Shown: positions 1 to 38,979 of the stretch, piece after piece
Position numbering within the stretch: the first letter of the stretch is position 1
Layout: the number at the start of each line of letters is the position of its first letter
Source of the DNA: Kayfunavirus LM33P1
Length of the DNA: 38,979 nt
Reading direction: 5' to 3' (one strand)
Sequence record: OZ035813.1
Notes under the pieces: generated by a model
Seen by the model: only the letters and a program-made list of their open reading frames with translations
The model's database searches: none
Told to the model about the DNA's origin: nothing
Made by a program: the position numbers and the translations under genes

Positions 1-29
1 TACAAGACGATTAAGAGCGGAGGTAAGAC

Positions 30-293
30 ATGACGCAGATGGACTTAGAGAAGTTCCTGTTAATGCTGGACACAGAACGTGCTAGACTAATGCTGCAAGA
101 CCTGCGGGATGACACTAAGCGTTCACCTCAGCTCTACAACGCCATTGAGAAACTGCTTGCTCGACACAACTTTGTGTTAAGCAAGGTGTCTGTGGACGAG
201 AAGACGCTGGCGGATATGGAGGCCTTGAACGAAGAGTACGATAAGGTGCTTTCAGCTACTGAGGATAATGACACCGGGTATGGTGTTCAATAA
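30..293 (+). CDS. small terminase subunit (T7 gp18-like)
   Basis: 87-aa ORF immediately upstream of spanin and large terminase genes; size and motifs (FLLMLDTE, RSPQLYNAIEKLL) resemble T7 gp18 as recalled; ATG at 30 overlaps the TGA that would end the holin ORF wrapping from the window end. Confidence 0.8.
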   Translation: MTQMDLEKFLLMLDTERARLMLQDLRDDTKRSPQLYNAIEKLLARHNFVLSKVSVDEKTLADMEALNEEYDKVLSATEDNDTGYGVQ

Positions 294-338
294 GTGTTAG
301 ACTCAAGGTCATCGTCAGGTGGCCTTTATGGTTAACAC
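294..338 (+). promoter_or_regulatory. RNase III-like processing hairpin (R18.5 position)
   Basis: conserved element GACTCAAGGTCAT..GTGGCCTTTATG flanked by complementary outer stem GTGTTA/TAACAC. Confidence 0.4.
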
Positions 339-389
339 TGACTAGTGGAGGCGACTCTACGTTAAATCTGATAAACCGGGAGGGCAACT

Positions 390-839
390 ATGCTCGAATT
401 TTTAAAGAGAGCGGCTCCGTGGTTACTTGCAGCAGTGATGTTTGCTGGTGGCTACCACACCGCTAACAATAAGTGGGAGGCTAAGGTCAATGCAGAATAC
501 ACCTCGAATCTTAAGGCATCGGAAGATACAAGGCTTGCTGTCCAAGCTGAAGTCAACAAAGTGTCCAAACGGTTTCAGGACGAAATGTCCTCGCTGGAAG
601 GCAGCACTGATAGGATTATTGCTGACCTTCAGTCTGACAATAAGCGGTTGCGCATCCGAGTCAAACCAACGAGTGGAACCACGCAAAGTGACGGTCGATG
701 CTTCATTGATGGTTACGCCGAACTTGACGAACGAGATGCTAAACGTCTTATCGCCATCGGAGTGAAAGGAGACAAGTGGATTAAGGCCCTTCAAGACACT
801 GTGAGAGCCTTACAGCAAGAGAAGGAGGTGACGCATTGA
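390..839 (+). CDS. i-spanin, Rz-like (T7 gp18.5-like)
   Basis: 149 aa, N-terminal hydrophobic helix ([14 protein letters not shown]), position between gene 18 and 19 as in T7; SD GGGAGGG upstream of ATG. Confidence 0.8.
490..765 (+). CDS. o-spanin, Rz1-like lipoprotein embedded in +1 frame of the i-spanin gene (T7 gp18.7-like)
   Basis: ORF fully inside 390..839 in another frame; signal-like stretch [18 protein letters not shown] with lipobox-like ISGC; start codon uncertain (ATG at 490 chosen). Confidence 0.5.
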   Translation: MQNTPRILRHRKIQGLLSKLKSTKCPNGFRTKCPRWKAALIGLLLTFSLTISGCASESNQRVEPRKVTVDASLMVTPNLTNEMLNVLSPSE

Positions 840-2599
840 GTAAAGACTTAGTGGCGCGTCAGGCGCTAATGACTGCACGTATGAAGTCAGACTTCGTGTT
901 CTTCCTGTTCGTCCTGTGGAAAGCTCTGTCGCTCCCAGTCCCGACTCGCTGTCAGATTGACATGGCGAAGAAACTATCGGCTGGGGACAACAGGCGCTTC
1001 ATCCTACAGGCGTTCCGTGGTATAGGGAAGTCCTTCATTACGTGTGCCTTCGTTGTCTGGAAGCTATGGAACAACCCAGACTTGAAGTTCATGATTGTGT
1101 CGGCCTCAAAGGAGCGAGCCGATGCTAACTCCATCTTCATCAAGCGAATCATCGACCTCATGCCTCAGCTTCAGGAACTCAAACCTAAGCAGGGACAGCG
1201 AGATGCGGTTATTAGCTTCGACGTGGGACCTGCCAAGCCAGACCACTCACCTTCGGTTAAGTCCGTTGGTATCACTGGTCAGTTGACTGGTAGTCGTGCT
1301 GACATCCTGATTGCCGATGACGTGGAGGTTCCGAACAACTCAGCGACTCAGGCTGCACGAGACCGTCTATCAGAGCTTGTGAAAGAGTTCGACGCTATCC
1401 TGAAGCCGGGAGGTACGATCATCTATCTGGGTACTCCTCAGAACGAGATGACCCTGTACCGTGAGCTGGAAGGTCGTGGGTACACCACTACTATCTGGCC
1501 CGCTCGTTATCCACGCGACAGGAAGGACTGGCAGTCTTACGGCGACCGTCTGGCTCCTATGCTTCAGGAAGAGCTGGAAGAGGACCCTGAGTCCTTCTAC
1601 TGGCGTCCGACTGATGAAGTACGCTTCGATGATACGGACCTGAAGGAACGTGAGCTGTCCTACGGTAAAGCTGGCTTCGCTCTACAGTTCATGCTTAACC
1701 CGAACCTGAGTGATGCCGAGAAGTACCCTCTTAAGCTCCGTGACCTTATCGTAGCCGACTTGGACCCAGCGTCCAGCCCAATGGTCTACCAATGGTTGCC
1801 GAACCCTCAGAACAAGCGTGAGGACGTTCCTAACGTTGGACTCATGGGTGACTCGTACCACACGTATCAGACTGTAGGTTCTGCCTTCAGCTCATACACC
1901 CAGAAGATTCTGGTCATTGACCCTAGTGGTCGTGGTAAGGATGAAACTGGATATGCGGTACTGTACCAGCTCAACGGCTACATCTTCGCTATGGAAGTTG
2001 GTGGCATGCGTGGTGGTTATGAAGACTCTACGCTGGAAGCCTTGGCTAAGATTGGTCGTAAGTGGAGGGTCAACGAATACGTCATTGAGGGTAACTTCGG
2101 TGATGGTATGTACCTTGAGTTATTCAAGCCTGTAGCTGCCCGTATCCATCCTGCTGCTGTAACTGAAGTGAAGAGTAAGGGTCAGAAAGAACTCCGCATC
2201 TGTGACGTTCTGGAGCCTATCATGGGGTCTCACAGACTTATCGTTAACGCTGCCGCTATCGTCCAAGACTACCAGTCAGCCTCTGATAAGGATGGTGTTC
2301 GTAACCCTATCTACTCTCTCTTCTACCAGATGACTCGTATCTCTCGTGAACGTGGAGCATTGGCACATGATGACCGACTTGATGCGCTGGCTATCGGTGT
2401 ACAGTTCTTCGTTGAGTCGATGGCTAAGGATGCCAACAAAGGCGAACGTGAAGTCACTGAGGAGTGGCTGGAGGAACAGATGGAGAACCCACGGAAAGGC
2501 TTCGAGTCCATCCACACTGAGTTCTGGGACAATGGGGTCCGGGTAACTCACGATACGGACGACGAGCTTGGACTAGGGTCATACGTTACGTTCCACTAG
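836..2599 (+). CDS. terminase large subunit (T7 gp19-like)
   Basis: 587 aa; strong similarity to recalled T7 gp19 ([64 protein letters not shown]); start is TTG at 836 preceded by AGGAGG, N-terminal length matches T7. Confidence 0.95.
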
Positions 2600-2609
2600 C
2601 TGAATGAAT

Positions 2610-2656
2610 AACTATAGGTGAAAGCTGCATTAATAAGCAGCTAGTAACCTATAGTT
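2610..2656 (+). repeat. imperfect inverted repeat after the terminase gene
   Basis: AACTATAGG..AGCTGC ATTAATAA GCAGCT..CCTATAGTT; central 6-bp stem with 8-nt loop and outer 9-bp arms. Confidence 0.5.
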
Positions 2657-2693
2657 ACTACCAGTCTAACATACTGTTTTACAAGGAGTTTGG

Positions 2694-2716
2694 ACTTAAC
2701 TATCACTATAGGGAAG
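2694..2716 (+). promoter_or_regulatory. phage RNAP promoter (phiOR-like, right end)
   Basis: ACTTAACTATCACTATAGGGAAG; predicted +1 at 2711. Confidence 0.75.
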
Positions 2717-2896
2717 ACCCCCGGTTACTTATAGTATTACTATAGTGAATATACATATGCAGACTTTATGCAAGACCTTAGGAGGCAGACTCCGAGTTCT
2801 TACCTAAGGCTTGCACCGATGGAAGGAGGGTGATATTAATCATAATCCCTCCAATACAGATAGTCACCGACCATAGATACAGGAGGTATGTAGCAT

Positions 2897-3055
2897 ATGG
2901 CAAAGACCAAAGCTGTACTTAAAGCTCTGGCGACCAATCGAGCTACATACAGGTTTCTTACTGCTGTTCTACTTGCTGCTGGCGTTACTGCTGGAAGTCA
3001 GTGGGTCGGGTGGGTCGAGACTCTCGTATGTTCTCTGGTCTCTCAGTGTAATTAA
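2897..3055 (+). CDS. small hydrophobic protein (gene 19.5 position)
   Basis: 52-codon ORF with AGGAGG 10 nt upstream, downstream of a phage promoter; below the length cutoff of the supplied ORF track. Confidence 0.45.
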   Translation: MAKTKAVLKALATNRATYRFLTAVLLAAGVTAGSQWVGWVETLVCSLVSQCN

Positions 3056-3164
3056 CGCAATCATGATAACAATCAACGAAAGGAGGTAGGGATGGACGAG
3101 GAGTCTTATGGGTCGTTCTCTGACGAAGATTATCAGACGGAGTGGGAATACGCGCATTGAAGAC

Positions 3165-3205
3165 CTAAGGTCAGTTCATAGCTGACGCTACTCTACTGAC
3201 CTTAG
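3165..3205 (+). repeat. 10-bp perfect inverted repeat (CTAAGGTCAG / CTGACCTTAG) near the right genome end
   Basis: arms separated by 21 nt; non-coding context. Confidence 0.5.
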
Positions 3206-3368
3206 CTACTGTAGTCAAGGACTTTAGGTAACACCTTAAGAGAAGCTCACTTAGGGTCATCCTACTTATTGGTCTATCCTAGTGTCGCCTGACCTACGGT
3301 CCTTGACCTACAGTGGCTGTGGCCTACAGTAGTGACGATGAGTTTTGGACAAAAAGTTTGAGACCACA

Positions 3369-3580
3369 TCTCACACTTCAAGAACCTCAAGTCTCCCCAT
3401 AGGCCCTCTTTCAGTCCAGACCAAAGGCCCTACCCGTTACTGCTCCTTGCAGTCACAGCCAGTCTATCATAAGGTTGGACAGATGGTCAAGACTTAAGGT
3501 CAACGATAGGCTGAGGCTATGGCTTAGGGAAGGACGATAGGTTGGGACTATTGGTCTTCTTTGAGTCTCTATCTGTATAA
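3369..3580 (+). repeat. predicted direct terminal repeat / genome left end (collapsed single copy)
   Basis: begins TCTCACA like the T7 left end and ends GAGTCTCTATCTGTATAACC resembling the end of the T7 terminal repeat; boundaries approximate. Confidence 0.35.
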
Positions 3581-3700
3581 CCATAAGTCACAACCATAGG
3601 TCACAGCCTACCTCTCACAACCATAAGTCATAACCTACAGTCTCACTAACCTACAGTCTCAACCATAAGACACCAACACCTACAGTCATAGACCTACAGT
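3581..3700 (+). repeat. array of short direct repeats (CCATAAGTCA / CCTACAGTC) next to the predicted terminal repeat
   Basis: at least 9 copies of the 8-10 bp motifs within 120 bp; analogous to the CCTAAAG heptamers at the T7 left end. Confidence 0.6.
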
Positions 3701-3790
3701 TAATAGACACAAGGCTATAGACTTAAGGTCTAAGACATGTTAGTCAAAGACTATATCCTCTTACACCATGGGGCCGACGATAGCTTAATC

Positions 3791-3840
3791 AATATTATTT
3801 CAAATTACCTATTGACTATAGGTCCAGACTATGGCCTAAT
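3791..3840 (+). promoter_or_regulatory. candidate host sigma70 early promoter (A1-like) with AT-rich upstream element
   Basis: AT-rich AATATTATTTCAAATTACCT then TTGACT at 3812-3817; -10 weak (CCTAAT at 17-bp spacing or TAATAG). Confidence 0.35.
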
Positions 3841-3951
3841 AGCTTCCGTCAACACGACACGGCAACAACCGGATAGTGAAGACGCCGGTCCGGTCCGGTT
3901 AAGTAGTCAGCCTGTAAGACATACGAACAACAGGCAACCGACAGAAAGTAG

Positions 3952-3981
3952 TTGACAGGCAGTAACGACTTAAAGTAATAT
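3952..3981 (+). promoter_or_regulatory. host sigma70 early promoter (T7 A3-like)
   Basis: TTGACA, 18-bp spacer, TAATAT; downstream GTACCACAT..GAAAC..GCTCTTTAACAATCTGG resembles the T7 A3 leader. Confidence 0.6.
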
Positions 3982-4095
3982 GTACCACATCGAAACAACG
4001 GTGATGACCAACACTGAATGGTCTACCTGAAGTCCTCTGACTGAAGGGAATGCTCTTTAACAATCTGGATAAACTCTTAATGTGCGCCGATAGCG

Positions 4096-4151
4096 ACTAA
4101 CTACAGGGCCTTTGAGTCTACATCTGAAGGCCCTGACTGATAGTCACTAAC
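4096..4151 (+). promoter_or_regulatory. early-region repeated hairpin element (copy 1)
   Basis: contains GGCCCTGACTGATAGTCACTAAC and a 7-bp stem CAGGGCC/GGCCCTG; lies just upstream of the first early ORF. Confidence 0.4.
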
Positions 4152-4158
4152 TTAAAGG

Positions 4159-4413
4159 ATGGACACTATGAAACACTTAAGCACAATCACTAATCGCAAT
4201 GAAGTATTCGTGAACACTAAAGGTTATGCGTGGATTCAGCTTAAAGAGATGACAGGAGCGCGTCACCGTGTGGTAGTGCGCAAGGTATCAAGCAAGCAGT
4301 TCAGCAACTACAGCGTCGATACTGTGCGTATAGACAACGAGACATACCTGATAGACTCGCAGATAACCGTGAGTCCTACAGTGGGCGTCTCAGCTCCTTA
4401 TTTCGCTAACTGA
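4159..4413 (+). CDS. hypothetical early protein, first gene after the host promoters
   Basis: 84-aa ORF about 90 nt downstream of the T7-like leader GCTCTTTAACAATCTGG; no recognisable motif; alternative ATG at 4168. Confidence 0.5.
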   Translation: MDTMKHLSTITNRNEVFVNTKGYAWIQLKEMTGARHRVVVRKVSSKQFSNYSVDTVRIDNETYLIDSQITVSPTVGVSAPYFAN

Positions 4414-4420
4414 GAGTGAT

Positions 4421-4468
4421 TAACTACAGGTCGTTAGACTGATAGCGGCCTGACTGATAGTCACTAAC
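4421..4468 (+). promoter_or_regulatory. early-region repeated hairpin element (copy 2)
   Basis: ACTACAGGTC..GGCCTGACTGATAGTCACTAAC upstream of ocr. Confidence 0.4.
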
Positions 4469-4496
4469 ACATAATTAACTTTGAGAGGATATAACT

Positions 4497-5000
4497 ATGG
4501 AACGTAATGCTAACGCATACTATGAGCTGCTGGCTGCAACCGTTGAGGCATTTATCGAGCGTATTCAGTACGACCACCTGACTCAAGATGACGACTACAG
4601 CGCTGCGCTGCATGAGGTCGTAGACGGTCAGGTTCCACACTATTACCACGAGATTTTTACGGTGATGGCTGCTGATGGTATAGACAACGAGTTCGAAGAC
4701 TCTGGGATGATACCTGAAACCAAGGACGTAACGCGTATCCTACAAGCTCGCATCTATGAGGCACTTTATAACGACGTGTCTAATAGCTTGGATGTAGTCT
4801 GGTTTGAGGATGAAGAGGCAGACGAAGAGGATGAATATTGGGTAGTTGACGCTAAAACAGGCGCAATAATTGTGCAAGCTGTAGCTCTTGAGGTCGCTAC
4901 TGCATGTGCCAAGGTCAACTATGTGATAGGTCGCCACCTTCAGGTGGAAGACATCAATGATAACGTAGTGTTTGACCCTGCTGCTGAGGACTGCGAGTGA
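4497..5000 (+). CDS. ocr: Ocr-like anti-restriction DNA-mimic protein (T7 gp0.3 homolog) with C-terminal extension
   Basis: residues 1-110 align with recalled T7 Ocr ([45 protein letters not shown] versus T7 [45 protein letters not shown]); acidic patch, then about 50 extra residues absent from T7 Ocr. Confidence 0.8.
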   Translation: [167 protein letters not shown]

Positions 5001-5149
5001 TGGTAACTTATGGCCTCTGCCAGCACCACGTCACTAACGCCCGGCTTATGGTCAAGACCGGGCAGTTAGACCACGATTGGGCTATGCGTCTCTTGAAAGT
5101 GGTCTACAGGAGACGCAAGCGTATACACGACAGTTTACACGCTAAGTGA
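5000..5149 (+). CDS. small basic hypothetical protein
   Basis: 49-aa ORF whose ATG overlaps the ocr stop (TGATG); ends just before a repeated hairpin element. Confidence 0.35.
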   Translation: MVTYGLCQHHVTNARLMVKTGQLDHDWAMRLLKVVYRRRKRIHDSLHAK

Positions 5150-5150
5150 C

Positions 5151-5196
5151 AGACTACAGGTCATCAATGCTGGTGGCCTGACTGATAGTCATTAAC
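5151..5196 (+). promoter_or_regulatory. early-region repeated hairpin element (copy 3)
   Basis: GACTACAGGTCA..GGCCTGACTGATAGTCATTAAC upstream of ORF 5213. Confidence 0.4.
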
Positions 5197-5212
5197 AACT
5201 GAGAGGGAAGAT

Positions 5213-5440
5213 ATGAACACAATCACTGGTGCCATAACCAAAGGTTTTCGAGCAATTTTCGGTGAAACGCAAGAAGTATGCACCAATCATAAATTCGTAC
5301 TTTCTTGCGTAGCAGGTGACGAGTTTGACGGGTTCGATAAACTGGTGGTTTGCGACCATTGCGGACAAGAGGCTATCCAACACTCAAACGGTAAATTTGA
5401 ATTAATAGACGATAGCCTTACAGAAGGAGACGGCGAGTAA
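5213..5440 (+). CDS. hypothetical early protein with four-cysteine (zinc-ribbon-like) motif
   Basis: 75 aa; Cys pairs in VCTNHKFVLSC and CDHC; SD GAGAGGGAAG upstream. Confidence 0.5.
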   Translation: MNTITGAITKGFRAIFGETQEVCTNHKFVLSCVAGDEFDGFDKLVVCDHCGQEAIQHSNGKFELIDDSLTEGDGE

Positions 5441-5572
5441 CCTAAATAAACAGGAGAGAACCAAATCATAGCTTGACCATAACACTGACGTGATGGTACT
5501 GAGTGATAGACGAGAGGTCATCGACTGATAGGTGGCCTCAAAGATTACCACTTACATTGATAGGAGTTAACT

Positions 5573-5677
5573 ATGAGCACTGCAATCATCTGGACTATCT
5601 CAGGCTTCGTAGCGTGGGGAATGTTTACTCTAGTCTGCAAACTACCGGTCCTTACTCAACTGTTATGGGGCTTATGA
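5573..5677 (+). CDS. small hydrophobic early peptide
   Basis: 34-aa ORF with SD TAGGAG upstream; TGA overlaps next ATG (ATGA). Confidence 0.3.
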   Translation: MSTAIIWTISGFVAWGMFTLVCKLPVLTQLLWGL

Positions 5678-5877
5678 CTATGAGTATCGCACTATTGATA
5701 GCCATAGGCTATGGACTTATCGCCTACGTGCTGGTGAGAGACATCAACAAAGCGCGTAAAGTCTACAAATTCAAATATGTACGTCTGGGTAGCTGGACTG
5801 TACGTCAACCTAACGGACGATTCATGCGTAACTTAGCGAACGTCTGGGATATAGCAACACTTGGGAGCAAACTGTAA
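5674..5877 (+). CDS. small membrane protein (early)
   Basis: 67 aa with N-terminal TM-like helix SIALLIAIGYGLIAYVLV; translationally coupled to neighbours by ATGA overlaps. Confidence 0.4.
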   Translation: MTMSIALLIAIGYGLIAYVLVRDINKARKVYKFKYVRLGSWTVRQPNGRFMRNLANVWDIATLGSKL

Positions 5878-6203
5878 TGAACAAGTCATACGGGATTAAT
5901 CTGGTACACTCTATGGACGCAGACATGCAAATGTTAAGCCTACTGGCTACCGGGTATCGTCACGGAACGTCAAGTCACTCCGCACGTCAACAGCAGGAGC
6001 GGGACCGGGTACTGCAAGCAAGACTCCGGGCTGAGGGCCATAAGTCCGAACTAATGTGTCTGGTGTATGGTGGACGACCAATCACTGACGATGGTAAACT
6101 TTTAGTCTCAGGCTGGAAGGCGATAGACCAACGGTCAACCATCAAGCACACGACTCATGGTGACTTCAGTCATCTCCACGCTAACCCGCTGATATGCAAG
6201 TAA
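5877..6203 (+). CDS. hypothetical early protein
   Basis: 108-aa ORF at the position where T7 carries the gp0.7 kinase; no kinase motifs seen. Confidence 0.55.
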   Translation: MNKSYGINLVHSMDADMQMLSLLATGYRHGTSSHSARQQQERDRVLQARLRAEGHKSELMCLVYGGRPITDDGKLLVSGWKAIDQRSTIKHTTHGDFSHLHANPLICK

Positions 6204-6208
6204 TTCTG

Positions 6209-6231
6209 ACTTAACTATCACTATAGGACTC
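6209..6231 (+). promoter_or_regulatory. phage RNAP promoter immediately upstream of the RNAP gene
   Basis: ACTTAACTATCACTATAGGACTC; predicted +1 at 6226. Confidence 0.7.
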
Positions 6232-6300
6232 AAGGTCTAAGACTCCAAGTGAAAGACCAAAGAGACTTTAAGTGAAAGACTAATAACAAGGACTTTAAGT

Positions 6301-8982
6301 ATGAGCGTCATCTCTATTGACAAGCACGACTTCTCTGATGTGTCGAACGCCATTGAGCCGTTTAACCTACTGGCTGACCACTACGGGCAAGACATTGCAG
6401 TCAAACAGCTTCAGCTTGAGCACGAGGCATACACTGAAGGCGAGCGACGTTTCATCAAGAACCTTGAGAGACAGACTGAGCGAGGGGAACTGGCAGACAA
6501 TCAGGTCGCCAAGCCTTTGATGCAGACTCTGGTCCCTAAGATTGCGCAAGCCGTCAAGGAGTGGCATGAAGGTCCAGACGGGAAGCTGTCAACCTCTCGT
6601 CCGAGCGTAGCGTTCACCATGTTGAGCACTGAAGAGAAGGCCGTAAAGGTCCGCTCTTTGCGCATCTCCTGCGAGTCTGCTGCGGTTATCATATTGAAGG
6701 TCATACTCTCCAAGCTGGTCAAGCCTGAAGGGATACCGATTACACCGATGGCCTCAGCGATAGGTCGCACACTTGAGGACGAAATCCGCTTCGGTCGCAT
6801 CCGTGACAAGGAGAAAGAGCACTTCAAGAAGGCGATAGCTGATAACCTGAATAAGCGGGCCGGGGCGTCCTACAAGAAAGCCTACATGCAAGCGGTCGAG
6901 GCATCCATGCTGGAGCAAGGCCAACTGGAAGATGCGTGGGGGACTTGGAGTCCGACCGAGGCTGTCCACGTTGGAATCAAGATGCTGGAGATTGTCATCC
7001 AGTCCACACAACTGGTCGAGCTTAAGCGTTACGGTGCTGGCAATGCAGCGGCTGACGTTGAGATGGTCCACCTGTCAGACTTCTGGGTCAAGAAGATGGC
7101 ACAACGAGGATTCAGCCTTGCGGGTATAGCTCCAGTCTACCAGCCTTGCGTCGTTCCACCTAAGCCGTGGACTGGTGTCGTAGGCGGTGGGTACTGGGCC
7201 AAAGGACGCAGACCATTACCACTGATTCGCTTAGGGTCTAAGTCTGCGGTAGCACGCTACGAAGACGTGTATATGCCTGAAGTCTATGACGCTGTGAACA
7301 TCATTCAGAATACACCTTGGAAAGTGAACAAGAAGGTTCTGGAAGTGGTGAACATGGTCGAGAAGCTGAACAACACGCCTATTGATGACATCCCTCAGAT
7401 GGAACCGCTGAAGCCTGAGGACTATGCGGGTGAGACTGAAGAAGAACTCAAGGCATGGAAGAAGGCTGCTGCTGGTATCTATCGCCGCGAGAAGGCCAGA
7501 CAGTCACGAAGATTGTCACTGAGCTTTATCGTCAACCAAGCGAACAAGTTCTCTCAGTTCAAGGCCATCTGGTTCCCGTATAACATGGACTGGCGCGGTC
7601 GCGTCTACGCTGTGCCGATGTTCAACCCTCAGGGTAACGACATGCAAAAGGGTCTTCTGACTCTGGCAGTCGGTAAGCCTATTGGTGCTGATGGTTTCAA
7701 ATGGCTGAAGGTCCACGGTGCAAACTGCGCGGGTGTCGATAAAGTCACCTTCGAGGAGCGTATCAAGTGGGTGGAAGATAACCACGACAACATCATGGCT
7801 GCTGCCAAGGCACCGATGGATAGCATTGAGTGGTGGGGCAAGTTAGACTCTCCGTTCTGCTTCCTAGCGTTCTGCTTCGAGTATGCTGGCGTAATGCACC
7901 ACGGCTTGTCTTACTCCTGCTCGCTGCCGATAGCGTTCGATGGGTCCTGCTCTGGGATTCAGCACTTCAGCGCTATGCTTCGCGACCACATCGGTGGACA
8001 TGCAGTAAACCTGACGCCATCCGGTAAGGTCCAAGACATCTACCGCATCGTGTCTGACCGCATTGAGGAGGAGCTTAAAGTCCTACTGGTTAACGGTACG
8101 GACAACGAGATGGTAACTCACGAGGACAAGAAAACTGGTGAGATTACCGAGCGTCTCAAGCTGGGGACACGAGAGCTTGCCCGTCAGTGGCTGACCTACG
8201 GTATGTCACGAAAGGTCACTAAGCGTTCGGTCATGACTCTGGCCTACGGGTCGAAAGAGTACGGCTTCGCAGACCAAGTTTACGAGGACATCGTGATGCC
8301 AGCGATTGACTCAGGGTCTGGCGCTATGTTCACTGAACCAAGCCAAGCATCTCGCTTCATGGCTAAGATGATTTGGGAAGCTGTGAGTGTGACCGTAGTT
8401 GCTGCGGTTGACGCGATGAAATGGCTTCAGGGTGCTGCCAAGCTGCTTGCTGCTGAAGTGAAGGACAAGAAGACTGGAGAAATCCTGAAGCCTTGTCTTC
8501 CGGTACACTGGGTCACACCTGATGGTTTCCCTGTCTGGCAGGAATACCGCAAGAAGGACACCACTCGTCTGAACCTGATGTTCTTAGGGTCATTCAACCT
8601 TCAGCCTACCGTCAACAAAGGCACGAAGAAAGAGCTGGACAAGCACAAGCAGGAGTCAGGCATTAGCCCGAACTTCGTCCACTCACAAGATGGTAGCCAC
8701 CTCCGCAAGACTGTAGTCCACACGCACCGCAAATATGGCGTGATGTCATTCGCAGTGATTCACGATAGCTTCGGGACCATCCCGGCTGACGCTGAGTATC
8801 TGTTCCGTGGAGTCCGTGAGACGATGGTCGAGACCTACCGCGACAACGATGTGCTGCTTGACTTCTACGAGCAGTTTGAATACCAGCTTCACGAGAGCCA
8901 GAGAGACAAGTTGCCTGAGCTTCCGAAGAAAGGTAAACTGAATATCGAAGACATCTTGTCTTCAGACTTTGCATTCGCTTAA
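6301..8982 (+). CDS. T7-like single-subunit DNA-directed RNA polymerase (gp1)
   Basis: 893 aa; characteristic T7 RNAP sequence throughout (for example PMFNPQGNDMQKGLLTLA, HDSFGT, AFCFEYAGV, C-terminal FAFA). Confidence 0.97.
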   Translation: MSVISIDKHDFSDVSNAIEPFNLLADHYGQDIAVKQLQLEHEAYTEGERRFIKNLERQTERGELADNQVAKPLMQTLVPKIAQAVKEWHEGPDGKLSTSRPSVAFTMLSTEEKAVKVRSLRISCESAAVIILKVILSKLVKPEGIPITPMASAIGRTLEDEIRFGRIRDKEKEHFKKAIADNLNKRAGASYKKAYMQAVEASMLEQGQLEDAWGTWSPTEAVHVGIKMLEIVIQSTQLVELKRYGAGNAAADVEMVHLSDFWVKKMAQRGFSLAGIAPVYQPCVVPPKPWTGVVGGGYWAKGRRPLPLIRLGSKSAVARYEDVYMPEVYDAVNIIQNTPWKVNKKVLEVVNMVEKLNNTPIDDIPQMEPLKPEDYAGETEEELKAWKKAAAGIYRREKARQSRRLSLSFIVNQANKFSQFKAIWFPYNMDWRGRVYAVPMFNPQGNDMQKGLLTLAVGKPIGADGFKWLKVHGANCAGVDKVTFEERIKWVEDNHDNIMAAAKAPMDSIEWWGKLDSPFCFLAFCFEYAGVMHHGLSYSCSLPIAFDGSCSGIQHFSAMLRDHIGGHAVNLTPSGKVQDIYRIVSDRIEEELKVLLVNGTDNEMVTHEDKKTGEITERLKLGTRELARQWLTYGMSRKVTKRSVMTLAYGSKEYGFADQVYEDIVMPAIDSGSGAMFTEPSQASRFMAKMIWEAVSVTVVAAVDAMKWLQGAAKLLAAEVKDKKTGEILKPCLPVHWVTPDGFPVWQEYRKKDTTRLNLMFLGSFNLQPTVNKGTKKELDKHKQESGISPNFVHSQDGSHLRKTVVHTHRKYGVMSFAVIHDSFGTIPADAEYLFRGVRETMVETYRDNDVLLDFYEQFEYQLHESQRDKLPELPKKGKLNIEDILSSDFAFA

Positions 8983-8997
8983 CAACAGGAGAAGTAT

Positions 8998-9228
8998 ATG
9001 TCAATGAAACTTGTAGCACACAACAGGGTATTCAACGATGGGTCGGGACGTTGCCATGTAGAGCTGACTTATAAGGATTTAATCATTCTCCGAGACAGAT
9101 TACAGTCGGGTGTGACTGGGTGGATTCAACCTAACGAGTACAACCTTATAGCTTCGATTGATGAAGTTCTTAACGCGTGGATGGAAGACGAGCGCATTCA
9201 GTATCCGTCATTCCCTCTAATTAGATAA
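8998..9228 (+). CDS. hypothetical protein
   Basis: 76-aa ORF with AGGAGA SD directly after the RNAP gene. Confidence 0.5.
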   Translation: MSMKLVAHNRVFNDGSGRCHVELTYKDLIILRDRLQSGVTGWIQPNEYNLIASIDEVLNAWMEDERIQYPSFPLIR

Positions 9229-9238
9229 GGAGAGAGTT

Positions 9239-9454
9239 ATGAAATTTGCACACAAGCATACTGGCGTTAATGGTGGGACTCAAATCGTGACCGTAACAGA
9301 ACACAACGGCAAGGGTCTGGTGAAGACCACGGTCATCCCTACCGAGATGTCCAAGCAGCTTAACATCCCGTTCAAGACTCTTGTATATCTGGTCGAGTCC
9401 AGCCACGAGAAGTACCTGAAGGACGCAGTGTCCAAGCTGGAGCAGGCCAAATGA
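9239..9454 (+). CDS. hypothetical protein
   Basis: 71-aa ORF with AAGGAGAG SD. Confidence 0.5.
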   Translation: MKFAHKHTGVNGGTQIVTVTEHNGKGLVKTTVIPTEMSKQLNIPFKTLVYLVESSHEKYLKDAVSKLEQAK

Positions 9455-9529
9455 CAGACATACAGTTACTGGCCTTGTGGCTGGGAGCACTCGCAGTATT
9501 CACTTTAATCCAACGCAGAAGAGGTTAAC

Positions 9530-9552
9530 CCTAAACTATCACTATAGGATTA
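9530..9552 (+). promoter_or_regulatory. phage RNAP promoter (phi1.1-like)
   Basis: CCTAAACTATCACTATAGGATTA; +1 at 9547. Confidence 0.75.
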
Positions 9553-9595
9553 GACTCAAGGTCATGACTCAAAGTCGTGGCCTTCATGATTAACC
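9548..9595 (+). promoter_or_regulatory. RNase III-like processing hairpin (R1.1 position)
   Basis: same conserved core GACTCAAGGTCAT..GTGGCCTTCATG just downstream of promoter +1. Confidence 0.4.
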
Positions 9596-9625
9596 CTAAA
9601 TAAACACTACTGGAGATTTAACCGT

Positions 9626-9805
9626 ATGTATCAGAACACTATCAACTTCGAGCGCATCCGTGAACGTCAGCAGACTGAAGGTTACATCCCTAAGGGCCGC
9701 AAGCTGAACAAGACTAAACGTGGAGGAGGTATCAAAGGTGCTTTCCGTAACGCTGAAGGTAAAGACTCTATGGTTAACCAAGAGAAATACTTCGTAGGAG
9801 CATAA
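9626..9805 (+). CDS. gp1.1-like small basic protein
   Basis: 59-aa ORF downstream of a phage promoter; KGRKLNKTKR motif matches recalled T7 gp1.1. Confidence 0.6.
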   Translation: MYQNTINFERIRERQQTEGYIPKGRKLNKTKRGGGIKGAFRNAEGKDSMVNQEKYFVGA

Positions 9806-9809
9806 CCAA

Positions 9810-10073
9810 ATGGGCAGACTTTATAGTGGCAACCTCAACGATTTCAAAGCAGCGTGTCACAGGCTTTATCAGTTAGACTTCGCTGTCATATCTCAGGAGT
9901 TTCAAGACTATACGTCACGCCAAGAGTGTATGAAACTCAGGGTGGAGGACCGAGCTGGTAACATCTTCGCGCTTGAGACCTTCGCACACTACGATGAAGA
10001 CGTGCTGTATAATACCGCAACCGACTACCTCAACGGTCTCGCTGACCATCTCGACACATGGAGCAAAGAATAA
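9810..10073 (+). CDS. gp1.2-like protein (dGTPase inhibitor family)
   Basis: 87 aa starting MGRLYSGNL..FKAA, as in T7 gp1.2. Confidence 0.8.
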   Translation: MGRLYSGNLNDFKAACHRLYQLDFAVISQEFQDYTSRQECMKLRVEDRAGNIFALETFAHYDEDVLYNTATDYLNGLADHLDTWSKE

Positions 10074-11161
10074 TGACAACTATCAAAACTAACCCTCACC
10101 GCGCTGTAGATTACTCTGAGTCTGGAATTAAGAAGGCACTGGAAGCAGCCGGGTCTCTGGAAGCTGAAGTGAAGTACGATGGTGTGCGCCTGAACCTCCT
10201 GGTCCTGCGTGAAGGTGAGACCTACTGGCTTAGCCGCGAGTCGAAACCTCTACCAGCCTTGGAGTGGATGAACTCTGAGTTAGGTAATGCGTGGACCCAA
10301 GCTGACTGGCGATGGTTCCTGCGTCAATCCGGCTACGAAGGTGTGGGCATGATGATTGATGGCGAGGTCATGGTCAAAGGTGTAGACTTCAACACCTCCT
10401 CAGGTCTCATCCGAACGAAGTGGCTCAAGCCTAACAACGAGGAGTTCGCTGAATACTATTCGCCGGCGACTGGTGGAAAGAAGCTCCCGTTCTGGGGATC
10501 CCGGTCACGACTTCAGGTTGTGGTCTACGGTGTCATCGACATGACAACCATTGCTGACCCGAAAGCCGAAGGTCCTATCCATAGCGTCACACGCCTGAAG
10601 GCCGAAGCTATCGTCCCTCTCCTCCAGAAATACTTCCCGGAAATCGACTGGGTTCTGTCTGAGTCACACACGGTCTATGACCTTGAGTCTCTCAACTCCC
10701 TGTACGAAGAGAAGCGTCTGGAAGGACACGAGGGTCTGGTAGTCAAGGACCCACTTGGTAAATACAAGCGCGGCAAGAAGTCAGGCATGTGGAAAATGAA
10801 GCCGGAGGACACCATTGATGGGACCGTGTGTGGACTCGTGTGGGGGACTCCTGGTAAGGCTAACGAAGGTAAGATCATCGGCTTTGAGGTTCTACTGGAG
10901 GATGGCATGGTGGTCAACGCCTGCGGTCTGTCTGAAGAACAGAAGGACGGGTTTACGGCTAAGGTCAAGGAGGACACGCTTGCTGCGGTTGGCATCTTTG
11001 CGCCGTACGGCATTGGTGGTAACGAACCTTGCTTCGATAACCCATACGAAGGCTGGCAGTGTGAAGTCCTCTTCATGGAGAGGTTCCCTGATGGCTCCCT
11101 TCGTCACCCCAGCTTCAAGTGCTGGCGTGGAACCGAAGACAACCCAACGGTGAAGTCATGA
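10073..11161 (+). CDS. ATP-dependent DNA ligase (gp1.3)
   Basis: KYDGVR adenylation motif, EGHEGLVVKDP, SLRHPSF; start taken at ATG 10073 overlapping the gp1.2 stop (TAATG) to match the T7 N-terminus MxxIKTNP. Confidence 0.9.
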   Translation: MTTIKTNPHRAVDYSESGIKKALEAAGSLEAEVKYDGVRLNLLVLREGETYWLSRESKPLPALEWMNSELGNAWTQADWRWFLRQSGYEGVGMMIDGEVMVKGVDFNTSSGLIRTKWLKPNNEEFAEYYSPATGGKKLPFWGSRSRLQVVVYGVIDMTTIADPKAEGPIHSVTRLKAEAIVPLLQKYFPEIDWVLSESHTVYDLESLNSLYEEKRLEGHEGLVVKDPLGKYKRGKKSGMWKMKPEDTIDGTVCGLVWGTPGKANEGKIIGFEVLLEDGMVVNACGLSEEQKDGFTAKVKEDTLAAVGIFAPYGIGGNEPCFDNPYEGWQCEVLFMERFPDGSLRHPSFKCWRGTEDNPTVKS

Positions 11162-11337
11162 GTACACAACTTTATATCAACATAGCAAGTAGTCAACTCT
11201 ACGCTGTGGTAAATGGCGAGCTGTGGTATCGTAAACTCAAGAAGTGGGCCAAGTCCTCCTACGATGAAGAGACAATATCAACCATGAGTCATCGCTACCG
11301 TAAGGCTGCTAAGGTGAACAACTTTAAGATGCGTTAA
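11158..11337 (+). CDS. hypothetical small protein (gene 1.4 position)
   Basis: 59-aa ORF whose ATG overlaps the ligase stop (ATGA). Confidence 0.4.
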   Translation: MSTQLYINIASSQLYAVVNGELWYRKLKKWAKSSYDEETISTMSHRYRKAAKVNNFKMR

Positions 11338-11341
11338 CGTC

Positions 11342-11378
11342 AACCCAGTGGTCTTATGACTGCTGGGTTTCTTTGCGT
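11342..11378 (+). terminator. candidate early terminator (TE-like) after the ligase operon
   Basis: 12-bp stem AACCCAGTGGTC/GACTGCTGGGTT (two G-U pairs), loop TTAT, then TTTCTTT. Confidence 0.45.
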
Positions 11379-11396
11379 ACGGGCCACCAGCTAGAC

Positions 11397-11419
11397 CCTA
11401 AGCTATCACTATAGGACAA
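11397..11419 (+). promoter_or_regulatory. phage RNAP promoter (variant)
   Basis: CCTAAGCTATCACTATAGGACAA; +1 at 11414. Confidence 0.65.
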
Positions 11420-11445
11420 CCCTAACCGACCAAAGGAGAAACCTT

Positions 11446-11700
11446 ATGTCTAAAAACTTAATGTTCAACCGATTTACTCGAAGCTTCCACCTGTCGCATA
11501 GCCCATTCAGCTTCCATAAATCTAATCAACCATTACCCCGCTTTGGTAAGACAGTGGCTCTGTCTCCCACAGTTCATGCGCTAGTCACCCGCAAGTCTAT
11601 GCTGAAGGCTATGGATAAAGAACAAGTCGATGTACCTGTGGTCGTTACAAAATGGCCTCGCATTAAGCTGGCCCTTCTGGTAATTAAGGAAGTGTTTTGA
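11446..11700 (+). CDS. gp1.6-like protein
   Basis: 84 aa; C-terminus TKWPRIKLALLVIKEVF resembles recalled T7 gp1.6 ending RLLLKRIKEVF. Confidence 0.65.
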   Translation: MSKNLMFNRFTRSFHLSHSPFSFHKSNQPLPRFGKTVALSPTVHALVTRKSMLKAMDKEQVDVPVVVTKWPRIKLALLVIKEVF

Positions 11701-12038
11701 TGGCATATTGTGATAGCACCACATACTGTGAAGCATGTAATGGTGATGACCGCTTCCCACACGTTGGTAAACTTGTAGGTAACAAGCTGCAAGAAATTGA
11801 TGGTGTACGCAAGCCATCCCACTATCAGGTCTTTGATGGCGTGGAATCCATTGAGATTATCGCACGGTCAATGACTGTGAGTGAGTTCCGTGGGTTCTGC
11901 ATGGGTAACGTCCTGAAGTATCGACTCCGGGCTGGTAAGAAGTCAGAGCTGGCAACTATGGAGAAGGACCTGAACAAAGCAGCCTTCTATCAGGAGCTGT
12001 TCGACCTGCATAAAGGTAAGTGCTATGCTTCCGAGTGA
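11697..12038 (+). CDS. gp1.7-like protein (nucleotide kinase family), short form
   Basis: 113 aa; KPSHYQVFDGVESIEIIARSMTVSEFRGFCMGNVLKYRLRAGKKSELA matches the C-terminal half of T7 gp1.7 as recalled. Confidence 0.65.
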   Translation: MMAYCDSTTYCEACNGDDRFPHVGKLVGNKLQEIDGVRKPSHYQVFDGVESIEIIARSMTVSEFRGFCMGNVLKYRLRAGKKSELATMEKDLNKAAFYQELFDLHKGKCYASE

Positions 12039-12116
12039 GTGGTGTGAAATGATGTTCGAGAAGACAGGTAACACTGACTACCTTGAATTGTATAACCAGT
12101 GGAAGGAGCGCGGTTT

Positions 12117-12275
12117 ATGACTGAGGTTGAGAAGAAATACATCGTGGAGCTTGAGGGTCGCGTTCAGTCCTTCGAGGTTCCGTTGTACGCAAAGTCTCTT
12201 GAAGAGGCTACCCTGAAGTCCCAAGAGTATGAGGACGCTGGGTTTGTGGTCGGACGGATTCGCCCTGAGACCTAA
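12117..12275 (+). CDS. host RNA polymerase inhibitor (gp2-like)
   Basis: 52 aa; [15 protein letters not shown]....[10 protein letters not shown] resembles T7 gp2 (HSFEVPIYAETLDEA...AGFEVTRVRP); stop TAA lies inside the next phage promoter. Confidence 0.7.
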
Positions 12276-12293
12276 ACTATCACTGTAGGACAG
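12271..12293 (+). promoter_or_regulatory. phage RNAP promoter (phi2.5-like, variant)
   Basis: CCTAAACTATCACTGTAGGACAG; +1 at 12288. Confidence 0.6.
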
Positions 12294-12332
12294 ACGTCCA
12301 GTTAGTAACTTTAAATTAGGAGATTTACACCA

Positions 12333-13025
12333 ATGGCTAAAGAGCAACTGAAGACTTTCACCACTCCGGTAGCTGGTATCGTTGAGCCTTACGCATGGCT
12401 GAACAAAGCAGACACCAAGTTTAATGAACGTGGTGAGCATAAGGTTAACCTGACGTTCGACCTGAGCGACCCGAAGGTCCGTAAGATGATTGATGTCTTA
12501 CAGAAGATTCACGACGATGCGTATGCGAAAGCACTCGCAGACCACGAGAAGAACCCACCTCAGGTTCAGCGTGGCAAGAAGCCTATTGAACCACGTGAAG
12601 GCGACATGCCGTGGATTGAGAATGGTGACGGTACTGTTACCCTTAAGTTTAAATGCTTTGCGTCTTACCTGAAAGACGGCAAGTCCGAGCCTATCTTATT
12701 ACGGTTCTACGACACCGATGCTAAACTCATCCGTGACGTCCCGAATATTAGCGCTGGCTCCAAACTGAAGGTCAAGTTTAAAGTCCTGCCGTTCAAGTGG
12801 AACGCTGCGACCGGTGCAAGCGTTAAGCTCCAGCTTGAGTCCTGCCTTCTTGTAGAACTGAAGGAGTGGAAAGGTGCTGGTGGTGATGGTGGCTGGGGTG
12901 ATGATGAAGACCTTGGTACTGGCTACAAAGCGCCAACCGATGGTGACTTCGGGTCTGATGCCTTCGGTGACGATGGTTCCGAAGGTGGTGACGACTCCAG
13001 CTCTGGTGGCGATTACGACTTCTAA
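12333..13025 (+). CDS. single-stranded DNA-binding protein (gp2.5)
   Basis: 230 aa; EPYAW, RGKKPIEPREGDMPW, SKLKVKFKVLPFKWNAATGASVKLQLES, acidic C-terminal tail ending in F as in T7 gp2.5. Confidence 0.9.
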   Translation: MAKEQLKTFTTPVAGIVEPYAWLNKADTKFNERGEHKVNLTFDLSDPKVRKMIDVLQKIHDDAYAKALADHEKNPPQVQRGKKPIEPREGDMPWIENGDGTVTLKFKCFASYLKDGKSEPILLRFYDTDAKLIRDVPNISAGSKLKVKFKVLPFKWNAATGASVKLQLESCLLVELKEWKGAGGDGGWGDDEDLGTGYKAPTDGDFGSDAFGDDGSEGGDDSSSGGDYDF

Positions 13026-13477
13026 TGGCCCAATGGTCTGCAAAACGGGGGCACTCTGTGGGTGCCTACCGCTCTGGACTTGAAGCCAAGAACCAGCAGT
13101 GGCTGGAACAGAACGGCGTCAAAGCGGAGTACGAAAGCCATTATATCAACTATGTGATTCCGGCTTCCGACCACAAGTACACACCAGATTTTATCCTTCC
13201 TAACGGTATCATCGTGGAGACCAAAGGTATCTTCGATAGTGATGACCGTAAGAAGCACCTTCTGGTACGAGAACAGCACCCAGAGTTAGACATCCGGTTC
13301 GTGTTCTCAAGTTCACGCTCCAAGTTATACAAAGGGTCTCCAACCACGTATGGCGCATGGTGCGAAAAGAACGGCTATAAGTATGCCGATAAATTCATCC
13401 CGGTTGAGTGGCTTCGAGAGGCGACTGTACGTCTGCCTTCAGGTATACTCATCCCCAAGAAGAAAGGAGTTAAGTGA
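13025..13477 (+). CDS. endonuclease I, Holliday junction resolvase (gp3)
   Basis: 150 aa; IPASDHKYTPDFILPNGIIVETKG, DDRKKHLLVREQHPELDIRFVFSSSRSKLYKGSPT closely match T7 gp3. Confidence 0.9.
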   Translation: MAQWSAKRGHSVGAYRSGLEAKNQQWLEQNGVKAEYESHYINYVIPASDHKYTPDFILPNGIIVETKGIFDSDDRKKHLLVREQHPELDIRFVFSSSRSKLYKGSPTTYGAWCEKNGYKYADKFIPVEWLREATVRLPSGILIPKKKGVK

Positions 13478-13968
13478 TGAGCAAGAAGTTTAAACTGTTA
13501 GTAGATGCGCATGGCTGGCCTAGTGGGACTATAGTTACCAAGTGTGAGAATGACCCCGTACCAGATTCAAGAATGACCCTAGTTGAGTGCCAGATTCCAG
13601 GCGCATACAAACATGGGTCTAACGGCTGCAATACTCAGCCTGAGGGTATGTGGGGAGCATGGGTCCTTAATTGGAAACTTGAGGAAATCAAGCCGGAAGA
13701 GAAACTCACTGGTGTCCAAACCACTCAAGTCCTGCCAGCTTCGAGCGTACCGCCTGTGACTTTGAAGCGTGAAGTCCTGACCATCGACAAGATTGGTGTA
13801 GGCCAGACGTTCATCGTCCATGGAAAGCCTGAAGAAGTTTACGTGAAGATTAGCAACTCACACGTCTTCAACCATAAGCATCTCCAGATGCACACCACGG
13901 ACGCACAACGCTTCACCCAGCACCTGAATCTGGTTGTCGTAGAATTGGTGGTGTACAATGGTAAGTAA
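13477..13968 (+). CDS. hypothetical protein inserted between endonuclease I and lysozyme
   Basis: 163-aa ORF with AAGGAG SD, start overlapping the gp3 stop; no counterpart at this position in T7 as I recall it. Confidence 0.6.
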   Translation: MSKKFKLLVDAHGWPSGTIVTKCENDPVPDSRMTLVECQIPGAYKHGSNGCNTQPEGMWGAWVLNWKLEEIKPEEKLTGVQTTQVLPASSVPPVTLKREVLTIDKIGVGQTFIVHGKPEEVYVKISNSHVFNHKHLQMHTTDAQRFTQHLNLVVVELVVYNGK

Positions 13969-14416
13969 GGTACAGTTCAATCCACGGTCCCGGACCGACG
14001 CTATCTTCGTACACTGTTCGGCTACCAAGCCAGAGATGGACATCGGGGTAGAGACCATCCGTATGTGGCACAAGCAGCAAGGCTGGCTGGACGTAGGCTA
14101 CCACTTTATCATCAAGCGCGATGGCACTGTGGAAGAGGGACGCCCGGTCAATGTCGTAGGGTCACACGTTAAGGACTGGAACTCACGGTCTGTAGGCGTC
14201 TGCCTTGTAGGTGGAATTGACGCTAAGGGCAAGTTTGAAGCTAACTTCACTCCGGCCCAGATGAACTCCCTGCGCAACAAGCTGGCTGACCTGAAGGACT
14301 TGTATCCTCAGGCAGAAATCAAAGCACATCATGACGTAGCACCAAAGGCGTGTCCAAGTTTCGACTTGCAACGCTGGCTGTCTACCAATGAACTGGTCAC
14401 TTCCGACCGAGGCTAA
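13958..14416 (+). CDS. lysozyme, N-acetylmuramoyl-L-alanine amidase (gp3.5)
   Basis: 152 aa; TDAIFVHCSATKP, GWLDVGYHFIIKRDGTVEEGR, HDVAPKACPSFDL, ELVTSDRG nearly identical to T7 gp3.5. Confidence 0.9.
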   Translation: MVSKVQFNPRSRTDAIFVHCSATKPEMDIGVETIRMWHKQQGWLDVGYHFIIKRDGTVEEGRPVNVVGSHVKDWNSRSVGVCLVGGIDAKGKFEANFTPAQMNSLRNKLADLKDLYPQAEIKAHHDVAPKACPSFDLQRWLSTNELVTSDRG

Positions 14417-14434
14417 ACTATCACCGTAGGGATG
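14412..14434 (+). promoter_or_regulatory. phage RNAP promoter (variant)
   Basis: GCTAAACTATCACCGTAGGGATG; +1 at 14429. Confidence 0.6.
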
Positions 14435-14479
14435 AGACCACGAGTCTTGTCCCTTTGTTCGCATTTGAGATTAAGAAAT

Positions 14480-14558
14480 GTCTCCATAGCTCAAACGGTA
14501 GAGCGGCGGGTCGTGATGGCCTATTGCGATTAGGGTTCGAATCCCCGTGGAGACGCCA
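14480..14558 (+). tRNA. tRNA-like element with encoded CCA; anticodon arm irregular, identity unresolved
   Basis: 7-bp acceptor stem GTCTCCA/TGGAGAC, D-arm TAGCTCAAACGGTAGAGC, T-arm GGGTTCGAATCCC with canonical TTCGAAT loop, discriminator G then CCA; the segment between D and T arms (about 26 nt) does not fold into a clean 5-bp anticodon stem by eye. Confidence 0.4.
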
Positions 14559-14569
14559 CTAAGGAGTGA

Positions 14570-16273
<1,704 letters not shown>

Positions 16274-16315
16274 TCGGGACATCGCTGACTATAAGAATTT
16301 TACGGAGGACCGTTA

Positions 16316-16480
16316 GTGTTAAAGAAACTTAAAGCTCGCTACCATCGGTTCATGTACAAATGGTGGAGCGACGAAGCAACCTGCCTGTCGAACATTCTGG
16401 GAGACCAGCGGTTCAACTCTGAGGCATGGAAGAAAGCTAACCGGAAGTTCATGTATCACTTCTTGCGTACAGACTTCTAG
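16316..16480 (+). CDS. hypothetical small protein
   Basis: 54-codon ORF with GTG start 6 nt after GGAGGA, between the primase-helicase and DNA polymerase genes. Confidence 0.3.
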   Translation: MLKKLKARYHRFMYKWWSDEATCLSNILGDQRFNSEAWKKANRKFMYHFLRTDF

Positions 16481-16526
16481 GTCTAGACTCAAGGTCATTC
16501 ACATAGAGTGGCCTTTATGATTAGAC
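16481..16526 (+). promoter_or_regulatory. RNase III-like processing hairpin upstream of the DNA polymerase gene
   Basis: same conserved core with outer stem GTCTA/TAGAC. Confidence 0.4.
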
Positions 16527-16543
16527 TAAACGGAGGATTAACC

Positions 16544-18715
16544 ATGTTTGACCTTAAGAGTATCTGGGGTTCTGACATCGAGACCAACGGTCTCCTTGAT
16601 ACAGTCTCCCAGTTTCACTGTGGGGTCCTGATTAACGCCGAGTCGAATGAGACCCTTAAGTATGGGGTAGCTCCGATGGTCGGTATCGTCGGTGGCTTCA
16701 AAGAGTATGTGCAGAAGGTGGAAGAGATTGCCGCATCACCTGATGGTATGCTGGTATTCCACAACGGTATCAACTATGACGTCCCGGCTATTGACAAGCT
16801 GAAGCGTCTGTACTTCGGGAAACGCTTTAACTTCCCGAAACACAAGATGATTGATACCTTGGTGCTGGGTCGCTTGATGTATCCCAACATTAAGTTCTCA
16901 GACATGGGCGCAGTGAAAGCTGGTCGTCTGCCACCTAAGATGATGGGACGCCAGTCTCTTGAGGCTTGGGGCTATCGTCTCGGTGAGATGAAAGGTGAGT
17001 ACAAACACGATTACGTTGCCAAGTGCAAGGCTGAAGGTATCGAATATAAGGCTGGGGACGAATGGTTGTTCCCGTCTCAGGAGATGCTAGACTATAACGT
17101 TCAAGACGTTGTGGTCACACTGGCGTTGTTCAAGAAGTTCCTGACTGACAAGTATTACTTCCAGTCTGAACAGTTCGCTTTCGACCAGATTTATGCGTTG
17201 CGTCTGGAACATGATGCTGCGTGGACCTGTGCGAAGATGGAACGTAACGGCTATCCGATGAACACCGAGATGGTCGAAGGCTTATATCGTGAACTCACCG
17301 TCAAACGTGCAGAGCTGCTGGACAAGCTGCGTTCGACTTTCGGTAGCTGGTACGCACCAAAGGGCGGAAAGGAGTTCTTCAAGCACCCACGGACAGGCAA
17401 GGACCTTCCGAAGTATCCGAGAGTCGTGTATCCTAAGGTCGGTGGCATCTTTAAGAAGCCGAAGAACAAAGCTCAACGCTTAGGTCTTGAACCCTGTGAA
17501 CGCGATACGCGAGACACGATGGAGGGAGCACCATTCACGCCAATCACTTACGTTGAGTTTAATCCGGGAAGCGGAGACCACTTAGCGAAAGTCTTGATGG
17601 AGCGTGGCTGGGAGCCTGTGGACTTCACTGACACCGGGAAACCTGTAGTCGATGACGAGACGTTGGAACACGTTAAGTTACCAGACGCAGAGGCTCAGGC
17701 TTGCGTAGAGCTGGTCCGTGAGTATCTGGTAGTCCAGAAGCGCATCGGTCAGGCGGCTGAAGGTAAGAACGCATGGTTGAAACTTGTAGGTCAAGACGGA
17801 CGTATGCACGGTTCAATCAACCCATGCGGGGCAGTAACCGGACGTGCGACCCATAGTGCACCAAACATGGCTCAGGTACCTGCTAACGGTGCTCCGTATG
17901 GTGAGACTTGCCGTGGTGCTTTCGGTGCAGCGTGGAACAAGAAGGACGGCAAGCCAGACCCTTGGGTTCAAGTAGGCGTGGATGCTTCAGGTCTTGAGCT
18001 TCGTTGTCTGGGGAACCGAGCGGCACCGTTTGATGGTGGCGACTATGCTAAGACTGTGGTAGAAGGCGACATCCACTGGGCCAACGCAGTCAACGCTGGG
18101 TTAGCACCTAACGTCCCACGCGACAAGTCGAGCCATGACCACGATGCTTTCCGTAATAACGCCAAGACGTTCATCTATGCGTTCCTGTATGGCGCAGGGG
18201 CCGCTAAGATTGGACTGATAGTTGGTGGTGGTAAGAAGGAAGGTGCGGCCCTGATGAAGAAATTCATTGAGGGTACACCAGCTATCAAGGACCTCAGGGA
18301 AGCTGTGAGTAATACGTTAATCTCAGACTCTAAGTGGGTGGACGGAGAGAACATCGTTAAGTGGAAACGCCGTTGGCTGCGTGGACTTGATGGTCGCCGT
18401 ATCCACATCCGGTCTCCACACTCAGCACTGAACGCATTACTTCAAGGTGATGGTGCGGTAGTCTGTAAGACTTGGTTCACTTGGCTGGAGCGTAACCTCG
18501 AAGCTAAGGGCTATGTTCACGGGTGGGATGGGGACTTTGCGATTATGGCATTTGTCCACGATGAAGTTCAGGTTGCTGCCCGCACCATGGAGATTGCTGA
18601 GGACATCGTTAAGGTTGCTCAGTCCACGATGCGCGAGGTGGGTGAGTTCTATCAGTTTAAATGCGTATTGGACACCGAGGGCAAGATAGGCCCTACGTGG
18701 AAAGAATGCCACTAA
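16544..18715 (+). CDS. DNA polymerase (gp5)
   Basis: about 723 aa from ATG 16544 (SD GGAGGA); exonuclease motif SDIETNGL, polymerase motifs RDNAKTFIYAFLYGAG, HDEVQV; matches T7 gp5 over its length. Confidence 0.95.
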   Translation: MFDLKSIWGSDIETNGLLDTVSQFHCGVLINAESNETLKYGVAPMVGIVGGFKEYVQKVEEIAASPDGMLVFHNGINYDVPAIDKLKRLYFGKRFNFPKHKMIDTLVLGRLMYPNIKFSDMGAVKAGRLPPKMMGRQSLEAWGYRLGEMKGEYKHDYVAKCKAEGIEYKAGDEWLFPSQEMLDYNVQDVVVTLALFKKFLTDKYYFQSEQFAFDQIYALRLEHDAAWTCAKMERNGYPMNTEMVEGLYRELTVKRAELLDKLRSTFGSWYAPKGGKEFFKHPRTGKDLPKYPRVVYPKVGGIFKKPKNKAQRLGLEPCERDTRDTMEGAPFTPITYVEFNPGSGDHLAKVLMERGWEPVDFTDTGKPVVDDETLEHVKLPDAEAQACVELVREYLVVQKRIGQAAEGKNAWLKLVGQDGRMHGSINPCGAVTGRATHSAPNMAQVPANGAPYGETCRGAFGAAWNKKDGKPDPWVQVGVDASGLELRCLGNRAAPFDGGDYAKTVVEGDIHWANAVNAGLAPNVPRDKSSHDHDAFRNNAKTFIYAFLYGAGAAKIGLIVGGGKKEGAALMKKFIEGTPAIKDLREAVSNTLISDSKWVDGENIVKWKRRWLRGLDGRRIHIRSPHSALNALLQGDGAVVCKTWFTWLERNLEAKGYVHGWDGDFAIMAFVHDEVQVAARTMEIAEDIVKVAQSTMREVGEFYQFKCVLDTEGKIGPTWKECH

Positions 18716-18725
18716 GGAGGTGCAG

Positions 18726-19034
18726 ATGGGCGGTGTAGCCACTCTCCGCTTCCACAAGATGCCTACGGGTTGTATCGTTTGTGTATCCCACCGTAGAAAT
18801 CAGGATGGGTACTTTCGGTATACTGTAGGCTCTGCCCGTAAGCCGGGACGTAAAGCGTTTATGTTTCACCGCTGGGTCTGGGAGCAACAGGTCGGACCGA
18901 TTCCTGAGGGATTCGAGATAGACCATTTGTGTTTAAACCGTGGGTGCTGTAACATTGAGCACTTGCAGTGTATTGACGGGACCGAGCATACTGTCAAGAC
19001 CAACCGTGAGCGGAAGCTCATCAAGAAGAAATAA
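18726..19034 (+). CDS. HNH endonuclease (homing-endonuclease-like)
   Basis: 102 aa from ATG 18726 (SD AGGAGG); motif EIDHLCLNRGCCNIEHLQ typical of HNH nucleases. Confidence 0.8.
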   Translation: MGGVATLRFHKMPTGCIVCVSHRRNQDGYFRYTVGSARKPGRKAFMFHRWVWEQQVGPIPEGFEIDHLCLNRGCCNIEHLQCIDGTEHTVKTNRERKLIKKK

Positions 19035-19045
19035 GGAGAAAGCTA

Positions 19046-19345
19046 ATGGCTATGACCAAACGCGCTATCGTAAGTTTCAACCTTAAGGCTGTACTTCCTA
19101 CAGACCAAGAGGAAATCATCATTGGTGGTCTGCGTGAGCTGGCTAAGAGCGTTAACTCAGGTGAAATCGAGCCTGACGGTAAGCAGCGCCATATGTTGAC
19201 CCTGTGGCTAACAGAAGGTATGGACTCGGTGATTGAGTTCGTTCTGCGCGCTAGCTTACGGTCAATGGTTAAAGATGCTGTACAGGAATATTCAGACTCA
19301 GAGTTCTTCAGTGTCTCACCAGCCACCGTGAGGTTCAAACAATGA
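19046..19345 (+). CDS. gp5.5-like protein (H-NS binding family)
   Basis: 99 aa starting MAMTKR, ending SPATVR..., strong resemblance to T7 gp5.5. Confidence 0.8.
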   Translation: MAMTKRAIVSFNLKAVLPTDQEEIIIGGLRELAKSVNSGEIEPDGKQRHMLTLWLTEGMDSVIEFVLRASLRSMVKDAVQEYSDSEFFSVSPATVRFKQ

Positions 19346-19551
19346 GTGAATACTTACGGGTCCTAGCGGCCCTCAAGTCCTGCCCGAAGACCTTCCAGTC
19401 CAACTATGTGCGCAACAACGCTGCACTTGTGGCTGAGGCTGCGAGTCGTGGACATCTAAGCTGCCTGTCTATGGATGGGCGTAACAACGGTGCGTGGGAG
19501 ATTACCGCTGCTGGCACCAAGTTCCTGAACCAACACGGAGGATGCCTGTGA
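19342..19551 (+). CDS. gp5.7-like protein
   Basis: 69 aa; MSEYLRVLAALKSCPKTFQSNYVRNNAALVAEAASRGH nearly identical to T7 gp5.7. Confidence 0.8.
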   Translation: MSEYLRVLAALKSCPKTFQSNYVRNNAALVAEAASRGHLSCLSMDGRNNGAWEITAAGTKFLNQHGGCL

Positions 19552-20414
19552 GCGAAAAGAAAATAGCTCTGGTGCTAGACGGTGACTACTTAGTGTTCTC
19601 TTCTATGGCTGCTGCCGAGGACGAGACAGACTGGGGTGATGGCATCTGGACCCTTATCTGCGACCATGAGAAGGCTCGTCGTATCCTTGAGAACACCATC
19701 GCTGAAATCGTTAAGAAGCGTAAGGCGTGGAAAGACGCTAAGATTGTGATGTGCTTTACTGACGATAACAACTGGCGTAAGGACGTGCTACCTACCTATA
19801 AGGCCAACCGTAAAGGTTCTCGCAAGCCTGTAGGTTACAAGAAGTTCGTAGCCGAAGTGATGGCTGACCCACGGTTCAACAGCTTCCTACGTCCTACACT
19901 TGAGGGTGATGACTGTATGGGTATCATCGGGACACGACCTCAGATTGTAGGCTGTGACCATGCTGTTCTGGTGTCCTGCGATAAGGACTTCAAGACCATC
20001 CCGAACTGTGAGTTCTTCTGGTTAACCACTGGTGAAATTCTAAGTCATACTACTGCTGAGGCAGACTACTGGCACATGGAGCAGACCATCAAGGGTGACA
20101 CTACAGATGGCTACGGTGGCATTCCGGGGATGGGCGAGGATACTACTCGTGCGTTCCTTGACGAGCCGTACTACTTCGTGCAGGAGAGCCGTGAGCTTAA
20201 GACTGGCAAGAACAAAGGCCAGATTAAGACTGAGTGGAAGAAGTATCCTAAGCGTGAAGACATGACGCTGTGGGACTGCATGGTGACTCTGGCTGCTAAA
20301 GCTGGGATGACCGAGGAGGAACTTCTGGTCCAAGCTCAGGTAGCTCGTATTTGTCGAGCCTCCGACTACGACCCTACGTCCAAGGAGGTCATCCTATGGA
20401 CACCATCCATGTAA
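19548..20414 (+). CDS. 5'-3' exonuclease (gp6)
   Basis: homology to T7 gp6 (YKANRK, KPVGY, SCDKDFKTIPNC, TIKGDTTDGY); start placed at GTG 19548 (6 nt after GGAGG); in-frame ATG at 19542 has no spacer. Confidence 0.88.
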   Translation: MSEKKIALVLDGDYLVFSSMAAAEDETDWGDGIWTLICDHEKARRILENTIAEIVKKRKAWKDAKIVMCFTDDNNWRKDVLPTYKANRKGSRKPVGYKKFVAEVMADPRFNSFLRPTLEGDDCMGIIGTRPQIVGCDHAVLVSCDKDFKTIPNCEFFWLTTGEILSHTTAEADYWHMEQTIKGDTTDGYGGIPGMGEDTTRAFLDEPYYFVQESRELKTGKNKGQIKTEWKKYPKREDMTLWDCMVTLAAKAGMTEEELLVQAQVARICRASDYDPTSKEVILWTPSM

Positions 20415-20488
20415 TTTACTGGGTCGGACTTCTGGCCCTTTACTGCATGTACAAGTGGTTCGGGTCGAACAACCGTCCTAAACACTGA
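20396..20488 (+). CDS. small hydrophobic peptide (gene 6.3 position)
   Basis: 30-aa ORF with AAGGAGGT SD overlapping the end of gp6. Confidence 0.3.
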   Translation: MDTIHVIYWVGLLALYCMYKWFGSNNRPKH

Positions 20489-20540
20489 GTCTAACCGATA
20501 GTCATATCCTATCAATCCAATAGTCATCCATAGGTGAAAC

Positions 20541-20563
20541 ACTAAACTATCACTATAGGGACT
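20541..20563 (+). promoter_or_regulatory. phage RNAP promoter (phi6.5-like)
   Basis: ACTAAACTATCACTATAGGGACT; +1 at 20558. Confidence 0.75.
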
Positions 20564-20624
20564 TTAGGACCTAAGATATGACTATAAGATAGACTTTAGT
20601 CTTAACTTAAAGAGGAGATTCAAG

Positions 20625-20897
20625 ATGGCGATTAATGCTATTGAAAACGTTGTTAAGCAGTTACAGGAAGAAAGACTTGATGTCCCGAACATCTCCCAGT
20701 CTGCCATCCAGTTCATGCACGTACTGTTCAACGCAAGCTACGCTGAGAAGACTGGAGCTATCAGTCTCCTCAAGCAGCAAGGCTACAGCGATGCGTTCAT
20801 TGCCGGATTCATCAAGGGTCTCCAGTATTGTTCTGACACTCTCGACTCTGCGATTGCTATGCGTCGTGAGCTGAAAGATACCGTTCAGTTCGATTAA
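20625..20897 (+). CDS. hypothetical protein (gene 6.5 position)
   Basis: 90-aa ORF downstream of a phage promoter. Confidence 0.6.
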   Translation: MAINAIENVVKQLQEERLDVPNISQSAIQFMHVLFNASYAEKTGAISLLKQQGYSDAFIAGFIKGLQYCSDTLDSAIAMRRELKDTVQFD

Positions 20898-20911
20898 CTG
20901 TAGGAGGGACT

Positions 20912-21136
20912 ATGTGTTTCAGTCCAAAGATTAGCACTCCGAAGCCTTCGGTCCAAGCGCCTGAACCAGCACCTCTGAGTGAGGAGGTTGCGTCAGTTGA
21001 CATCGGGGCTGAATCGGATGTGGACACCAACGAGACCAAAGGTATCAAAGACCTTAAGGTTAAGAAGGAGTCTGCACCTAAAGATAAATCGTCAGTGAGT
21101 CGCGCTATGCGAGCCTCTGGCGTAAACATGGGGTAA
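20912..21136 (+). CDS. gp6.7-like virion protein
   Basis: 74 aa starting MCFSPKI as T7 gp6.7; VEPAPL-like segment. Confidence 0.7.
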   Translation: MCFSPKISTPKPSVQAPEPAPLSEEVASVDIGAESDVDTNETKGIKDLKVKKESAPKDKSSVSRAMRASGVNMG

Positions 21137-21140
21137 GACA

Positions 21141-21563
21141 ATGCTACCATATCTCAACTCACGCGAAGGTCGCCACATGTGCGCCTGCCGCCTCTGGGAA
21201 GACGGGCAGTCTAACTTCAAGTCATTCGAGGACTTCAAGGCTCATACTTACCGTATTGCTGACGAGTTCGACGGTGAAGAGTACACAATCTACGATGTCT
21301 CAGGTCAACCAGTAGCGTATCTCTACATGCTGGCTACCACATCTTGGCACCGACCGACTCCCGGTCTTGACCTTTCAATCGTCGCTATTCGTCGTGACTC
21401 GCAGTCCTCCCGCAAGGTTCTTGAGACTGTCAGGTACATCATAGACGAAGAGTGCAAGCGTTGGGGTCTTGGCTGGTATTCTCGTGTCAAGCATGTTTCC
21501 GGGTCGGTAGACATCGTAACAACCAAGTGCGTTAGCGCGAACAAGGAGATTAACCGTGGGTAA
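21141..21563 (+). CDS. hypothetical protein (gene 7 position)
   Basis: 140-aa ORF with conserved gene order. Confidence 0.6.
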   Translation: MLPYLNSREGRHMCACRLWEDGQSNFKSFEDFKAHTYRIADEFDGEEYTIYDVSGQPVAYLYMLATTSWHRPTPGLDLSIVAIRRDSQSSRKVLETVRYIIDEECKRWGLGWYSRVKHVSGSVDIVTTKCVSANKEINRG

Positions 21564-21804
21564 ATCAATCAGTAAGGCCTTCAGTAAAGTAGTAAAAGGT
21601 GCTTTAGGGACCGTTGGTCTTGGTTCTAACGATGCACCTAAGGTTGTTGAGGCTCAGACCCCAGCAGCACCAGTGGAAGTACCGAACGACAAAGTGGAGG
21701 ATGTGGATACTGAAACAACCGCATCTGACGAGAAGAAAGTGAAGCGCTCCGGTAAGCGTAGCCTTCAGGTCTCTCGTACATCTGGTGGCGGTATTTCTAT
21801 ATAA
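21556..21804 (+). CDS. gp7.3-like tail/host-range protein
   Basis: 82 aa; starts MGK, ends KRSLQVSRTSGGGISI resembling the T7 gp7.3 C-terminus. Confidence 0.7.
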   Translation: MGKSISKAFSKVVKGALGTVGLGSNDAPKVVEAQTPAAPVEVPNDKVEDVDTETTASDEKKVKRSGKRSLQVSRTSGGGISI

Positions 21805-21815
21805 GGAGGTGACGA

Positions 21816-23384
21816 ATGGCTGAACGTGAAGGGTTCGCTGCTGAAGGCGCTAAGTCAGTTTATGATAGATTGAAGAACGGACGACAGCCTTACGAGACCC
21901 GCGCACAGAACTGTGCTGCTGTCACTATCCCGTCACTGTTTCCTAAGGAATCAGACAACTCGTCTACTGAATATACCACTCCGTGGCAAGCTGTAGGTGC
22001 TCGCTGCTTGAACAACTTGGCTGCAAAGCTGATGTTGGCGTTATTCCCTCAGTCACCGTGGATGCGACTGACAGTCTCCGAATATGAGGCCAAGACCTTG
22101 AGTCAGGACTCAGAGGCTGCTGCTCGTGTTGACGAAGGGCTTGCTATGGTCGAGCGTGTGTTGATGGCCTACATGGAGACTAACAGTTTCCGTGTGCCAT
22201 TGTTCGAAGCTCTGAAGCAGCTTATCGTCTCCGGTAACTGTCTGCTTTACATTCCAGAGCCTGAACAGGGTACTTACAGTCCGATGCGGATGTACCGCTT
22301 AGTGTCTTACGTTGTTCAACGTGATGCGTTCGGTAACATCTTGCAGATTGTGACTCTCGACAAGGTAGCTTTCAGTGCTCTACCGGAAGACGTGAAGTCT
22401 CAACTCAATGCAGACGACTATGAGCCTGACACCGAGCTTGAAGTGTATACGCACATCTACCGTCAAGACGACGAGTATCTACGCTACGAGGAAGTGGAAG
22501 GGATTGAGGTAGCAGGGACCGATGGTTCCTACCCGCTGACTGCATGTCCGTACATCCCGGTACGAATGGTTCGACTGGATGGTGAAGACTACGGTCGTTC
22601 TTACTGCGAGGAGTATCTGGGCGACCTTAACTCGCTGGAGACGATTACAGAAGCTATCACCAAAATGGCTAAGGTAGCCTCCAAGGTGGTGGGACTCGTT
22701 AACCCGAACGGTATCACGCAACCTCGACGTCTGAACAAGGCGGCTACAGGTGAGTTCGTGGCTGGTCGCGTTGAGGACATCAACTTCCTGCAACTGACGA
22801 AAGGTCAGGACTTTACGATTGCCAAGTCGGTGGCTGACGCTATAGAGCAACGTTTAGGCTGGGCCTTCCTTCTTAATAGTGCTGTTCAGCGTAATGCCGA
22901 GCGGGTCACTGCTGAAGAGATTCGTTATGTTGCTGGCGAACTGGAGGCGACCTTAGGTGGCGTGTACTCAGTACAATCACAAGAGCTTCAGTTGCCTATC
23001 GTCCGTGTGCTGATGAACCAGCTTCAGTCTGCTGGCATGATTCCTGACCTTCCGAAAGAAGCGGTAGAGCCTACGGTCTCCACTGGTCTTGAAGCGTTAG
23101 GCCGTGGTCAAGACTTAGAGAAGCTGACTCAGGCAGTCAACATGATGACCGGGCTACAGCCTCTGGCTCAGGACCCAGACATTAACTTGCCGACCCTGAA
23201 GCTGCGACTGCTGAATGCCTTAGGCATTGACACCGCTGGTCTACTCCTTACGCAGGACGAGAAGATTCAGCGCATGGCTGAACAGTCGTCTCAACAGGCA
23301 GTAGTCCAAGGTGCTGGTGCTGCTGGTGCCAACATGGGCGCTGCTGTAGGTCAGGGAGCTGGTGAGGACATGGCTCAAGCCTAA
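21816..23384 (+). CDS. portal (head-to-tail connector) protein (gp8)
   Basis: 522 aa; extensive match to T7 gp8 (ERLKNGRQPYETRAQNCA, YRLVSYVVQRDAFGN, RSYCEEYLGDL, RVTAEEIRYVAGELE). Confidence 0.95.
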   Translation: MAEREGFAAEGAKSVYDRLKNGRQPYETRAQNCAAVTIPSLFPKESDNSSTEYTTPWQAVGARCLNNLAAKLMLALFPQSPWMRLTVSEYEAKTLSQDSEAAARVDEGLAMVERVLMAYMETNSFRVPLFEALKQLIVSGNCLLYIPEPEQGTYSPMRMYRLVSYVVQRDAFGNILQIVTLDKVAFSALPEDVKSQLNADDYEPDTELEVYTHIYRQDDEYLRYEEVEGIEVAGTDGSYPLTACPYIPVRMVRLDGEDYGRSYCEEYLGDLNSLETITEAITKMAKVASKVVGLVNPNGITQPRRLNKAATGEFVAGRVEDINFLQLTKGQDFTIAKSVADAIEQRLGWAFLLNSAVQRNAERVTAEEIRYVAGELEATLGGVYSVQSQELQLPIVRVLMNQLQSAGMIPDLPKEAVEPTVSTGLEALGRGQDLEKLTQAVNMMTGLQPLAQDPDINLPTLKLRLLNALGIDTAGLLLTQDEKIQRMAEQSSQQAVVQGAGAAGANMGAAVGQGAGEDMAQA

Positions 23385-23402
23385 ACTATCACTATAGGAA
23401 CA
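23380..23402 (+). promoter_or_regulatory. phage RNAP promoter (phi9-like)
   Basis: CCTAAACTATCACTATAGGAACA; +1 at 23397. Confidence 0.75.
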
Positions 23403-23478
23403 ACACCGTAAGTCCAACTCTAGGTGAGTCAACTAGACGAGGCAGGTGTTACCTATTAACTACCAAAGGAGAGACTTA

Positions 23479-24363
23479 ATGTCCCAATCAGTTTATGCCG
23501 AGTTCGGCGTTAGTCCTAATGCAATCACTGGTTCCGTTGAGGACCTGAACGAACACCAGAAGTCTATGCTTGAACAGGACGTAGCTGTTCGTGATGGCGA
23601 TGACGCTATTACCTTCAAGCAACTGGAAGCCGAAAACGAAGAGGCTACCGAAGAAGACGAGAACGTCGAAGAGACTGAAGGTGAAGAAGACCACGAGTCA
23701 GATGATGAAGAGTCTGAGACCGATGGTGAGCAGCCGGAGTTCATCGAACTAGGTGATGCGCCGAAAGAGCTGACTGAAAGTGTCACCGCTCTGGATGAAA
23801 ACGAAGCTGCATTCGACGACATGGTGTCTTCTGCTGTAGAAGCTGGCAAGGTCACTGCTGATGAAATTACCGCTATCAAGGCTGAATACGCCAAGGACGG
23901 TAAGCTGTCTGACGCATCCTACGCTAAGTTGCAGGAAGCAGGTTACACAAAGCGTTTCGTAGATTCGTTTGTCCGTGGTCAGGAAGCTCTGGCTGAACAG
24001 TATGCTGCTGGTGTGGTTCGCTACGCTGGTGGTGCTGAACAGTTTAATCGCATCCTGTCACACCTTGAGTCCAACGACCCGTCAACTCGTGAAGCATTGG
24101 AAGCTGCCATCGTTCGTAAGGACATTGCGACTACCAAAGCTCTGCTGAATCTGGCTGGCAAGACTCTGGGTAAAGCTGTAGGCGTTAAACCTCAGCGTAC
24201 CATCACCAATCAGGCTAAACCTGTGGTTGCACCTAAGGCTCCTCAGACCGAAGCATTCAGCTCCAAGGCTGACATGATTAAGGCTATGAGTGACCCGCGA
24301 TACCTGCGTGACGCTAAGTACACGATGGAAGTTCGAGCTAAGGTAGCTGCCTCAAGCCTGTAG
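23479..24363 (+). CDS. capsid assembly scaffolding protein (gp9)
   Basis: 294 aa from ATG 23479; highly acidic; AMSDPRY and FVRGQEALAEQY match T7 gp9. Confidence 0.9.
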   Translation: MSQSVYAEFGVSPNAITGSVEDLNEHQKSMLEQDVAVRDGDDAITFKQLEAENEEATEEDENVEETEGEEDHESDDEESETDGEQPEFIELGDAPKELTESVTALDENEAAFDDMVSSAVEAGKVTADEITAIKAEYAKDGKLSDASYAKLQEAGYTKRFVDSFVRGQEALAEQYAAGVVRYAGGAEQFNRILSHLESNDPSTREALEAAIVRKDIATTKALLNLAGKTLGKAVGVKPQRTITNQAKPVVAPKAPQTEAFSSKADMIKAMSDPRYLRDAKYTMEVRAKVAASSL

Positions 24364-24364
24364 G

Positions 24365-24387
24365 ACTAAACTATCACTATAGGGAGA
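24365..24387 (+). promoter_or_regulatory. phage RNAP promoter (phi10-like, full consensus)
   Basis: ACTAAACTATCACTATAGGGAGA upstream of the capsid gene; +1 at 24382. Confidence 0.85.
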
Positions 24388-24490
24388 CCAAGAGACAGAC
24401 TCAAGGTTTCCCCTATTACTTAAGTCCATACGGATTGGGCGTACAGTAAGTAATAAACTTTATTTTTCAATTGAATAGGAGAATTATCAT

Positions 24491-25540
24491 ATGGCAAACG
24501 TTCCGGGTCAGAAAGTTGGTACAGACCAAGGTAAAGGCAACTCTGGTTCCGACGCTCTGGCGTTGTTCCTGAAGGTATTTGCTGGCGAAGTCCTGACCGC
24601 ATTCACTCGCCGCTCTGTAACTGCTGACAAGCATATTGTCCGTACCATTCAGAACGGTAAGTCTGCTCAGTTCCCGGTCATGGGTCGCACCTCTGGTGTG
24701 TATCTGGCTCCGGGTGAGAGACTGTCCGATAAGCGTAAAGGTATCAAACATACCGAGAAAGTGATTACCATTGATGGTCTGCTGACTGCCGATGTGATGA
24801 TTTTCGACATTGAAGACGCGATGAACCACTATGACGTGGCTGGTGAGTATTCCAACCAGTTGGGTGAAGCTCTGGCTATCGCTGCCGATGGTGCGGTACT
24901 GGCTGAGATGGCTATTCTGTGTAACCTACCGGCTGCATCTGATGAAAACATCGCTGGTCTTGGCAAAGCGTCTGTGCTGGAAGTTGGTACTAAAGCAGAC
25001 CTGAACACTCCGGCTAAGCTGGGTGAAGCAATCATCGGTCAACTGACCATTGCTCGTGCGAAGCTGACATCCAACTACGTTCCTGCTGGCGACCGTTACT
25101 TCTACACCACGCCGGACAACTACTCTGCAATCCTCGCGGCTCTGATGCCGAACGCTGCTAACTATGCTGCGCTGATTGACCCAGAGACTGGTAACATCCG
25201 TAACGTAATGGGCTTCGTGGTTGTTGAAGTTCCACACTTGACTCAGGGTGGTGCTGGGGAAACTCGTGGTGCCGATGGTATCACTATTGCGACTGGTCAG
25301 AAGCACGCCTTCCCAGCTACTGCTACTGGTGATGTTAAAGTTGCTCTGGACAACGTTGTGGGCCTGTTCTCTCACCGTTCTGCTGTAGGTACTGTTAAGC
25401 TGCGTGACTTGGCGCTGGAACGTGACCGTGACGTCGATGCTCAGGGCGACCTGATTGTTGGTAAGTACGCTATGGGTCACGGTGGTCTGCGTCCAGAAGC
25501 AGCAGGCGCACTGGTTTTCACAGCGGCGTCAGCGGGTTAA
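24491..25540 (+). CDS. major capsid protein (gp10A)
   Basis: 349 aa; near-identity to T7 gp10A in many blocks (KHTEKVITIDGLLTADV, AILAALMPNAANYAALIDPE, RSAVGTVKLRDLALER, KYAMGHGGLRPEAAGA). Confidence 0.95.
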   Translation: MANVPGQKVGTDQGKGNSGSDALALFLKVFAGEVLTAFTRRSVTADKHIVRTIQNGKSAQFPVMGRTSGVYLAPGERLSDKRKGIKHTEKVITIDGLLTADVMIFDIEDAMNHYDVAGEYSNQLGEALAIAADGAVLAEMAILCNLPAASDENIAGLGKASVLEVGTKADLNTPAKLGEAIIGQLTIARAKLTSNYVPAGDRYFYTTPDNYSAILAALMPNAANYAALIDPETGNIRNVMGFVVVEVPHLTQGGAGETRGADGITIATGQKHAFPATATGDVKVALDNVVGLFSHRSAVGTVKLRDLALERDRDVDAQGDLIVGKYAMGHGGLRPEAAGALVFTAASAG

Positions 25541-25803
25541 CGACCTTTAAGGCCCTCTCTACAGAGGGTCCTACCTTAGAGACGTATAGTTCTACGGTGG
25601 GAACCAGCCTGAAGGTTGACTTCCCTGAGCTTTCAGATGTGACCGATTGGTCGCTGCTTGAGGTGACTACGCCTGATGGTGTTAGCTACTCCCGTAGAAC
25701 CAACAGTCTCTACTTCAAGGCCACCTCTGGCGTGGAAGGTCTGGTGATTGTTGGGTATGACGGGACGCCTGTGCGTTCCTTCAACGTATCTTTCACAAAC
25801 TAA
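24491..25803 (+). CDS. minor capsid protein gp10B, predicted product of a -1 programmed frameshift near the end of gp10A
   Basis: slippery heptamer G GTT TTC at 25513-25519, identical to the T7 site; the -1 frame stays open from 25519 to 25803. Confidence 0.5.
25513..25519 (+). promoter_or_regulatory. -1 ribosomal frameshift slippery site (G GTT TTC)
   Basis: heptamer in the gp10A reading frame 21 nt before its stop; identical to the T7 gene 10 frameshift site. Confidence 0.55.
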
Positions 25804-25806
25804 TTG

Positions 25807-25846
25807 AAACCCCTTGGGTGCCTTCGGGTGCTTGAGGGGTTTTTTT
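25807..25846 (+). terminator. T-phi-like terminator after the capsid gene
   Basis: 13-bp GC-rich stem CCCCTTGGGTGCC/GGGTGCTTGAGGGG with TTCG tetraloop followed by T7 run; resembles T7 Tphi. Confidence 0.85.
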
Positions 25847-25861
25847 GCTTAAGGAGGGACT

Positions 25862-25951
25862 ATGGTCCTTATTTACACAGGGTTAGCACTATTCGTCTTA
25901 TTCTGGGCGTACCTGCTGTCCAGCTCACCGTCTAGCGCCTATGACCGTTAA
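25862..25951 (+). CDS. small hydrophobic peptide
   Basis: 29-aa ORF with strong SD AAGGAGGG immediately after the capsid terminator. Confidence 0.3.
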   Translation: MVLIYTGLALFVLFWAYLLSSSPSSAYDR

Positions 25952-25962
25952 GGAGTAAACCT

Positions 25963-26529
25963 ATGGCTCAATACATTCCACTGAATGCTAACGATGACTT
26001 AGATGCCATCAACGATATGTTAGCAGCTATCGGTGAACCAGCAGTCCTACAGCTTGACGAAGGTAACGCTGACGTCTCGAACGCTCAACGTATCCTGCAT
26101 CGTGTCAATCGTCAGGTCCAAGCTAAAGGCTGGAACTTTAACATCAACGAAGCTGCTGTCCTGACGCCTGATGTCCAAGACAACAGGATTAGATTCCTGC
26201 CGTCTTACCTTCGGGTCATGACTGCTGGTGCTACCAGTTACTACAGCAACATGGGGGGCTATCTCTATGACCTGTCCACTCAGTCCACGACCTTCACTGG
26301 ACCAATTACAGTCGAACTGGTGGAGATGAAACCGTTCGCTGAGATGCCTGTAGTATTCCGTGACTACATCGTTACCAAGGCTAGCCGTGAGTTCAACGCT
26401 AAGTTCTTCGGTAGCCCAGAGTCTGAACTGTACCTTCGTGAGCAGGAAGCAGAACTCTATCAGCAGGTTATGGAATACGAGATGGACACTGGTCGCTACA
26501 ACATGATGTCTGACATTGGGAGGGACTAA
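25963..26529 (+). CDS. tail tubular protein A (gp11)
   Basis: 188 aa; INDMLAAIGEP, RILHRVNRQVQAKGWNFN, IVTKASREFNAKFFG, MEYEMD match T7 gp11. Confidence 0.9.
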   Translation: MAQYIPLNANDDLDAINDMLAAIGEPAVLQLDEGNADVSNAQRILHRVNRQVQAKGWNFNINEAAVLTPDVQDNRIRFLPSYLRVMTAGATSYYSNMGGYLYDLSTQSTTFTGPITVELVEMKPFAEMPVVFRDYIVTKASREFNAKFFGSPESELYLREQEAELYQQVMEYEMDTGRYNMMSDIGRD

Positions 26530-26756
26530 TGGCTAGTCACAACCTGAAGATTCACCGCCAGCACTTTGGTCCGGTACAGCTAGGTCTAAAGACAGCAGAG
26601 CTGAGACTTAACGACCGGGACTTTAAGGTTGGCGACTGGCTTATCCTGAATGAGTGGGACAACGGGTATACTGGACAACAGGTAGCACGTAAGGTTGTCC
26701 ACATTGCTGACGTTGGTGACATCGCTGAGGGATACGTCCTAATGAGTATGATTTAA
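26529..26756 (+). CDS. DUF3850/ASCH (PUA-like) family small protein
   Basis: 75 aa; pattern LKIH..HF.PV..GLKTAELRLNDRDFKVGDWLILNEW..GYTG......V..I......EGYVLM fits the DUF3850 signature as I recall it; sits between the tail tubular genes. Confidence 0.65.
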   Translation: MASHNLKIHRQHFGPVQLGLKTAELRLNDRDFKVGDWLILNEWDNGYTGQQVARKVVHIADVGDIAEGYVLMSMI

Positions 26757-26765
26757 GGAGGGCAT

Positions 26766-29123
26766 ATGCCGCTTATTACGCAAAGCATAAAAAATCTTAA
26801 GGGTGGCATTAGCCAACAGCCTGACATCCTGAGGTTCTCAGACCAAGGCGAGGCTCAAGTTAACTGCTGGTCATCCGAGAGTGATGGCCTCCAGAAGCGT
26901 CCACCTACAGTCTTCAAGCGACGTCTTAACATCGACGTTGGGAGCAACCCTAAGTTCCACCTGATTAACCGTGATGAGCAGGAGCAGTATTACATCGTGT
27001 TCAACGGGTCCAACATTCAGGTAGTCGACTTGAGCGGTAATCAATACTCAGTTTCAGGTGCGGTAGACTACGTTAAGTCGTCCAACCCGCGAGATGACAT
27101 CCGTGTCGTTACAGTTGCAGACTATACGTTCATCGTGAACCGTAAGGTTGTCGTTAACGGTGGAAGCGAGAAGTCACACTCTGGTTATAATCGTAAAGCT
27201 CGTGCTTTAATTAACCTGCGTGGTGGACAGTATGGTCGCACCCTTAAGGTAGGAATCAACGGAGGCGTTAAGGTTTCGCATAAGTTGCCAGCAGGTAATG
27301 ATGCCGAGAATGACCCTCCTAAGGTTGATGCTCAGGCTATCGGTGCAGCTCTGAGAGACCTTCTTGTTGCTGCTTACCCTACCTTCACGTTCGACCTTGG
27401 GTCTGGATTCCTGTTAATCACTGCCCCTTCAGGGACTGACATTAACTCAGTGGAGACGGAGGATGGCTACGCTAACCAGCTAATCAGCCCAGTACTCGAC
27501 ACGGTGCAAACAATCTCTAAGCTGCCTCTTGCAGCTCCAAATGGGTACATCATTAAGATTCAAGGTGAGACCAACAGTAGCGCCGATGAGTATTACGTGA
27601 TGTATGACTCCAACACTAAGACGTGGAAGGAGACAGTAGAGCCGGGAGTGGTCACTGGGTTCGATAACACCACAATGCCACATGCTCTGGTTAGACAATC
27701 TGACGGCTCCTTTGAGTTCAAGACTCTGGACTGGTCTAAGCGGGGTGCTGGTAATGATGACACAAACCCTATGCCTAGCTTCGTGGATGCTACGATTAAC
27801 GATGTGTTCTTCTACAGGAACAGGCTAGGGTTCTTGTCAGGAGAGAACGTAATCATGAGCCGTTCAGCCAGCTACTTTGCGTTCTTCCCTAAGAGTGTGG
27901 CGACATTGAGTGATGATGACCCTATTGACGTAGCTGTAAGTCACCCTAGAATCTCAATACTTAAGTATGCCGTTCCGTTTAGCGAGCAGCTACTACTTTG
28001 GTCAGATGAGGTGCAGTTCGTGATGACAAGCTCGGGGGTCCTTACCTCGAAGTCTATCCAGCTTGATGTAGGCTCAGAGTTTGCCTTAGGAGATAACGCC
28101 AGACCGTTCGCTGTAGGACGCTCAGTCTTCTTCTCAGCGCCTCGTGGATCATTCACCAGTATTAAGCGATACTTCGCTGTAGCAGATGTGTCTGACGTGA
28201 AGGATGCCGATGATACCACTGGTCACGTACTGTCCTATATCCCTAACGGGGTGTTTGACATTCAAGGTACAGGGACTGAGAACTACATCTGCGTCAACTC
28301 CACAGGTGCATACAACCGAATCTACATCTACAAGTTCTTGTTTAAGGACGGCGTACAACTTCAAGCCTCTTGGTCGCACTGGGAGTTCCCTAAAGCTGAT
28401 AAGATTCTGGCGTCTGCGTCGATTGGCTCTACCATGTTCATTGTTCGTCAGCACCAATGGGGTGTGGACATTGAGCACCTTAAGTTCATCAAGGAGGCAA
28501 CCGACTTTCCATTAGAGCCGTATAGACTCCACGTTGACTCTAAGGTGTCTATGGTAATCCCAATTGGCTCATATAACGCTGACACCTATGAGACTACGGT
28601 CGACATTGGTTCTGCTTATGGTGGAAACGCTCCGTCTCCCGGTCGGTACTATCTGATTGACAGTCAGGGTGCCTATGTGGACCTTGGTGAACTGACCAAC
28701 ATCTCAACTGTGGCTATACTCAATGGCGATTGGTCGGGACGTACAGTGTTCATCGGACGGTCTTATCTGATGTCCTACAAGTTCTCACGGTTCCTGATTA
28801 AGATTGAAGACGATAGTGGCACTCAGTCTGAAGACACTGGACGTCTACAGCTTCGTAGGGCTTGGGTCAACTACAAGGACACTGGCGCTCTTAGACTCAT
28901 TGTCAGAAACGGTGAGCGGGAGTTCGTGAACACCTTTAATGGGTACACCCTTGGTCAGCAACCCATCGGGACTACCAACATTGGGGACGGTCAGTATCGC
29001 TTCGCTATGAATGGTAACGCATTAACCACGAGTCTAACCTTAGAGTCAGACTATCCTACCCCAGTGTCCATCGTTGGGTGTGGCTGGGAGGCGTCATACG
29101 CTAAGAAAGCTCGTTCCGTCTAA
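26766..29123 (+). CDS. tail tubular protein B (gp12)
   Basis: 785 aa; ITQSIKNLKGGISQQPDILR, RNRLGFLSGEN, ILKYAVPFSEQLLLWSDE, GRLQLRRAWVNY match T7 gp12. Confidence 0.95.
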   Translation: MPLITQSIKNLKGGISQQPDILRFSDQGEAQVNCWSSESDGLQKRPPTVFKRRLNIDVGSNPKFHLINRDEQEQYYIVFNGSNIQVVDLSGNQYSVSGAVDYVKSSNPRDDIRVVTVADYTFIVNRKVVVNGGSEKSHSGYNRKARALINLRGGQYGRTLKVGINGGVKVSHKLPAGNDAENDPPKVDAQAIGAALRDLLVAAYPTFTFDLGSGFLLITAPSGTDINSVETEDGYANQLISPVLDTVQTISKLPLAAPNGYIIKIQGETNSSADEYYVMYDSNTKTWKETVEPGVVTGFDNTTMPHALVRQSDGSFEFKTLDWSKRGAGNDDTNPMPSFVDATINDVFFYRNRLGFLSGENVIMSRSASYFAFFPKSVATLSDDDPIDVAVSHPRISILKYAVPFSEQLLLWSDEVQFVMTSSGVLTSKSIQLDVGSEFALGDNARPFAVGRSVFFSAPRGSFTSIKRYFAVADVSDVKDADDTTGHVLSYIPNGVFDIQGTGTENYICVNSTGAYNRIYIYKFLFKDGVQLQASWSHWEFPKADKILASASIGSTMFIVRQHQWGVDIEHLKFIKEATDFPLEPYRLHVDSKVSMVIPIGSYNADTYETTVDIGSAYGGNAPSPGRYYLIDSQGAYVDLGELTNISTVAILNGDWSGRTVFIGRSYLMSYKFSRFLIKIEDDSGTQSEDTGRLQLRRAWVNYKDTGALRLIVRNGEREFVNTFNGYTLGQQPIGTTNIGDGQYRFAMNGNALTTSLTLESDYPTPVSIVGCGWEASYAKKARSV

Positions 29124-29130
29124 CTTATTG

Positions 29131-29180
29131 AAGGGCCTATAGATTTACCTTAACTATCACTATAGGGACTATAGGCCCTT
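29131..29180 (+). repeat. 12-bp perfect inverted repeat bracketing the phi13-like promoter
   Basis: AAGGGCCTATAG at 29131-29142 and CTATAGGCCCTT at 29169-29180. Confidence 0.6.
29148..29170 (+). promoter_or_regulatory. phage RNAP promoter (phi13-like)
   Basis: CCTTAACTATCACTATAGGGACT; +1 at 29165; bracketed by a 12-bp inverted repeat. Confidence 0.75.
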
Positions 29181-29199
29181 AAGGTTATAAGGAGACTTT

Positions 29200-29670
29200 A
29201 TGTATATTCGCAAGGCTACGGAACAGGATGTCCACTACTTTCTGTGGCATCTTTCAGCAGATGATGTTAATGAGTGCAAAGCAAACTACGGGTCAACCGT
29301 GGGTCTCTCAGAGAGACTGCTTAAGCATCTATCTCCGTCATCTGTGGTTTTAACGAACGGTGTAGGTGAAGTGTTTGCCTATGGTGGAAACCAAGGGGAT
29401 AACGTATGGTTCTTGACTTCGGGTCTGGTCCACAAGCTGAGACCTAAAGAGAAGCGAGAGTTCATAAAGCGTATCTCTGAGTACAGGGACTTAATGTTAG
29501 ACCAATACGGGACCATCTGGAACTACGTGTGGTCAGGCAATAAGTCTCACATTAAATTCTTGAAGTTGCTTGGGGCTAAGTTCCATGATGATTGGACTAT
29601 CAGCCCGGTAACTGGTGAGCATTTTCAATTATTCACTATCTCTAAGGAGGACGTATGTGTGAACCCGTAA
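29200..29670 (+). CDS. hypothetical protein at gene 13 position (possible internal virion/assembly protein)
   Basis: 156-aa ORF downstream of a phage promoter and upstream of gp14; assignment by position only. Confidence 0.6.
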   Translation: MYIRKATEQDVHYFLWHLSADDVNECKANYGSTVGLSERLLKHLSPSSVVLTNGVGEVFAYGGNQGDNVWFLTSGLVHKLRPKEKREFIKRISEYRDLMLDQYGTIWNYVWSGNKSHIKFLKLLGAKFHDDWTISPVTGEHFQLFTISKEDVCVNP

Positions 29671-30242
29671 GTATCGGCATGGGTATCATGGCTGTAGCCG
29701 GGGCCACTATGTCCGCATCCCAGCAGGCAAAGGCCGAAGGTGCAGCAATTGACGCTCAGAACCGACAGGCTCAGGAAATGGTTAAGCAGATGAACTACTC
29801 TGACGCCAACCTGAGAATGCAGGAGCGAGACCTGAAGGAGCAGCAGATGGCTGAATTGACAGAGACCACGCTCAACGGTATACGCAATCAGGGCATGGTC
29901 AGAGCTGCAGTGGCTGAGTCAGGTCTGGAAGGTAACTCTATGGACAGGATTGAACGTCAGGTCAAAGGAGATACAGTCAAGGAGCGAGCAGGGATTACCG
30001 AAAGTTACAACCGAGACTATGCGGCTATCTTCGGGAACCGTATCGCCAACATTGAGAACACAAAGTCTGCTATCCGTGGTCAAGGTAAAATCATCAAGAC
30101 CAGCCCACTGGCCCATGCACTTAATGTTGCTAGCGCCGGGATGCAAGGTTACGCCGCTGGTAAGTCAATCTCTGGAGCGTCCAGCTCTGGCGGTGCTGCA
30201 CCTATTAGTGCTGCTAAAGGCACACCTACAGGTCATAGCTAA
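29655..30242 (+). CDS. internal virion protein B (gp14)
   Basis: 195 aa starting MC, with GNSMDRIER and NYRRDYAAIF resembling T7 gp14. Confidence 0.85.
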   Translation: MCEPVSIGMGIMAVAGATMSASQQAKAEGAAIDAQNRQAQEMVKQMNYSDANLRMQERDLKEQQMAELTETTLNGIRNQGMVRAAVAESGLEGNSMDRIERQVKGDTVKERAGITESYNRDYAAIFGNRIANIENTKSAIRGQGKIIKTSPLAHALNVASAGMQGYAAGKSISGASSSGGAAPISAAKGTPTGHS

Positions 30243-30253
30243 GAGGAGGAATA

Positions 30254-32536
30254 ATGGCTAGTAATATTGAATCAGCTCTGGCTAATCGGACTATGGGTCG
30301 TGGCAGGGCTCCGGGTAAAACTATCGCCGTCAACTATCAAGCAGCCAGCGTTCAGGCTCCTACTGGTGACTCCGGTCTGGCTCGTGCGTTAACCAACTTC
30401 GTTGAGTCTGGGACAGGATTGTACAAGCAGTTCAAGGACGAGGAGAAGACACGGGCCGACGAGCGGTCTAACGAGATTATCCGTAAACTGACACCTCAGC
30501 AAAGACGTGAGGCTATCCAGAACGGTACATTGCTGTATCAGGATGACCCTTACGCTATGGAAGCACTTCGAGTCAAGACGGGCCGTAACGCTGCCTTTGC
30601 GGTTGATGACGAGATTAACGTTAAGATTCAGAACGGTGAGTTCCGTACACGTCAGGACATGGAAGAGTATCGCCACCAGAGACTTCAGGACGCCGCTAAG
30701 TCCTATGCTGAAGAGGCTGGTATTAACCCTACCGACGAGTTCTTCCAGCGCGGGTTCAACGATAACATCACAGACCGAAACATCGCTATCTATGGGTCTT
30801 TCAATAAGTATTTCAGCAAGCAGTCTGAAGAGACAGCAATGTTGAACACTCGTATTGAGATGAACTCGTTCCTTAACGATGGGGACCTGATGCGTTCGCC
30901 TGAGTCTGGAAAGACCTTCATGGCCTACCTTCGGGATGGACTGACGACTGCTGCTATCCCTTCGGACCAGCGAGCACGAGAGGTAATCACCCAGACTGTC
31001 CGTGACGCAATCCAGAAGTCAGGAGGCTCAAACTTCCTACAGCAAGTCCGTGGCGAGCGTATCACCCTTAACGGTGTGGACGCTACAGTCGAAGAGATTG
31101 TAGGCCCTGACGTCTTCAATGCTGCTGTGGTTGAGGCTCAAGGTACCGAGTACAAGTTGGTGGCTAAGTATCAGGAAGACTTATCGTTAGGCGTTCAGTC
31201 TGCGATTCTTCAGGACGACCCAACCATCGGTCTGGACCAGATTCAGAAACTCAAGGAGCAGAACAACCTGCTTCAGCCGGGTGAAGAACTCACGCCTCAG
31301 CGTCAGATGCTTATTAATGCCGAAGCCAGCTTACTGGAAGCGGTCAAGCGTAAGTCCGCTGAACAGGCGAAGGAGAACACTAAGTTAATCCAGACCCAGA
31401 ACAAGCAACTAGTCATAGACCAAGTGTATCAGCGACGTCTGGCTGGGGACAACGTGTCCACCAACTATGAGGACCTTCCGGTCTCAGATGCTACAGGAGA
31501 GTTCAAACGTTCAGACATGAACAACTATGCGTCTGCCAAGCTACAGCAGATTGACCAGATGGACATCCCTGAGGCTGCTAAGGACGCCCAGAAGGTGGCA
31601 TTGTTAAGGGCTGACACTAACAACGGTCCGTTCCGTAATGCCTTCCAGACGCTTACTCAGGACGCTGCTGGTGAGTGGCAAGCTGCGGTCATCCGTGGAC
31701 AGTACGACCCAGACAAGATGAAACGCTTCGAGTCTCTTCGTCGTGCCTACACTCAGGACCCTTCAAGTTTCGCTGCTCTGTATCCTGACCAAGCTCAGTT
31801 GTTCTCTACGTTCGACCAGATGGACAAGATGGGTCTGGACCCTCAGACGATGATTGAAGCTGATAAGCAAGCTGCAAGTCAAAGCCGTGAGATGCGCATG
31901 GAGTCAGACAAGGCGTGGCAGGAGTTGAAGAACGACTCTCGGAATAAGGACCTTTCGCGTCTTCCTACGTCTCTGGACGCAAGTGCTCGTAAGGTCTGGG
32001 ACTCATGGTACTATCGTACAGGTAACGCTGACGCTGCAACTCAGCAGACTCAACGCTGGCTGAATGAGAACACCGTAACGTTCCAGTCTGATGGTTCTGA
32101 TGGTAAGTCCATCGGCATGGTGTCCAAGCACCAGCTTATGGTCGGGGATAACCCAGAGTCGTGGCAGGTGGGTCGAGACATTATCGACACCGCTCGTAAG
32201 CAGCTCATTAAGGACAACCCTTGGGTAGTGAACTCTCAGTTGTCCGTTGTTGAACAGAACGGCTCTATCTTCCTCCAAGACGCTACGGGGACTATTCGTA
32301 TTCGATACGATAAAGAACTTGTAGGTAAACTCTACCGCGAACAACAGCAGAAGGTACAAGATGCCGCATATGCTCAGGCAGAACGTGACGCTAACAAGCG
32401 AGCGCGTATCGTCGGGACTAAAGCTGCTGGTGACAAACGTCGAGCTGACCGAGAGGCCAACATCGAGAAGAGCGGTGGGATGTACAATGACGTCTCACTG
32501 GAGGGTATCGCAAACGTACTAATTGGTAAGGAGTAA
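30254..32536 (+). CDS. internal virion protein C (gp15)
   Basis: 760 aa, size and position of T7 gp15; assignment by gene order. Confidence 0.9.
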   Translation: MASNIESALANRTMGRGRAPGKTIAVNYQAASVQAPTGDSGLARALTNFVESGTGLYKQFKDEEKTRADERSNEIIRKLTPQQRREAIQNGTLLYQDDPYAMEALRVKTGRNAAFAVDDEINVKIQNGEFRTRQDMEEYRHQRLQDAAKSYAEEAGINPTDEFFQRGFNDNITDRNIAIYGSFNKYFSKQSEETAMLNTRIEMNSFLNDGDLMRSPESGKTFMAYLRDGLTTAAIPSDQRAREVITQTVRDAIQKSGGSNFLQQVRGERITLNGVDATVEEIVGPDVFNAAVVEAQGTEYKLVAKYQEDLSLGVQSAILQDDPTIGLDQIQKLKEQNNLLQPGEELTPQRQMLINAEASLLEAVKRKSAEQAKENTKLIQTQNKQLVIDQVYQRRLAGDNVSTNYEDLPVSDATGEFKRSDMNNYASAKLQQIDQMDIPEAAKDAQKVALLRADTNNGPFRNAFQTLTQDAAGEWQAAVIRGQYDPDKMKRFESLRRAYTQDPSSFAALYPDQAQLFSTFDQMDKMGLDPQTMIEADKQAASQSREMRMESDKAWQELKNDSRNKDLSRLPTSLDASARKVWDSWYYRTGNADAATQQTQRWLNENTVTFQSDGSDGKSIGMVSKHQLMVGDNPESWQVGRDIIDTARKQLIKDNPWVVNSQLSVVEQNGSIFLQDATGTIRIRYDKELVGKLYREQQQKVQDAAYAQAERDANKRARIVGTKAAGDKRRADREANIEKSGGMYNDVSLEGIANVLIGKE

Positions 32537-32540
32537 CATA

Positions 32541-35500
32541 ATGGCGACTCGTGGTATTCGCAATAACAATCCGGGTAACATCCGGGTAAGTAAGGACCAA
32601 TGGGAAGGGATGACTGGAGATGATGGCGCATTCGTCACCTTCGATAGTCCAGAGTCTGGCGTCCGAGCTTTAGGTAAAAACCTGCTGTCCTACGGTCGCC
32701 AAGGTTATGACTCCATCGAGAAGATTATCAACCGATGGGCACCTCCTAACGAGAACGACACTAAGGCTTATATTGACTCAGTGGTGGCTGCAACTGGTAT
32801 TCCAGCTACCCAGAGTCTAGACCTATCTGACCCTGACACCCTGTCTTCTCTGGCACAAGCTATCAGCTTCCATGAGACAGGATCACGGTACGACCCTGAA
32901 GTCTATCAGAAGGGAGTCGCACGGGCACTCAATGGCATTAGCCCAAAGACTCCACCAGTAAGCGCTAACGTATTTGACGCACTCACGGAAGGACTCAAGG
33001 CTAAACCTAAAGTAGATCTGGGCGAGAACCTTCCGACCGCTGCTGGTCTAAACATTGAGGGTCAAGCACCTGAAGCTCCCAACGAATCGTTCGGTGAGAT
33101 GTTCTATAAGTCTACTGGCGAGACCATGCAGGAACGAGAGGATCGCTCTACGTGGTTCGGTTTCGGCTCGGCTACAGAAGCTGAAGTGAAGAACTCTATG
33201 GTCGGCGTGGCTATCCGCGCTGGTCAGACCGAGGACTCACTTGATGTCATTGGCGATGTGTTTAACCCGACCCGCTGGAACAACCATAAGTGGTCTCGTG
33301 AGGAGCTGGACCAGATTCGTAACGCTGGAGTTCTTCCTCAGTATTACGGGGTCATTACTGGTGGCTCCCCTCAGAACCTGACCGAGCTTATTAACTTGGC
33401 GCTTGAGAATCAGAAGTTGGACCAAGAGAAGGCCAAGGCTGGGATTGGTGCTCAGTTAGCTGCTGGTGTGATTGGGGCTGGCGTGGACCCTCTGACCTAC
33501 GTTCCTATTGCTGGGCAGGTAGGCAAAGGTGGGAAGCTAGTCAACAAGATGTTCACTGTGGCAGCTCAGTCTGGTGCTCTGGCTGGTGTGTCTGAGATGG
33601 CCCGTACCTCAGTGGCTGGTGGTGATGCTCATGTGGCTGAAGCTATCCTTGGCGGTGCTCTCTTCGGTGGTGGCATGACTGCTATCGCTGATGGGTTAGG
33701 CAGAGCCTTAGGCCGCAACACTAATGAGTTTGCTGGCCCAGCTACACGTCTGGAAGCTCGTGAGACCGCTCGTAACGTTGATGGTCAGGACCTGTCTCGT
33801 CTTCCTATTCAGGAAGGTGAGCAGACCTTTAGTCATCAAGGTGTTAAGTTCGCAGACGTTCCGAACGAGCCGGGTAGTGTACGACTGGAAGATGGTTCAA
33901 TCCTGATTGGTGAGAATCCTCTGAACCCTCAGACACGTAAAGTCTTTGACGAAGTGATTGAGCCTGAACGTGCCGCTGCTGGTGTGAACCTTGGTGGGCT
34001 GACTGAGATTGGCCTGAAGCTGCTTCGGTCCGAGAACCCTGAGATTCGTGGAGTAGCTGCTGACTTAGTACGTTCACCGACTGGTATGCAGTCTGGGGCC
34101 TCAGGTAAAATAGGGACAACTGCGTCAGACGTATTCGAGAGACTTCGTGCTGTGGACCATCGGTTCTACAATGACATCGACGATGCGGTTACTGAGGCAC
34201 TAAAGGACCCGTACTTCCAGACAGCATTCTGGCGAGACTCTGGCGCATTCCGTCAAGACATCTATCAGCGCGTGTCTATGGCTATCGAAGATGGTAGCGG
34301 AAACCTGAAGGCTGAATTGACTCCGGGAGAACTGAAAGTCTATGACCTGCTGAAGAACCAGTTTGACGCCAAGCGTGAGATGATGGAGAACCCCGCTATG
34401 TTTGGTCGCCCAGACGCTCAGTCTATCTTTCCGGGTAGCCGCTTCAAGGGAACATACGTCCCGCATGTGTATAGCAACCAGATGAAGGAGCTGTACATCA
34501 AGGAGCTTGGGAGTCCAGAGGCACTACAGGAGGCCATCAAGAAGTCATGGTTGACCAGCTATGCGTCTCGACCTGAAGTCAAGAAACGTGTGGACGAGGC
34601 ACTCTTAGAGGCTGACCCTACGTTGACTCCAGAAGGACTTGCGGCTGCGGTCGATAAGTACGCCAACGATAAGGCTTATGGTATCTCTCACACCGAGCAG
34701 TTCGAGCGTTCATCCGTAATGGAAGAGAACATCAATGGTCTGGTGGGTCTGGAGAACAACAGCTTCCTTGAGGCTCGTAACCTGTTCGATAGCGATATGT
34801 CAATCGTCCTACCTAACGGTCAGACCTTCAGTGTCAACAACCTGCGTGAGTGGGACATGGACAAGATTGTCCCGGCCTACAACCGTCGAGTTAATGGCGA
34901 TATTGCTATCATGGCTGGTACAGGCAAGACCACGAAGGACATGAAGGACTTGGTTGAGACCCTGATGAACAAGGCTGGGGATGACGGTAAGTTGAAAGGT
35001 GAAGTATCTACCTTACGTGACACTTTGAAGATTCTAACTGGTCGTGCTCGACGTGATGGTGCTGATGATGCGGCCTTCGCTACCGTGATGCGCACAATGA
35101 CAGACCTATCGTTCTTCGCTAAGAATGCCTACATGGGTGTTCAGAACTTAACGGAGATTGGTGGTATGCTGGCTCGTGGTAACGTTCGTGCAATGCTTCA
35201 TGGAGTCCCAATTTTCCGTGACCTAGCCTTCCGTAACAAGAAGGTTGGGGCCTCAGAGATTAAGGACCTGCACAATGTTATCTTCGGTAAGGAACTGGAT
35301 GACTCAATCCGTCCGTCTAAACAGGATGTCATTGACCGTCTGCGATCTTACAGTGACCTCGGTCGTGGTACAGCTACAGCTCTGGGGACTGCCAAGTATT
35401 ACACTGGCGAACTTGCAGTACGCTCTCCGTTCACTAAAGTCCTCAACGGTACGACCAACTACCTGTTAGATGCTGGACGTCAGGGCTTCCTGTCTGACAT

Positions 35501-36428
35501 CGTGGAGCATAGCCTGACTGGTAGTAAGCGTAAGTTCGATGACCGCTGGCTGAAGACCGCTGGTATCTCTGACGAGCAGTGGAAGGGCATTAAGTCCCTA
35601 ATCCGTGAGTCAGTGACTCGTGGTCCAGACGGGAAGTACACCATCAAGGATAAGAAGGCGTTCAGTCAGGACCCAAGGGCTATGGACCTCTGGCGTATGG
35701 GTGACACCATCGCTGACGAGACGTTACTCCGGCCTCATAAGCTGTCAAACATGGACGCCAAGGCTTATGGTCCTCTCGCTAAGACTGTCCTTCAGTTTAA
35801 GAACTTCGTCATCAAGTCTATCAATGGGAGAACCATGCGAACCTTCTATAACGCCACGAAGAACAACAGAGCGATTGACGCTGCACTGTCGACCGTGATG
35901 TCTATGGGTCTGGCTGGTATCTACTACATGGCTCAGGCGCATGTCAAGGCTTATGCTATGCAGGATGGTCGAGACCGTGACTACCTTAAGCAAGCTCTGG
36001 ACCCAACGATGATTGGCTATGCGGCCCTGTCCCGTAGTTCACATCTTGGTGGCCCACTTGGGGTAGCTAACATTCTGGGTGGAATCGCTGGGTATGAGGA
36101 CACTAAGATGCTCCGCTCGTCAATCCTTCCGCGCTCACCTACCGAGAAGACGGAGAAGCCAATCGCCTTTGGTGCTGCTTCCAGTGGTCCGGTAATGAAT
36201 GTGGTCGGCAACTTCCTTGAGCAGGTCCCGGCTTTCGGCTATGCTGCTAACGTTGGTGCTACGGCTTACAACTTGGCGGGATACCTCAAGGCTGATACCC
36301 GTGTCAACGAGCGAGACTACATGACCGGGATGTATAACACGTTCCGTGAACTTGTACCGAATGACCCGATTACCCAGAAGTTGCTGCTTGGAACGTTTGA
36401 GGAGCAGGGCATCCACATCAAGGACTAA
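32541..36428 (+). CDS. internal virion protein D (gp16) with divergent N-terminal domain
   Basis: about 1295 aa from ATG 32541; from about residue 200 onward close match to T7 gp16 (RSPTGMQSGASGK, MENPAMFG, NGDIAIMAGTGKTTK, FKNFVIKSINGRTMRTFY, GTFEEQG); first about 190 residues lack the T7 transglycosylase-like sequence. Confidence 0.9.
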   Translation: MATRGIRNNNPGNIRVSKDQWEGMTGDDGAFVTFDSPESGVRALGKNLLSYGRQGYDSIEKIINRWAPPNENDTKAYIDSVVAATGIPATQSLDLSDPDTLSSLAQAISFHETGSRYDPEVYQKGVARALNGISPKTPPVSANVFDALTEGLKAKPKVDLGENLPTAAGLNIEGQAPEAPNESFGEMFYKSTGETMQEREDRSTWFGFGSATEAEVKNSMVGVAIRAGQTEDSLDVIGDVFNPTRWNNHKWSREELDQIRNAGVLPQYYGVITGGSPQNLTELINLALENQKLDQEKAKAGIGAQLAAGVIGAGVDPLTYVPIAGQVGKGGKLVNKMFTVAAQSGALAGVSEMARTSVAGGDAHVAEAILGGALFGGGMTAIADGLGRALGRNTNEFAGPATRLEARETARNVDGQDLSRLPIQEGEQTFSHQGVKFADVPNEPGSVRLEDGSILIGENPLNPQTRKVFDEVIEPERAAAGVNLGGLTEIGLKLLRSENPEIRGVAADLVRSPTGMQSGASGKIGTTASDVFERLRAVDHRFYNDIDDAVTEALKDPYFQTAFWRDSGAFRQDIYQRVSMAIEDGSGNLKAELTPGELKVYDLLKNQFDAKREMMENPAMFGRPDAQSIFPGSRFKGTYVPHVYSNQMKELYIKELGSPEALQEAIKKSWLTSYASRPEVKKRVDEALLEADPTLTPEGLAAAVDKYANDKAYGISHTEQFERSSVMEENINGLVGLENNSFLEARNLFDSDMSIVLPNGQTFSVNNLREWDMDKIVPAYNRRVNGDIAIMAGTGKTTKDMKDLVETLMNKAGDDGKLKGEVSTLRDTLKILTGRARRDGADDAAFATVMRTMTDLSFFAKNAYMGVQNLTEIGGMLARGNVRAMLHGVPIFRDLAFRNKKVGASEIKDLHNVIFGKELDDSIRPSKQDVIDRLRSYSDLGRGTATALGTAKYYTGELAVRSPFTKVLNGTTNYLLDAGRQGFLSDIVEHSLTGSKRKFDDRWLKTAGISDEQWKGIKSLIRESVTRGPDGKYTIKDKKAFSQDPRAMDLWRMGDTIADETLLRPHKLSNMDAKAYGPLAKTVLQFKNFVIKSINGRTMRTFYNATKNNRAIDAALSTVMSMGLAGIYYMAQAHVKAYAMQDGRDRDYLKQALDPTMIGYAALSRSSHLGGPLGVANILGGIAGYEDTKMLRSSILPRSPTEKTEKPIAFGAASSGPVMNVVGNFLEQVPAFGYAANVGATAYNLAGYLKADTRVNERDYMTGMYNTFRELVPNDPITQKLLLGTFEEQGIHIKD

Positions 36429-36446
36429 ACTATCACTATAGGAAAC
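36424..36446 (+). promoter_or_regulatory. phage RNAP promoter (phi17-like)
   Basis: ACTAAACTATCACTATAGGAAAC; +1 at 36441. Confidence 0.75.
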
Positions 36447-36492
36447 TGGAGGCGCTACCATAGGTCTCCGTTTAAATCACAAAGGAGGCATA

Positions 36493-38673
36493 ATGTCCAC
36501 GATTACACAATTCCCTTCAGGAAACACTCAGTACAGGATAGAGTTCGACTACCTAGCCAGAACGTTTGTTGTTGTTACGCTGGTGAATAGCTCTAACCCT
36601 ACCCTGAACCGTGTACTGGAAGTTGGTCGAGATTACCGATTCCTTAATCCAACGATGATTGAGATGTTGGCTGACCAATCAGGTTTCGACATCGTTCGTA
36701 TTCACCGTCAGACTGGAACTGACTTAGTGGTAGACTTCAGGAATGGCTCAGTGTTGACAGCTAGTGACCTGACCAATTCAGAGCTTCAGGCTATCCATAT
36801 TGCAGAAGAAGGTCGAGACCAAACGGTTGACTTAGCGAAGGAATATGCCGATGCTGCTGGTAGCTCTGCTGGCAACGCTAAGGATAGCGAGGACGAATCA
36901 CGCCGAATCGCTGCGAGTATCAAGGCAGCTGGTAAAATTGGCTATATTACCCGTCGCTCCTTCGAGAAAGGCTTCAACGTTACAACATGGAACGAGGTCC
37001 TGCTATGGGAAGAGGATGGTGATTATTACCGCTGGGATGGTACGCTTCCAAAGAACGTTCCCGCTGGTTCAACTCCTGAATCATCTGGTGGTATTGGGCT
37101 GAGTGCGTGGGTTAGTGTTGGTGATGCGTCACTTAGAGCAAACCTGGCTGATAGTGATGGCGCTAAATACATAGGCAGTGGAGAAAGGACATTACTTGAG
37201 CACAACAATGATGTTTTGCACTCAAAAGACTTTCCAACACTGCAGGCAGCTATAGATGCATCTTTGCAAAAAAATGATCTACTGGTGTCTCCTGGCAATT
37301 ATACTGAAAAAGTTACTATTGGAAACGCGCAGTTAAAAGGTGTTGGCGGGGCCACGGTACTAAAAACTCCGGCAGACTTTACAAACACTGTTCAGGTTAA
37401 TTTAGCTACACCTCATTGGCAATTCCGCCATAGTGGTGGTTTTGCTATAGATGGTTCCGGGACAACCGGGGCCGTAGGTATTAGTTTTGACCCGTCAGAC
37501 CAATATTCCGGACGTCATAATTTTAGTGATGTATACATCCACAACATCAACAAGGCCATTCAGAAGCCTTCCGGGAACATCGGCAATACTTGGAGAAATA
37601 TTGGGATATCTACGTGTGATTGGGGGTATTACGCGATTAGTGGCTCAGAGATGCATTGCGGGGCCGATACCCTCTACAATATCCACTTCGATGGCATCTC
37701 CACCTATGCAGTCTATCTAGACGGCACTGTCGATAATGGCGGGGGGGGCGCATGGTGGCTTAAAGACTCCATTATTGAGGCTTCCGGAGGTGGCGGGATA
37801 TACTTAAAAAGTAAATCGGGCGACTGTCCTACATCTCCATGCGGGGTATCCAATATATGGATGGAAGCGATCGCAACATCACCGGCTGTTCAGGTAGACG
37901 GCGTGGCGCAAAAACCGCGAGTTCTCAAGTTGGTAGACACAGCGATATTCTTTGCTGAGTATTCTTATCTCAACAACATCGAGCTATCCAACTCCAACTT
38001 AGTAACTTATGGTTGCCGTTTTGACAACGCTGATGGCAATCAGGATATTGTCGTGGATGCACAAAGTACCATTGTAGCCCATGACGTGTATTTAAACGGC
38101 AGTTCTGGAAAGGACGTTATTGTGGAGTCCGTAGCATCGCAATCTGCAACGATAGCTGCCACAAACTTATCTCTGAGGGGCAACTTAACAAGAGGGAGAG
38201 TATTTAATACGCCGACAGGGAATAAATTAATGGCTATCACATTTGACTCAGGTAGCCATAATTTTTCTGGCAGCGGCACCGTTAACGGTTCGACTGTATC
38301 TGACGGACTTCACGCCGCTACATGTACCGAATTTTCATTCCCCGGAGCCGGTTTATATGAAATGGTAGCGACAAGAACAACCATTACATCCGGTAGATGG
38401 TACGTGTGGGGAGTTAACTCACGCCTACAATCTGGCTCGGCGGATATTAGTATAACGTCAGGTATTACCATGGGTAGTGTTTACACAAAGCCGGGGGAGT
38501 GGATTAGCACTTTCGGTGTAGGAAAGGCATCTACCACTGGCACTGTAGCGCTATACGTTTCCACAGGAGGAGGTTCGGGAGCTACGGTCAGATTCAGTGA
38601 CTTTTTCATCGCTGAGTTTACGACGCAAGCTCAGGCTTTAGCTTTCGCCAATTCAAGGATGTCGTTATCATAA
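36493..38673 (+). CDS. tail fiber / tailspike (gp17): T7-like N-terminal adaptor fused to beta-helix-like C-terminal domain
   Basis: 726 aa; N-terminus (EFDYLARTFVVVTL, DYRF, DFRNGSVLTASDL, IHIAEEGRDQTVD) matches the T7 gp17 N-terminal domain; remainder is rich in G/N/S/T repeats typical of parallel beta-helix tailspikes and has a different base composition. Confidence 0.9.
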   Translation: MSTITQFPSGNTQYRIEFDYLARTFVVVTLVNSSNPTLNRVLEVGRDYRFLNPTMIEMLADQSGFDIVRIHRQTGTDLVVDFRNGSVLTASDLTNSELQAIHIAEEGRDQTVDLAKEYADAAGSSAGNAKDSEDESRRIAASIKAAGKIGYITRRSFEKGFNVTTWNEVLLWEEDGDYYRWDGTLPKNVPAGSTPESSGGIGLSAWVSVGDASLRANLADSDGAKYIGSGERTLLEHNNDVLHSKDFPTLQAAIDASLQKNDLLVSPGNYTEKVTIGNAQLKGVGGATVLKTPADFTNTVQVNLATPHWQFRHSGGFAIDGSGTTGAVGISFDPSDQYSGRHNFSDVYIHNINKAIQKPSGNIGNTWRNIGISTCDWGYYAISGSEMHCGADTLYNIHFDGISTYAVYLDGTVDNGGGGAWWLKDSIIEASGGGGIYLKSKSGDCPTSPCGVSNIWMEAIATSPAVQVDGVAQKPRVLKLVDTAIFFAEYSYLNNIELSNSNLVTYGCRFDNADGNQDIVVDAQSTIVAHDVYLNGSSGKDVIVESVASQSATIAATNLSLRGNLTRGRVFNTPTGNKLMAITFDSGSHNFSGSGTVNGSTVSDGLHAATCTEFSFPGAGLYEMVATRTTITSGRWYVWGVNSRLQSGSADISITSGITMGSVYTKPGEWISTFGVGKASTTGTVALYVSTGGGSGATVRFSDFFIAEFTTQAQALAFANSRMSLS

Positions 38674-38817
38674 AAACAACCTCAGCCGAATCGGGTTATT
38701 TATCATCAGAACGGTATTGAATCATCGAAGGTTGTGGAGGTAGAGGCTAACTACACGTTGACCAACGTATGATAACAACTTTGGGTCACGGACGACCCGC
38801 TTTAAACTGGAGGTTTT

Positions 38818-38979
38818 ATGATTGAGTTAGACTTCAAGAATGAGGTCCTCAAAGCCTCGCCTATCGTCGGGACCGCTGCGGCTGATGGTGCCAGTCGGTT
38901 CTTCTTTGGGCTAACGCTCAACGAATGGTTCTACGTCGCTGCTATCGCGTACACCGTGGTGCAGATTGGCGTCCTAATT
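38818..38979 (+). CDS. holin (gp17.5), 3' end runs off the window
   Basis: MIELDFKNEVLKASPIVGTAAADGASRFFFGLTLNEWFYVAAIAYTVVQIG closely matches T7 holin; ORF is still open at the last base and stays in frame into bases 1-33 if the window is circularly joined. Confidence 0.8.
   Translation, partial: MIELDFKNEVLKASPIVGTAAADGASRFFFGLTLNEWFYVAAIAYTVVQIGVLI

What the first reader, a model, noticed from the sequence alone, without database searches (positions are those of the whole stretch)
14480..14558. tRNA-like element with encoded CCA in a T7-like phage, between lysozyme and primase-helicase genes
The segment has a perfect 7-bp acceptor stem, a canonical D-arm (TAGCTCAAACGGTAGAGC), a T-arm with a TTCGAAT loop and a terminal GCCA. 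I could not fold the central 26 nt into a standard anticodon stem-loop; candidate loops TCGTGAT or TGGCCTA both give poor stems. It is either an unusual or degenerate tRNA or a tRNA-like structure with another role (processing signal, RNase P substrate, relic of recombination with a host tRNA gene). T7 itself has no tRNA here.
Basis: seen in the sequence. Interest (0 to 1): 0.65.

Follow-up and report, generated by a model that had tools for sequence, protein, structure and literature searches.

The report
Optional tRNA-shaped cassette before phage primase gene
This T7-like coliphage carries a real, transcribed tRNA-shaped RNA just upstream of its primase-helicase gene, but its middle arm cannot present a normal anticodon, so it probably serves as a handle for host tRNA-processing enzymes and not as a decoder of codons.

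Summary
Window 14480-14558 (+) of Escherichia phage LM33_P1 (Kayfunavirus) is called a tRNA by ARAGORN and scores 36.7 bits with Rfam RF00005 (cut-off 29). Its acceptor, D and T arms and GCCA end are canonical. The central arm is not. Across eight sequence variants, the only register paired in every variant is a 5-bp stem (29-33/39-43) with a 5-nt loop. Loop positions 34 and 36 vary freely, and three programs assign Thr, His, Ser or "stop". It is not a host tRNA scar: 5,426 E. coli genomes give no match.

It is an optional 88-nt cassette, 51 nt downstream of a phage-polymerase promoter and 3 nt upstream of the gene-4 Shine-Dalgarno. 34 phage records carry it, and one paper already calls it a "pseudo-tRNA". 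Its perfect identity in divergent phages comes from a ~0.5-kb recombination tract, so that identity is not evidence of selection. The evidence for constraint is that substitutions preserve base pairs.

An unannotated second tRNA-shaped cassette with no anticodon arm sits at the same site in 145 phage records, almost all Klebsiella phages (K11/KP32 group).

Best reading: a non-decoding tRNA mimic that recruits RNase P. Whether it acts in cis on the gene-4 message or in trans is unresolved.

The parts
13958..14416 (+). Upstream gene: lysozyme / N-acetylmuramoyl-L-alanine amidase (T7 gene 3.5 equivalent)
   Evidence: ORF 13958-14416. Annotated as amidase or lysin in the LM33_P1 records.
14417..14432 (+). 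Phage RNA-polymerase promoter core (ACTATCACCGTAGGGA). Inferred transcription start at G14429.
   Evidence: The consensus ACTATCAC(Y)(R)TAGG(R)(A/C) occurs 8 times, all on the + strand, against 0.28 expected by chance. The start site is inferred by analogy with T7-type promoters. The same promoter and leader are conserved in relatives with and without the element.
14429..14453 (+). 5' leader hairpin GGGAUGAGACCACGAGUCUUGUCCC, homologous to the T7 phi3.8 leader
   Evidence: Predicted as a 10-bp hairpin. T7 has GGGAGACCACAGCGGTTTCCC-TTTGTTCGCATT at the same place. In T7 the RNase III site R3.8 lies just downstream of the phi3.8 start (PMC6938266).
14476..14563 (+). The 88-nt optional cassette (AAAT + tRNA-like element + CTAAG), bounded by short TAAG direct repeats. 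The boundary is ambiguous by about 4 nt.
   Evidence: The empty allele is ...GATTAAG|GAGTGACCAATG in ZG49 and about a dozen IMG/VR relatives. The filled allele is ...GATTAAG|AAAT[79 nt]CTAAG|GAGTGACC.
14480..14558 (+). tRNA-shaped RNA gene (79 nt including encoded CCA)
   Evidence: ARAGORN. Rfam RF00005 36.7 bits. Family model R1 108.7 bits. 34 phage records carry it.
14480..14486 (+). Acceptor stem 5' strand (pairs with 14548-14554). U at -1 (14479).
   Evidence: 100% paired in 8 variants, with one double compensatory change (U2-A to C2-G in pO91). N-1 = T.
14489..14504 (+). D arm GCUC-AAACGGUA-GAGC
   Evidence: The stem is invariant. Only D-loop positions 16 and 17 vary, in pO91. G18, G19, A14 and A21 are present.
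14506..14527 (+). Non-canonical central arm: pairs 27-28/47-48 plus 29-33/39-43, a 3-nt bulge (44-46) and a 5-nt loop GUGAU (34-38 = 14513-14517)
   Evidence: Register 29-33/39-43 is 100% paired. Pair 32.40 occurs as U.G, U-A and C-G. Rival registers reach 72.5%, 37.5% and 83.8%. The same arm is the MFE fold of pO91, PDP21P1, SH5 and Kc166A. Loop positions 34 and 36 vary.
14531..14547 (+). T arm UAGGG-UUCGAAU-CCCCG
   Evidence: Canonical T-loop. G55-C65 becomes A-U and A53.C67 becomes A-U in Kc166A.
14548..14558 (+). Acceptor stem 3' strand, discriminator G and encoded CCA
   Evidence: The same 11-nt end, TGGAGACGCCA, occurs in a phage tRNA-Arg(UCU) (L378).
14561..14566 (+). Shine-Dalgarno AAGGAG of gene 4, beginning 3 nt after the CCA
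   Evidence: Direct reading.
14573..16273 (+). Downstream gene: primase-helicase (T7 gene 4 equivalent)
   Evidence: ORF. Annotation.

Best explanation
The segment is a genuine, transcribed and structurally constrained tRNA-shaped RNA. It is carried as an optional 88-nt cassette in the 5' untranslated region of the primase-helicase gene. Its acceptor, D and T arms form a canonical tRNA 'elbow' with U at -1 and an encoded GCCA end. Its middle arm is a closed 5(+2)-bp stem with a 5-nt loop and has no conserved anticodon, so it most likely does not decode.

Proposed mechanism:
1. Phage RNA polymerase transcribes the element, both from the promoter 51 nt upstream and as part of read-through polycistronic RNA. 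The position is shown; transcription itself is inferred.
2. Host RNase P recognises the acceptor/T stack and elbow and cuts between U14479 and G14480 (inferred).
3. That cut removes the single-stranded AU-rich leader. The gene-4 message then begins with a compact tRNA fold, or, if RNase E also cuts after the CCA, a free ~79-nt tRNA-like RNA is released. Either way the stability and expression of the replication-gene message is re-tuned (inferred).

The part I hold with most confidence (about 0.7) is 'functional, non-decoding tRNA mimic that acts through its elbow half'. The cis-processing role for the gene-4 mRNA is my preferred but unproven version of that.
For: It is tRNA-like:
- ARAGORN and Rfam both call it, above threshold.
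- All the tertiary-interaction nucleotides are present.

Structure is under selection:
- pO91 has a double compensatory change in the acceptor stem and otherwise changes only D-loop positions 16 and 17 and loop positions 34 and 36.
- Kc166A changes G55-C65 to A-U, A53.C67 to A-U, G29.U43 to A-U and U32.G40 to U-A, loses both partners of pair 7/69, and disrupts no Watson-Crick pair.
- All six single-copy variants change only the central arm, either in the loop or in a way that keeps the pair.
- G.U pairs mean only the + strand RNA can fold this way.

It does not look like a decoder:
- The canonical anticodon stem is 37.5% paired and ARAGORN's Thr register 72.5%. Only the 5-nt-loop register is 100% paired, and four variants fold that way independently.
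- Identity calls disagree: Thr, 'Stop' and Ser from ARAGORN, and tRNA-Pseudo(GTG), tRNA-OTHER and tRNA-Thr in GenBank.
- The would-be anticodon positions 34 and 36 differ among otherwise identical copies.

Position argues for a role in the transcript:
- It lies 51 nt after a phage promoter, 3 nt before the gene-4 SD, with no terminator or + strand sigma-70 promoter nearby.

There is a parallel case:
- 145 phage records, almost all Klebsiella phages (K11/KP32 group), carry a different tRNA-shaped cassette with an acceptor stem, a D-like hairpin and a canonical T arm but no anticodon arm and no CCA. It sits at the same place, between the homologous promoter leader and the next SD, and is also polymorphic.

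The mechanism is plausible:
- RNase P measures the acceptor/T stack from the elbow and ignores the anticodon arm (PMC4919913).
- It already has phage and mRNA substrates (PMC11143913).
- In T7 an endonuclease site at this exact leader (R3.8) is linked to lower downstream transcript levels (PMC6938266).
Against: - No expression, cleavage or charging data exist for any copy.
- The covariation set is small: 8 distinct family-1 sequences, only 2 of them really diverged. Family 2 shows only one-sided changes.
- The element's perfect identity across divergent phages is explained by a ~0.5-kb recombination tract, so it cannot be counted as purifying selection.
- A pure RNase P site would not need a structured central arm or an encoded CCA, yet the LM33 type keeps both and its central stem varies only in pair-preserving ways. 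That hints at a function for the whole molecule, which fits a trans role better.
- The T7-like leader hairpin (the R3.8 equivalent) is still present, so the element adds to existing processing and does not replace it.
- Family 2 is not recognised by ARAGORN or by the Rfam tRNA model. Its homology to family 1 rests on a 13.8-bit hit plus position.
- Closely related phages do well without the cassette.
Confidence: 0.45

Rival explanations
1. Trans-acting tRNA mimic. The cassette exists to produce, from a strong phage promoter, large amounts of a free ~79-nt CCA-ended tRNA-shaped RNA. This RNA would bind or distract a host factor that recognises tRNA bodies, for example a tRNA-targeting defence nuclease or 3'-end-modifying toxin, or a tRNA-processing or modifying enzyme. 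Loop positions 34 and 36 might tune which factor is engaged.
For: - It is optional, horizontally exchanged and placed among middle genes, as many T7-family accessory and counter-defence genes are.
- The whole cloverleaf is maintained in the LM33 type, including the central stem and the encoded CCA.
- Among near-identical copies the unpaired changes fall only on positions 34 and 36, while U35 and A37 stay fixed.
- tRNAs are a documented battleground between phage and host: PARIS cuts tRNA-Lys and T5 supplies a resistant copy (PMC11464382), and the literature search returned papers on retron, Schlafen and OLD systems that act on tRNAs.
- The same hot spot carries a small CCA-enzyme-like nucleotidyltransferase in 195 T7-like phage records.
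Against: - Known phage countermeasures are functional replacement tRNAs with a fixed anticodon, not decoys.
- The family-2 cassette lacks both the anticodon arm and the CCA, so a shared function cannot depend on those parts.
- Release of a free RNA needs a 3' cut that would fall at or in the gene-4 ribosome-binding region.
- No association with any defence system was tested.
Confidence: 0.25
2. A bona fide decoding tRNA with an unusual anticodon arm that opens on the ribosome to a 7- or 9-nt loop. It would read ACG (Thr, CGU), CAY (His, GUG) or UCA (Ser, UGA), and in pO91 and PDP21P1 it would act as an ochre suppressor (UUA).
For: - It scores above the Rfam tRNA threshold and ends in CCA.
- Its acceptor end is identical to that of a phage tRNA-Arg(UCU).
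- The variable positions coincide with canonical positions 34 and 36.
- The 7-mer UCGUGAU differs from the E. coli tRNA-His loop by only U33C (E. coli sequence from my own knowledge).
Against: - No register gives a conserved 5-bp stem plus a 7-nt loop with U33.
- C33-G39 is invariant and 32.40 covaries as a pair, which closes the loop to 5 nt.
- The implied amino-acid identity would switch between near-identical phages.
- Discriminator G73, with no G-1, no long variable arm and no G3.U70, fits none of the anticodon-independent synthetases (established identity rules, from my own knowledge).
- The phage uses the candidate codons unremarkably: ACG 9.9, UCA 14.6 and CAC+CAT 17.4 per 1000.
- The family-2 cassette cannot decode at all.
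Confidence: 0.1
3. A non-functional relic. A captured phage tRNA gene is decaying from the anticodon arm outward and persists by hitch-hiking in a recombination tract at an insertion hot spot.
For: - It is patchy: about 34 of 254 records that match the surrounding 1.2 kb, and 1 of 80 IMG/VR T7-like loci.
- The identity across hosts is due to a ~0.5-kb mosaic tract.
- The Kc166A copy is degraded: a 6-bp acceptor stem, no CCA, and below Rfam E<=0.1.
- Other unrelated cassettes use the same site.
Against: - Every stem substitution seen keeps pairing, including two double changes and the co-deletion of a pair.
- T7-like genomes are compact, and the cassette is flanked by direct repeats that would favour deletion.
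- A second tRNA-shaped cassette is present in about half of the sampled K11-type loci at the same site, which is hard to explain by chance decay.
Confidence: 0.15
4. A scar of recombination with a host tRNA gene (attP-like fragment).
For: Some marine T7-like phages integrate at tRNA genes (from my own knowledge).
Against: - No match in 5,426 E. coli genomes.
- The element is a complete cloverleaf, so it cannot be a 3' half.
- Pattern scans of the genome and metagenome collections returned only ordinary tRNAs without the odd central arm.
- The genome has the standard lytic T7 gene order.
Confidence: 0.02

Closest known systems
Phage-encoded tRNA genes (T4, T5 and many large phages), including nuclease-resistant variants such as T5 tRNA-Lys against PARIS
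   Same: It is encoded by a lytic phage and has a canonical acceptor, D and T body. Its acceptor end is identical to a phage tRNA-Arg(UCU). Its anticodon stem-loop deviates from the host type, as in the resistant variants (PMC11464382).
   Different: Those tRNAs keep a normal 5-bp stem, a 7-nt loop and a fixed anticodon, and they decode. This element has a closed 5-nt loop, no conserved anticodon and inconsistent identity calls.
Non-tRNA substrates of bacterial RNase P: phage P1/P7 C4 antisense RNA precursor, phage M3 RNA, T4 gene 32 mRNA, polycistronic operon mRNAs
   Same: A tRNA-like acceptor/T module is embedded in a longer phage or operon transcript and would be cut by a host tRNA enzyme (PMC11143913).
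   Different: Those substrates are mostly partial mimics. This one is a complete cloverleaf with D arm and CCA, and cleavage here has not been shown.
mascRNA / MALAT1 and MEN-beta tRNA-like processing modules, and the mitochondrial 'tRNA punctuation' principle
   Same: A tRNA-shaped element with a non-functional anticodon region is used as a cleavage signal inside a longer transcript (PMC4919913).
   Different: Those are eukaryotic, sit at the 3' end of a long non-coding RNA and rely on RNase Z plus CCA addition. This element is bacterial-viral, lies in a 5' UTR directly before a ribosome-binding site and has its CCA encoded.
T7 RNase III site R3.8 in the phi3.8 leader
   Same: It occupies the same genomic and transcript position, with homologous leader sequence. 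It is an endonuclease site linked to the level of the downstream replication-gene message (PMC6938266).
   Different: It uses a different enzyme and a different structure. The R3.8-type hairpin is still present in LM33_P1, so the tRNA-like element is an addition to it.
'Pseudo-tRNA' annotations in Kayfunavirus genomes (Kc166A, DY1, ST31, LM33_P1)
   Same: This is the same element. It is noted in one sentence of PMC8402661 and annotated as tRNA-OTHER, tRNA-Thr or tRNA-Pseudo(GTG) in some GenBank records.
   Different: No structure, distribution, cassette nature or function was analysed there. Many records, including both LM33_P1 records, leave it unannotated.

Membership tests
Canonical elongator tRNA (Rfam RF00005) | Covariance-model score at or above the gathering threshold | tested here: met
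   36.7 bits against 29 for LM33_P1 and 35.9 bits for pO91. The Kc166A copy does not reach E<=0.1. The model skips the central 21 nt.
Canonical elongator tRNA (Rfam RF00005) | 7-bp acceptor stem, discriminator and CCA; D arm with G18 G19; T arm with T-Psi-C-R-A loop | tested here: met
   Direct reading and pair counts.
Canonical elongator tRNA (Rfam RF00005) | 5-bp anticodon stem 27-31/39-43 closing a 7-nt loop with U33 and purine 37 | tested here: not met
   37.5% of cells pair in that register, and position 33 is C. The supported register has a 5-nt loop.
Canonical elongator tRNA (Rfam RF00005) | Anticodon conserved among orthologous copies | tested here: not met
   In every register the triplet changes among near-identical copies. 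ARAGORN gives Thr, Stop and Ser.
Canonical elongator tRNA (Rfam RF00005) | Aminoacylation and use on the ribosome | not testable with these tools
   Needs acid-urea Northern blots or charged-tRNA sequencing.
RNase P substrate (tRNA-like) | 12-bp acceptor/T coaxial stack capped by a T-loop/D-loop elbow | tested here: met
   7 + 5 bp with a canonical T-loop and the G18 G19 D-loop. The recognition rule comes from PMC4919913.
RNase P substrate (tRNA-like) | Favourable cleavage-site context (U at -1, 3' RCCA) | tested here: met
   U14479 and GCCA at 14555-14558. These are not conserved in Kc166A or in family 2.
RNase P substrate (tRNA-like) | Actual cleavage by RNase P in vitro or in vivo | not testable with these tools
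   Needs an M1 RNA/C5 assay or 5'-end mapping in an rnpA(ts) host.
Nuclease-resistant replacement phage tRNA (T5 tRNA-Lys / tRNA-Tyr type) | Carries the same functional anticodon as the targeted host tRNA | tested here: not met
   No stable anticodon and a closed 5-nt loop.
Nuclease-resistant replacement phage tRNA (T5 tRNA-Lys / tRNA-Tyr type) | Rescues infection in the presence of a tRNA-targeting defence system | not testable with these tools
   Needs plating assays.
Host-tRNA-derived attachment site or recombination scar | Near-identity to part of a host tRNA gene | tested here: not met
   No blastn match in 5,426 E. coli genomes at E<=1. Other host genera were not searched comprehensively.
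Host-tRNA-derived attachment site or recombination scar | Adjacent integrase | not tested
   The ORF map and the annotation of relatives show the standard lytic T7 gene order. No protein-family scan of all ORFs was run.

The most novel reading that the evidence does not exclude
T7-like phages of at least two genera carry interchangeable 'tRNA-elbow' cassettes in the 5' UTR of their replication genes. The Kayfunavirus version is a full cloverleaf with a closed, anticodon-less middle arm. The K11/KP32-group (Przondovirus) version has no middle arm at all. Together they would form a previously unrecognised class of phage RNA elements that co-opt the host's tRNA-recognition machinery. They might let RNase P sculpt and stabilise phage messages, or they might supply an abundant tRNA-body decoy against host factors that attack or modify tRNAs.
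Probability: 0.3. Interest if true: 0.75.

Novelty: new variant of a known kind. Interest (0 to 1): 0.55.

Why it matters
T7-family phages are the textbook example of a minimal lytic programme, and they are workhorses of biotechnology and phage therapy; LM33_P1 itself is a therapy candidate. They are generally described as having no tRNAs.

Suppose that some of them carry a selectively maintained tRNA-shaped RNA that cannot decode, and that a stripped-down version without an anticodon arm sits at the same spot in well over a hundred Klebsiella phage genomes. That points to a use of tRNA shape as such. The use could be a host-enzyme-dependent processing or stabilising signal for replication-gene mRNAs, or a mimic aimed at tRNA-binding host factors.

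Either way it would add a layer of gene-expression control or host interaction to a very well studied phage family. It would also give annotators a reason to stop labelling the element as a random tRNA-Thr, tRNA-OTHER or nothing. The natural filled and empty alleles make the question directly testable with isogenic phages.

Tried and rejected
- **Host origin.** blastn of the 79 nt against all complete E. coli genomes found nothing.
- **Cellular or metagenomic relatives.** The D-arm pattern TAGCTCAANNGGTAGAGCGGC in metagenome and genome contigs returned only ordinary tRNAs (Thr, Asn and others) with normal anticodon arms.
- **More copies in IMG/VR.** Two DNA patterns and 80 primase-helicase loci yielded only ST31.
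- **Purifying selection from flank divergence.** I first read '79/79 identical where flanks are 85-89%' as selection. A sliding-window comparison showed a ~0.5-kb near-identical recombination tract, so I withdrew that argument.
- **Single-sequence MFE fold.** The 10-bp hairpin 30-39/43-52 is rejected because, in every one of its pairs that varies, the variation breaks the pair.
- **ARAGORN's Thr(CGU) register.** It is broken in SH5 and Kc166A and contains a constant G.G mismatch.
- **Link between the tRNA-like element and the adjacent nucleotidyltransferase gene in Kc166A.** Six metagenomic relatives have the enzyme gene but an empty tRNA site, and three nucleotidyltransferase-bearing phages of other genera have no tRNA-like gene. 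The two are therefore independent cassettes.
- **Other Rfam families at a permissive threshold.** Only noise.
- **Codon-usage rationale.** No striking demand for ACG, UCA or CAY.
- **Protein-coding explanation.** No ORF of 50 aa or more covers the element. Five of the six reading frames have stop codons within the element itself (14480-14558), and the remaining one (+ frame 2) contains no methionine.
- **L380.** An aberrant tRNA with a GCAA-capped stub lies in an unrelated high-GC temperate phage, so it was not pursued.
Full report
**Identity of the window.** The 38,979-base window is the complete genome of Escherichia phage LM33_P1 (LT594300 / NC_031937), a Kayfunavirus of the Autographiviridae. 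The 1.2 kb around the finding matches those records at 100%. The finding lies between the lysozyme/amidase gene (13958-14416) and the primase-helicase gene (14573-16273).

**Checking the observation.**
- a perfect 7-bp acceptor stem (14480-14486 with 14548-14554);
- U8 A9, then a D arm GCUC-AAACGGUA-GAGC with A14, G18, G19 and A21;
- a T arm with the loop UUCGAAU;
- a G discriminator followed by CCA.

ARAGORN calls exactly 14480-14558 as the only tRNA in the genome, labelled tRNA-Thr(CGU). Rfam's tRNA model scores it at 36.7 bits against a gathering score of 29, but jumps over the central 21 nt. At a permissive threshold no other Rfam family competes. T7 has no such element at the equivalent position.

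**The central arm.** I collected the eight distinct sequence variants available: LM33_P1, pO91, Kc166A, SH5, TM1, Seyj3-1, 101120B1-2 and PDP21P1. I then counted pairs for each candidate register.

| Register | Cells paired |
|---|---|
| Canonical 27-31/39-43 | 37.5% |
| ARAGORN's Thr register 26-30/38-42 (constant G.G mismatch) | 72.5% |
| Single-sequence MFE hairpin 30-39/43-52 (every varying pair breaks) | 83.8% |
| 29-33/39-43 with a 5-nt loop | 100% |

In the last register, pair 32.40 occurs as U.G, U-A (SH5, Kc166A) and C-G (Seyj3-1), and pair 29.43 as G.U and A-U. Independent MFE folds of pO91, PDP21P1, SH5 and Kc166A all give this stem, extended by pairs 27-28/47-48 across a 2-3-nt bulge. 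The molecule is therefore a cloverleaf whose middle arm is longer and closed by a 5-nt loop (GUGAU, with variants AUGAU, GUUAU, UUUAU and GUGAA).

No register gives a conserved anticodon. ARAGORN calls Thr, 'Stop' (UUA) and Ser(UGA) for three copies. GenBank records say tRNA-Thr, tRNA-OTHER, tRNA-Pseudo(GTG) or nothing.

**Is the structure under selection?** My first argument was wrong. I had noted that the element is 79/79 identical in phages whose lysozyme and primase genes are only 85-89% identical. A sliding-window comparison shows that in IME278, CHRF_30001 and VIPECLMC06 the near-identity covers a ~0.5-kb tract, about 14398-14878. This tract includes the leader and the first 300 nt of gene 4, so it is a recombination mosaic.

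The valid evidence is the pattern of substitutions:
- All six single-nucleotide variants lie in the central arm, either at loop positions 34 and 36 or in pair-preserving form (C28U, U32C, G40A).
- pO91 adds a double compensatory change in the acceptor stem (U2-A to C2-G) and changes at the normally variable D-loop positions 16 and 17.
- Kc166A, at 83% identity, changes G55-C65 to A-U, A53.C67 to A-U and U52.G68 to A.C, deletes both partners of pair 7/69, and breaks no Watson-Crick pair.

The G.U pairs work only in the + strand transcript. The sample is small, so this is good but not overwhelming evidence.

**Context and mobility.** A phage-polymerase promoter consensus occurs eight times on the + strand, against 0.28 expected, and one copy is at 14417-14432. 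By analogy with T7, transcription would start at G14429. A 25-nt leader hairpin and a 26-nt AU-rich spacer follow, then the element, then after 2 further nt the AAGGAG of gene 4. No terminator or + strand sigma-70 promoter is nearby. The leader is homologous to the T7 phi3.8 leader (…CCCTTTGTTCGCATT…).

Relatives lacking the element have a clean empty site, …GATTAAG|GAGTGACCAATG. The filled allele is …GATTAAG|AAAT-element-CTAAG|GAGTGACC. The element is therefore an 88-nt cassette bounded by TAAG repeats.

The same junction holds other cassettes in other phages:
- a 59-aa ORF (phrog_6794) with a duplicated TAAGGAGTGACC (L022, L024);
- an HNH endonuclease (SH5; T7's gene 3.8 is also an HNH gene here);
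- a 179-aa nucleotidyltransferase (Kc166A).

The tRNA-like cassette occurs in 34 phage records, from phages of Escherichia, Enterobacter, Salmonella, Klebsiella, Citrobacter and Kosakonia. About 254 records match the surrounding 1.2 kb. In IMG/VR it occurs in 1 of 80 T7-like loci.

**Origin.**
- There is no match in 5,426 E. coli genomes.
- Pattern scans of the metagenome and genome collections gave only ordinary tRNAs.
- Among viral contigs, tRNAs with the same acceptor stem are mostly tRNA-Arg and tRNA-Asn. One tRNA-Arg(UCU), in L378, shares the first 15 nt and the last 11 nt (TGGAGACGCCA) exactly.

Descent from a phage tRNA gene is therefore plausible but not shown.

**The nucleotidyltransferase lead.** In Kc166A, the one copy without an encoded CCA, the next gene is a small nucleotidyltransferase. 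It matches phrog_1614 at E=1.5e-28. It also has a sub-threshold Pfam PolyA_pol head match over a GGxxRD…DxD motif, at 15.2 bits against a cut-off of 23. This looked like a functional pair, but it is not one:
- Six metagenomic relatives carry the enzyme gene with an empty tRNA site.
- The enzyme occurs in 195 T7-like phage records at the same map position.
- The three nucleotidyltransferase-bearing phages of other genera that I scanned have no tRNA-like gene.

**A second family at the same site.** A covariance model of the element (R1) found the known copies strongly. It also gave a recurrent weak full-length hit (13.8 bits) just upstream of gene 4 in about a dozen Przondovirus-like loci.

Reading the sequence shows a ~70-nt element:
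- acceptor stem (U)GGUCAG/CUGACC(A);
- a D-like hairpin GGUGC-ACUUGGCGUA-GCGCU;
- a 9-nt linker where the anticodon arm should be;
- a canonical T arm UCGGG-UUCGAUU-CCCGG;
- no conserved CCA.

It lies after the amidase gene, the K11-type promoter and the homologous leader hairpin, and before the next Shine-Dalgarno. In the K11 reference the interval is unannotated. It is present in 145 phage records, almost all of them Klebsiella phages. It is also in phage 140f, which has a different promoter; there the element directly precedes TAAGGAGTGAAC and gene 4, as in LM33_P1. It too is polymorphic: about 20 of 37 K11-promoter loci carry it, with a clean empty allele.

All proposed pairs hold in seven variants, with three one-sided pair-preserving changes and no double compensation. 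ARAGORN and the Rfam tRNA model do not detect it. Calling it tRNA-like therefore rests on direct reading, and its homology to family 1 is uncertain. A generic T-arm-plus-acceptor scan of all held T7-like loci found only these two families in intergenic DNA.

**How it most likely works.** Two genera of T7-like phages have optional tRNA-shaped inserts at the same point of the same transcript, and one of the inserts has no anticodon arm. The common denominator is the acceptor/T/D 'elbow' half. That is what RNase P measures, and it ignores the anticodon arm (PMC4919913). RNase P is already known to cut phage RNAs and mRNAs (PMC11143913). In T7, an RNase III site in this same leader (R3.8) is associated with a sustained drop in downstream transcript abundance (PMC6938266).

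My preferred model is as follows. RNase P cuts at U14479|G14480. This removes the single-stranded leader, so the gene-4 message starts with a compact structure. If RNase E also cuts just after the CCA, as it does in E. coli tRNA operons (PMC2190699 abstract), a free tRNA-like RNA is released instead. Either outcome re-tunes expression of the replication genes. Only the positions and the structure are shown here. Cleavage and its consequences are inferred.

The main rival is a trans-acting mimic or decoy. It is favoured by the maintained central stem, the encoded CCA and the variable loop positions of the LM33 type, and by the accessory, exchanged nature of the cassette. A conventional decoding role is unlikely, a neutral relic less likely than function, and a host-tRNA scar is effectively excluded.

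**Novelty.** The element has been noticed before. One sentence in PMC8402661 mentions a 'pseudo-tRNA' at this position in Kc166A, DY1, ST31 and LM33_P1, and some GenBank records annotate it. I found no analysis of its structure, mobility or function. A full-text search combining 'Przondovirus' with 'tRNA-like' returned no papers, so I found no mention of the Przondovirus element. tRNA-like processing modules and phage tRNA variants are known kinds, so I class this as a new variant of a known kind. It is of moderate interest, and higher if the two cassettes prove to be a common device of T7-like phages.

Noticed in passing
L343 (Klebsiella phage K11 NC_011043) about 905-975; L044:2300-2372; L344 (phage 140f) about 604-675: An unannotated ~70-nt tRNA-shaped element with an acceptor stem, a D-like hairpin and a canonical T arm, but no anticodon arm and no CCA. 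It lies between the phi3.8-equivalent promoter leader and the next SD in 145 phage records, almost all Klebsiella phages. It is itself a presence/absence cassette, found in about 20 of 37 sampled loci.
   Followed up: partly
window 14469-14575 and the equivalent site in L003, L007-L024, L326, L001: The few bases before the gene-4 Shine-Dalgarno are an insertion hot spot. Alternative cassettes are flanked by duplicated TAAGGAG(TGACC). They are the tRNA-like element, a 59-aa ORF (phrog_6794; L022, L024), an HNH endonuclease (SH5; T7 gene 3.8 sits here too) and a nucleotidyltransferase (Kc166A).
   Followed up: partly
L001:1294-1833 (Kosakonia phage Kc166A); L340-L342: A small (140-180 aa) nucleotidyltransferase (phrog_1614). 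It has a GGxxRD…DxD motif and a sub-threshold PolyA_pol head-domain match. It sits between the amidase and primase genes in 195 T7-like phage records, mostly Pseudomonas, Dickeya and Pectobacterium phages; the three I scanned have no tRNA-like gene. Its substrate and purpose are unknown.
   Followed up: partly
window about 14398-14878 compared with L331, L332, L333: A ~0.5-kb tract (leader, tRNA-like element and the first ~300 nt of gene 4) is nearly identical between LM33_P1 and Enterobacter and Salmonella phages whose neighbouring sequence is only 82-89% identical. This is a recent recombination mosaic across phages of different host genera.
   Followed up: yes
window 14416-14417 compared with L004:925-1137 and L003:1128-1328: LM33_P1 lacks the ~70-aa hypothetical ORF (phrog_1950 in one record) that most relatives carry between the amidase gene and the promoter.
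   Followed up: no
window 14548-14571: The acceptor 3' strand (UGGAGAC) resembles the gene-4 ribosome-binding region (AAGGAGUGAC). In pO91 the acceptor 5' strand is GCCUCC, which looks like an anti-Shine-Dalgarno. An alternative pairing that masks the SD, or a role of this similarity in how the cassette was captured, is conceivable.
   Followed up: no
L380:3606-3673: A high-GC temperate phage contig (serine recombinase, terminase, probable tRNA cluster) has a tRNA with normal acceptor, D and T arms. Its anticodon arm is replaced by a short CCC-GCAA-GGG hairpin, and ARAGORN calls it 'tRNA-???'. It is unrelated to the T7-like context.
   Followed up: partly
L082:810-828: An isolated canonical T-arm-like sequence (AAGGG-TTCGAAT-CCCTT) lies about 1.7 kb upstream of gene 4 in another T7-like contig. 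I saw no obvious acceptor stem.
   Followed up: no
L378, position given (1779-1851): A phage tRNA-Arg(UCU) shares its first 15 nt and last 11 nt (including G73-CCA) exactly with the LM33_P1 element. It may be a relative of the ancestral tRNA.
   Followed up: partly

Follow-up and report, generated by a model that had tools for sequence, protein, structure and literature searches.

Gene 10 of Escherichia phage LM33_P1 is predicted to encode a second capsid protein bearing an Ig-like domain through a T7-style -1 frameshift

Capsid protein extensions in T7-like phages

Gene 10 of phage T7 yields two capsid proteins, 10A and the longer 10B, through a -1 frameshift with an efficiency of about 10%. 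The T7 extension comprises 58 codons, is charged or helical in character, belongs to PHROG 12582 ('head protein') and contains no Pfam domain. The gp10B proteins of T3 and phiYeO3-12 also arise by -1 frameshifting, which in these phages appends an Ig-like extension of ~86-90 aa to some of the capsid subunits. A long gp10B extension is thus not unusual among T7-like phages, as the T3 extension of ~86 aa carries a Pfam Big_2 domain (E 4.7e-10). Frameshift-appended Ig-like domains have been described on phage structural proteins (Fraser et al. 2006, cited in PMC5009743).

Three further systems bear directly on the locus studied here. The 10B protein of Citrobacter phage CR8 is recorded as the joined product of a -1 frameshift, with 'tttt' marked as the site, and a note in the same record adds 'matches in mass spectrometry analysis', although these matches may concern only peptides shared with 10A. 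The 10B protein of Kvp1, with a TTTTCA site, has been confirmed by mass spectrometry (PMC2579914). For K1F, the type Kayfunavirus, g10b has been regarded as the product of a -1 frameshift, and phage carrying it fused to GFP were viable and fluorescent (PMC6277420).

The slip site and the -1 frame of LM33_P1

We analyzed a window of 38,979 nt, the whole stretch of DNA under study, which comes from the Kayfunavirus Escherichia phage LM33_P1. The capsid gene and the elements that define the proposed frameshift are as follows.

24370-24387, + strand: phage-RNA-polymerase promoter-like sequence ACTATCACTATAGGGAGA, the phi10 equivalent, 5' of gene 10
24491-25540, + strand: gene 10A, major capsid protein, 349 aa, 36.3 kDa (ORF list, Pfam and annotation)
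25513-25519, + strand: slippery heptamer G GTT TTC, encoding Val342-Phe343 in the 0 frame (read from the sequence)
25513-25803, + strand: -1 frame extension ORF, 96 codons plus TAA (translation, dN/dS and homologues)
25806-25850, + strand: T-phi-like intrinsic terminator, whose 17-bp stem and T run span 25806-25843 (terminator scan)

The gene 10A product matches the Pfam Gp10A-like family (E 5e-105) and is labelled major head protein in NC_031937. The promoter-like sequence upstream is positioned as are phi10 of T7 and phi10 of K11, and its motif, when up to three mismatches are allowed, occurs seven times in the window, in all cases on the + strand, against a chance expectation of 0.02.

A preliminary description of this DNA had reported a T7-type G GTT TTC at 25513-25519, in frame with 10A; the codons CTG GTT TTC confirm this reading. 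Six sense codons separate the heptamer from the 10A stop (TAA, 25538-25540). While GGTTTTC is found twice on the + strand of the window (and not at all on the - strand), only the copy at 25513-25519 is both in the reading frame of a long ORF and at its end. The heptamer is identical to the G GUU UUC of T7 and occupies the same position, 5-8 codons ahead of the 10A stop, and it is conserved across genera; T3, in contrast, slips at the lysyl site C CCA AAG.

After a -1 shift the frame was said to stay open to 25803 and to add about 94 residues, and it does so: it contains 96 sense codons, 94 of them past Val-Phe, and ends at TAA 25801-25803. The predicted gp10B would comprise 437 aa (45.9 kDa), of which residues 344-437 are specific to it, as compared to 349 aa and 36.3 kDa for gp10A, a computed net gain of 88 aa and ~9.6 kDa. 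Its predicted -1-frame peptides are ALSTEGPTLETYSSTVGTSLK, VDFPELSDVTDWSLLEVTTPDGVSYSR and ATSGVEGLVIVGYDGTPVR, and the predicted peptide at the junction of gp10A and the extension, spanning V-F-H, is YAMGHGGLRPEAAGALVFHSGVSGLTTFK. The extension was correctly described as longer than that of T7, with 96 codons in LM33_P1 versus 58 in T7 and 50 in K1F by the same measure. The further claim that the ORF ends directly before a T-phi-like terminator also holds, as the stem starts two bases past the TAA. This terminator aligns with T-phi of T7 and K1F, and its 5' arm AAACCCCTTGGG is invariant across lineages; in both T7 and LM33_P1 the -1 ORF ends just 5' of T-phi and the terminator arm AACCCCTTGGG is conserved.

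Purifying selection acts on the -1 frame. Past the 10A stop its dN/dS is 0.12-0.19, as compared to 1.1-4.0 in the remaining two frames, which contain 5 and 9 stops over the same region, and differences in the -1 frame fall mostly at third positions (36 of 58, 29 of 41 and 36 of 59). The stops in the other frames, together with the third-position bias and low dN/dS of the -1 frame, indicate that its openness is more than chance. When the domain alone is considered, in comparisons reaching K11 and CR8, dN/dS is 0.13-0.24, and it is 0.05-0.2 among very close Kayfunavirus relatives (pS 0.06-0.14). All lineages retain an ORF that is open from the heptamer onward, with extensions of 93, 95, 96, 98 or 105 aa, even though their linker sequences are unrelated. 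A tblastn search with the extension found homologues in 454 phage records, with at least 80% of the query covered in 446 of them, and residues 17-96 match PHROG 7473 (E 7e-37). A gene on the minus strand, such as the 'XRE regulator' called in EcpYZU01, was considered and rejected; LM33_P1 has no minus-strand ORF of at least 30 aa in this region, and the substitutions fit the -1 frame of the + strand.

The capsid gene of 04_vB_Eclo_IJM (L021) is broken up, probably through sequencing errors, and this phage was discarded. To relate the site to the extension, we surveyed 79 related capsid genes. GTT TTC is present in 51 of the 79, and a T7-type or Ig-type -1 extension follows it in 48 of these 51. 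None of the 28 relatives that lack GTT TTC, and that encode Val-Phe as GTC, GTA or GTG followed by TTC or have other residues, possesses either type of extension (Fisher p 2e-18, in statistics that ignore phylogeny).

Taken together, the heptamer, selection on the -1 frame, the co-occurrence of site and extension, the comparison of start codons given below and the CR8 homologue all support the earlier assignment of a conserved, T7-type programmed -1 site. We consider it very probable that gene 10 encodes both gp10A and a predicted gp10B, the latter through a T7-style -1 slip that appends an Ig-like domain. The majority of ribosomes would stop at TAA 25538-25540 to give gp10A, while a minority would slip one base backward on G GUU UUC (25513-25519), with tRNA-Phe re-pairing from UUC to UUU and tRNA-Val from GUU to GGU, and would then read the -1 frame as far as TAA 25801-25803 to give gp10B. 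Such a product would be a familiar device of T7-like phages, left unannotated in this genome, and would not surprise a T7 specialist.

The linker and the predicted Ig-like domain

The 94 residues specific to gp10B are predicted to form a flexible linker and an Ig-like beta-sandwich.

25520-25581, + strand: extension linker, residues about 3-23, predicted to be disordered (AlphaFold and dN/dS)
25582-25800, + strand: predicted Ig-like beta-sandwich, extension residues 24-96 (gp10B residues 365-437), about 7.9 kDa

AlphaFold models the extension as a ~22-residue linker followed by a ~73-residue, seven-strand Ig-like beta-sandwich, with a pLDDT of about 90 for the sandwich and below 50 for extension residues 1-19. 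The linker is weakly constrained between lineages (dN/dS 0.5-1.2), and its length changes solely by multiples of three. By this model, the C-terminal domain of the extension is predicted to adopt an Ig-like fold; it is not a member of a recognized Ig-like family (Pfam Big_2, I-set or FN3). A Pfam search of the extension at E values up to 1 returned no domain except a chance match to Peptidase_M14, and the only similarities that a profile search returned, with Big_2, Big_1, invasin and BACON proteins, were weak and multi-repeat. The T3 domain matches Big_2, whereas the LM33_P1 domain has neither a Pfam match nor profile similarity to it, and hhalign of the two extensions indicates no homology (probability 0.1%). 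The solved structures retrieved by sequence search, carboxypeptidase A and Rab1, were dismissed as chance matches (E 0.004 or worse). No paper found in our literature search describes the K11-type extension as Ig-like.

Unlike the T7 tail, with which it does not align, the LM33_P1 extension has 96 codons, belongs to PHROG 7473 and has a predicted Ig-like fold. Homologous extensions (44-50% identity, CR8 being at 50%) are found in 10B of CR8 and in the 'minor capsid protein' of Klebsiella phages K11/KP32. CR8 and these phages belong to other genera (Caroctavirus and Przondovirus) and share with LM33_P1 the heptamer, the -1 frame and the place 5' of T-phi, while their linkers are unrelated to that of LM33_P1. 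K11, KP32, CR8 and EV136_1 are organized like LM33_P1, their extensions following gene 10A in the -1 frame. The extension is therefore a linker plus Ig-like cassette common to K11/KP32/CR8-type phages and non-homologous to the T7 tail, not a lengthened form of that tail. Sequence comparison suggests that T7 and LM33_P1 have the -1 frameshift mechanism in common, but not the appended module.

Comparison with K1F gene10b defines the boundaries of the cassette. The two phages belong to the same genus, share the terminator and have capsid genes that are near-identical up to the heptamer, yet K1F has a T7-type tail of ~44 codons past the 10A stop where LM33_P1 has the Ig-like cassette. The near-identity persists until GGTTTTCA, the extensions are unrelated, and identity resumes at AACTAATTGAAACCCC. 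The extension is a swappable cassette whose boundaries are the slip site and T-phi.

T7-type capsids expose the C-terminus of gp10, and some of the subunits would therefore display the Ig-like domain on the outer capsid surface. Phage Ig-like domains elsewhere have been proposed as carbohydrate adhesins, and by analogy the LM33_P1 domain is probably an accessory adhesin that binds surface carbohydrate weakly. In the record of LM33_P1, a candidate for phage therapy against E. coli ST131-O25b, the second capsid protein is missing. An Ig-like domain on some capsid subunits is a plausible accessory adhesin, again by analogy, and if it binds host or mucosal glycans, it could alter the in vivo behavior of the therapeutic phage. 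The extension also offers a natural display site for engineering, comparable to that used in K1F g10b::gfp.

Alternative readings and RNA elements

The public annotation of LM33_P1 places a separate gene within the extension region.

25597-25803, + strand: gp36, a 68-aa 'hypothetical protein' with a GTG start (public annotation)

The joined 10B is annotated in none of the eight Kayfunavirus records that we inspected (LM33_P1 and seven others), in which the 3' part figures as a hypothetical gene or as a fragment with a wrong label, the region is miscalled, or it is left unannotated. The 160 database homologues are themselves ORF calls, and the 120 listed are 64-87 aa long, have varying starts and lie on contigs of mostly about 40 kb. 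That the region is a separate small gene, translated from GTG 25597 independently of gene 10, is how RefSeq and most related records present it, and in L016 and ZCEC02 a TAATG stop-start overlap, with its ATG at extension residue 10, could allow reinitiation. We regard independent translation as very unlikely, however, since the Shine-Dalgarno duplex at GTG 25597 is -2.9 kcal/mol, as compared to -7.3 and -8.7 kcal/mol for genes 10 and 11, and a start at this codon (residue 29) would lose predicted strand 1 (residues 24-28). Nor is there a conserved independent start, as start positions vary by lineage and the Shine-Dalgarno matches at them are weak; the sole start in EcpYZU01 is a TTG at residue 33, and LM33_P1 reads ACG where L016 has ATG. 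An independent gene would not need the co-occurrence of GTT TTC with the ORF. In addition, every lineage keeps the frame open as far back as the heptamer, although the linkers are unrelated and differ by indels in multiples of three. We judge gp36 to be an ORF-calling artefact that represents the 3' part of 10B.

The site and ORF could also have been inherited but be effectively silent in LM33_P1, with negligible frameshifting and an extension that has no role. Frameshifting might be negligible because there is no adjacent stimulator; the 75 nt past the heptamer are no more stable than shuffled sequences (z -0.6), and folding reveals no canonical stimulatory structure 5-9 nt past the heptamer. 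T7 10B is dispensable, and a ~160 bp deletion in one relative (L017) removes half of the domain and part of T-phi, from which it follows that the domain is dispensable at least in culture or that the L017 assembly is faulty. Against these observations, purifying selection is apparent even when very close relatives within Kayfunavirus are compared, the heptamer and the CCCC arm of T-phi are intact, and in T7 frameshifting proceeds with no canonical stimulator next to the site (PMC5009743); we accordingly give a silent site a very small chance. It is less probable still, to the point of being barely credible, that the longer product arises from slippage of the phage RNA polymerase, and not of the ribosome, on the run of four T residues. 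The site does contain this short homopolymer, and the CR8 record marks 'tttt' alone, but four T residues fall far below the run lengths known for productive transcriptional slippage. Conservation instead covers the whole heptamer in its frame, with its 5' G or C and its 3' C, a pattern that tandem tRNA re-pairing would predict, and the T7 gene 10 site is classed as ribosomal (PMC5009743).

If LM33_P1 ribosomes slip as proposed, RNA elements farther from the site may contribute.

25551-25571, + strand: small hairpin with GG/CC and CCCUCU/AGAGGG stems and a CUAC loop (minimum-energy fold)

This hairpin, 31 nt past the heptamer, is a candidate RNA element, and the 108 nt from the heptamer onward fold with a z of -2.0; an Rfam search of 25400-25960 returned nothing over noise. 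T-phi with its CCCC tract at 25810-25813 is present 3' of the extension, where its role in frameshifting is putative; the CCCC of T7 T-phi reportedly takes part in gene 10 frameshifting (PMC5009743). We considered long-range pairing between this CCCC arm and a G run, for which T7 has GGGGG at ~+16 and LM33_P1 has GGGTT, and dropped it because it is not conserved, K1F, K11, CR8 and EV136_1 having no counterpart in alignments inspected by eye.

Stimulation of the T7 gene 10 frameshift at a distance is listed as unexplained in the 2016 Atkins review, and three unrelated cassettes of differing lengths between one slip site and one terminator provide a natural experiment on it. A broader proposal, which we advance only tentatively and think doubtful, is that the domain is a distinct Ig-like family, lacking a Pfam model, classed by PHROG as of 'unknown function' and confined essentially to Studiervirinae; that it belongs to a set of three or more non-homologous cassettes, including the T7 tail and Big_2, that recombine between the slip site and T-phi; and that frameshifting is tuned by distant RNA elements, namely the hairpin ~30 nt past the heptamer and the terminator CCCC. 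In K11 (z -4.5), CR8 (z -2.8) and EV136_1 (z -2.7), a comparable hairpin occupies the corresponding position and is significant. In the K11 group, the hairpin at +20 to +62 is strong and backed by covariation, with compensatory changes in two pairs, whereas its LM33_P1 counterpart is weak.

Gene 10 and its predicted slip site

The window holds the whole 38,979-bp genome of Escherichia phage LM33_P1 (Studiervirinae, Kayfunavirus), rotated by 3,376 nt relative to the public record NC_031937 / LT594300. Two features frame the predicted extension:

24491-25540, + strand: gene 10A, 349 aa, 36.3 kDa (Pfam Gp10A-like, E 5e-105)
25806-25843, + strand: T-phi-like terminator, a 17-bp stem plus T run that aligns with the T7 and K1F T-phi

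Gene 10A reads GCA CTG GTT TTC ACA GCG GCG TCA GCG GGT TAA at its 3' end, so that the heptamer G GTT TTC, identical to that of T7, lies at 25513-25519 with GTT TTC as zero-frame codons, as the preliminary description had it. The -1 frame is likewise open to 25803, with 96 sense codons counted from 25513 and a TAA at 25801-25803. Because Val and Phe are decoded ahead of the shift, the predicted gp10B comprises gp10A residues 1-343 plus 94 new residues, the number anticipated, and is computed at 437 aa (45.9 kDa), compared with 349 aa (36.3 kDa) for gp10A. The extension had also been described as longer than that of T7, and on the same measure T7 has 58 codons and K1F 50; for K1F, 44 added triplets are given in the literature (PMC6277420). 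The terminator stem starts two bases past the stop, in keeping with an ORF ending just before T-phi, and every element of the original observation was thus borne out.

A cassette with a predicted Ig-like fold

No alignment exists between the LM33_P1 extension and the tail of either T7 or K1F. Between LM33_P1 and K1F there is near-identity as far as GGTTTTCA, no relatedness through the extension, and identity once more from AACTAATTGAAACCCC (the final codons and T-phi), which makes the extension a cassette lying between slip site and terminator. Homologues were found by tblastn in 454 phage records, about 135 of them at 60% identity or more (Kayfunavirus-like phages of Escherichia, Salmonella and Enterobacter) and about 319 below 60% (~40-50% among the matches listed), the latter mainly from Klebsiella K11/KP32-like Przondovirus and also from Citrobacter CR8 and Pectobacterium phages. 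In several of these records the fragment goes under the name 'minor capsid protein'. For CR8, a joined 10B is annotated as made 'by a -1 internal frameshift' at tttt, together with the remark 'matches in mass spectrometry analysis', which is not traceable to extension peptides.

The extension matches PHROG 7473 (function unknown; E 7e-37) and no Pfam family. In an AlphaFold2 model based on a 41-sequence alignment, extension residues 1-19 are disordered and residues 24-95 form a predicted seven-strand beta-sandwich (pLDDT ~86-93). In a Foldseek comparison with viral models, the PP81 'minor capsid protein' ranked at the top (E 2e-8), and next came Ig, BIG2 and capsid-decoration proteins. When 1.84 billion representative proteins were searched with an HMM, there were only 13 matches at E <=1e-3, six of which are short (49-84 aa), including three phage ORF calls already found; the remote matches looked up are multi-repeat Ig-like proteins or have Ig-like Pfam matches (a Spiroplasma BIG2 protein, an invasin-D3/Big_1 protein, a BACON protein and a cadherin-like protein). 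We therefore take the modelled domain to be a diverged form of the bacterial Ig-like superfold with a restricted lineage distribution.

T3, but not T7, gains an Ig-like extension through -1 frameshifting (PMC5009743). Pfam assigns the T3 extension to Big_2 (E 4.7e-10), and it shares no profile similarity with the LM33_P1 extension. The predicted frameshift mechanism of LM33_P1 belongs with T7 gene 10 and its appended module with the K11/CR8-type 'minor capsid protein'; the general scheme, in which frameshifting places an Ig-like domain on the major capsid protein, is that of T3 gp10B. For LM33_P1, gp10B is a prediction from sequence and its fold a predicted structure. The novelty is modest: the 10B product is unannotated in all eight Kayfunavirus records inspected, that of LM33_P1 included, and a limited literature search found no description of the extension family as Ig-like.

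Among related capsid genes (80 IMG/VR loci, L025-L104) there are at least three non-homologous gp10B cassettes, namely a tail of the T7/K1F type, the Ig-like domain of the K11/LM33 type and a Big_2-like domain. Most extensions of the Big_2-like kind come after a site ..A AAG G.., but L049 combines GGTTTTC with such an extension. L038 and L061 keep GGTTTTC ahead of a short -1 ORF; the T7-type tail of L038 is found in the +1 frame, pointing to an indel or sequencing error. In L017 / L033 (IMGVR_UViG_2974604219, 40,291 bp), a deletion of ~160 bp at locus positions ~1660-1700 spans mid Ig-like domain to the T-phi 3' arm, between short CTGA and TTGA repeats, and the -1 ORF therefore reads through into a small downstream ORF. 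Either growth in culture requires neither the domain nor the terminator, or the contig is misassembled.

Coding constraint and probable coupling to the slip site

LM33_P1 was compared past the 10A stop with three moderately diverged relatives, L016, EcpYZU01 and ZCEC02. In the -1 frame, 36/58, 29/41 and 36/59 differences fall at third positions and dN/dS (Nei-Gojobori) is 0.17, 0.12 and 0.19, while the values for the two remaining frames are 1.1-4.0, with 5 and 9 stops in these frames. The domain part retains a dN/dS of 0.13-0.24 as far as K11, KP32 and CR8, a distance at which synonymous changes approach saturation; constraint on the linker (0.5-1.2) is far weaker. Very close relatives also show purifying selection (dN/dS 0.05-0.2), which contradicts the idea that the extension is a silent relic. 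A minus-strand gene was also considered, as an 'XRE family transcriptional regulator' is called opposite the 10B extension in EcpYZU01 (locus L019, 1618-1851, - strand); LM33_P1 has no counterpart ORF, and the substitution pattern does not fit. This call and the split of the L021 (04_vB_Eclo_IJM) capsid gene into many small ORFs, the latter probably from sequencing errors, look like annotation or assembly problems.

The extension could instead be a stand-alone small gene, and the RefSeq annotation indeed starts a 68-aa 'hypothetical protein' at GTG 25597. The Shine-Dalgarno match of this codon is -2.9 kcal/mol, compared with -7.3 for gene 10 and -8.7 for gene 11. Possible in-frame starts (ATG, GTG or TTG) ahead of the domain differ in residue position from lineage to lineage and have poor Shine-Dalgarno matches, and the only candidate start of EcpYZU01 is a TTG inside the domain. 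All 160 extension homologues in a collection of 5.8 billion proteins are ORF calls; the 120 among the matches listed are 64-87 aa long with varying starts, on contigs mostly of ~40 kb. The frame is open back to the heptamer in every lineage examined, despite linkers unrelated in sequence and varying extension lengths (93, 95, 96, 98 and 105 aa), and all indels are multiples of three. Of 80 IMG/VR capsid-gene relatives fetched, 79 were usable. Val-Phe is encoded by GTT TTC in 51/79, and 48 of these 51 have a T7-type or Ig-type -1 extension, compared with none of the 28 without GTT TTC (Fisher's exact p = 2e-18, shared ancestry ignored). Most of the 28 keep Val-Phe as GTC TTC, GTA TTC or GTG TTC; conservation of the two residues can thus be ascribed to the capsid, but the slippery codons persist only where a -1 extension is available. 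The open frame, the poor and shifting start codons and this co-occurrence contradict a stand-alone gene and argue for translation coupled to the slip site. Transcriptional slippage could yield the same longer product but is unlikely, as the T run is just four long and conservation of the full in-frame heptamer would be left unexplained.

In L016 and ZCEC02, the 10A stop overlaps a -1 frame ATG at extension residue 10 (TAATG, locus ~1526-1530), where LM33_P1 has ACG; reinitiation there could additionally yield a free 87-aa protein.

Candidate RNA elements, possible display and other features

The 2016 review by Atkins et al. places G_GU of T7 gene 10 among X_XXY_YYZ variants and describes a terminator CCCC, >200 nt downstream, as involved in T7 frameshifting in a manner still unexplained (PMC5009743). 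The equivalent LM33_P1 arm, AAACCCCTTGGG, lies ~290 nt from the shift site and is invariant across all lineages aligned. No canonical stimulator was found 5-9 nt past the heptamer. The predicted fold contains one nearby element:

25551-25571, + strand: small hairpin, 31-nt spacer from the heptamer

The region around it is not more stable than shuffles (z -0.6; -2.0 when the 108 nt starting with the heptamer are folded), and the hairpin is a weak candidate RNA element. Strong hairpins occupy the equivalent relative position in K11 (z -4.5), CR8 (-2.8) and EV136_1 (-2.7). The K11-group hairpin, 20-62 nt past the heptamer (1327-1369 in the K11 locus L007, with 15 further loci), has 18 bp that are 98.6% paired over 16 sequences. 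Compensatory changes of both bases (A-U to G-C and C-G to U-A) are seen at two of these pairs and change the amino acids of the linker. The distance of this hairpin from the heptamer is not that of a canonical -1 frameshift stimulator.

The T7 gp10 C-terminus is external, which is the basis of T7 display. A K1F g10b::gfp phage is viable (PMC6277420). By analogy with both, the extension domain may be displayed on the capsid surface, and its likeness to other phage Ig-like domains suggests a possible adhesive role.

Further features of the window are:

25862-25951, + strand: small ORF between T-phi and gene 11, unannotated in NC_031937
2699, 9535, 20546, 23385, 24370, 29153 and 36429, + strand: copies of a promoter-like motif from a search of the window

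The small ORF, preceded by a strong Shine-Dalgarno (TAAGGAGGG), encodes a hydrophobic, membrane-like product of 29 aa (MVLIYTGLALFVLFWAYLLSSSPSSAYDR) that has no match in PHROG; its counterpart is an annotated 30-aa hypothetical protein in phage phi1_146013, and L017 has a diverged copy. The promoter-like motif, ACTATCACTATAGG(G/A)... (phage RNA polymerase), occurs seven times, always on the + strand (chance expectation 0.02), and the copy at 24370-24387, just upstream of gene 10, is the phi10 equivalent.

Follow-up and report, generated by a model that had tools for sequence, protein, structure and literature searches.

A hairpin around the phi13-equivalent promoter of Escherichia phage LM33_P1 is a candidate counterpart of the RNase III site R13

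Introduction

The closest described counterparts of the element analyzed here are the R13 sites of T7-type phages, which lie in the spacer between genes 12 and 13. In the T3 record (NC_003298), a stem-loop at 25443-25480 is annotated as 'RNase III recognition site R13' and overlaps the 'T3 promoter phi13' at 25457-25479. The same R13/phi13 arrangement is annotated in phiYeO3-12 (AJ251805), where R13 is termed 'putative'. The T3 R13 stem-loop folds into stems of 8 bp and 5 bp separated by a 2x2 loop (z = -5.8); its 3' arm is the promoter core itself (about -8 to +7), and G.U wobbles take part in the pairing.

In T7, R13 occupies the same position, and the read-through RNA is predicted to form a 15-bp plus 3-bp hairpin on phi13 (z = -4.4). 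The partner of the T7 arm is the promoter core, and an alternative fold with the promoter in the loop is much weaker (-15.2 vs -27.2 kcal/mol). Dunn and Studier are said to have placed R13 cleavage in T7, in 1983, a few nucleotides downstream of the phi13 start. The T7 records NC_001604, V01146 and AY264774 annotate phi13 and not R13 in the junction stretch, and a literature search on R13 returned T7 modelling and expression work only. Such work includes R13 in its lists of T7 RNase cleavage sites and calls the site weak (PMC6938266, PMC5592923).

RNase III has room for about 22 bp (PMC6212723). Its substrates typically comprise two helical turns, although coaxially stacked short helices may suffice, and internal loops confine cleavage to one strand, so that a protective 3' hairpin is left (PMC1540722).

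Here we analyze the gene 12-13 junction of Escherichia phage LM33_P1 (Autographiviridae, Studiervirinae, Kayfunavirus; K1F-like). All coordinates refer to the window, i.e., the whole 38,979-bp complete genome, which is rotated relative to the GenBank record (window position = record position + 3376).

Results

The gene 12-13 junction of LM33_P1

The spacer between gene 12 and gene 13 is 76 nt long and contains a 12-bp inverted repeat on the plus strand, whose arms lie on both sides of a phage RNA polymerase promoter:

26766-29123, plus strand: gene 12 (tail tubular protein B), from the ORF list; 'tail protein' in RefSeq
29131-29142, plus strand: 5' arm of the repeat, AAGGGCCTATAG, promoter positions -34 to -23
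29148-29170, plus strand: phage RNA polymerase promoter, phi13 equivalent, CCTTAACTATCACTATAGGGACT, positions -17 to +6 with +1 at G29165
29169-29180, plus strand: 3' arm of the repeat, CTATAGGCCCTT, +5 to +16 of the phi13 transcript
29189-29194, plus strand: Shine-Dalgarno sequence AAGGAG of gene 13, read from the sequence, outside the 12-bp stem
29200-29670, plus strand: gene 13 (internal virion protein A), the first gene that the promoter serves, with its ATG at 29200

The core motif of the promoter, ATCACTATAGG, has 12 matches in the genome, where 0.63 are expected, and defines 11 promoter positions including the phi13 copy. A promoter at the gene 12-13 junction is also annotated in the Kayfunavirus records CR44b and ASO2B, the latter citing the K1F consensus (A/C)CTAAACTATCACTATAGGRAAA. 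A stem-loop or RNase III site is annotated at this junction in none of the LM33_P1, K1F, CR44b and ASO2B records.

The sequence-only reading of this stretch had claimed a perfect 12-bp repeat flanking the promoter, and the geometry is exactly as described: the arms are 12 nt each, 100% complementary and 26 nt apart. No other perfect 12-bp inverted repeat with a loop of 3-60 nt exists in the whole 38,979-bp genome. The repeat by itself is nevertheless not significant, because 12.5% of dinucleotide shuffles of the genome hold at least one such repeat (mean 0.19 per shuffle). Moreover, the promoter core includes CTATAG, a self-complementary sequence, so that inverted repeats arise more easily near promoters; three CTATAG copies are found inside 40 nt at this locus. 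The signal beyond chance is the placement and conservation of the repeat, not the repeat alone.

Predicted structure of the read-through RNA

The gene 12 stop codon (TAA, 29121-29123) lies just upstream of the 5' arm, and read-through transcripts reach the hairpin from gene 12. Folding of this RNA predicts a stable structure (-23.4 kcal/mol, z = -2.7), and within a 350-nt context pair probabilities along the 12-bp stem range from 0.63 to 1.0, most of them being 1.0. In the minimum free energy (MFE) fold of 29114-29202, the 12-bp stem is the middle one of three tiers, which together make up a composite hairpin of 5 + 12 + 5 = 22 bp. The tiers added to the stem are:

29121-29125, plus strand: 5' strand UAACU of an outer 5-bp helix, pairing with 29183-29187 in the MFE and centroid folds
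29148-29167, plus strand: apical module, a 5-bp upper stem (CCUUA, 29148-29152, with UAGGG, 29163-29167) capped by a loop of 10 nt, in the MFE folds
29183-29187, plus strand: 3' strand GGUUA of the outer helix, in the MFE fold

The outer helix takes in the gene 12 stop codon, and the apical module consists wholly of promoter sequence. Internal loops of 5x2 and 5x1 separate the outer helix from the 12-bp stem and the 12-bp stem from the upper stem, respectively. The folds, including those in the 350-nt context, thus predict what had been proposed from the letters alone, namely that read-through RNA from gene 12 forms a hairpin containing the promoter sequence. RNA initiated at G29165, which is without the 5' arm, folds into no comparable structure.

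Among the 11 promoter copies, phi13 is the most strongly helix-enclosed one, with 18 expected enclosing base pairs (z = -2.7). The raw energy of the hairpin ranks only 343rd among 7782 windows of 70 nt, i.e., in the top ~4%. Pairing of the 5' arm with the promoter core yields just 7 bp and -8.5 kcal/mol, compared to -23.4 kcal/mol with the downstream arm, and this weak core pairing makes the LM33_P1 hairpin a variant layout of an R13-type signal. An Rfam scan of the whole window gave no family match at the repeat, its single match being a tRNA at 14480-14555.

In one fold, 29114-29117 form 4 bp with the gene 13 Shine-Dalgarno sequence, a pairing that we rejected because these upstream bases vary in relatives. 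Separately, 29181-29198 (plus strand) form a small hairpin, AAGGUU/GACUUU, whose loop presents the Shine-Dalgarno sequence of gene 13. Relatives retain this hairpin, with A-U pairs changed to G-U and despite an insertion of 10 nt in the loop.

Conservation in the K1F group

K1F has the 111-bp junction with 100% identity, and 122 of the 221 matching phage records have it with at least 99% identity. For a comparison of Kayfunavirus-type phages, 20 distinct junctions were collected from IMG/VR and metagenomes. Throughout these, the 9-bp core GGCCUAUAG/CUAUAGGCC is constant except for one A-to-G change, which leaves a G.U pair, and two apical breaks. The 9-nt core of the 5' arm, GGCCTATAG, is constant in the compared relatives, as are all 12 nt of the 3' arm in the 10 compared Kayfunavirus-type relatives; one metagenomic variant carries a T-to-C change at position 2 of the 3' arm. 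The core and the whole 3' arm remain 100% identical where the flanking coding DNA is just 61-70% identical to the window, and also in three lineages with a replaced promoter recognition region (-17 to -8). Positions -22 to -18 vary among relatives while the arm cores stay constant.

The outer three bases of the 5' arm are variable in relatives, indicating that only the K1F/LM33_P1 clade has the perfect 12 bp. In relatives whose inner stem is weaker (9-10 bp), the outer helix is stronger, UAACUUA/UAAGUUA. Compensatory double changes within Kayfunavirus were absent from the 20 distinct junctions, and a metagenome scan of 15 loci returned no compensatory variants.

This lack of compensatory changes within the genus is in line with a neutral by-product, in which a partial duplication of the promoter core (CTATAGGGA-CTATAGGCC) met a few matching upstream bases by chance. 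The frequency of such repeats in shuffled genomes, the three nearby CTATAG copies and the presence of a second CTATAGG-containing repeat at 2609/2647 fit this explanation as well. We regard it as improbable, since the arm cores are constant at a flank identity of 61-70%, despite the variable positions -22 to -18 and the swapped recognition region, and since a hairpin of its own occupies this position in every other lineage (see below).

As a separate observation, the recognition region in the Kayfunavirus-type loci L052, L054 and L057 (= L018, L021 and L024) reads ACACCCTCACTATAGGGA or AACACTCACTATAGGGA in place of AACTATCACTATAGGGA, with the flanking stem unchanged, which suggests a change of polymerase specificity within the group.

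Survey of gene 12-13 junctions across Studiervirinae

We retrieved 80 IMG/VR loci via gp13 alignment and took from each the stretch that begins at the gene 12 stop and ends at the gene 13 start, which gave 54 distinct junctions. All 54 are predicted to form a hairpin overlapping the promoter, with a median z of -3.8 and z < -2 in 91% of them. At least 8 expected base pairs connect the region upstream of -17 with the promoter core or the downstream region in 98% of the junctions. Every sampled lineage has a positional counterpart of the LM33_P1 hairpin, and the stem sequences are unrelated among the Kayfunavirus, T7-like, T3-like, KP32-like, Berlin-like and Ninurta-like lineages. The survey relied on per-sequence folding because a MAFFT alignment of T7-, T3- and KP32-type junctions, in which 2 of 11 pairs showed double changes, misaligned the inner stems. 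In the Berlin and 13a records, nothing at the gene 12-13 junction is annotated as an RNase III site.

The layouts of these hairpins differ. In T7-, T3- and KP32-like phages, the upstream arm is the RNA-level complement of the promoter core (about -10 to +7) and uses G.U wobbles, e.g., in the pairing of CCCUGUGGUG with CACUAUAGGG in T7-like phages. Berlin-like and Ninurta-like junctions combine an outer stem around the promoter with inner helices. The 3' arm of this outer stem starts at about +5 to +7 in the Berlinvirus-type and Dickeya phage Ninurta-type junctions, as in LM33_P1, but their stem sequences (CACCCC/GGGGUG and ACCCUAUG/CAUAGGGU) are unrelated to that of LM33_P1 and the extra inner helices pair with the promoter core. 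In Kayfunavirus, the stem only flanks the promoter. The arms of the sister lineage L020/L053 are capable of T7-style pairing, GUCCCCUAUGG with CUAUAGGGGAC, and the MFE fold chose otherwise. The overlap of a hairpin with phi13 is therefore conserved across Studiervirinae though the pairing partner has moved.

The G.U pairs without which related stems would lose their pairing, such as that of CCUGUAG in locus L041 besides the T7-like example, point to selection on RNA rather than on DNA, and they also indicate that the upstream arm is not an antisense copy of the promoter. This bears on the suggestion, made in the sequence-only reading, that the repeat is in DNA a cruciform-capable palindrome. 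A DNA-level element that tunes the firing of the promoter, either as a cruciform or by binding a dimeric protein, would agree with arms that are perfect as DNA and placed almost symmetrically around the polymerase-contacted region (-17 to +6), and with a single-strand DNA fold of -11.4 kcal/mol (z = -3.5). However, a spacer of 26 nt strongly disfavours cruciform extrusion, and cruciform palindromes have short spacers or none. The counterparts in other genera are imperfect as DNA palindromes and become perfect as RNA through G.U pairs, and one Kayfunavirus variant has a G.U substitution. We also know of no candidate binding protein for the repeat. We consequently consider a role at the DNA level very unlikely and have dropped the cruciform as a function.

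Comparison with R13 of T3 and T7

The hairpins of LM33_P1, T3 and phiYeO3-12 share their location in the gene 12-13 spacer, their strand and their overlap with the promoter. T3 R13 and the LM33_P1 hairpin have a tiered shape in common (lower stem, internal loop, upper stem), and both can be formed by read-through RNA only. The two differ in that LM33_P1 has a separate 3' arm at +5 to +16, the promoter in an apical position and a 12-bp stem made up entirely of Watson-Crick pairs.

Measured against R13-type signals in general, the predicted 22-bp fold of LM33_P1 comprises about two helical turns with internal loops, lies in the spacer on the transcribed strand and overlaps promoter phi13. Use of the promoter core as the 3' arm, which characterizes the T7, T3 and KP32-like sites, is not seen in LM33_P1. 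The T3 and phiYeO3-12 annotations and the recognized weak site of T7 thus back the earlier suggestion that this is a candidate site at the R13 position, as the positional counterpart of R13.

Comparison with canonical RNase III-type hairpins and terminators of the same genome

LM33_P1 also contains canonical T7-type RNase III-like hairpins, at window positions ~296-340, 9549-9595 and 16482-16528 (plus strand), with others near 6228 and 24399. They share the consensus UAGACUCAAGGUCAU...GUGGCCUUUAUGAUUA, which motif search and folds place at 301, 9554 and 16487; when up to one mismatch is allowed, the motif ACTCAAGGTC is found at 22 places, compared to 3.2 expected. The same motif search and folds did not find the consensus UAGACUCAAGGUCAU...GUGGCCUUUAUGAUUA at 29131-29180. 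The phi13 hairpin resembles the canonical sites in being intercistronic, spanning about two helical turns, containing an internal loop and lying on the transcribed strand. In contrast, the canonical sites have an upper stem of 9-11 bp with a 3' bulge and a strong consensus, both of which the phi13 hairpin lacks. It therefore fits a weak or atypical RNase III site.

The same features could be read as a selected RNA structure that acts without RNase III, either as a barrier to 3'-to-5' exonucleases that protects the gene 12 mRNA or as an insulator, which might act between termination of gene 12 and initiation of gene 13. The evidence for a conserved RNA structure applies to this reading equally, the hairpin is without the canonical RNase III consensus of this phage, and R13 of T7 is weakly cleaved. 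On the other hand, the curated annotation of T3 and phiYeO3-12 and the T7 literature assign the counterpart to RNase III, the composite length of 22 bp suits this enzyme, and a pure exonuclease barrier would have no need to overlap the promoter in every lineage. We therefore regard a role independent of RNase III as rather unlikely.

The sequence-only reading had also offered an attenuator. A stable hairpin in the nascent read-through RNA could in principle attenuate or terminate read-through phage or host RNA polymerase, and stem-loops in nascent RNA are likewise part of intrinsic and T-phi-type terminators. Unlike those, the phi13 hairpin has no U-run, its loop is long (26 nt) and its stem is AT-rich at the top. 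The sequence past the stem, CCCUUAAGGUUAUAAGG, contains no T/U-run, and a terminator scan found no terminator-like site at the repeat and no T-run after 29180. In addition, genes 13-17 need read-through in T7-type phages, and the real T-phi-like terminator of this genome (~25806-25846) looks very different, with a GC-rich 17-bp stem and U7. Attenuation at this site is hardly credible, and we abandoned it.

This T-phi-like terminator (plus strand) has a predicted energy of -31.4 kcal/mol in a 70-nt window and, by T7 gene order, probably follows the capsid gene.

Discussion

Based on the predicted fold, its conservation and the analogy to T3, phiYeO3-12 and T7, we favor the reading that the repeat encodes a hairpin specific to read-through RNA, the K1F-group counterpart of R13, which is putatively cut by host RNase III (probability about 0.6). 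The LM33_P1 element would then most likely be a known and expected kind of signal, and what is new would be its layout with the promoter in the apical part.

For the LM33_P1 hairpin, we infer RNase III cleavage, its position and its effect on mRNA stability, and the proposed course of events is as follows. Transcripts that start at upstream promoters and pass the T-phi-like terminator would form the hairpin, in which the arms pair (12 bp) and may stack with the outer 5-bp helix and the promoter-made 5-bp upper stem to give about 22 bp, or two turns. Host RNase III would cut the hairpin in this read-through RNA and thereby separate the messages. A protective 3' hairpin would remain at the end of the gene 10-12 message. 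The message from gene 13 onward would begin with a 5'-monophosphate, at most a few nucleotides away from the start site of the promoter itself. RNA initiated at the promoter (from G29165) is without the 5' arm, so that it cannot form the hairpin and would escape cleavage.

A more far-reaching interpretation, which we consider unlikely at present, is that the hairpin serves the whole subfamily as a means of sorting two populations of gene 13-17 mRNAs that are identical in other respects. Read-through RNA would be cut and carry a 5'-monophosphate, promoter-initiated RNA would stay uncut with a 5'-triphosphate, and the two mRNA classes would differ in stability or translation. Under this interpretation, the 3' arm was moved downstream of +1 in Kayfunavirus, probably through a duplicated promoter core, and the move would free the promoter from pairing constraints and turn it into an excisable apical module.

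If the RNase III reading is confirmed, an R13 processing signal joins the annotation of K1F-like phages. These phages are used in therapy and as engineering chassis, and swapping promoters or editing near the gene 12/13 junction could disrupt the hairpin inadvertently, although the practical relevance is modest.

Other elements of the genome

Three further repeats were noted in the window. An 11-bp inverted repeat, TAACTATAGGT/ACCTATAGTTA, at 2609-2619 / 2647-2657 (plus strand) is built around CTATAGG, like the phi13 repeat, and encloses a second 6-bp hairpin. It lies just past a large ORF ending at 2599, which from T7 gene order is probably gene 19, and upstream of the promoter copy at 2692-2714. 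A further perfect inverted repeat of 11 bp, whose loop measures 19 nt, is located at 3165-3175 / 3195-3205 (plus strand), near the physical right end of the genome (the record end corresponds to window position 3376). The promoter copy at 20549 (window ~20522-20595, plus strand) is flanked by an 8-bp inverted repeat, ATAGTCAT/ATGACTAT, and its initially transcribed sequence, GGGACTTTAGGACC, resembles GGGACTATAGGCCC of the phi13 copy; the fold around it is not significant alone (z = -1.3).

A tRNA-like gene at 14480-14558 (plus strand) is detected by Rfam (tRNA, 36.7 bits) and by ARAGORN (tRNA-Thr, anticodon CGT), and is unannotated in RefSeq NC_031937. It occupies the spacer that separates gene 3.5 (amidase) from gene 4 (primase/helicase), where a promoter copy precedes it by ~50 nt, and is present in just ~33 Kayfunavirus records, a few of which label it tRNA-Thr or tRNA-OTHER.

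Follow-up and report, generated by a model that had tools for sequence, protein, structure and literature searches.

The stretch of DNA analyzed here (the window, 38,979 nucleotides) is the complete genome, in rotated form, of the Kayfunavirus Escherichia phage LM33_P1, the original description of which is reportedly that of Dufour et al. (2016, J Antimicrob Chemother 71:3072). The open reading frame (ORF) at 36493..38673 on the plus strand, taken from the ORF listing, is gene 17 of this phage, and its product (gp17) consists of 726 amino acids and is 100% identical to BOX15_gp44 (YP_009324518.1), which is annotated as 'tail fiber protein'. In the NC_031937.1 annotation, the neighbors of gene 17 are the gene for the internal virion protein gp16 on one side and the gene for holin 17.5 on the other, the same placement as in T7, where gene 17 lies between gene 16 and the holin gene 17.5; the holin ORF of LM33_P1 begins at position 38818 and crosses the end of the window into nucleotides 1-33. 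Directly 5' of gene 17, a phage-RNA-polymerase promoter-like site, AAACTATCACTATAGGAAAC, is located at 36427..36446 on the plus strand. The pattern occurs in the window nine times at ≤3 mismatches, in all cases on the plus strand, compared with 0 occurrences in dinucleotide-preserving shuffles, and the site upstream of gene 17 belongs to the phage backbone, outside the swapped module that is described below. A scan of gene 17 for sigma-70 promoters is uninformative because it yielded 4 sites, with 3.9 expected.

The N-terminal portion of gp17 is a conserved anchor that consists of two distinct domains. Codons 1-212 are 96-98% identical, at the DNA level, to those of other Kayfunaviruses, and the conserved anchor as a whole stops at approximately amino acid 212. 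The T7 gp17-type particle-binding domain (PF03906, Phage_T7_tail) occupies amino acids 10-115 (36520..36837, plus strand; 59.7 bits, with the gathering cut-off of 25.2), and the T7 gp17 chains in the PDB entries 7boz, 8dsp and 8e4g align with amino acids 6-116 (E-value of ∼1e-16 to 1e-17). This domain is followed by the Tail_spike_N neck domain (PF18668) at amino acids 151-211 (36943..37125, plus strand; 70.3 bits, with the cut-off of 25); in this part of the protein, PDB 4oj5, 5w6h, 5w6f and 9occ align over amino acids 146-233, and the tailspikes TSP1, TSP3 and TSP4 of phage CBA120 over amino acids 146-229. The initial annotation assigned roughly 200 codons to a T7-like adaptor, but the T7-like region is limited to ∼115-150 amino acids, given the extents of the PF03906 match and of the 7boz alignment, and amino acids 151-211 comprise a different domain. 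A protein that is near-identical to gp17 over amino acids 1-225 is present in 18 chains of the PDB entry 9vvr (∼18 mismatches in the printed alignment with 9vvr_A). By analogy with T7, amino acids 1 to ∼150 would plug six trimers of gp17 into the junction of the tail adaptor and the nozzle (gp11/gp12). In the PHROGs database, the N part of gp17 matches 47 tail-protein families and the C part matches only one, phrog_27367.

The two parts of gene 17 were compared in base composition and codon usage, in view of the earlier proposal that the DNA becomes AT-richer from about nucleotide 37130 and is unlike the rest of the genome. The step in raw GC content is modest, with the values of 0.502, 0.487 and 0.466 for the genome, the N part and the C part, respectively. 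Ranked among 1544-bp windows, the C part falls no lower than the 6th percentile, and GC is lower still in the early region (∼2500-5000), so that raw GC alone is insufficient, and tests on GC content at third codon positions (GC3) and on synonymous codons were used. GC3 declines from 0.563 in the background to 0.453 in the N part and 0.436 in the C part, and background windows of 505 codons never fall below 0.477. Given the amino acid sequence and the genomic codon usage, the GC3 deficit corresponds to z = -5.15 for the C part and z = -2.85 for the N part. A synonymous-codon likelihood score per codon places the N part at -0.059 (15th percentile) and the C part at -0.233, lower than in all windows of the same size, among which the lowest background value is -0.080. 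The codons TTT (25.7 vs 7.3 per 1000 codons), AAA (21.8 vs 15.5), ATA (17.8 vs 4.0) and ATT (27.7 vs 19.8) are over-represented in the C part. A single change point in codon usage fits best after codon 203 (nucleotide 37102), with an equal effect in 2 of 500 permutations. Thus, the proposed shift is real at the level of codon usage, including the enrichment of AAA, TTT and ATT, and in this respect the C part lies beyond every background window, but in raw GC it is neither a pronounced step nor the extreme of the genome. Because GC3 is somewhat low in the N part as well, composition alone marks the boundary without sharpness. The protein encoded by the C part is rich in glycine, asparagine, serine and threonine, as noted at the outset, the combined fraction of these residues being 0.380, compared with 0.239 in the background and 0.31 in the highest-scoring other gene.

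The boundaries of the C-terminal module are sharply defined by comparison with related phages. Identity profiles place the 5' breakpoint at 37131..37155 (plus strand), which corresponds to amino acids 213-221 (SLRANLADS): the identity between LM33_P1 and its Kayfunavirus relatives (IMEP24) is 97-98% up to nucleotide 37130 and 41% over 37131-37147, and identity to siphovirus tailspikes climbs to 75-80% from nucleotide 37148. The homology to siphovirus tailspikes begins at ∼37148-37156 and continues to the stop codon, so that gene 17 is a mosaic, in agreement with the initial annotation. At the 3' end, the homology to the Kagunavirus Golestan stops ∼4 nucleotides past the stop codon of gene 17, and the homology to the Kayfunavirus PE3-1 picks up again at ∼38720, with other T7-like phages matching from ∼38724. 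The alignments with Golestan and PE3-1 thus delimit a 3' breakpoint interval of ∼50 nucleotides (38674..38723, plus strand), the sequence of which is found in LM33_P1-type phages only. The remainder of the intergenic spacer, 5' of the holin gene 17.5 (38724..38817, plus strand), is backbone, being 91-93% identical to the corresponding DNA of Kayfunaviruses and other T7-like phages with different receptor-binding domains. The AT-rich composition was initially traced into the spacer, and the GC content of 38674..38817 is indeed low (0.444), but most of this sequence is conserved backbone, so the AT-richness of the spacer does not belong to the foreign module. A search of 38674-38817 for terminator-like sites was negative, and 38668-38730 folds as RNA no better than shuffled sequences do (z = 0.47). 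The spacer also includes a 40-nucleotide match to the Salmonella Skatevirus PHA46_2.

As shown by alignment with a siphovirus, the last stretch of the anchor, immediately upstream of the 5' breakpoint, is a conserved DNA patch (37015..37130, plus strand) and a candidate homology arm for the exchange. The patch shares 71% identity with the corresponding anchor DNA of a 45-kb siphovirus that is otherwise unrelated, compared with 49% just upstream; the identity reaches 77% in the sub-stretch 37015-37080, and the blocks CGCTGGGATGG and GCTGGTTCAACTCC within the patch are shared exactly. This patch probably corresponds to a motif reported in a recent study of tailspike exchange (PMC10408124).

The two parts of gene 17 are distributed differently among phages. 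A DNA search with the entire gene retrieved 183 matching phage records, and ∼160 of these match only nucleotides 1 to ∼645 of the gene, with the listed Kayfunaviruses at 96-98% identity; among such records are phages with gene 17 annotated as endosialidase or lyase. Conversely, 13 records match only nucleotides 677-2174 of the gene, at 87-89%, and these come from ten Kagunavirus-type siphoviruses of 44-45 kb. When the N and C parts are compared separately, the best DNA matches accordingly come from different lineages, Kayfunaviruses and Kagunavirus siphoviruses, respectively. Over the module itself (nucleotide 37156 to the stop codon), the fraction of identical DNA positions is 0.88 for Golestan, 0.79 for the copy in a P22-like prophage and 0.64 for the Kuravirus ES17, compared with 0.50 for the nearest Kayfunavirus homolog (IMEP24). 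Between LM33_P1 and Golestan, 112 codons of the module differ synonymously and 40 non-synonymously. The identity to Golestan is patchy, 0.88-0.98 in the interior of the module and only 0.73-0.75 at both its edges, and because of this drop Golestan was rejected as the direct donor or partner.

The module is found on at least five other types of anchors (those of P22-like prophages, of a Kuravirus and of several siphoviruses), with 35-93% amino acid identity. In a P22-like prophage, located beside an integrase, it is fused to the P22 head-binding domain (PF09008); it is present also in ES17 and in two other siphovirus contexts, and a second 45-kb siphovirus is among the carriers. A search for a prophage copy of the module in 5,426 complete Escherichia coli genomes, aimed at comparing host O-type with tailspike, produced no match. 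The recurrence of one receptor-binding domain on anchors that are unrelated, across phage genera, upholds the original suggestion of a horizontally acquired host-range module. The alternative is rapid divergence of the C part in situ, under selection for host range, with its composition reflecting amino acid bias. Receptor-binding domains are fast-evolving, the amino acid composition of this one is unusual (G+N+S+T of 0.38), and GC3 is low in the N part too, all of which would fit such a scenario. However, the DNA identity of 88% to siphoviruses with otherwise unrelated anchors and flanks, compared with 50% to the nearest Kayfunavirus, and the sharpness of both breakpoints refute in-place divergence in practice, and the GC3 deficit that remains after conditioning on the amino acid sequence also argues against it, so that its probability appears to be close to negligible.

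The structure of the module (amino acids 222-726) was predicted with AF2 as a monomer, for amino acids 215-726. In this model, an N-terminal helical cap (amino acids 234-256) and a right-handed parallel beta-helix, with strands at amino acids 261-563, make up the first part of the module (37156..38217, plus strand), and a beta-sandwich with a short helix at the end (amino acids 577-726; 38221..38670, plus strand) is assigned to the second part from the AF2 secondary structure. The receptor-binding domain is accordingly predicted to adopt the pectin-lyase fold. The assignment rests on the predicted monomer model because the C part has no sequence-level matches: there is no Pfam family over amino acids 222-726 at E-values up to 1, including the Pectate_lyase_3 and Beta_helix signatures, no NCBIfam family and no match in a PDB sequence search. 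The global TM-scores obtained with Foldseek for solved tailspikes are low (0.3-0.45), the nearest structural neighbors are almost all enzymes, and the beta-sandwich gives local matches to the CBM22 jelly-roll (4xuo/4xup; target-normalized TM of ∼0.6). Hydrolases and lyases are not told apart by the beta-helix fold. The parallel beta-helix tailspike suggested in the initial annotation is borne out as a predicted fold, and the fibrous tip of the T7 type, which was set against it, does not appear in the model.

Seven acidic residues on the predicted beta-helix, D392, D425, E429, E458, E489, D511 and D522, are each kept in at least 30 of the 32 homologs, down to 35% identity, and on the strength of this conservation are candidates for the active site. 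D425/E429 and E458 are separated by ∼30-33 residues, which resembles the spacing of the catalytic pairs in the tailspikes of P22, Sf6 and HK620. Alternatively, the beta-helix could be a non-catalytic binding module that recognizes a polysaccharide without cleaving it, as would be compatible with the lack of a catalytic motif of a curated family (no Pfam or NCBIfam match) and of any demonstration of activity in the literature searched. Conservation of all seven acidic residues across such divergent homologs, the spacing of D425/E429 and E458 and the prevalence of enzymes among the structural neighbors all speak against this possibility, which we consider unlikely.

The probable receptor can be gleaned from the hosts of the phages that carry the module. 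LM33 is an ST131-O25b:H4 strain (PMC5434335), and LM33_P1 is lytic on O25b strains that belong to ST131 and ST69 (PMC5388864). The Kayfunavirus 22664BS1 and the Kagunavirus 22664BS2, in which the module shows 100% and 90% amino acid identity, respectively, were both isolated on the O25b-positive strain DSM22664 (PMC8614997), so that two O25b hosts, LM33 and DSM22664, have been linked to carriers of the module so far. From this pattern, together with the predicted fold and the conserved acidic residues, we infer that gp17 is probably an enzyme specific for the O25b O-antigen; a literature search for O25b-specific phage depolymerases found nothing specific, and no enzymatic or binding data for gp17 were found in the literature searched. 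A point against this assignment is that for the only module homolog with binding data, the ES17 tail fiber protein ES17-TFP, binding to heparan sulfate has been reported, with a comparison to a K5 lyase rather than to an O-antigen hydrolase (Green et al. 2021, mBio, PMC7885116); its authors also remarked that it resembles the proteins of LM33_P1 and Golestan. The module of ES17-TFP is the same (64% amino acid identity over 504 residues, with predicted structures that superpose at a TM-score of 0.94), but the anchor is different and the Kuravirus protein is much longer (1021 amino acids).

A rival reading is that the module is a depolymerase or lyase of a capsule (K-antigen) or another exopolysaccharide, for example, of the K5/heparosan-like type, rather than an O25b hydrolase. 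The O25b repeat unit is not known to contain uronic acid, which a beta-elimination lyase would require. Because the reported host range tracks the O25b serogroup across ST131 and ST69 and module-bearing phages of two genera were isolated on O25b-positive hosts, an activity directed at the capsule appears improbable. The LM33_P1-type module, which has neither a Pfam family nor a solved structure, is present in at least six phage lineages and in a Pseudoalteromonas phage. It is conceivable, even if on balance unlikely, that it represents a beta-helix glycosidase family of a new specificity that may both cleave the O25b O-antigen and bind heparan-sulfate glycans of the host like its ES17 homolog; if this were the case, ST131-targeting phages would possess a dual tropism, for bacterial and mucosal glycans.

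Taken together, the best explanation of these observations, to which we assign a probability of roughly three in four, is that gp17 is a modular tailspike in which a T7-type anchor is joined by recombination to a beta-helix module that most likely binds and cleaves the O25b O-antigen. The protein would comprise the T7-type domain inserted in the tail, the Tail_spike_N neck at amino acids 151-211 and an exchangeable receptor-binding module at amino acids 222-726, with the pectin-lyase-fold beta-helix followed by the beta-sandwich. Its most likely ligand is the O25b O-antigen of the host lipopolysaccharide (LPS), which the module would cleave as a glycoside hydrolase, allowing the short tail to reach the outer membrane. 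The module was probably transferred to the Kayfunavirus anchor, with a crossover just downstream of the DNA patch that is conserved at the anchor ends in several phage lineages and with a partner whose module would have been close to that of the Kagunavirus siphoviruses. As a candidate therapeutic phage, LM33_P1 is directed at the pandemic ST131-O25b:H4 clone of E. coli, and the module would set its host range. The breakpoints at 37131-37155 and 38674-38723, beside the patch at 37015-37130, provide an immediate blueprint for exchanging receptor-binding domains on a Kayfunavirus chassis, and the isolated domain (amino acids 215-726) could serve as an O25b-specific probe or depolymerase.

Compared with known systems, gp17 of LM33_P1 combines familiar elements. 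Amino acids 12-122 of T7 gp17 align with amino acids 6-116 of the LM33_P1 protein, the particle-binding domains (PF03906) being homologous, and the similarity extends no farther: T7 gp17 lacks PF18668, which is present in CBA120-type tailspikes and some siphovirus tailspikes, and continues into a coiled-coil shaft and a small beta-sandwich tip for the binding of rough LPS, whereas LM33_P1 gp17 lacks such a fibrous shaft and tip and possesses PF18668 and the predicted beta-helix instead. With the solved tailspikes of P22, Sf6, HK620 and CBA120 (TSP1-4), the LM33_P1 model shares the right-handed parallel beta-helix as the receptor-binding fold and, in the case of the CBA120 proteins, also the PF18668 domain, but the sequences are only 9-14% identical, without any match at the sequence level, and the C-terminal domain is different. 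The K1F-type endosialidase combines a beta-propeller sialidase with the Peptidase_S74 chaperone domain, neither of which has a Pfam match in LM33_P1 gp17, and K1F-like phages match only nucleotides 1 to ∼640 of gene 17. The closest parallel is the horizontal exchange of O-antigen-specific tailspike receptor-binding domains described between Kayfuna-, Kaguna-, Lederberg-, Uetake-, Gamaleya-, Kutter-, Justusliebig- and Nouzillyviruses (PMC10408124; Pas et al. 2023, Virol J). The O serogroups treated there are different ones (O18, O78, O103, O104 and O157 among them), in addition to the K1 capsule, and the study mentions neither O25 nor LM33_P1; its downstream terminator-like motif three has no counterpart in LM33_P1, the spacer of which has no significant fold. 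The system is otherwise the same as in LM33_P1, with a conserved N-terminal anchor and a swappable C-terminal receptor-binding domain, and involves the same genera, so that tailspike module swapping of the kind seen in LM33_P1 is already well documented, and gene 17 provides a further clear example of this process rather than anything new in kind.

The tailspike gene 17 (36493-38673, + strand) is a mosaic, and the initial annotation was right in calling it one: records that match only the anchor and those that match only the receptor-binding module (37156-38673) fall in different phage groups. Full-length coverage is found in 11 of the 183 matching phage records, all LM33_P1-like Kayfunaviruses (96-100%). 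About 160 records match only nt 1 to ~645 of the gene (96-98% in the listed Kayfunaviruses), including phages with gene 17 annotated as endosialidase or lyase, and 13 records, from ten 44-45-kb Kagunavirus-type siphoviruses, match only nt 677-2174, at 87-89%; the Kagunavirus-type carriers include Golestan, phiEc3, phiEc4 and 22664BS2. The 5' breakpoint maps to 37131-37155: in the alignment with Kayfunavirus IMEP24, identity is 97-98% up to nt 37130 and 41% over 37131-37147, and similarity to the siphovirus tailspikes, at 75-80%, sets in from nt 37148. Compared with LM33_P1 across the module, Golestan has a DNA identity of 0.88, the P22-like prophage copy 0.79, Kuravirus ES17 0.64 and IMEP24, the only other Kayfunavirus with a module homologue (39% amino acid identity), 0.50. 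The identity to Golestan is patchy, at 0.73 over the first 150 nt (37156-37305), 0.88-0.98 centrally and 0.75 over the final 120 nt, so that Golestan is a relative of the exchange partner; as the partner itself, it was rejected given the identity of 0.73-0.75 at both module edges (37156-37305 and 38450-38673). This patchiness suggests further recombination within the module or a closer, unsampled partner.

The anchor consists of two recognizable domains, Phage_T7_tail (PF03906, aa 10-115) and Tail_spike_N (PF18668, aa 151-211), and no Pfam family was matched in aa 222-726. Among solved structures, the alignment to T7 gp17 spans aa 6-116, the alignment to CBA120 TSP1, TSP3 and TSP4 spans aa 146-229, and the start of an 843-aa tail spike protein (PDB entry 9vvr, 18 chains) is nearly identical to aa 1-225 (~18 positions differ in the printed alignment); the C-terminal part has no sequence match in this set. 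By analogy with T7 and with this solved, near-identical anchor, the N-terminal domain would attach gp17, as putative trimers, to the tail, and the PF18668 domain would form the neck. The proposed match of the first 200 codons to T7 accordingly holds for ~115-150 residues, the remainder belonging to the putative neck domain that T7 lacks. A PHROGs comparison gives 47 different tail-protein families for the N-terminal part and one, phrog_27367, for the C-terminal part, a contrast that gives the picture of a promiscuous anchor fused to a specific module.

The compositional signal is strong at the synonymous sites of the C-terminal part (505 codons), whereas the contrast in raw GC is modest. Raw GC is 0.502 for the genome, 0.487 for codons 1-212 and 0.466 for nt 37130-38673, the 6th percentile among windows of equal size. 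The lowest GC in the genome, below that of the tailspike module, is at ~2450-5000 (0.446-0.455 in 1.5-kb windows), a stretch that coincides with the record's early region and genome ends. GC3 is 0.563 in the background (9,972 codons), 0.453 in the N-terminal part and 0.436 in the C-terminal part, compared with a minimum of 0.477 among 505-codon background windows. Given the amino acids and the genome's own usage, codon usage in the C-terminal part deviates with z = -5.15 and in the N-terminal part with z = -2.85, the next most deviant gene having z = -2.4; the N-terminal part, too, is not fully typical. The per-codon synonymous-likelihood score is -0.059 for the N-terminal part, at the 15th background percentile, and -0.233 for the C-terminal part, against -0.080 for the lowest background window, and the codon preferences of the C-terminal part are flipped (TTT over TTC, AAA over AAG, ATA up, and GGC/GGA/GGG over GGT). 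The best single change point falls after codon 203 (nt 37102), with the effect matched in 2 of 500 permutations, so that the onset originally placed at about nt 37130 was accurate, although what shifts is the choice of codons, without a large step in GC. The C-terminal part was also correctly perceived as rich in G, N, S and T (0.380, compared with 0.239 for the background and no more than 0.31 in any other gene).

By megablast, nt 36493-38673 are 100% identical across the entire query to Escherichia phage LM33_P1 (Kayfunavirus, LT594300.1/NC_031937.1, 38,979 bp). The window equals this record in length and is a rotation of it, with window position = record position + 3376. The ORF, from the ATG at 36493 to the TAA ending at 38673 (726 aa), is exactly as first delineated and corresponds to BOX15_gp44, annotated 'tail fiber protein' and flanked in the record by the internal virion protein (gp16 equivalent) and the holin. 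Because of the circular rotation, the class II holin ORF (38818-38979 + 1-33) crosses the window end and is missing from ORF listings. The mechanical ORF of the internal virion protein (1,301 aa, 32523-36428) begins with TTG at 32523, and the record places an ATG start at 32541 (29165 in record coordinates). A phage-RNA-polymerase promoter-like site, AAACTATCACTATAGGAAAC (36427-36446, +), directly precedes gene 17; the consensus AAACTATCACTATAGG(G/A)A occurs nine times in the window, always on the + strand (starts at 2697, 6212, 9533, 11400, 12274, 20544, 23383, 24368 and 36427), and never in shuffles. Downstream, the spacer (38674-38817) indeed has a low GC (0.444) but is not, as had been supposed, a continuation of the foreign segment: homology to Golestan ends ~4 nt past the stop codon, and from ~38720-38724 the sequence is again homologous (91-93%) to Kayfunavirus PE3-1 and to other T7-like phages whose receptor-binding domains differ, leaving only ~50 nt (38674-38723) specific to the LM33_P1 type as the 3' breakpoint. 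In this stretch, no terminator-like site was found and the RNA fold is no better than that of shuffles. A 40-nt match (92.5%) links 38693-38730 to Salmonella Skatevirus PHA46_2 (locus L005, 3001-3040), where it sits ~300 nt downstream of the tailspike gene.

Nt 37015-37130, just upstream of the 5' breakpoint, code for the last part of PF18668 (YYRWDG..P..VPAGSTP...GGIGL.AWVSVGDAS). This patch has 71% DNA identity (77% over 37015-37080) to the anchor of an otherwise unrelated 45-kb siphovirus, with exact shared blocks of 11 and 14 nt, and the preceding 81 nt are 49% identical. The module start, GATGG.GC.AA..ACATAGGCAG (encoding DGAK.IGSG), is conserved across carriers and partly in IMEP24. The patch is a likely recombination substrate and probably corresponds to the motif proposed to aid the exchange of receptor-binding domains (Pas et al., PMC10408124).

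The AlphaFold2 model of aa 215-726, built from a 32-sequence alignment (mean pLDDT 90.5, pTM 0.87), consists of a short helical cap, many short strands (aa 261-563) and a compact all-beta domain (aa 577-726) with a terminal helix; a T7-like fibrous tip, the result named beforehand as one that would refute the initial reading, is not predicted. The top Foldseek matches in PDB are the CBA120 TSP4, KP32gp38, K2-2 TSP, Sf6, HK620 and P22 tailspikes, with low global TM-scores (0.3-0.45); for the C-terminal domain, there are local matches to CBM22 jelly rolls. Against BFVD, the model can be superposed on the tail fibres predicted for ES17, PD38 and pYD6-A with TM 0.91-0.94.

The predicted beta-helix module would recognize the surface polysaccharide of the host. 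The O25b host link comes from published work: strain LM33 belongs to ST131-O25b:H4 (PMC5434335), LM33_P1 lyses O25b strains of ST131 and ST69 (PMC5388864), and the O25b-positive strain DSM22664 served as isolation host for both Kayfunavirus 22664BS1 and Kagunavirus 22664BS2 (PMC8614997). The latter two phages share the LM33_P1 module. Seven acidic residues, D392, D425, E429, E458, E489, D511 and D522, are each conserved in 30 or more of the 32 homologues and are candidates for a glycosidase active site. Because the O25b repeat is not known to contain uronic acids, the putative cleavage would be hydrolysis rather than beta-elimination. A minority reading, in which the target is capsule-like or heparosan-like or the tropism is dual, stays live because ES17-TFP, the sole homologue with binding data, reportedly binds heparan sulfate (PMC7885116).

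Searching protein clusters with aa 226-726 yields 58 representatives (35-100% identity) with at least five anchor types: T7-type (726 aa); Kagunavirus, starting with MSSGCGDVL (661 aa); a PF18668-containing form starting with MATVPTNNPIPSEDPRDLKF (661 aa), in a different 45-kb siphovirus with TMP, NlpC/P60, SSB and ERF genes; the P22 head-binding domain PF09008 (644 aa), in a P22-like prophage; and an 842-aa form in a 46-kb siphovirus. Isolated-phage carriers also include Kuraviruses ES17, myPSH1131 and myPSH2311 and Bp4/PD38-type phages, and Pseudoalteromonas phage pYD6-A has a homologue at 31%. MZ417522.1 ('Mycolicibacterium phage J1', 24,953 bp) contains a copy at 15821-16954 (71% identical over 370 aa); its host label or assembly looks doubtful. 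The P22-like prophage carrier adjoins an integrase, along with chromosomal genes whose Pfam domains are of MlaA, FadL (Toluene_X) and fatty-acid-oxidation type. The prophage form seems rare: there is no DNA match to the module in 5,426 complete RefSeq E. coli genomes (ecoli_genomes), and copies fused to the P22 head-binding domain (L006), with 82-83% amino acid identity, are present in draft assemblies and read sets. Module GC3 is low in every homologue compared (LM33_P1 0.435, Golestan 0.437, P22-like prophage 0.372, ES17 0.408, IMEP24 0.304; 37156-38673 against comparison loci L002, L006, L009 and L003), so the AT-rich synonymous sites seem to be a property of the module family, whatever the backbone. 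In the P22-like prophage, the module GC (0.40-0.47) differs little from the 0.38-0.44 of the neighbouring genes, and in both Golestan and LM33_P1 the flanks are less AT-rich than the module, which weakly suggests long residence in lower-GC backbones.

Tailspike mosaics are ordinary in phage biology. In this case, gp17, the tail fibre of the published therapeutic phage LM33_P1, was reportedly described already in the original paper as having a conserved T7-type N-terminus and a pectin-lyase-like C-terminus. That LM33_P1, Golestan, myPSH1131, myPSH2311 and ES17 have the domain in common was noted by Green et al. 2021 (PMC7885116), and the general exchange mechanism was presented by Pas et al. 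2023 (PMC10408124), who covered neither O25 nor LM33_P1. To this knowledge, the present analysis adds the positions of both breakpoints, the change point in codon usage, a wider list of anchors and a confident model of the fold.

Follow-up and report, generated by a model that had tools for sequence, protein, structure and literature searches.

Tailspike gene and module organization

The window, that is the whole stretch of 38,979 nucleotides analysed here, is the genome of the Escherichia phage LM33_P1 (Kayfunavirus) in rotated form. Its gene gp17 (36493..38673, on the plus strand as are all features described below) codes for a tail fibre or tailspike of 726 aa and is the only receptor-binding protein (RBP) gene annotated in the genome; the host is, according to the literature, an ST131-O25b:H4 strain. 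The N-terminal adaptor (36493..37140, with an approximate end) comprises the Pfam domains Phage_T7_tail (aa 10–115) and Tail_spike_N (aa 151–211). Up to about gene nucleotide 647 the sequence matches the tail fibres of K1F-like Kayfunavirus members, the distal domains of which differ, at 95–98%, nucleotides 677–2174 match the tailspikes of Kagunavirus siphophages at 87–89%, and the junction between adaptor and receptor-binding domain (RBD) is located approximately near nucleotides 647–677. With a Kayfunavirus-like 5′ part and a Kagunavirus-like 3′ part, the gene has the mosaic origin implied by the first-pass annotation, which had spoken of an acquired receptor-binding domain. Among the protein relatives three types of N-terminal adaptor are found, namely T7 tail, Tail_spike_N only and P22 head-binding. 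A megablast search with the RBD against complete E. coli genomes and PLSDB plasmids returned no match.

The receptor-binding/depolymerase module (aa 226–726, 37168..38670) is predicted by AF2 to form a right-handed β-helix followed by a C-terminal β-sandwich (pLDDT 92.4). A sequence search for solved structures of the domain returned none beyond the N-terminal adaptor, and the best structural matches in Foldseek are the tailspikes CBA120 TSP4 (5w6h), K2-2 TSP (8iq5), Sf6 (2vbm/4urr) and P22 (1qrb), all with probability 1.0. By fold and phage adaptor (AF2, Foldseek, Pfam) the protein resembles the β-helix tailspike depolymerases, with which it shares the right-handed parallel β-helix, the C-terminal domain and the modular N-terminal adaptors. 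However, sequence identity to these proteins is only 10–14%, TM-scores are 0.3–0.46 and the catalytic residues of LM33_P1 are candidates only.

In the AF2 model, residues G416–G419 (model residues 191–194) are located in a loop between strands 180–185 and 196–206. The strand right after this loop (37765..37779) harbors D425 and E429, which are nearly invariant among the homologues. Together with the invariant E458, these residues are putative catalytic carboxylates for cleavage of the O25b O-antigen, proposed from their conservation and from the carboxylate spacing of the P22, Sf6 and HK620 tailspikes.

The G8 tract

G416–G419 of the loop are encoded by the four glycine codons GGC GGG GGG GGC (37738..37749), which form a 12-nt core and contain a run of eight G residues at 37741..37748 (GGGGGGGG, C8 on the minus strand) with a C on either side. 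The run encodes G417, G418 and part of G419, and the surrounding peptide, the VDNGGGGAWW region, reads in frame TVDNGGGGAWWLKD. The run, its exact position and the peptide DNGGGGAWW, all reported by the first-pass annotation, agree with the letters of the window and with the codons of the open reading frame 36493..38673.

G8 is the longest homopolymer of the window, followed by A7 at 37268 and T7 at 25840, and only five runs of at least 6 nt are present altogether. Long runs are depleted in the LM33_P1 genome: four G6/C6 windows are found where 13.5 are expected, and three of these four lie inside the G8 tract itself. On the other hand, at least one G8/C8 occurs in 44 of 100 dinucleotide-preserving shuffles (mean 0.83). 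As the genome avoids long runs, G8 is thus an outlier with respect to the run-length distribution of its own genome, but not with respect to base composition. A 2025 preprint (PMC12633550) reports that runs of at least 6 nt are under-represented in phage tail-fibre genes, that T7-like genera have the fewest and that Kayfunavirus is among the poorest genera.

Tract length and alleles in related loci

The length of the 12-nt core is identical in all 31 related loci. G8 itself is present in ten distinct assemblies, every copy being exactly 8 nt long despite backgrounds that differ by 4–37 nt elsewhere in the gene, and is the majority allele among podovirus copies (10/14). In the other 21 of the 31 loci the run is interrupted by a substitution (GGG-GTG, GTT, TGT or ATA) in codon 418 (37744..37746). 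This codon is GGG (Gly) in LM33_P1 and nine other assemblies. Valine is encoded by GTG in HC12 and the Val-type siphophages and by GTT in HC13 and 6925, while Emlis has TGT (Cys) and SHAK9454, like most Kagunavirus copies, has ATA (Ile).

Each of the 20 genes that were annotated or extracted has an uninterrupted reading frame of full length, and the members of the protein cluster are either 726 aa long or partials ended by a contig boundary. Length variants of the tract are absent from the 31 loci, the cluster members and the cluster representatives; the comparison is drawn from consensus assemblies, in which minority variants at or below the percent level are invisible. A protein-database search with the 437-aa product of a G7 variant returned no representative of about 423 or 437 aa, only P0001 (726 aa) covering the query; this negative result is weak because the database lists cluster representatives only. 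A 212-aa query from the G7 product yielded three short proteins and missed known full-length relatives, so that this search is unreliable. Finally, the gapped pattern GTCGATAAYGGN{6,14}GCATGGTGGCTTAAAGA, which covers G4–G12, had no match in IMG/VR viral and JGI metagenome contigs. Both collections appear to lack this lineage altogether, and the result is therefore uninformative with respect to length variation.

The first-pass annotation had also considered G8 a spot that may be prone to sequencing error. Homopolymers are classic error sites, and the record LT594300.1 has a local artefact of 19 nt at another place, namely within the RNA polymerase gene, from which the window is free. However, the reading frame is full length and collinear with its relatives to the last residue, and ten distinct assemblies, which stem from different laboratories and sequencing runs, show the same G8. 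Since an intact frame and ten independent assemblies argue together, a base-calling or assembly artefact, with a true length or sequence other than the recorded one, can practically be dismissed.

The glycine loop in the tailspike family

In the tailspike family the glycine-rich loop in the β-helix follows the pattern GG-[I/V]-GG-WW-L-K-D-S-I-I-E. Of 58 homologues, 52 have Ile or Val at position 418 (I44/V8/F2/L1/G3), and G419 and A420 adjoin the conserved W421 and W422. Where the family as a whole has an aliphatic residue, a glycine is unusual and may have a function of its own.

A second GGGG motif, G432–G435 (37786..37797), of which G433–435 are invariant in the 58 homologues, serves as an internal control. 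It is an old Gly4 motif and is encoded by GGA GGY GGC GGG in 31 of 31 loci, without a long run. Likewise, distant homologues with three or four glycines in the loop of the first motif use mixed codons and have no run.

Both motifs lie in predicted RNA structures. The ViennaRNA G-quadruplex model places GG.GG.GG.GG quadruplexes over the run and over the second GGGG motif, with -53.6 kcal/mol compared to -33.3 kcal/mol without the quadruplex term, and for the GTG allele the first of them is no longer predicted. The run might act on the transcript and tune the yield of gp17, through a two-tier G-quadruplex, a pause at an internal Shine-Dalgarno-like site or slippage of the RNA polymerase. However, any Gly4 stretch written as GGN x4 gives a quadruplex prediction, two-tier quadruplexes are marginal, the feature is missing from most relatives and no slippery heptamer follows downstream (TGG CTT AAA GAC), which renders such a role exceedingly improbable. 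A programmed ribosomal frameshift was rejected, as an X XXY YYZ heptamer is absent 3′ of the run.

Substitution history of codon 418

Codon 418 is the most-changed codon of the 727 in the gene, with four parsimony steps, all of them between G and T, among 12 genes of about 99% identity (λ = 0.10 per codon, Poisson P = 4e-6, corrected for 727 codons ~0.003); seven steps result once two outliers are added. Three amino-acid states occur at this position in near-identical genes. In Emlis, two of the six differences from the LM33_P1 gene fall in codon 418, while the genomes differ by about 3–5% overall. The Emlis TGT allele is known from a single unreplicated assembly and might be a systematic G-run error; genome-wide, only one other G-to-T change in a run of at least 5 nt is found against LM33_P1, among some 1600 ordinary substitutions.

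When rooted with SHAK9454, the ~99% clade has GGG as its basal state under parsimony, followed by four G-to-T steps inside the run; the rooting is weak, and recombination is evident in the gene set (ERR13731096 block). Possibly, GTG was repeatedly changed to GGG, or else the run had a single origin and was then lost by G-to-T reversal or erosion. Import of the GTG codon of the HC clade from a Val-type siphophage by recombination is unlikely, because the flanking diagnostic sites within 30 nt (AAT vs AAC, GAC vs AAC) remain of the podovirus type.

These changes could indicate diversifying or positive selection on residue 418, with the loop lining the O-antigen binding or cleavage groove, the run being the nucleotide shadow of a selected glycine, and Val and Cys representing alternative adaptive states. 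The significant excess of steps, the three amino-acid states, the Emlis differences and the position of the loop directly in front of D425 and E429 point in this direction. Contrary to this expectation, one step out of the four, from GTG to GTT, leaves the amino acid unchanged, and the family-wide pattern at 418 is one of conservation (I/V) and not of diversity. Furthermore, the Gly-type podophage 22664BS1 and the Ile-type siphophage 22664BS2 apparently stem from the same host strain, as judged by their names only, so that residue 418 is no obvious determinant of host range. Such selection is conceivable, yet on balance doubtful.

A run that is broken repeatedly could also be a liability under erosion, with G8 being removed by selection against frameshift load or by a G-run-specific G-to-T mutagenesis (GTG and then GTT in the HC clade, TGT in Emlis). 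With SHAK9454 as outgroup, GGG is indeed basal and all four later steps are G-to-T changes in the run, the synonymous step from GTG to GTT shortens the remaining run further, and runs are avoided both in the old GGGG motif and by distant homologues. Nevertheless, G8 is kept in 10 of 14 copies, the rooting is weak in a recombining gene set and the Emlis allele is unreplicated. In addition, GTG is the sole codon by which an aliphatic residue can be regained in a single step, and selection on the protein would therefore explain the same change. Erosion of the run is considered unlikely.

Predicted slippage products and comparison with contingency loci

The first-pass annotation had proposed that slipped-strand mispairing at G8 might switch the tailspike on and off and thereby cause host-range heterogeneity. 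With eight residues the run exceeds the length of about 7 from which G/C tracts are regarded as long enough to slip, and it is plausibly slippage-prone. Loss of one G (G7, -1) leads to a product of 437 aa and gain of one G (G9, +1) to a product of 423 aa, both of which lack the rest of the β-helix and the C-terminal β-sandwich (aa ~420–726) and, judged from the model, would presumably be non-functional.

A true contingency locus would use reversible ±1 slippage to generate, as a form of bet-hedging, a heritable subpopulation that adsorbs differently or has another host range. The closest phage precedent is found in Campylobacter Fletchervirus, where hypermutable polyG tracts of 7–11 nt in RBP genes are reported to create diversity, by which a subpopulation can still infect cells that have the receptor switched off (Sorensen et al. 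2021, Cell Rep 35:109214, as cited in PMC10877375 and PMC12633550). As in Fletchervirus according to these citing works, the G homopolymer of LM33_P1 lies within a host-recognition gene, and its eight residues fall inside the range of 7–11; no other run of this run-poor genome is as long. The tract also exceeds the threshold of at least 6 nt within an ORF that is applied to putative contingency loci of T2, T4, T6, T7 and other phages, where the phage polymerase is presumed to slip (Gomez, Barrick and Waters 2025, PMC12633550). The same preprint gives indel frequencies of ~3e-4 at such runs in several phages, including read-level indels at the only run of this kind in T7.

Unlike Fletchervirus, LM33_P1 has a single tract, which is not conserved among relatives, is constant in 31 loci and lies in the only tail-fibre gene; a second RBP for the OFF variant is absent from the annotation. 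The OFF state is a truncation that removes the C-terminal 40% of the only RBP, and an alternative route to a receptor is thus not apparent. The validated loci T2 agt and T4 rIIA are non-essential genes, the loss of which is advantageous against a defence system and the reversion of which was measured (PMC12633550), whereas gp17 of LM33_P1 is essential for infection.

The run shares its repeat type, polyG/polyC, and the chemistry of slipped-strand mispairing with the contingency loci in surface-structure genes of Campylobacter, Neisseria and Haemophilus. In these bacterial tracts the position is conserved, the length is variable among strains as well as inside a strain, and either phase is viable. 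In the consensus assemblies G8 shows none of these properties: all 31 loci agree in core length, 21 of them have an interrupted run, distant homologues use mixed glycine codons, and only one of the two phases encodes a full-length tailspike.

Since none of the related genomes found departs from the common core length, since two thirds of the relatives lack the tract and since its OFF state truncates the sole RBP, the data do not support on/off switching and the host-range heterogeneity expected from it. The probable origin of the tract by a missense change at a conserved residue and the scarcity of runs of at least 6 nt in tail fibres (PMC12633550) argue in the same direction. A true contingency locus is accordingly very unlikely.

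A bolder version would regard G8 as a working hypermutable site of a T7-like therapeutic phage. Each burst (~317 particles) would then seed tailspike-frameshift genomes, which are carried in phenotypically wild-type virions and revert frequently, and the unusual G/T changes at codon 418 would reflect recurrent selection that creates and destroys the tract. If true, this would mean that a gene for host recognition has evolvable mutability in a genus from which repeats have otherwise been purged; we regard it as highly improbable.

Origin and consequences of the run

Most probably, G8 is an incidental and evolutionarily young by-product of protein evolution and not a device. The run is one base away from GGG-GTG-GGC (V418G), an allele present in HC12 and the Val-type siphophages. 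In the lineage of LM33_P1, a change of the middle, aliphatic codon to GGG would have fused G4 and G3 into G8. The run thus exists only because glycine is tolerated or favoured at position 418 and the neighbouring glycine codons happen to be GGG and GGC.

Once formed, the run would be expected to slip under the phage's own T7-type DNA polymerase at a rate of roughly 1e-4 to 1e-3 per copy. Slipped genomes would encode a gp17 of 423 or 437 aa that lacks about 40% of the protein, would be packaged with wild-type spikes made in the same cell and would become dead ends at the next single infection. It is proposed that the run, by giving rise to such dead-end genomes, constitutes a small mutational load and no switch. 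Its disruption by substitution in two sub-lineages would fit either a liability or selection on the residue. Any cost can only be small, for most podovirus copies carry G8 and it has been retained on diverged backgrounds.

As it stands G8 matters little, being one more ordinary coding homopolymer in a phage genome that has been published, and comparison gives no sign of a function. LM33_P1 has, however, been studied as a therapeutic phage against ST131. Frameshift variants at a low level, and homopolymer miscalls in long-read quality control, are to be expected at a G8 in its sole gene for receptor binding, which is hence worth knowing when lots are sequenced. Beyond the run, the hotspot at residue 418 marks a loop beside conserved acidic residues, and this residue may offer a cheap target for finding out what tunes activity or specificity in a widely exchanged, putative O-antigen tailspike module.

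Genomic context of the G8 run

The LM33_P1 genome (Escherichia phage; Kayfunavirus, Autographiviridae; 38,979 bp, rotated by 3,376 bases relative to LT594300.1) harbors on its plus strand a run of eight G residues at 37741-37748 with C on either flank. As the first-pass annotation had observed, the run is coding. It lies in frame within ORF 36493..38673 (+), encoding the 726-residue tail fibre/tailspike gp17, where the codons GGC GGG GGG GGC specify G416-G419 inside the peptide ...TVDNGGGGAWWLKD...; on the opposite strand, an ORF scan found no ORF of at least 50 aa overlapping it.

The genome has five homopolymers of at least six bases (G8, A7, T7, A6 and G6), of which G8 is the longest. On base composition alone it is unremarkable, G8 or C8 being found in 44 of 100 dinucleotide-preserving shuffles. 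The genome is poor in long G/C runs, with four G6/C6 windows versus 13.5 expected, three of the four within the G8 tract. The A7 run (37268-37274; CAA AAA AAT, Q259 K260 N261) is also located in the tailspike gene, so that the acquired module contains two of the genome's three longest runs; the length of A7 is constant across 14/14 podovirus copies, and Golestan reads CAG AAA AAT. The T7 run (25840-25846) is intergenic, with the small ORF that follows the capsid gene on one side and tail tubular protein A on the other. In phage Emlis it is T6, the sole homopolymer length difference observed between relatives.

Relative to LT594300.1 the sole difference is at 8267-8285 (12 mismatches), within the RNA polymerase gene (ORF 6301-8982). 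There, LT594300.1 carries a local repeat of GAGGACATCGTGATGCCAG leading to a TGA, which splits the T7-type RNA polymerase into two annotated CDSs (GP7/GP8), while the ORF in the window is intact (893 aa). The repeat appears to have arisen from a local error in the assembly of LT594300.1.

Architecture of the tailspike

The N-terminal part of gp17 contains the Pfam domains Phage_T7_tail (aa 10-115) and Tail_spike_N (aa 151-211), and solved-structure matches from sequence search are confined to the first ~230 residues. At the DNA level, gene nt 1-~647 share 95-98% identity with many tail-fibre genes of Kayfunavirus that have unrelated distal parts, and nt 677-2174 share 87-89% identity with Kagunavirus siphophage tailspike genes, e.g. 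those of Golestan, phiEc3/4 and 22664BS2. A protein search with aa 226-726 retrieved 58 relatives with identities down to 35%, joined to N-termini of T7 type, siphophage type or P22 head-binding type. This mosaic DNA identity and the variety of N-termini bear out the earlier designation of the region as an acquired receptor-binding domain.

From the alignment of the 58 relatives, AlphaFold2 gave a confident model of aa 226-726 (pLDDT 92.4, pTM 0.88), in which a long beta-helix leads into a C-terminal beta-sandwich. The top Foldseek matches are phage tailspike depolymerases, among them CBA120 TSP4, Klebsiella K2-2 TSP, Sf6 and P22; the C-terminal part also matched carbohydrate-binding modules. 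G416-G419 (model residues 191-194) are predicted to lie in the loop that connects strands 180-185 and 196-206. On the strand directly following this loop are D425 and E429, both nearly invariant; E458 is invariant. These three might be catalytic residues because their roughly one-rung spacing (29-33 residues) resembles that of the catalytic carboxylates in the tailspikes of P22, Sf6 and HK620.

Constancy of the tract length

The region was taken from every phage record containing it and from contigs encoding cluster members, giving 31 loci from about 27 distinct sources. The 12-nt core (37738-37749 in LM33_P1) between GAYAAY and GSNTGGTGG has equal length in 31/31 loci, and no length polymorphism is found at the tract among these consensus sequences. 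Codons 417-418 read GGG-GGG (G8, Gly418) in ten assemblies, namely LM33_P1, 22664BS1, 101136BS1, 101118UKE1, LNA5, four SRA-run assemblies and one E. coli TPA contig. They read GGG-GTG (Val) in HC12 and six Val-type siphophage loci, GGG-GTT (Val) in HC13 and 6925, GGG-TGT (Cys) in Emlis, and GGG-ATA (Ile) in podophage SHAK9454 and ten Kagunavirus records.

Elsewhere in the gene, the G8 assemblies differ pairwise by 4-37 nt and are therefore not copies of one record. With the frame intact and the same G8 in all ten, the suggestion of a sequencing error is refuted. All translated genes (20/20) are intact and full length, and cluster members have 726 aa or are fragments ended by a contig edge. 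With the hypothetical G7 product as protein query, no 423- or 437-aa protein appeared among the cluster representatives searched. A shorter 212-aa query was discounted, as it gave only 259-273-aa proteins and missed the known 661-726-aa relatives; such a search may partly select by length.

Two of the records used have irregular annotation. SHAK9454 (OR594184.1, UNVERIFIED) bears terminase and spanin labels over tailspike sequence, and its features seem to be shifted relative to the sequence. SHAK7858 (OR594183.1) is a 44.5-kb Kagunavirus-like genome under Kayfunavirus taxonomy with the name 'EcoM'.

Origin of the run

Over the 58 homologues the loop consensus is GG-[I/V]-GG-WW-LKDSIIE, with Ile (44), Val (8), Phe (2), Leu (1) or Gly (3) at position 418. 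The LM33-type GGG codon (37744-37746) differs by a single base from GTG, the codon in HC12 and in the Val-type siphophages, which share A420 with the LM33 clade. A V418G change (GTG vs GGG) would join G4 and G3 into G8, and the run would thus exist because of a missense change at an otherwise aliphatic position.

Lineages in which three or four glycines occur independently at this loop use mixed codons: GGC GGT GGA in IMEP24, GGA GGG GGT GGT and GGC GGC GGC in two further homologues (P0056 and P0057). The second, invariant GGGG motif one turn after the loop (G432-G435, 37786-37797) reads GGA GGY GGC GGG in 31/31 loci. Nothing in these sequences suggests maintenance of a run at this loop. Very likely, G8 arose recently and incidentally, as a by-product of V418G in a glycine-rich loop of a tailspike module that is shared horizontally.

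These Gly-rich tailspike genes commonly contain G-runs of 5-7; the IMEP24 tail fibre gene (MZ648215.1; a Kayfunavirus tailspike, 56% aa identity overall) has its own G7 and G6 at other positions (gene nt 1594). For the mRNA, the ViennaRNA quadruplex model predicts a two-tier G-quadruplex over each of the two GGGG motifs (37738-37749 and 37786-37797), which is probably what GGN x4 coding gives in general.

Substitutions at codon 418

Among 12 podovirus genes of ~99% identity, codon 418 takes four parsimony steps and every other codon at most two (expectation 0.10 steps per codon; Poisson P 4e-6, 0.003 corrected for 727 codons). Once SHAK9454 and the recombinant ERR13731096 are added, the count is seven. 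The Emlis gene differs from that of LM33_P1 at 6/2,181 positions, two of them in codon 418. Elsewhere the two phages share 92-97% identity in most aligned genome blocks; the 99.7% identity of the tailspike gene (36493-38673) to Emlis (OX460933.1) points to a host-recognition module that was recently exchanged, or is strongly conserved, among Kayfunaviruses. Otherwise LM33-like, the ERR13731096 gene has about 25 substitutions in one block at nt ~1545-1729, all shared with SHAK9454, a pattern indicating recombination within the receptor-binding domain.

Within the clade all codon 418 changes are G/T. Rooting with SHAK9454, with few sites behind it and recombination evident, puts GGG at the root of this ~99% clade; the Val (HC clade) and Cys (Emlis) alleles would then be later G-to-T changes breaking the run, one of them synonymous. 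The opposite history, ancestral GTG with repeated T-to-G changes, is possible and would plausibly be favoured by transient-misalignment mutagenesis, a general mechanism at interrupted runs. Of three candidate causes of the hotspot, selection on residue 418 is the likeliest, ahead of selection against the run and local mutational bias.

Consequences of slippage and known systems

Slippage at G8 is plausible. It would yield products of 437 aa (G7) or 423 aa (G9), each with a short out-of-frame tail and, according to the model, devoid of the remaining beta-helix and the entire beta-sandwich. The deposited annotation shows one tail-fibre gene only, so a frameshifted (OFF) genome would have no other receptor-binding protein. 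Such genomes would not propagate beyond a single round of phenotypic mixing, and frameshifts would represent load rather than phase.

In several phages the mean indel frequency at runs of at least six is about 3e-4, and indels were detected in T7's only such run; these runs are under-represented in tail fibres and least frequent in T7-like genera, Kayfunavirus among them (PMC12633550, 2025 preprint). At those rates and with a burst size of 317 for LM33_P1 (PMC5434335), one frameshift genome would arise in only a fraction of bursts.

Functionally, the closest analogues are the polyG tracts in receptor-binding protein genes of Campylobacter Fletchervirus (Sorensen 2021, as cited in PMC10877375 and PMC12633550) and the contingency loci, based on runs, that have been proposed for T-even phages (PMC12633550). 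G8 shares with both the repeat type and the presumed chemistry but differs from them in its constant length (31/31 loci), its lack of positional conservation and the apparent want of a viable OFF state. The proposed on/off switching is accordingly unsupported by these comparisons, and G8 is not classed as a contingency locus on them; under the permissive definition of PMC12633550 it is a 'putative' one, as is any run of at least six.

The remaining interest is modest and lies in the codon 418 hotspot and in a practical point, namely that the longest homopolymer of this therapeutic-candidate phage lies in its sole receptor-binding gene.
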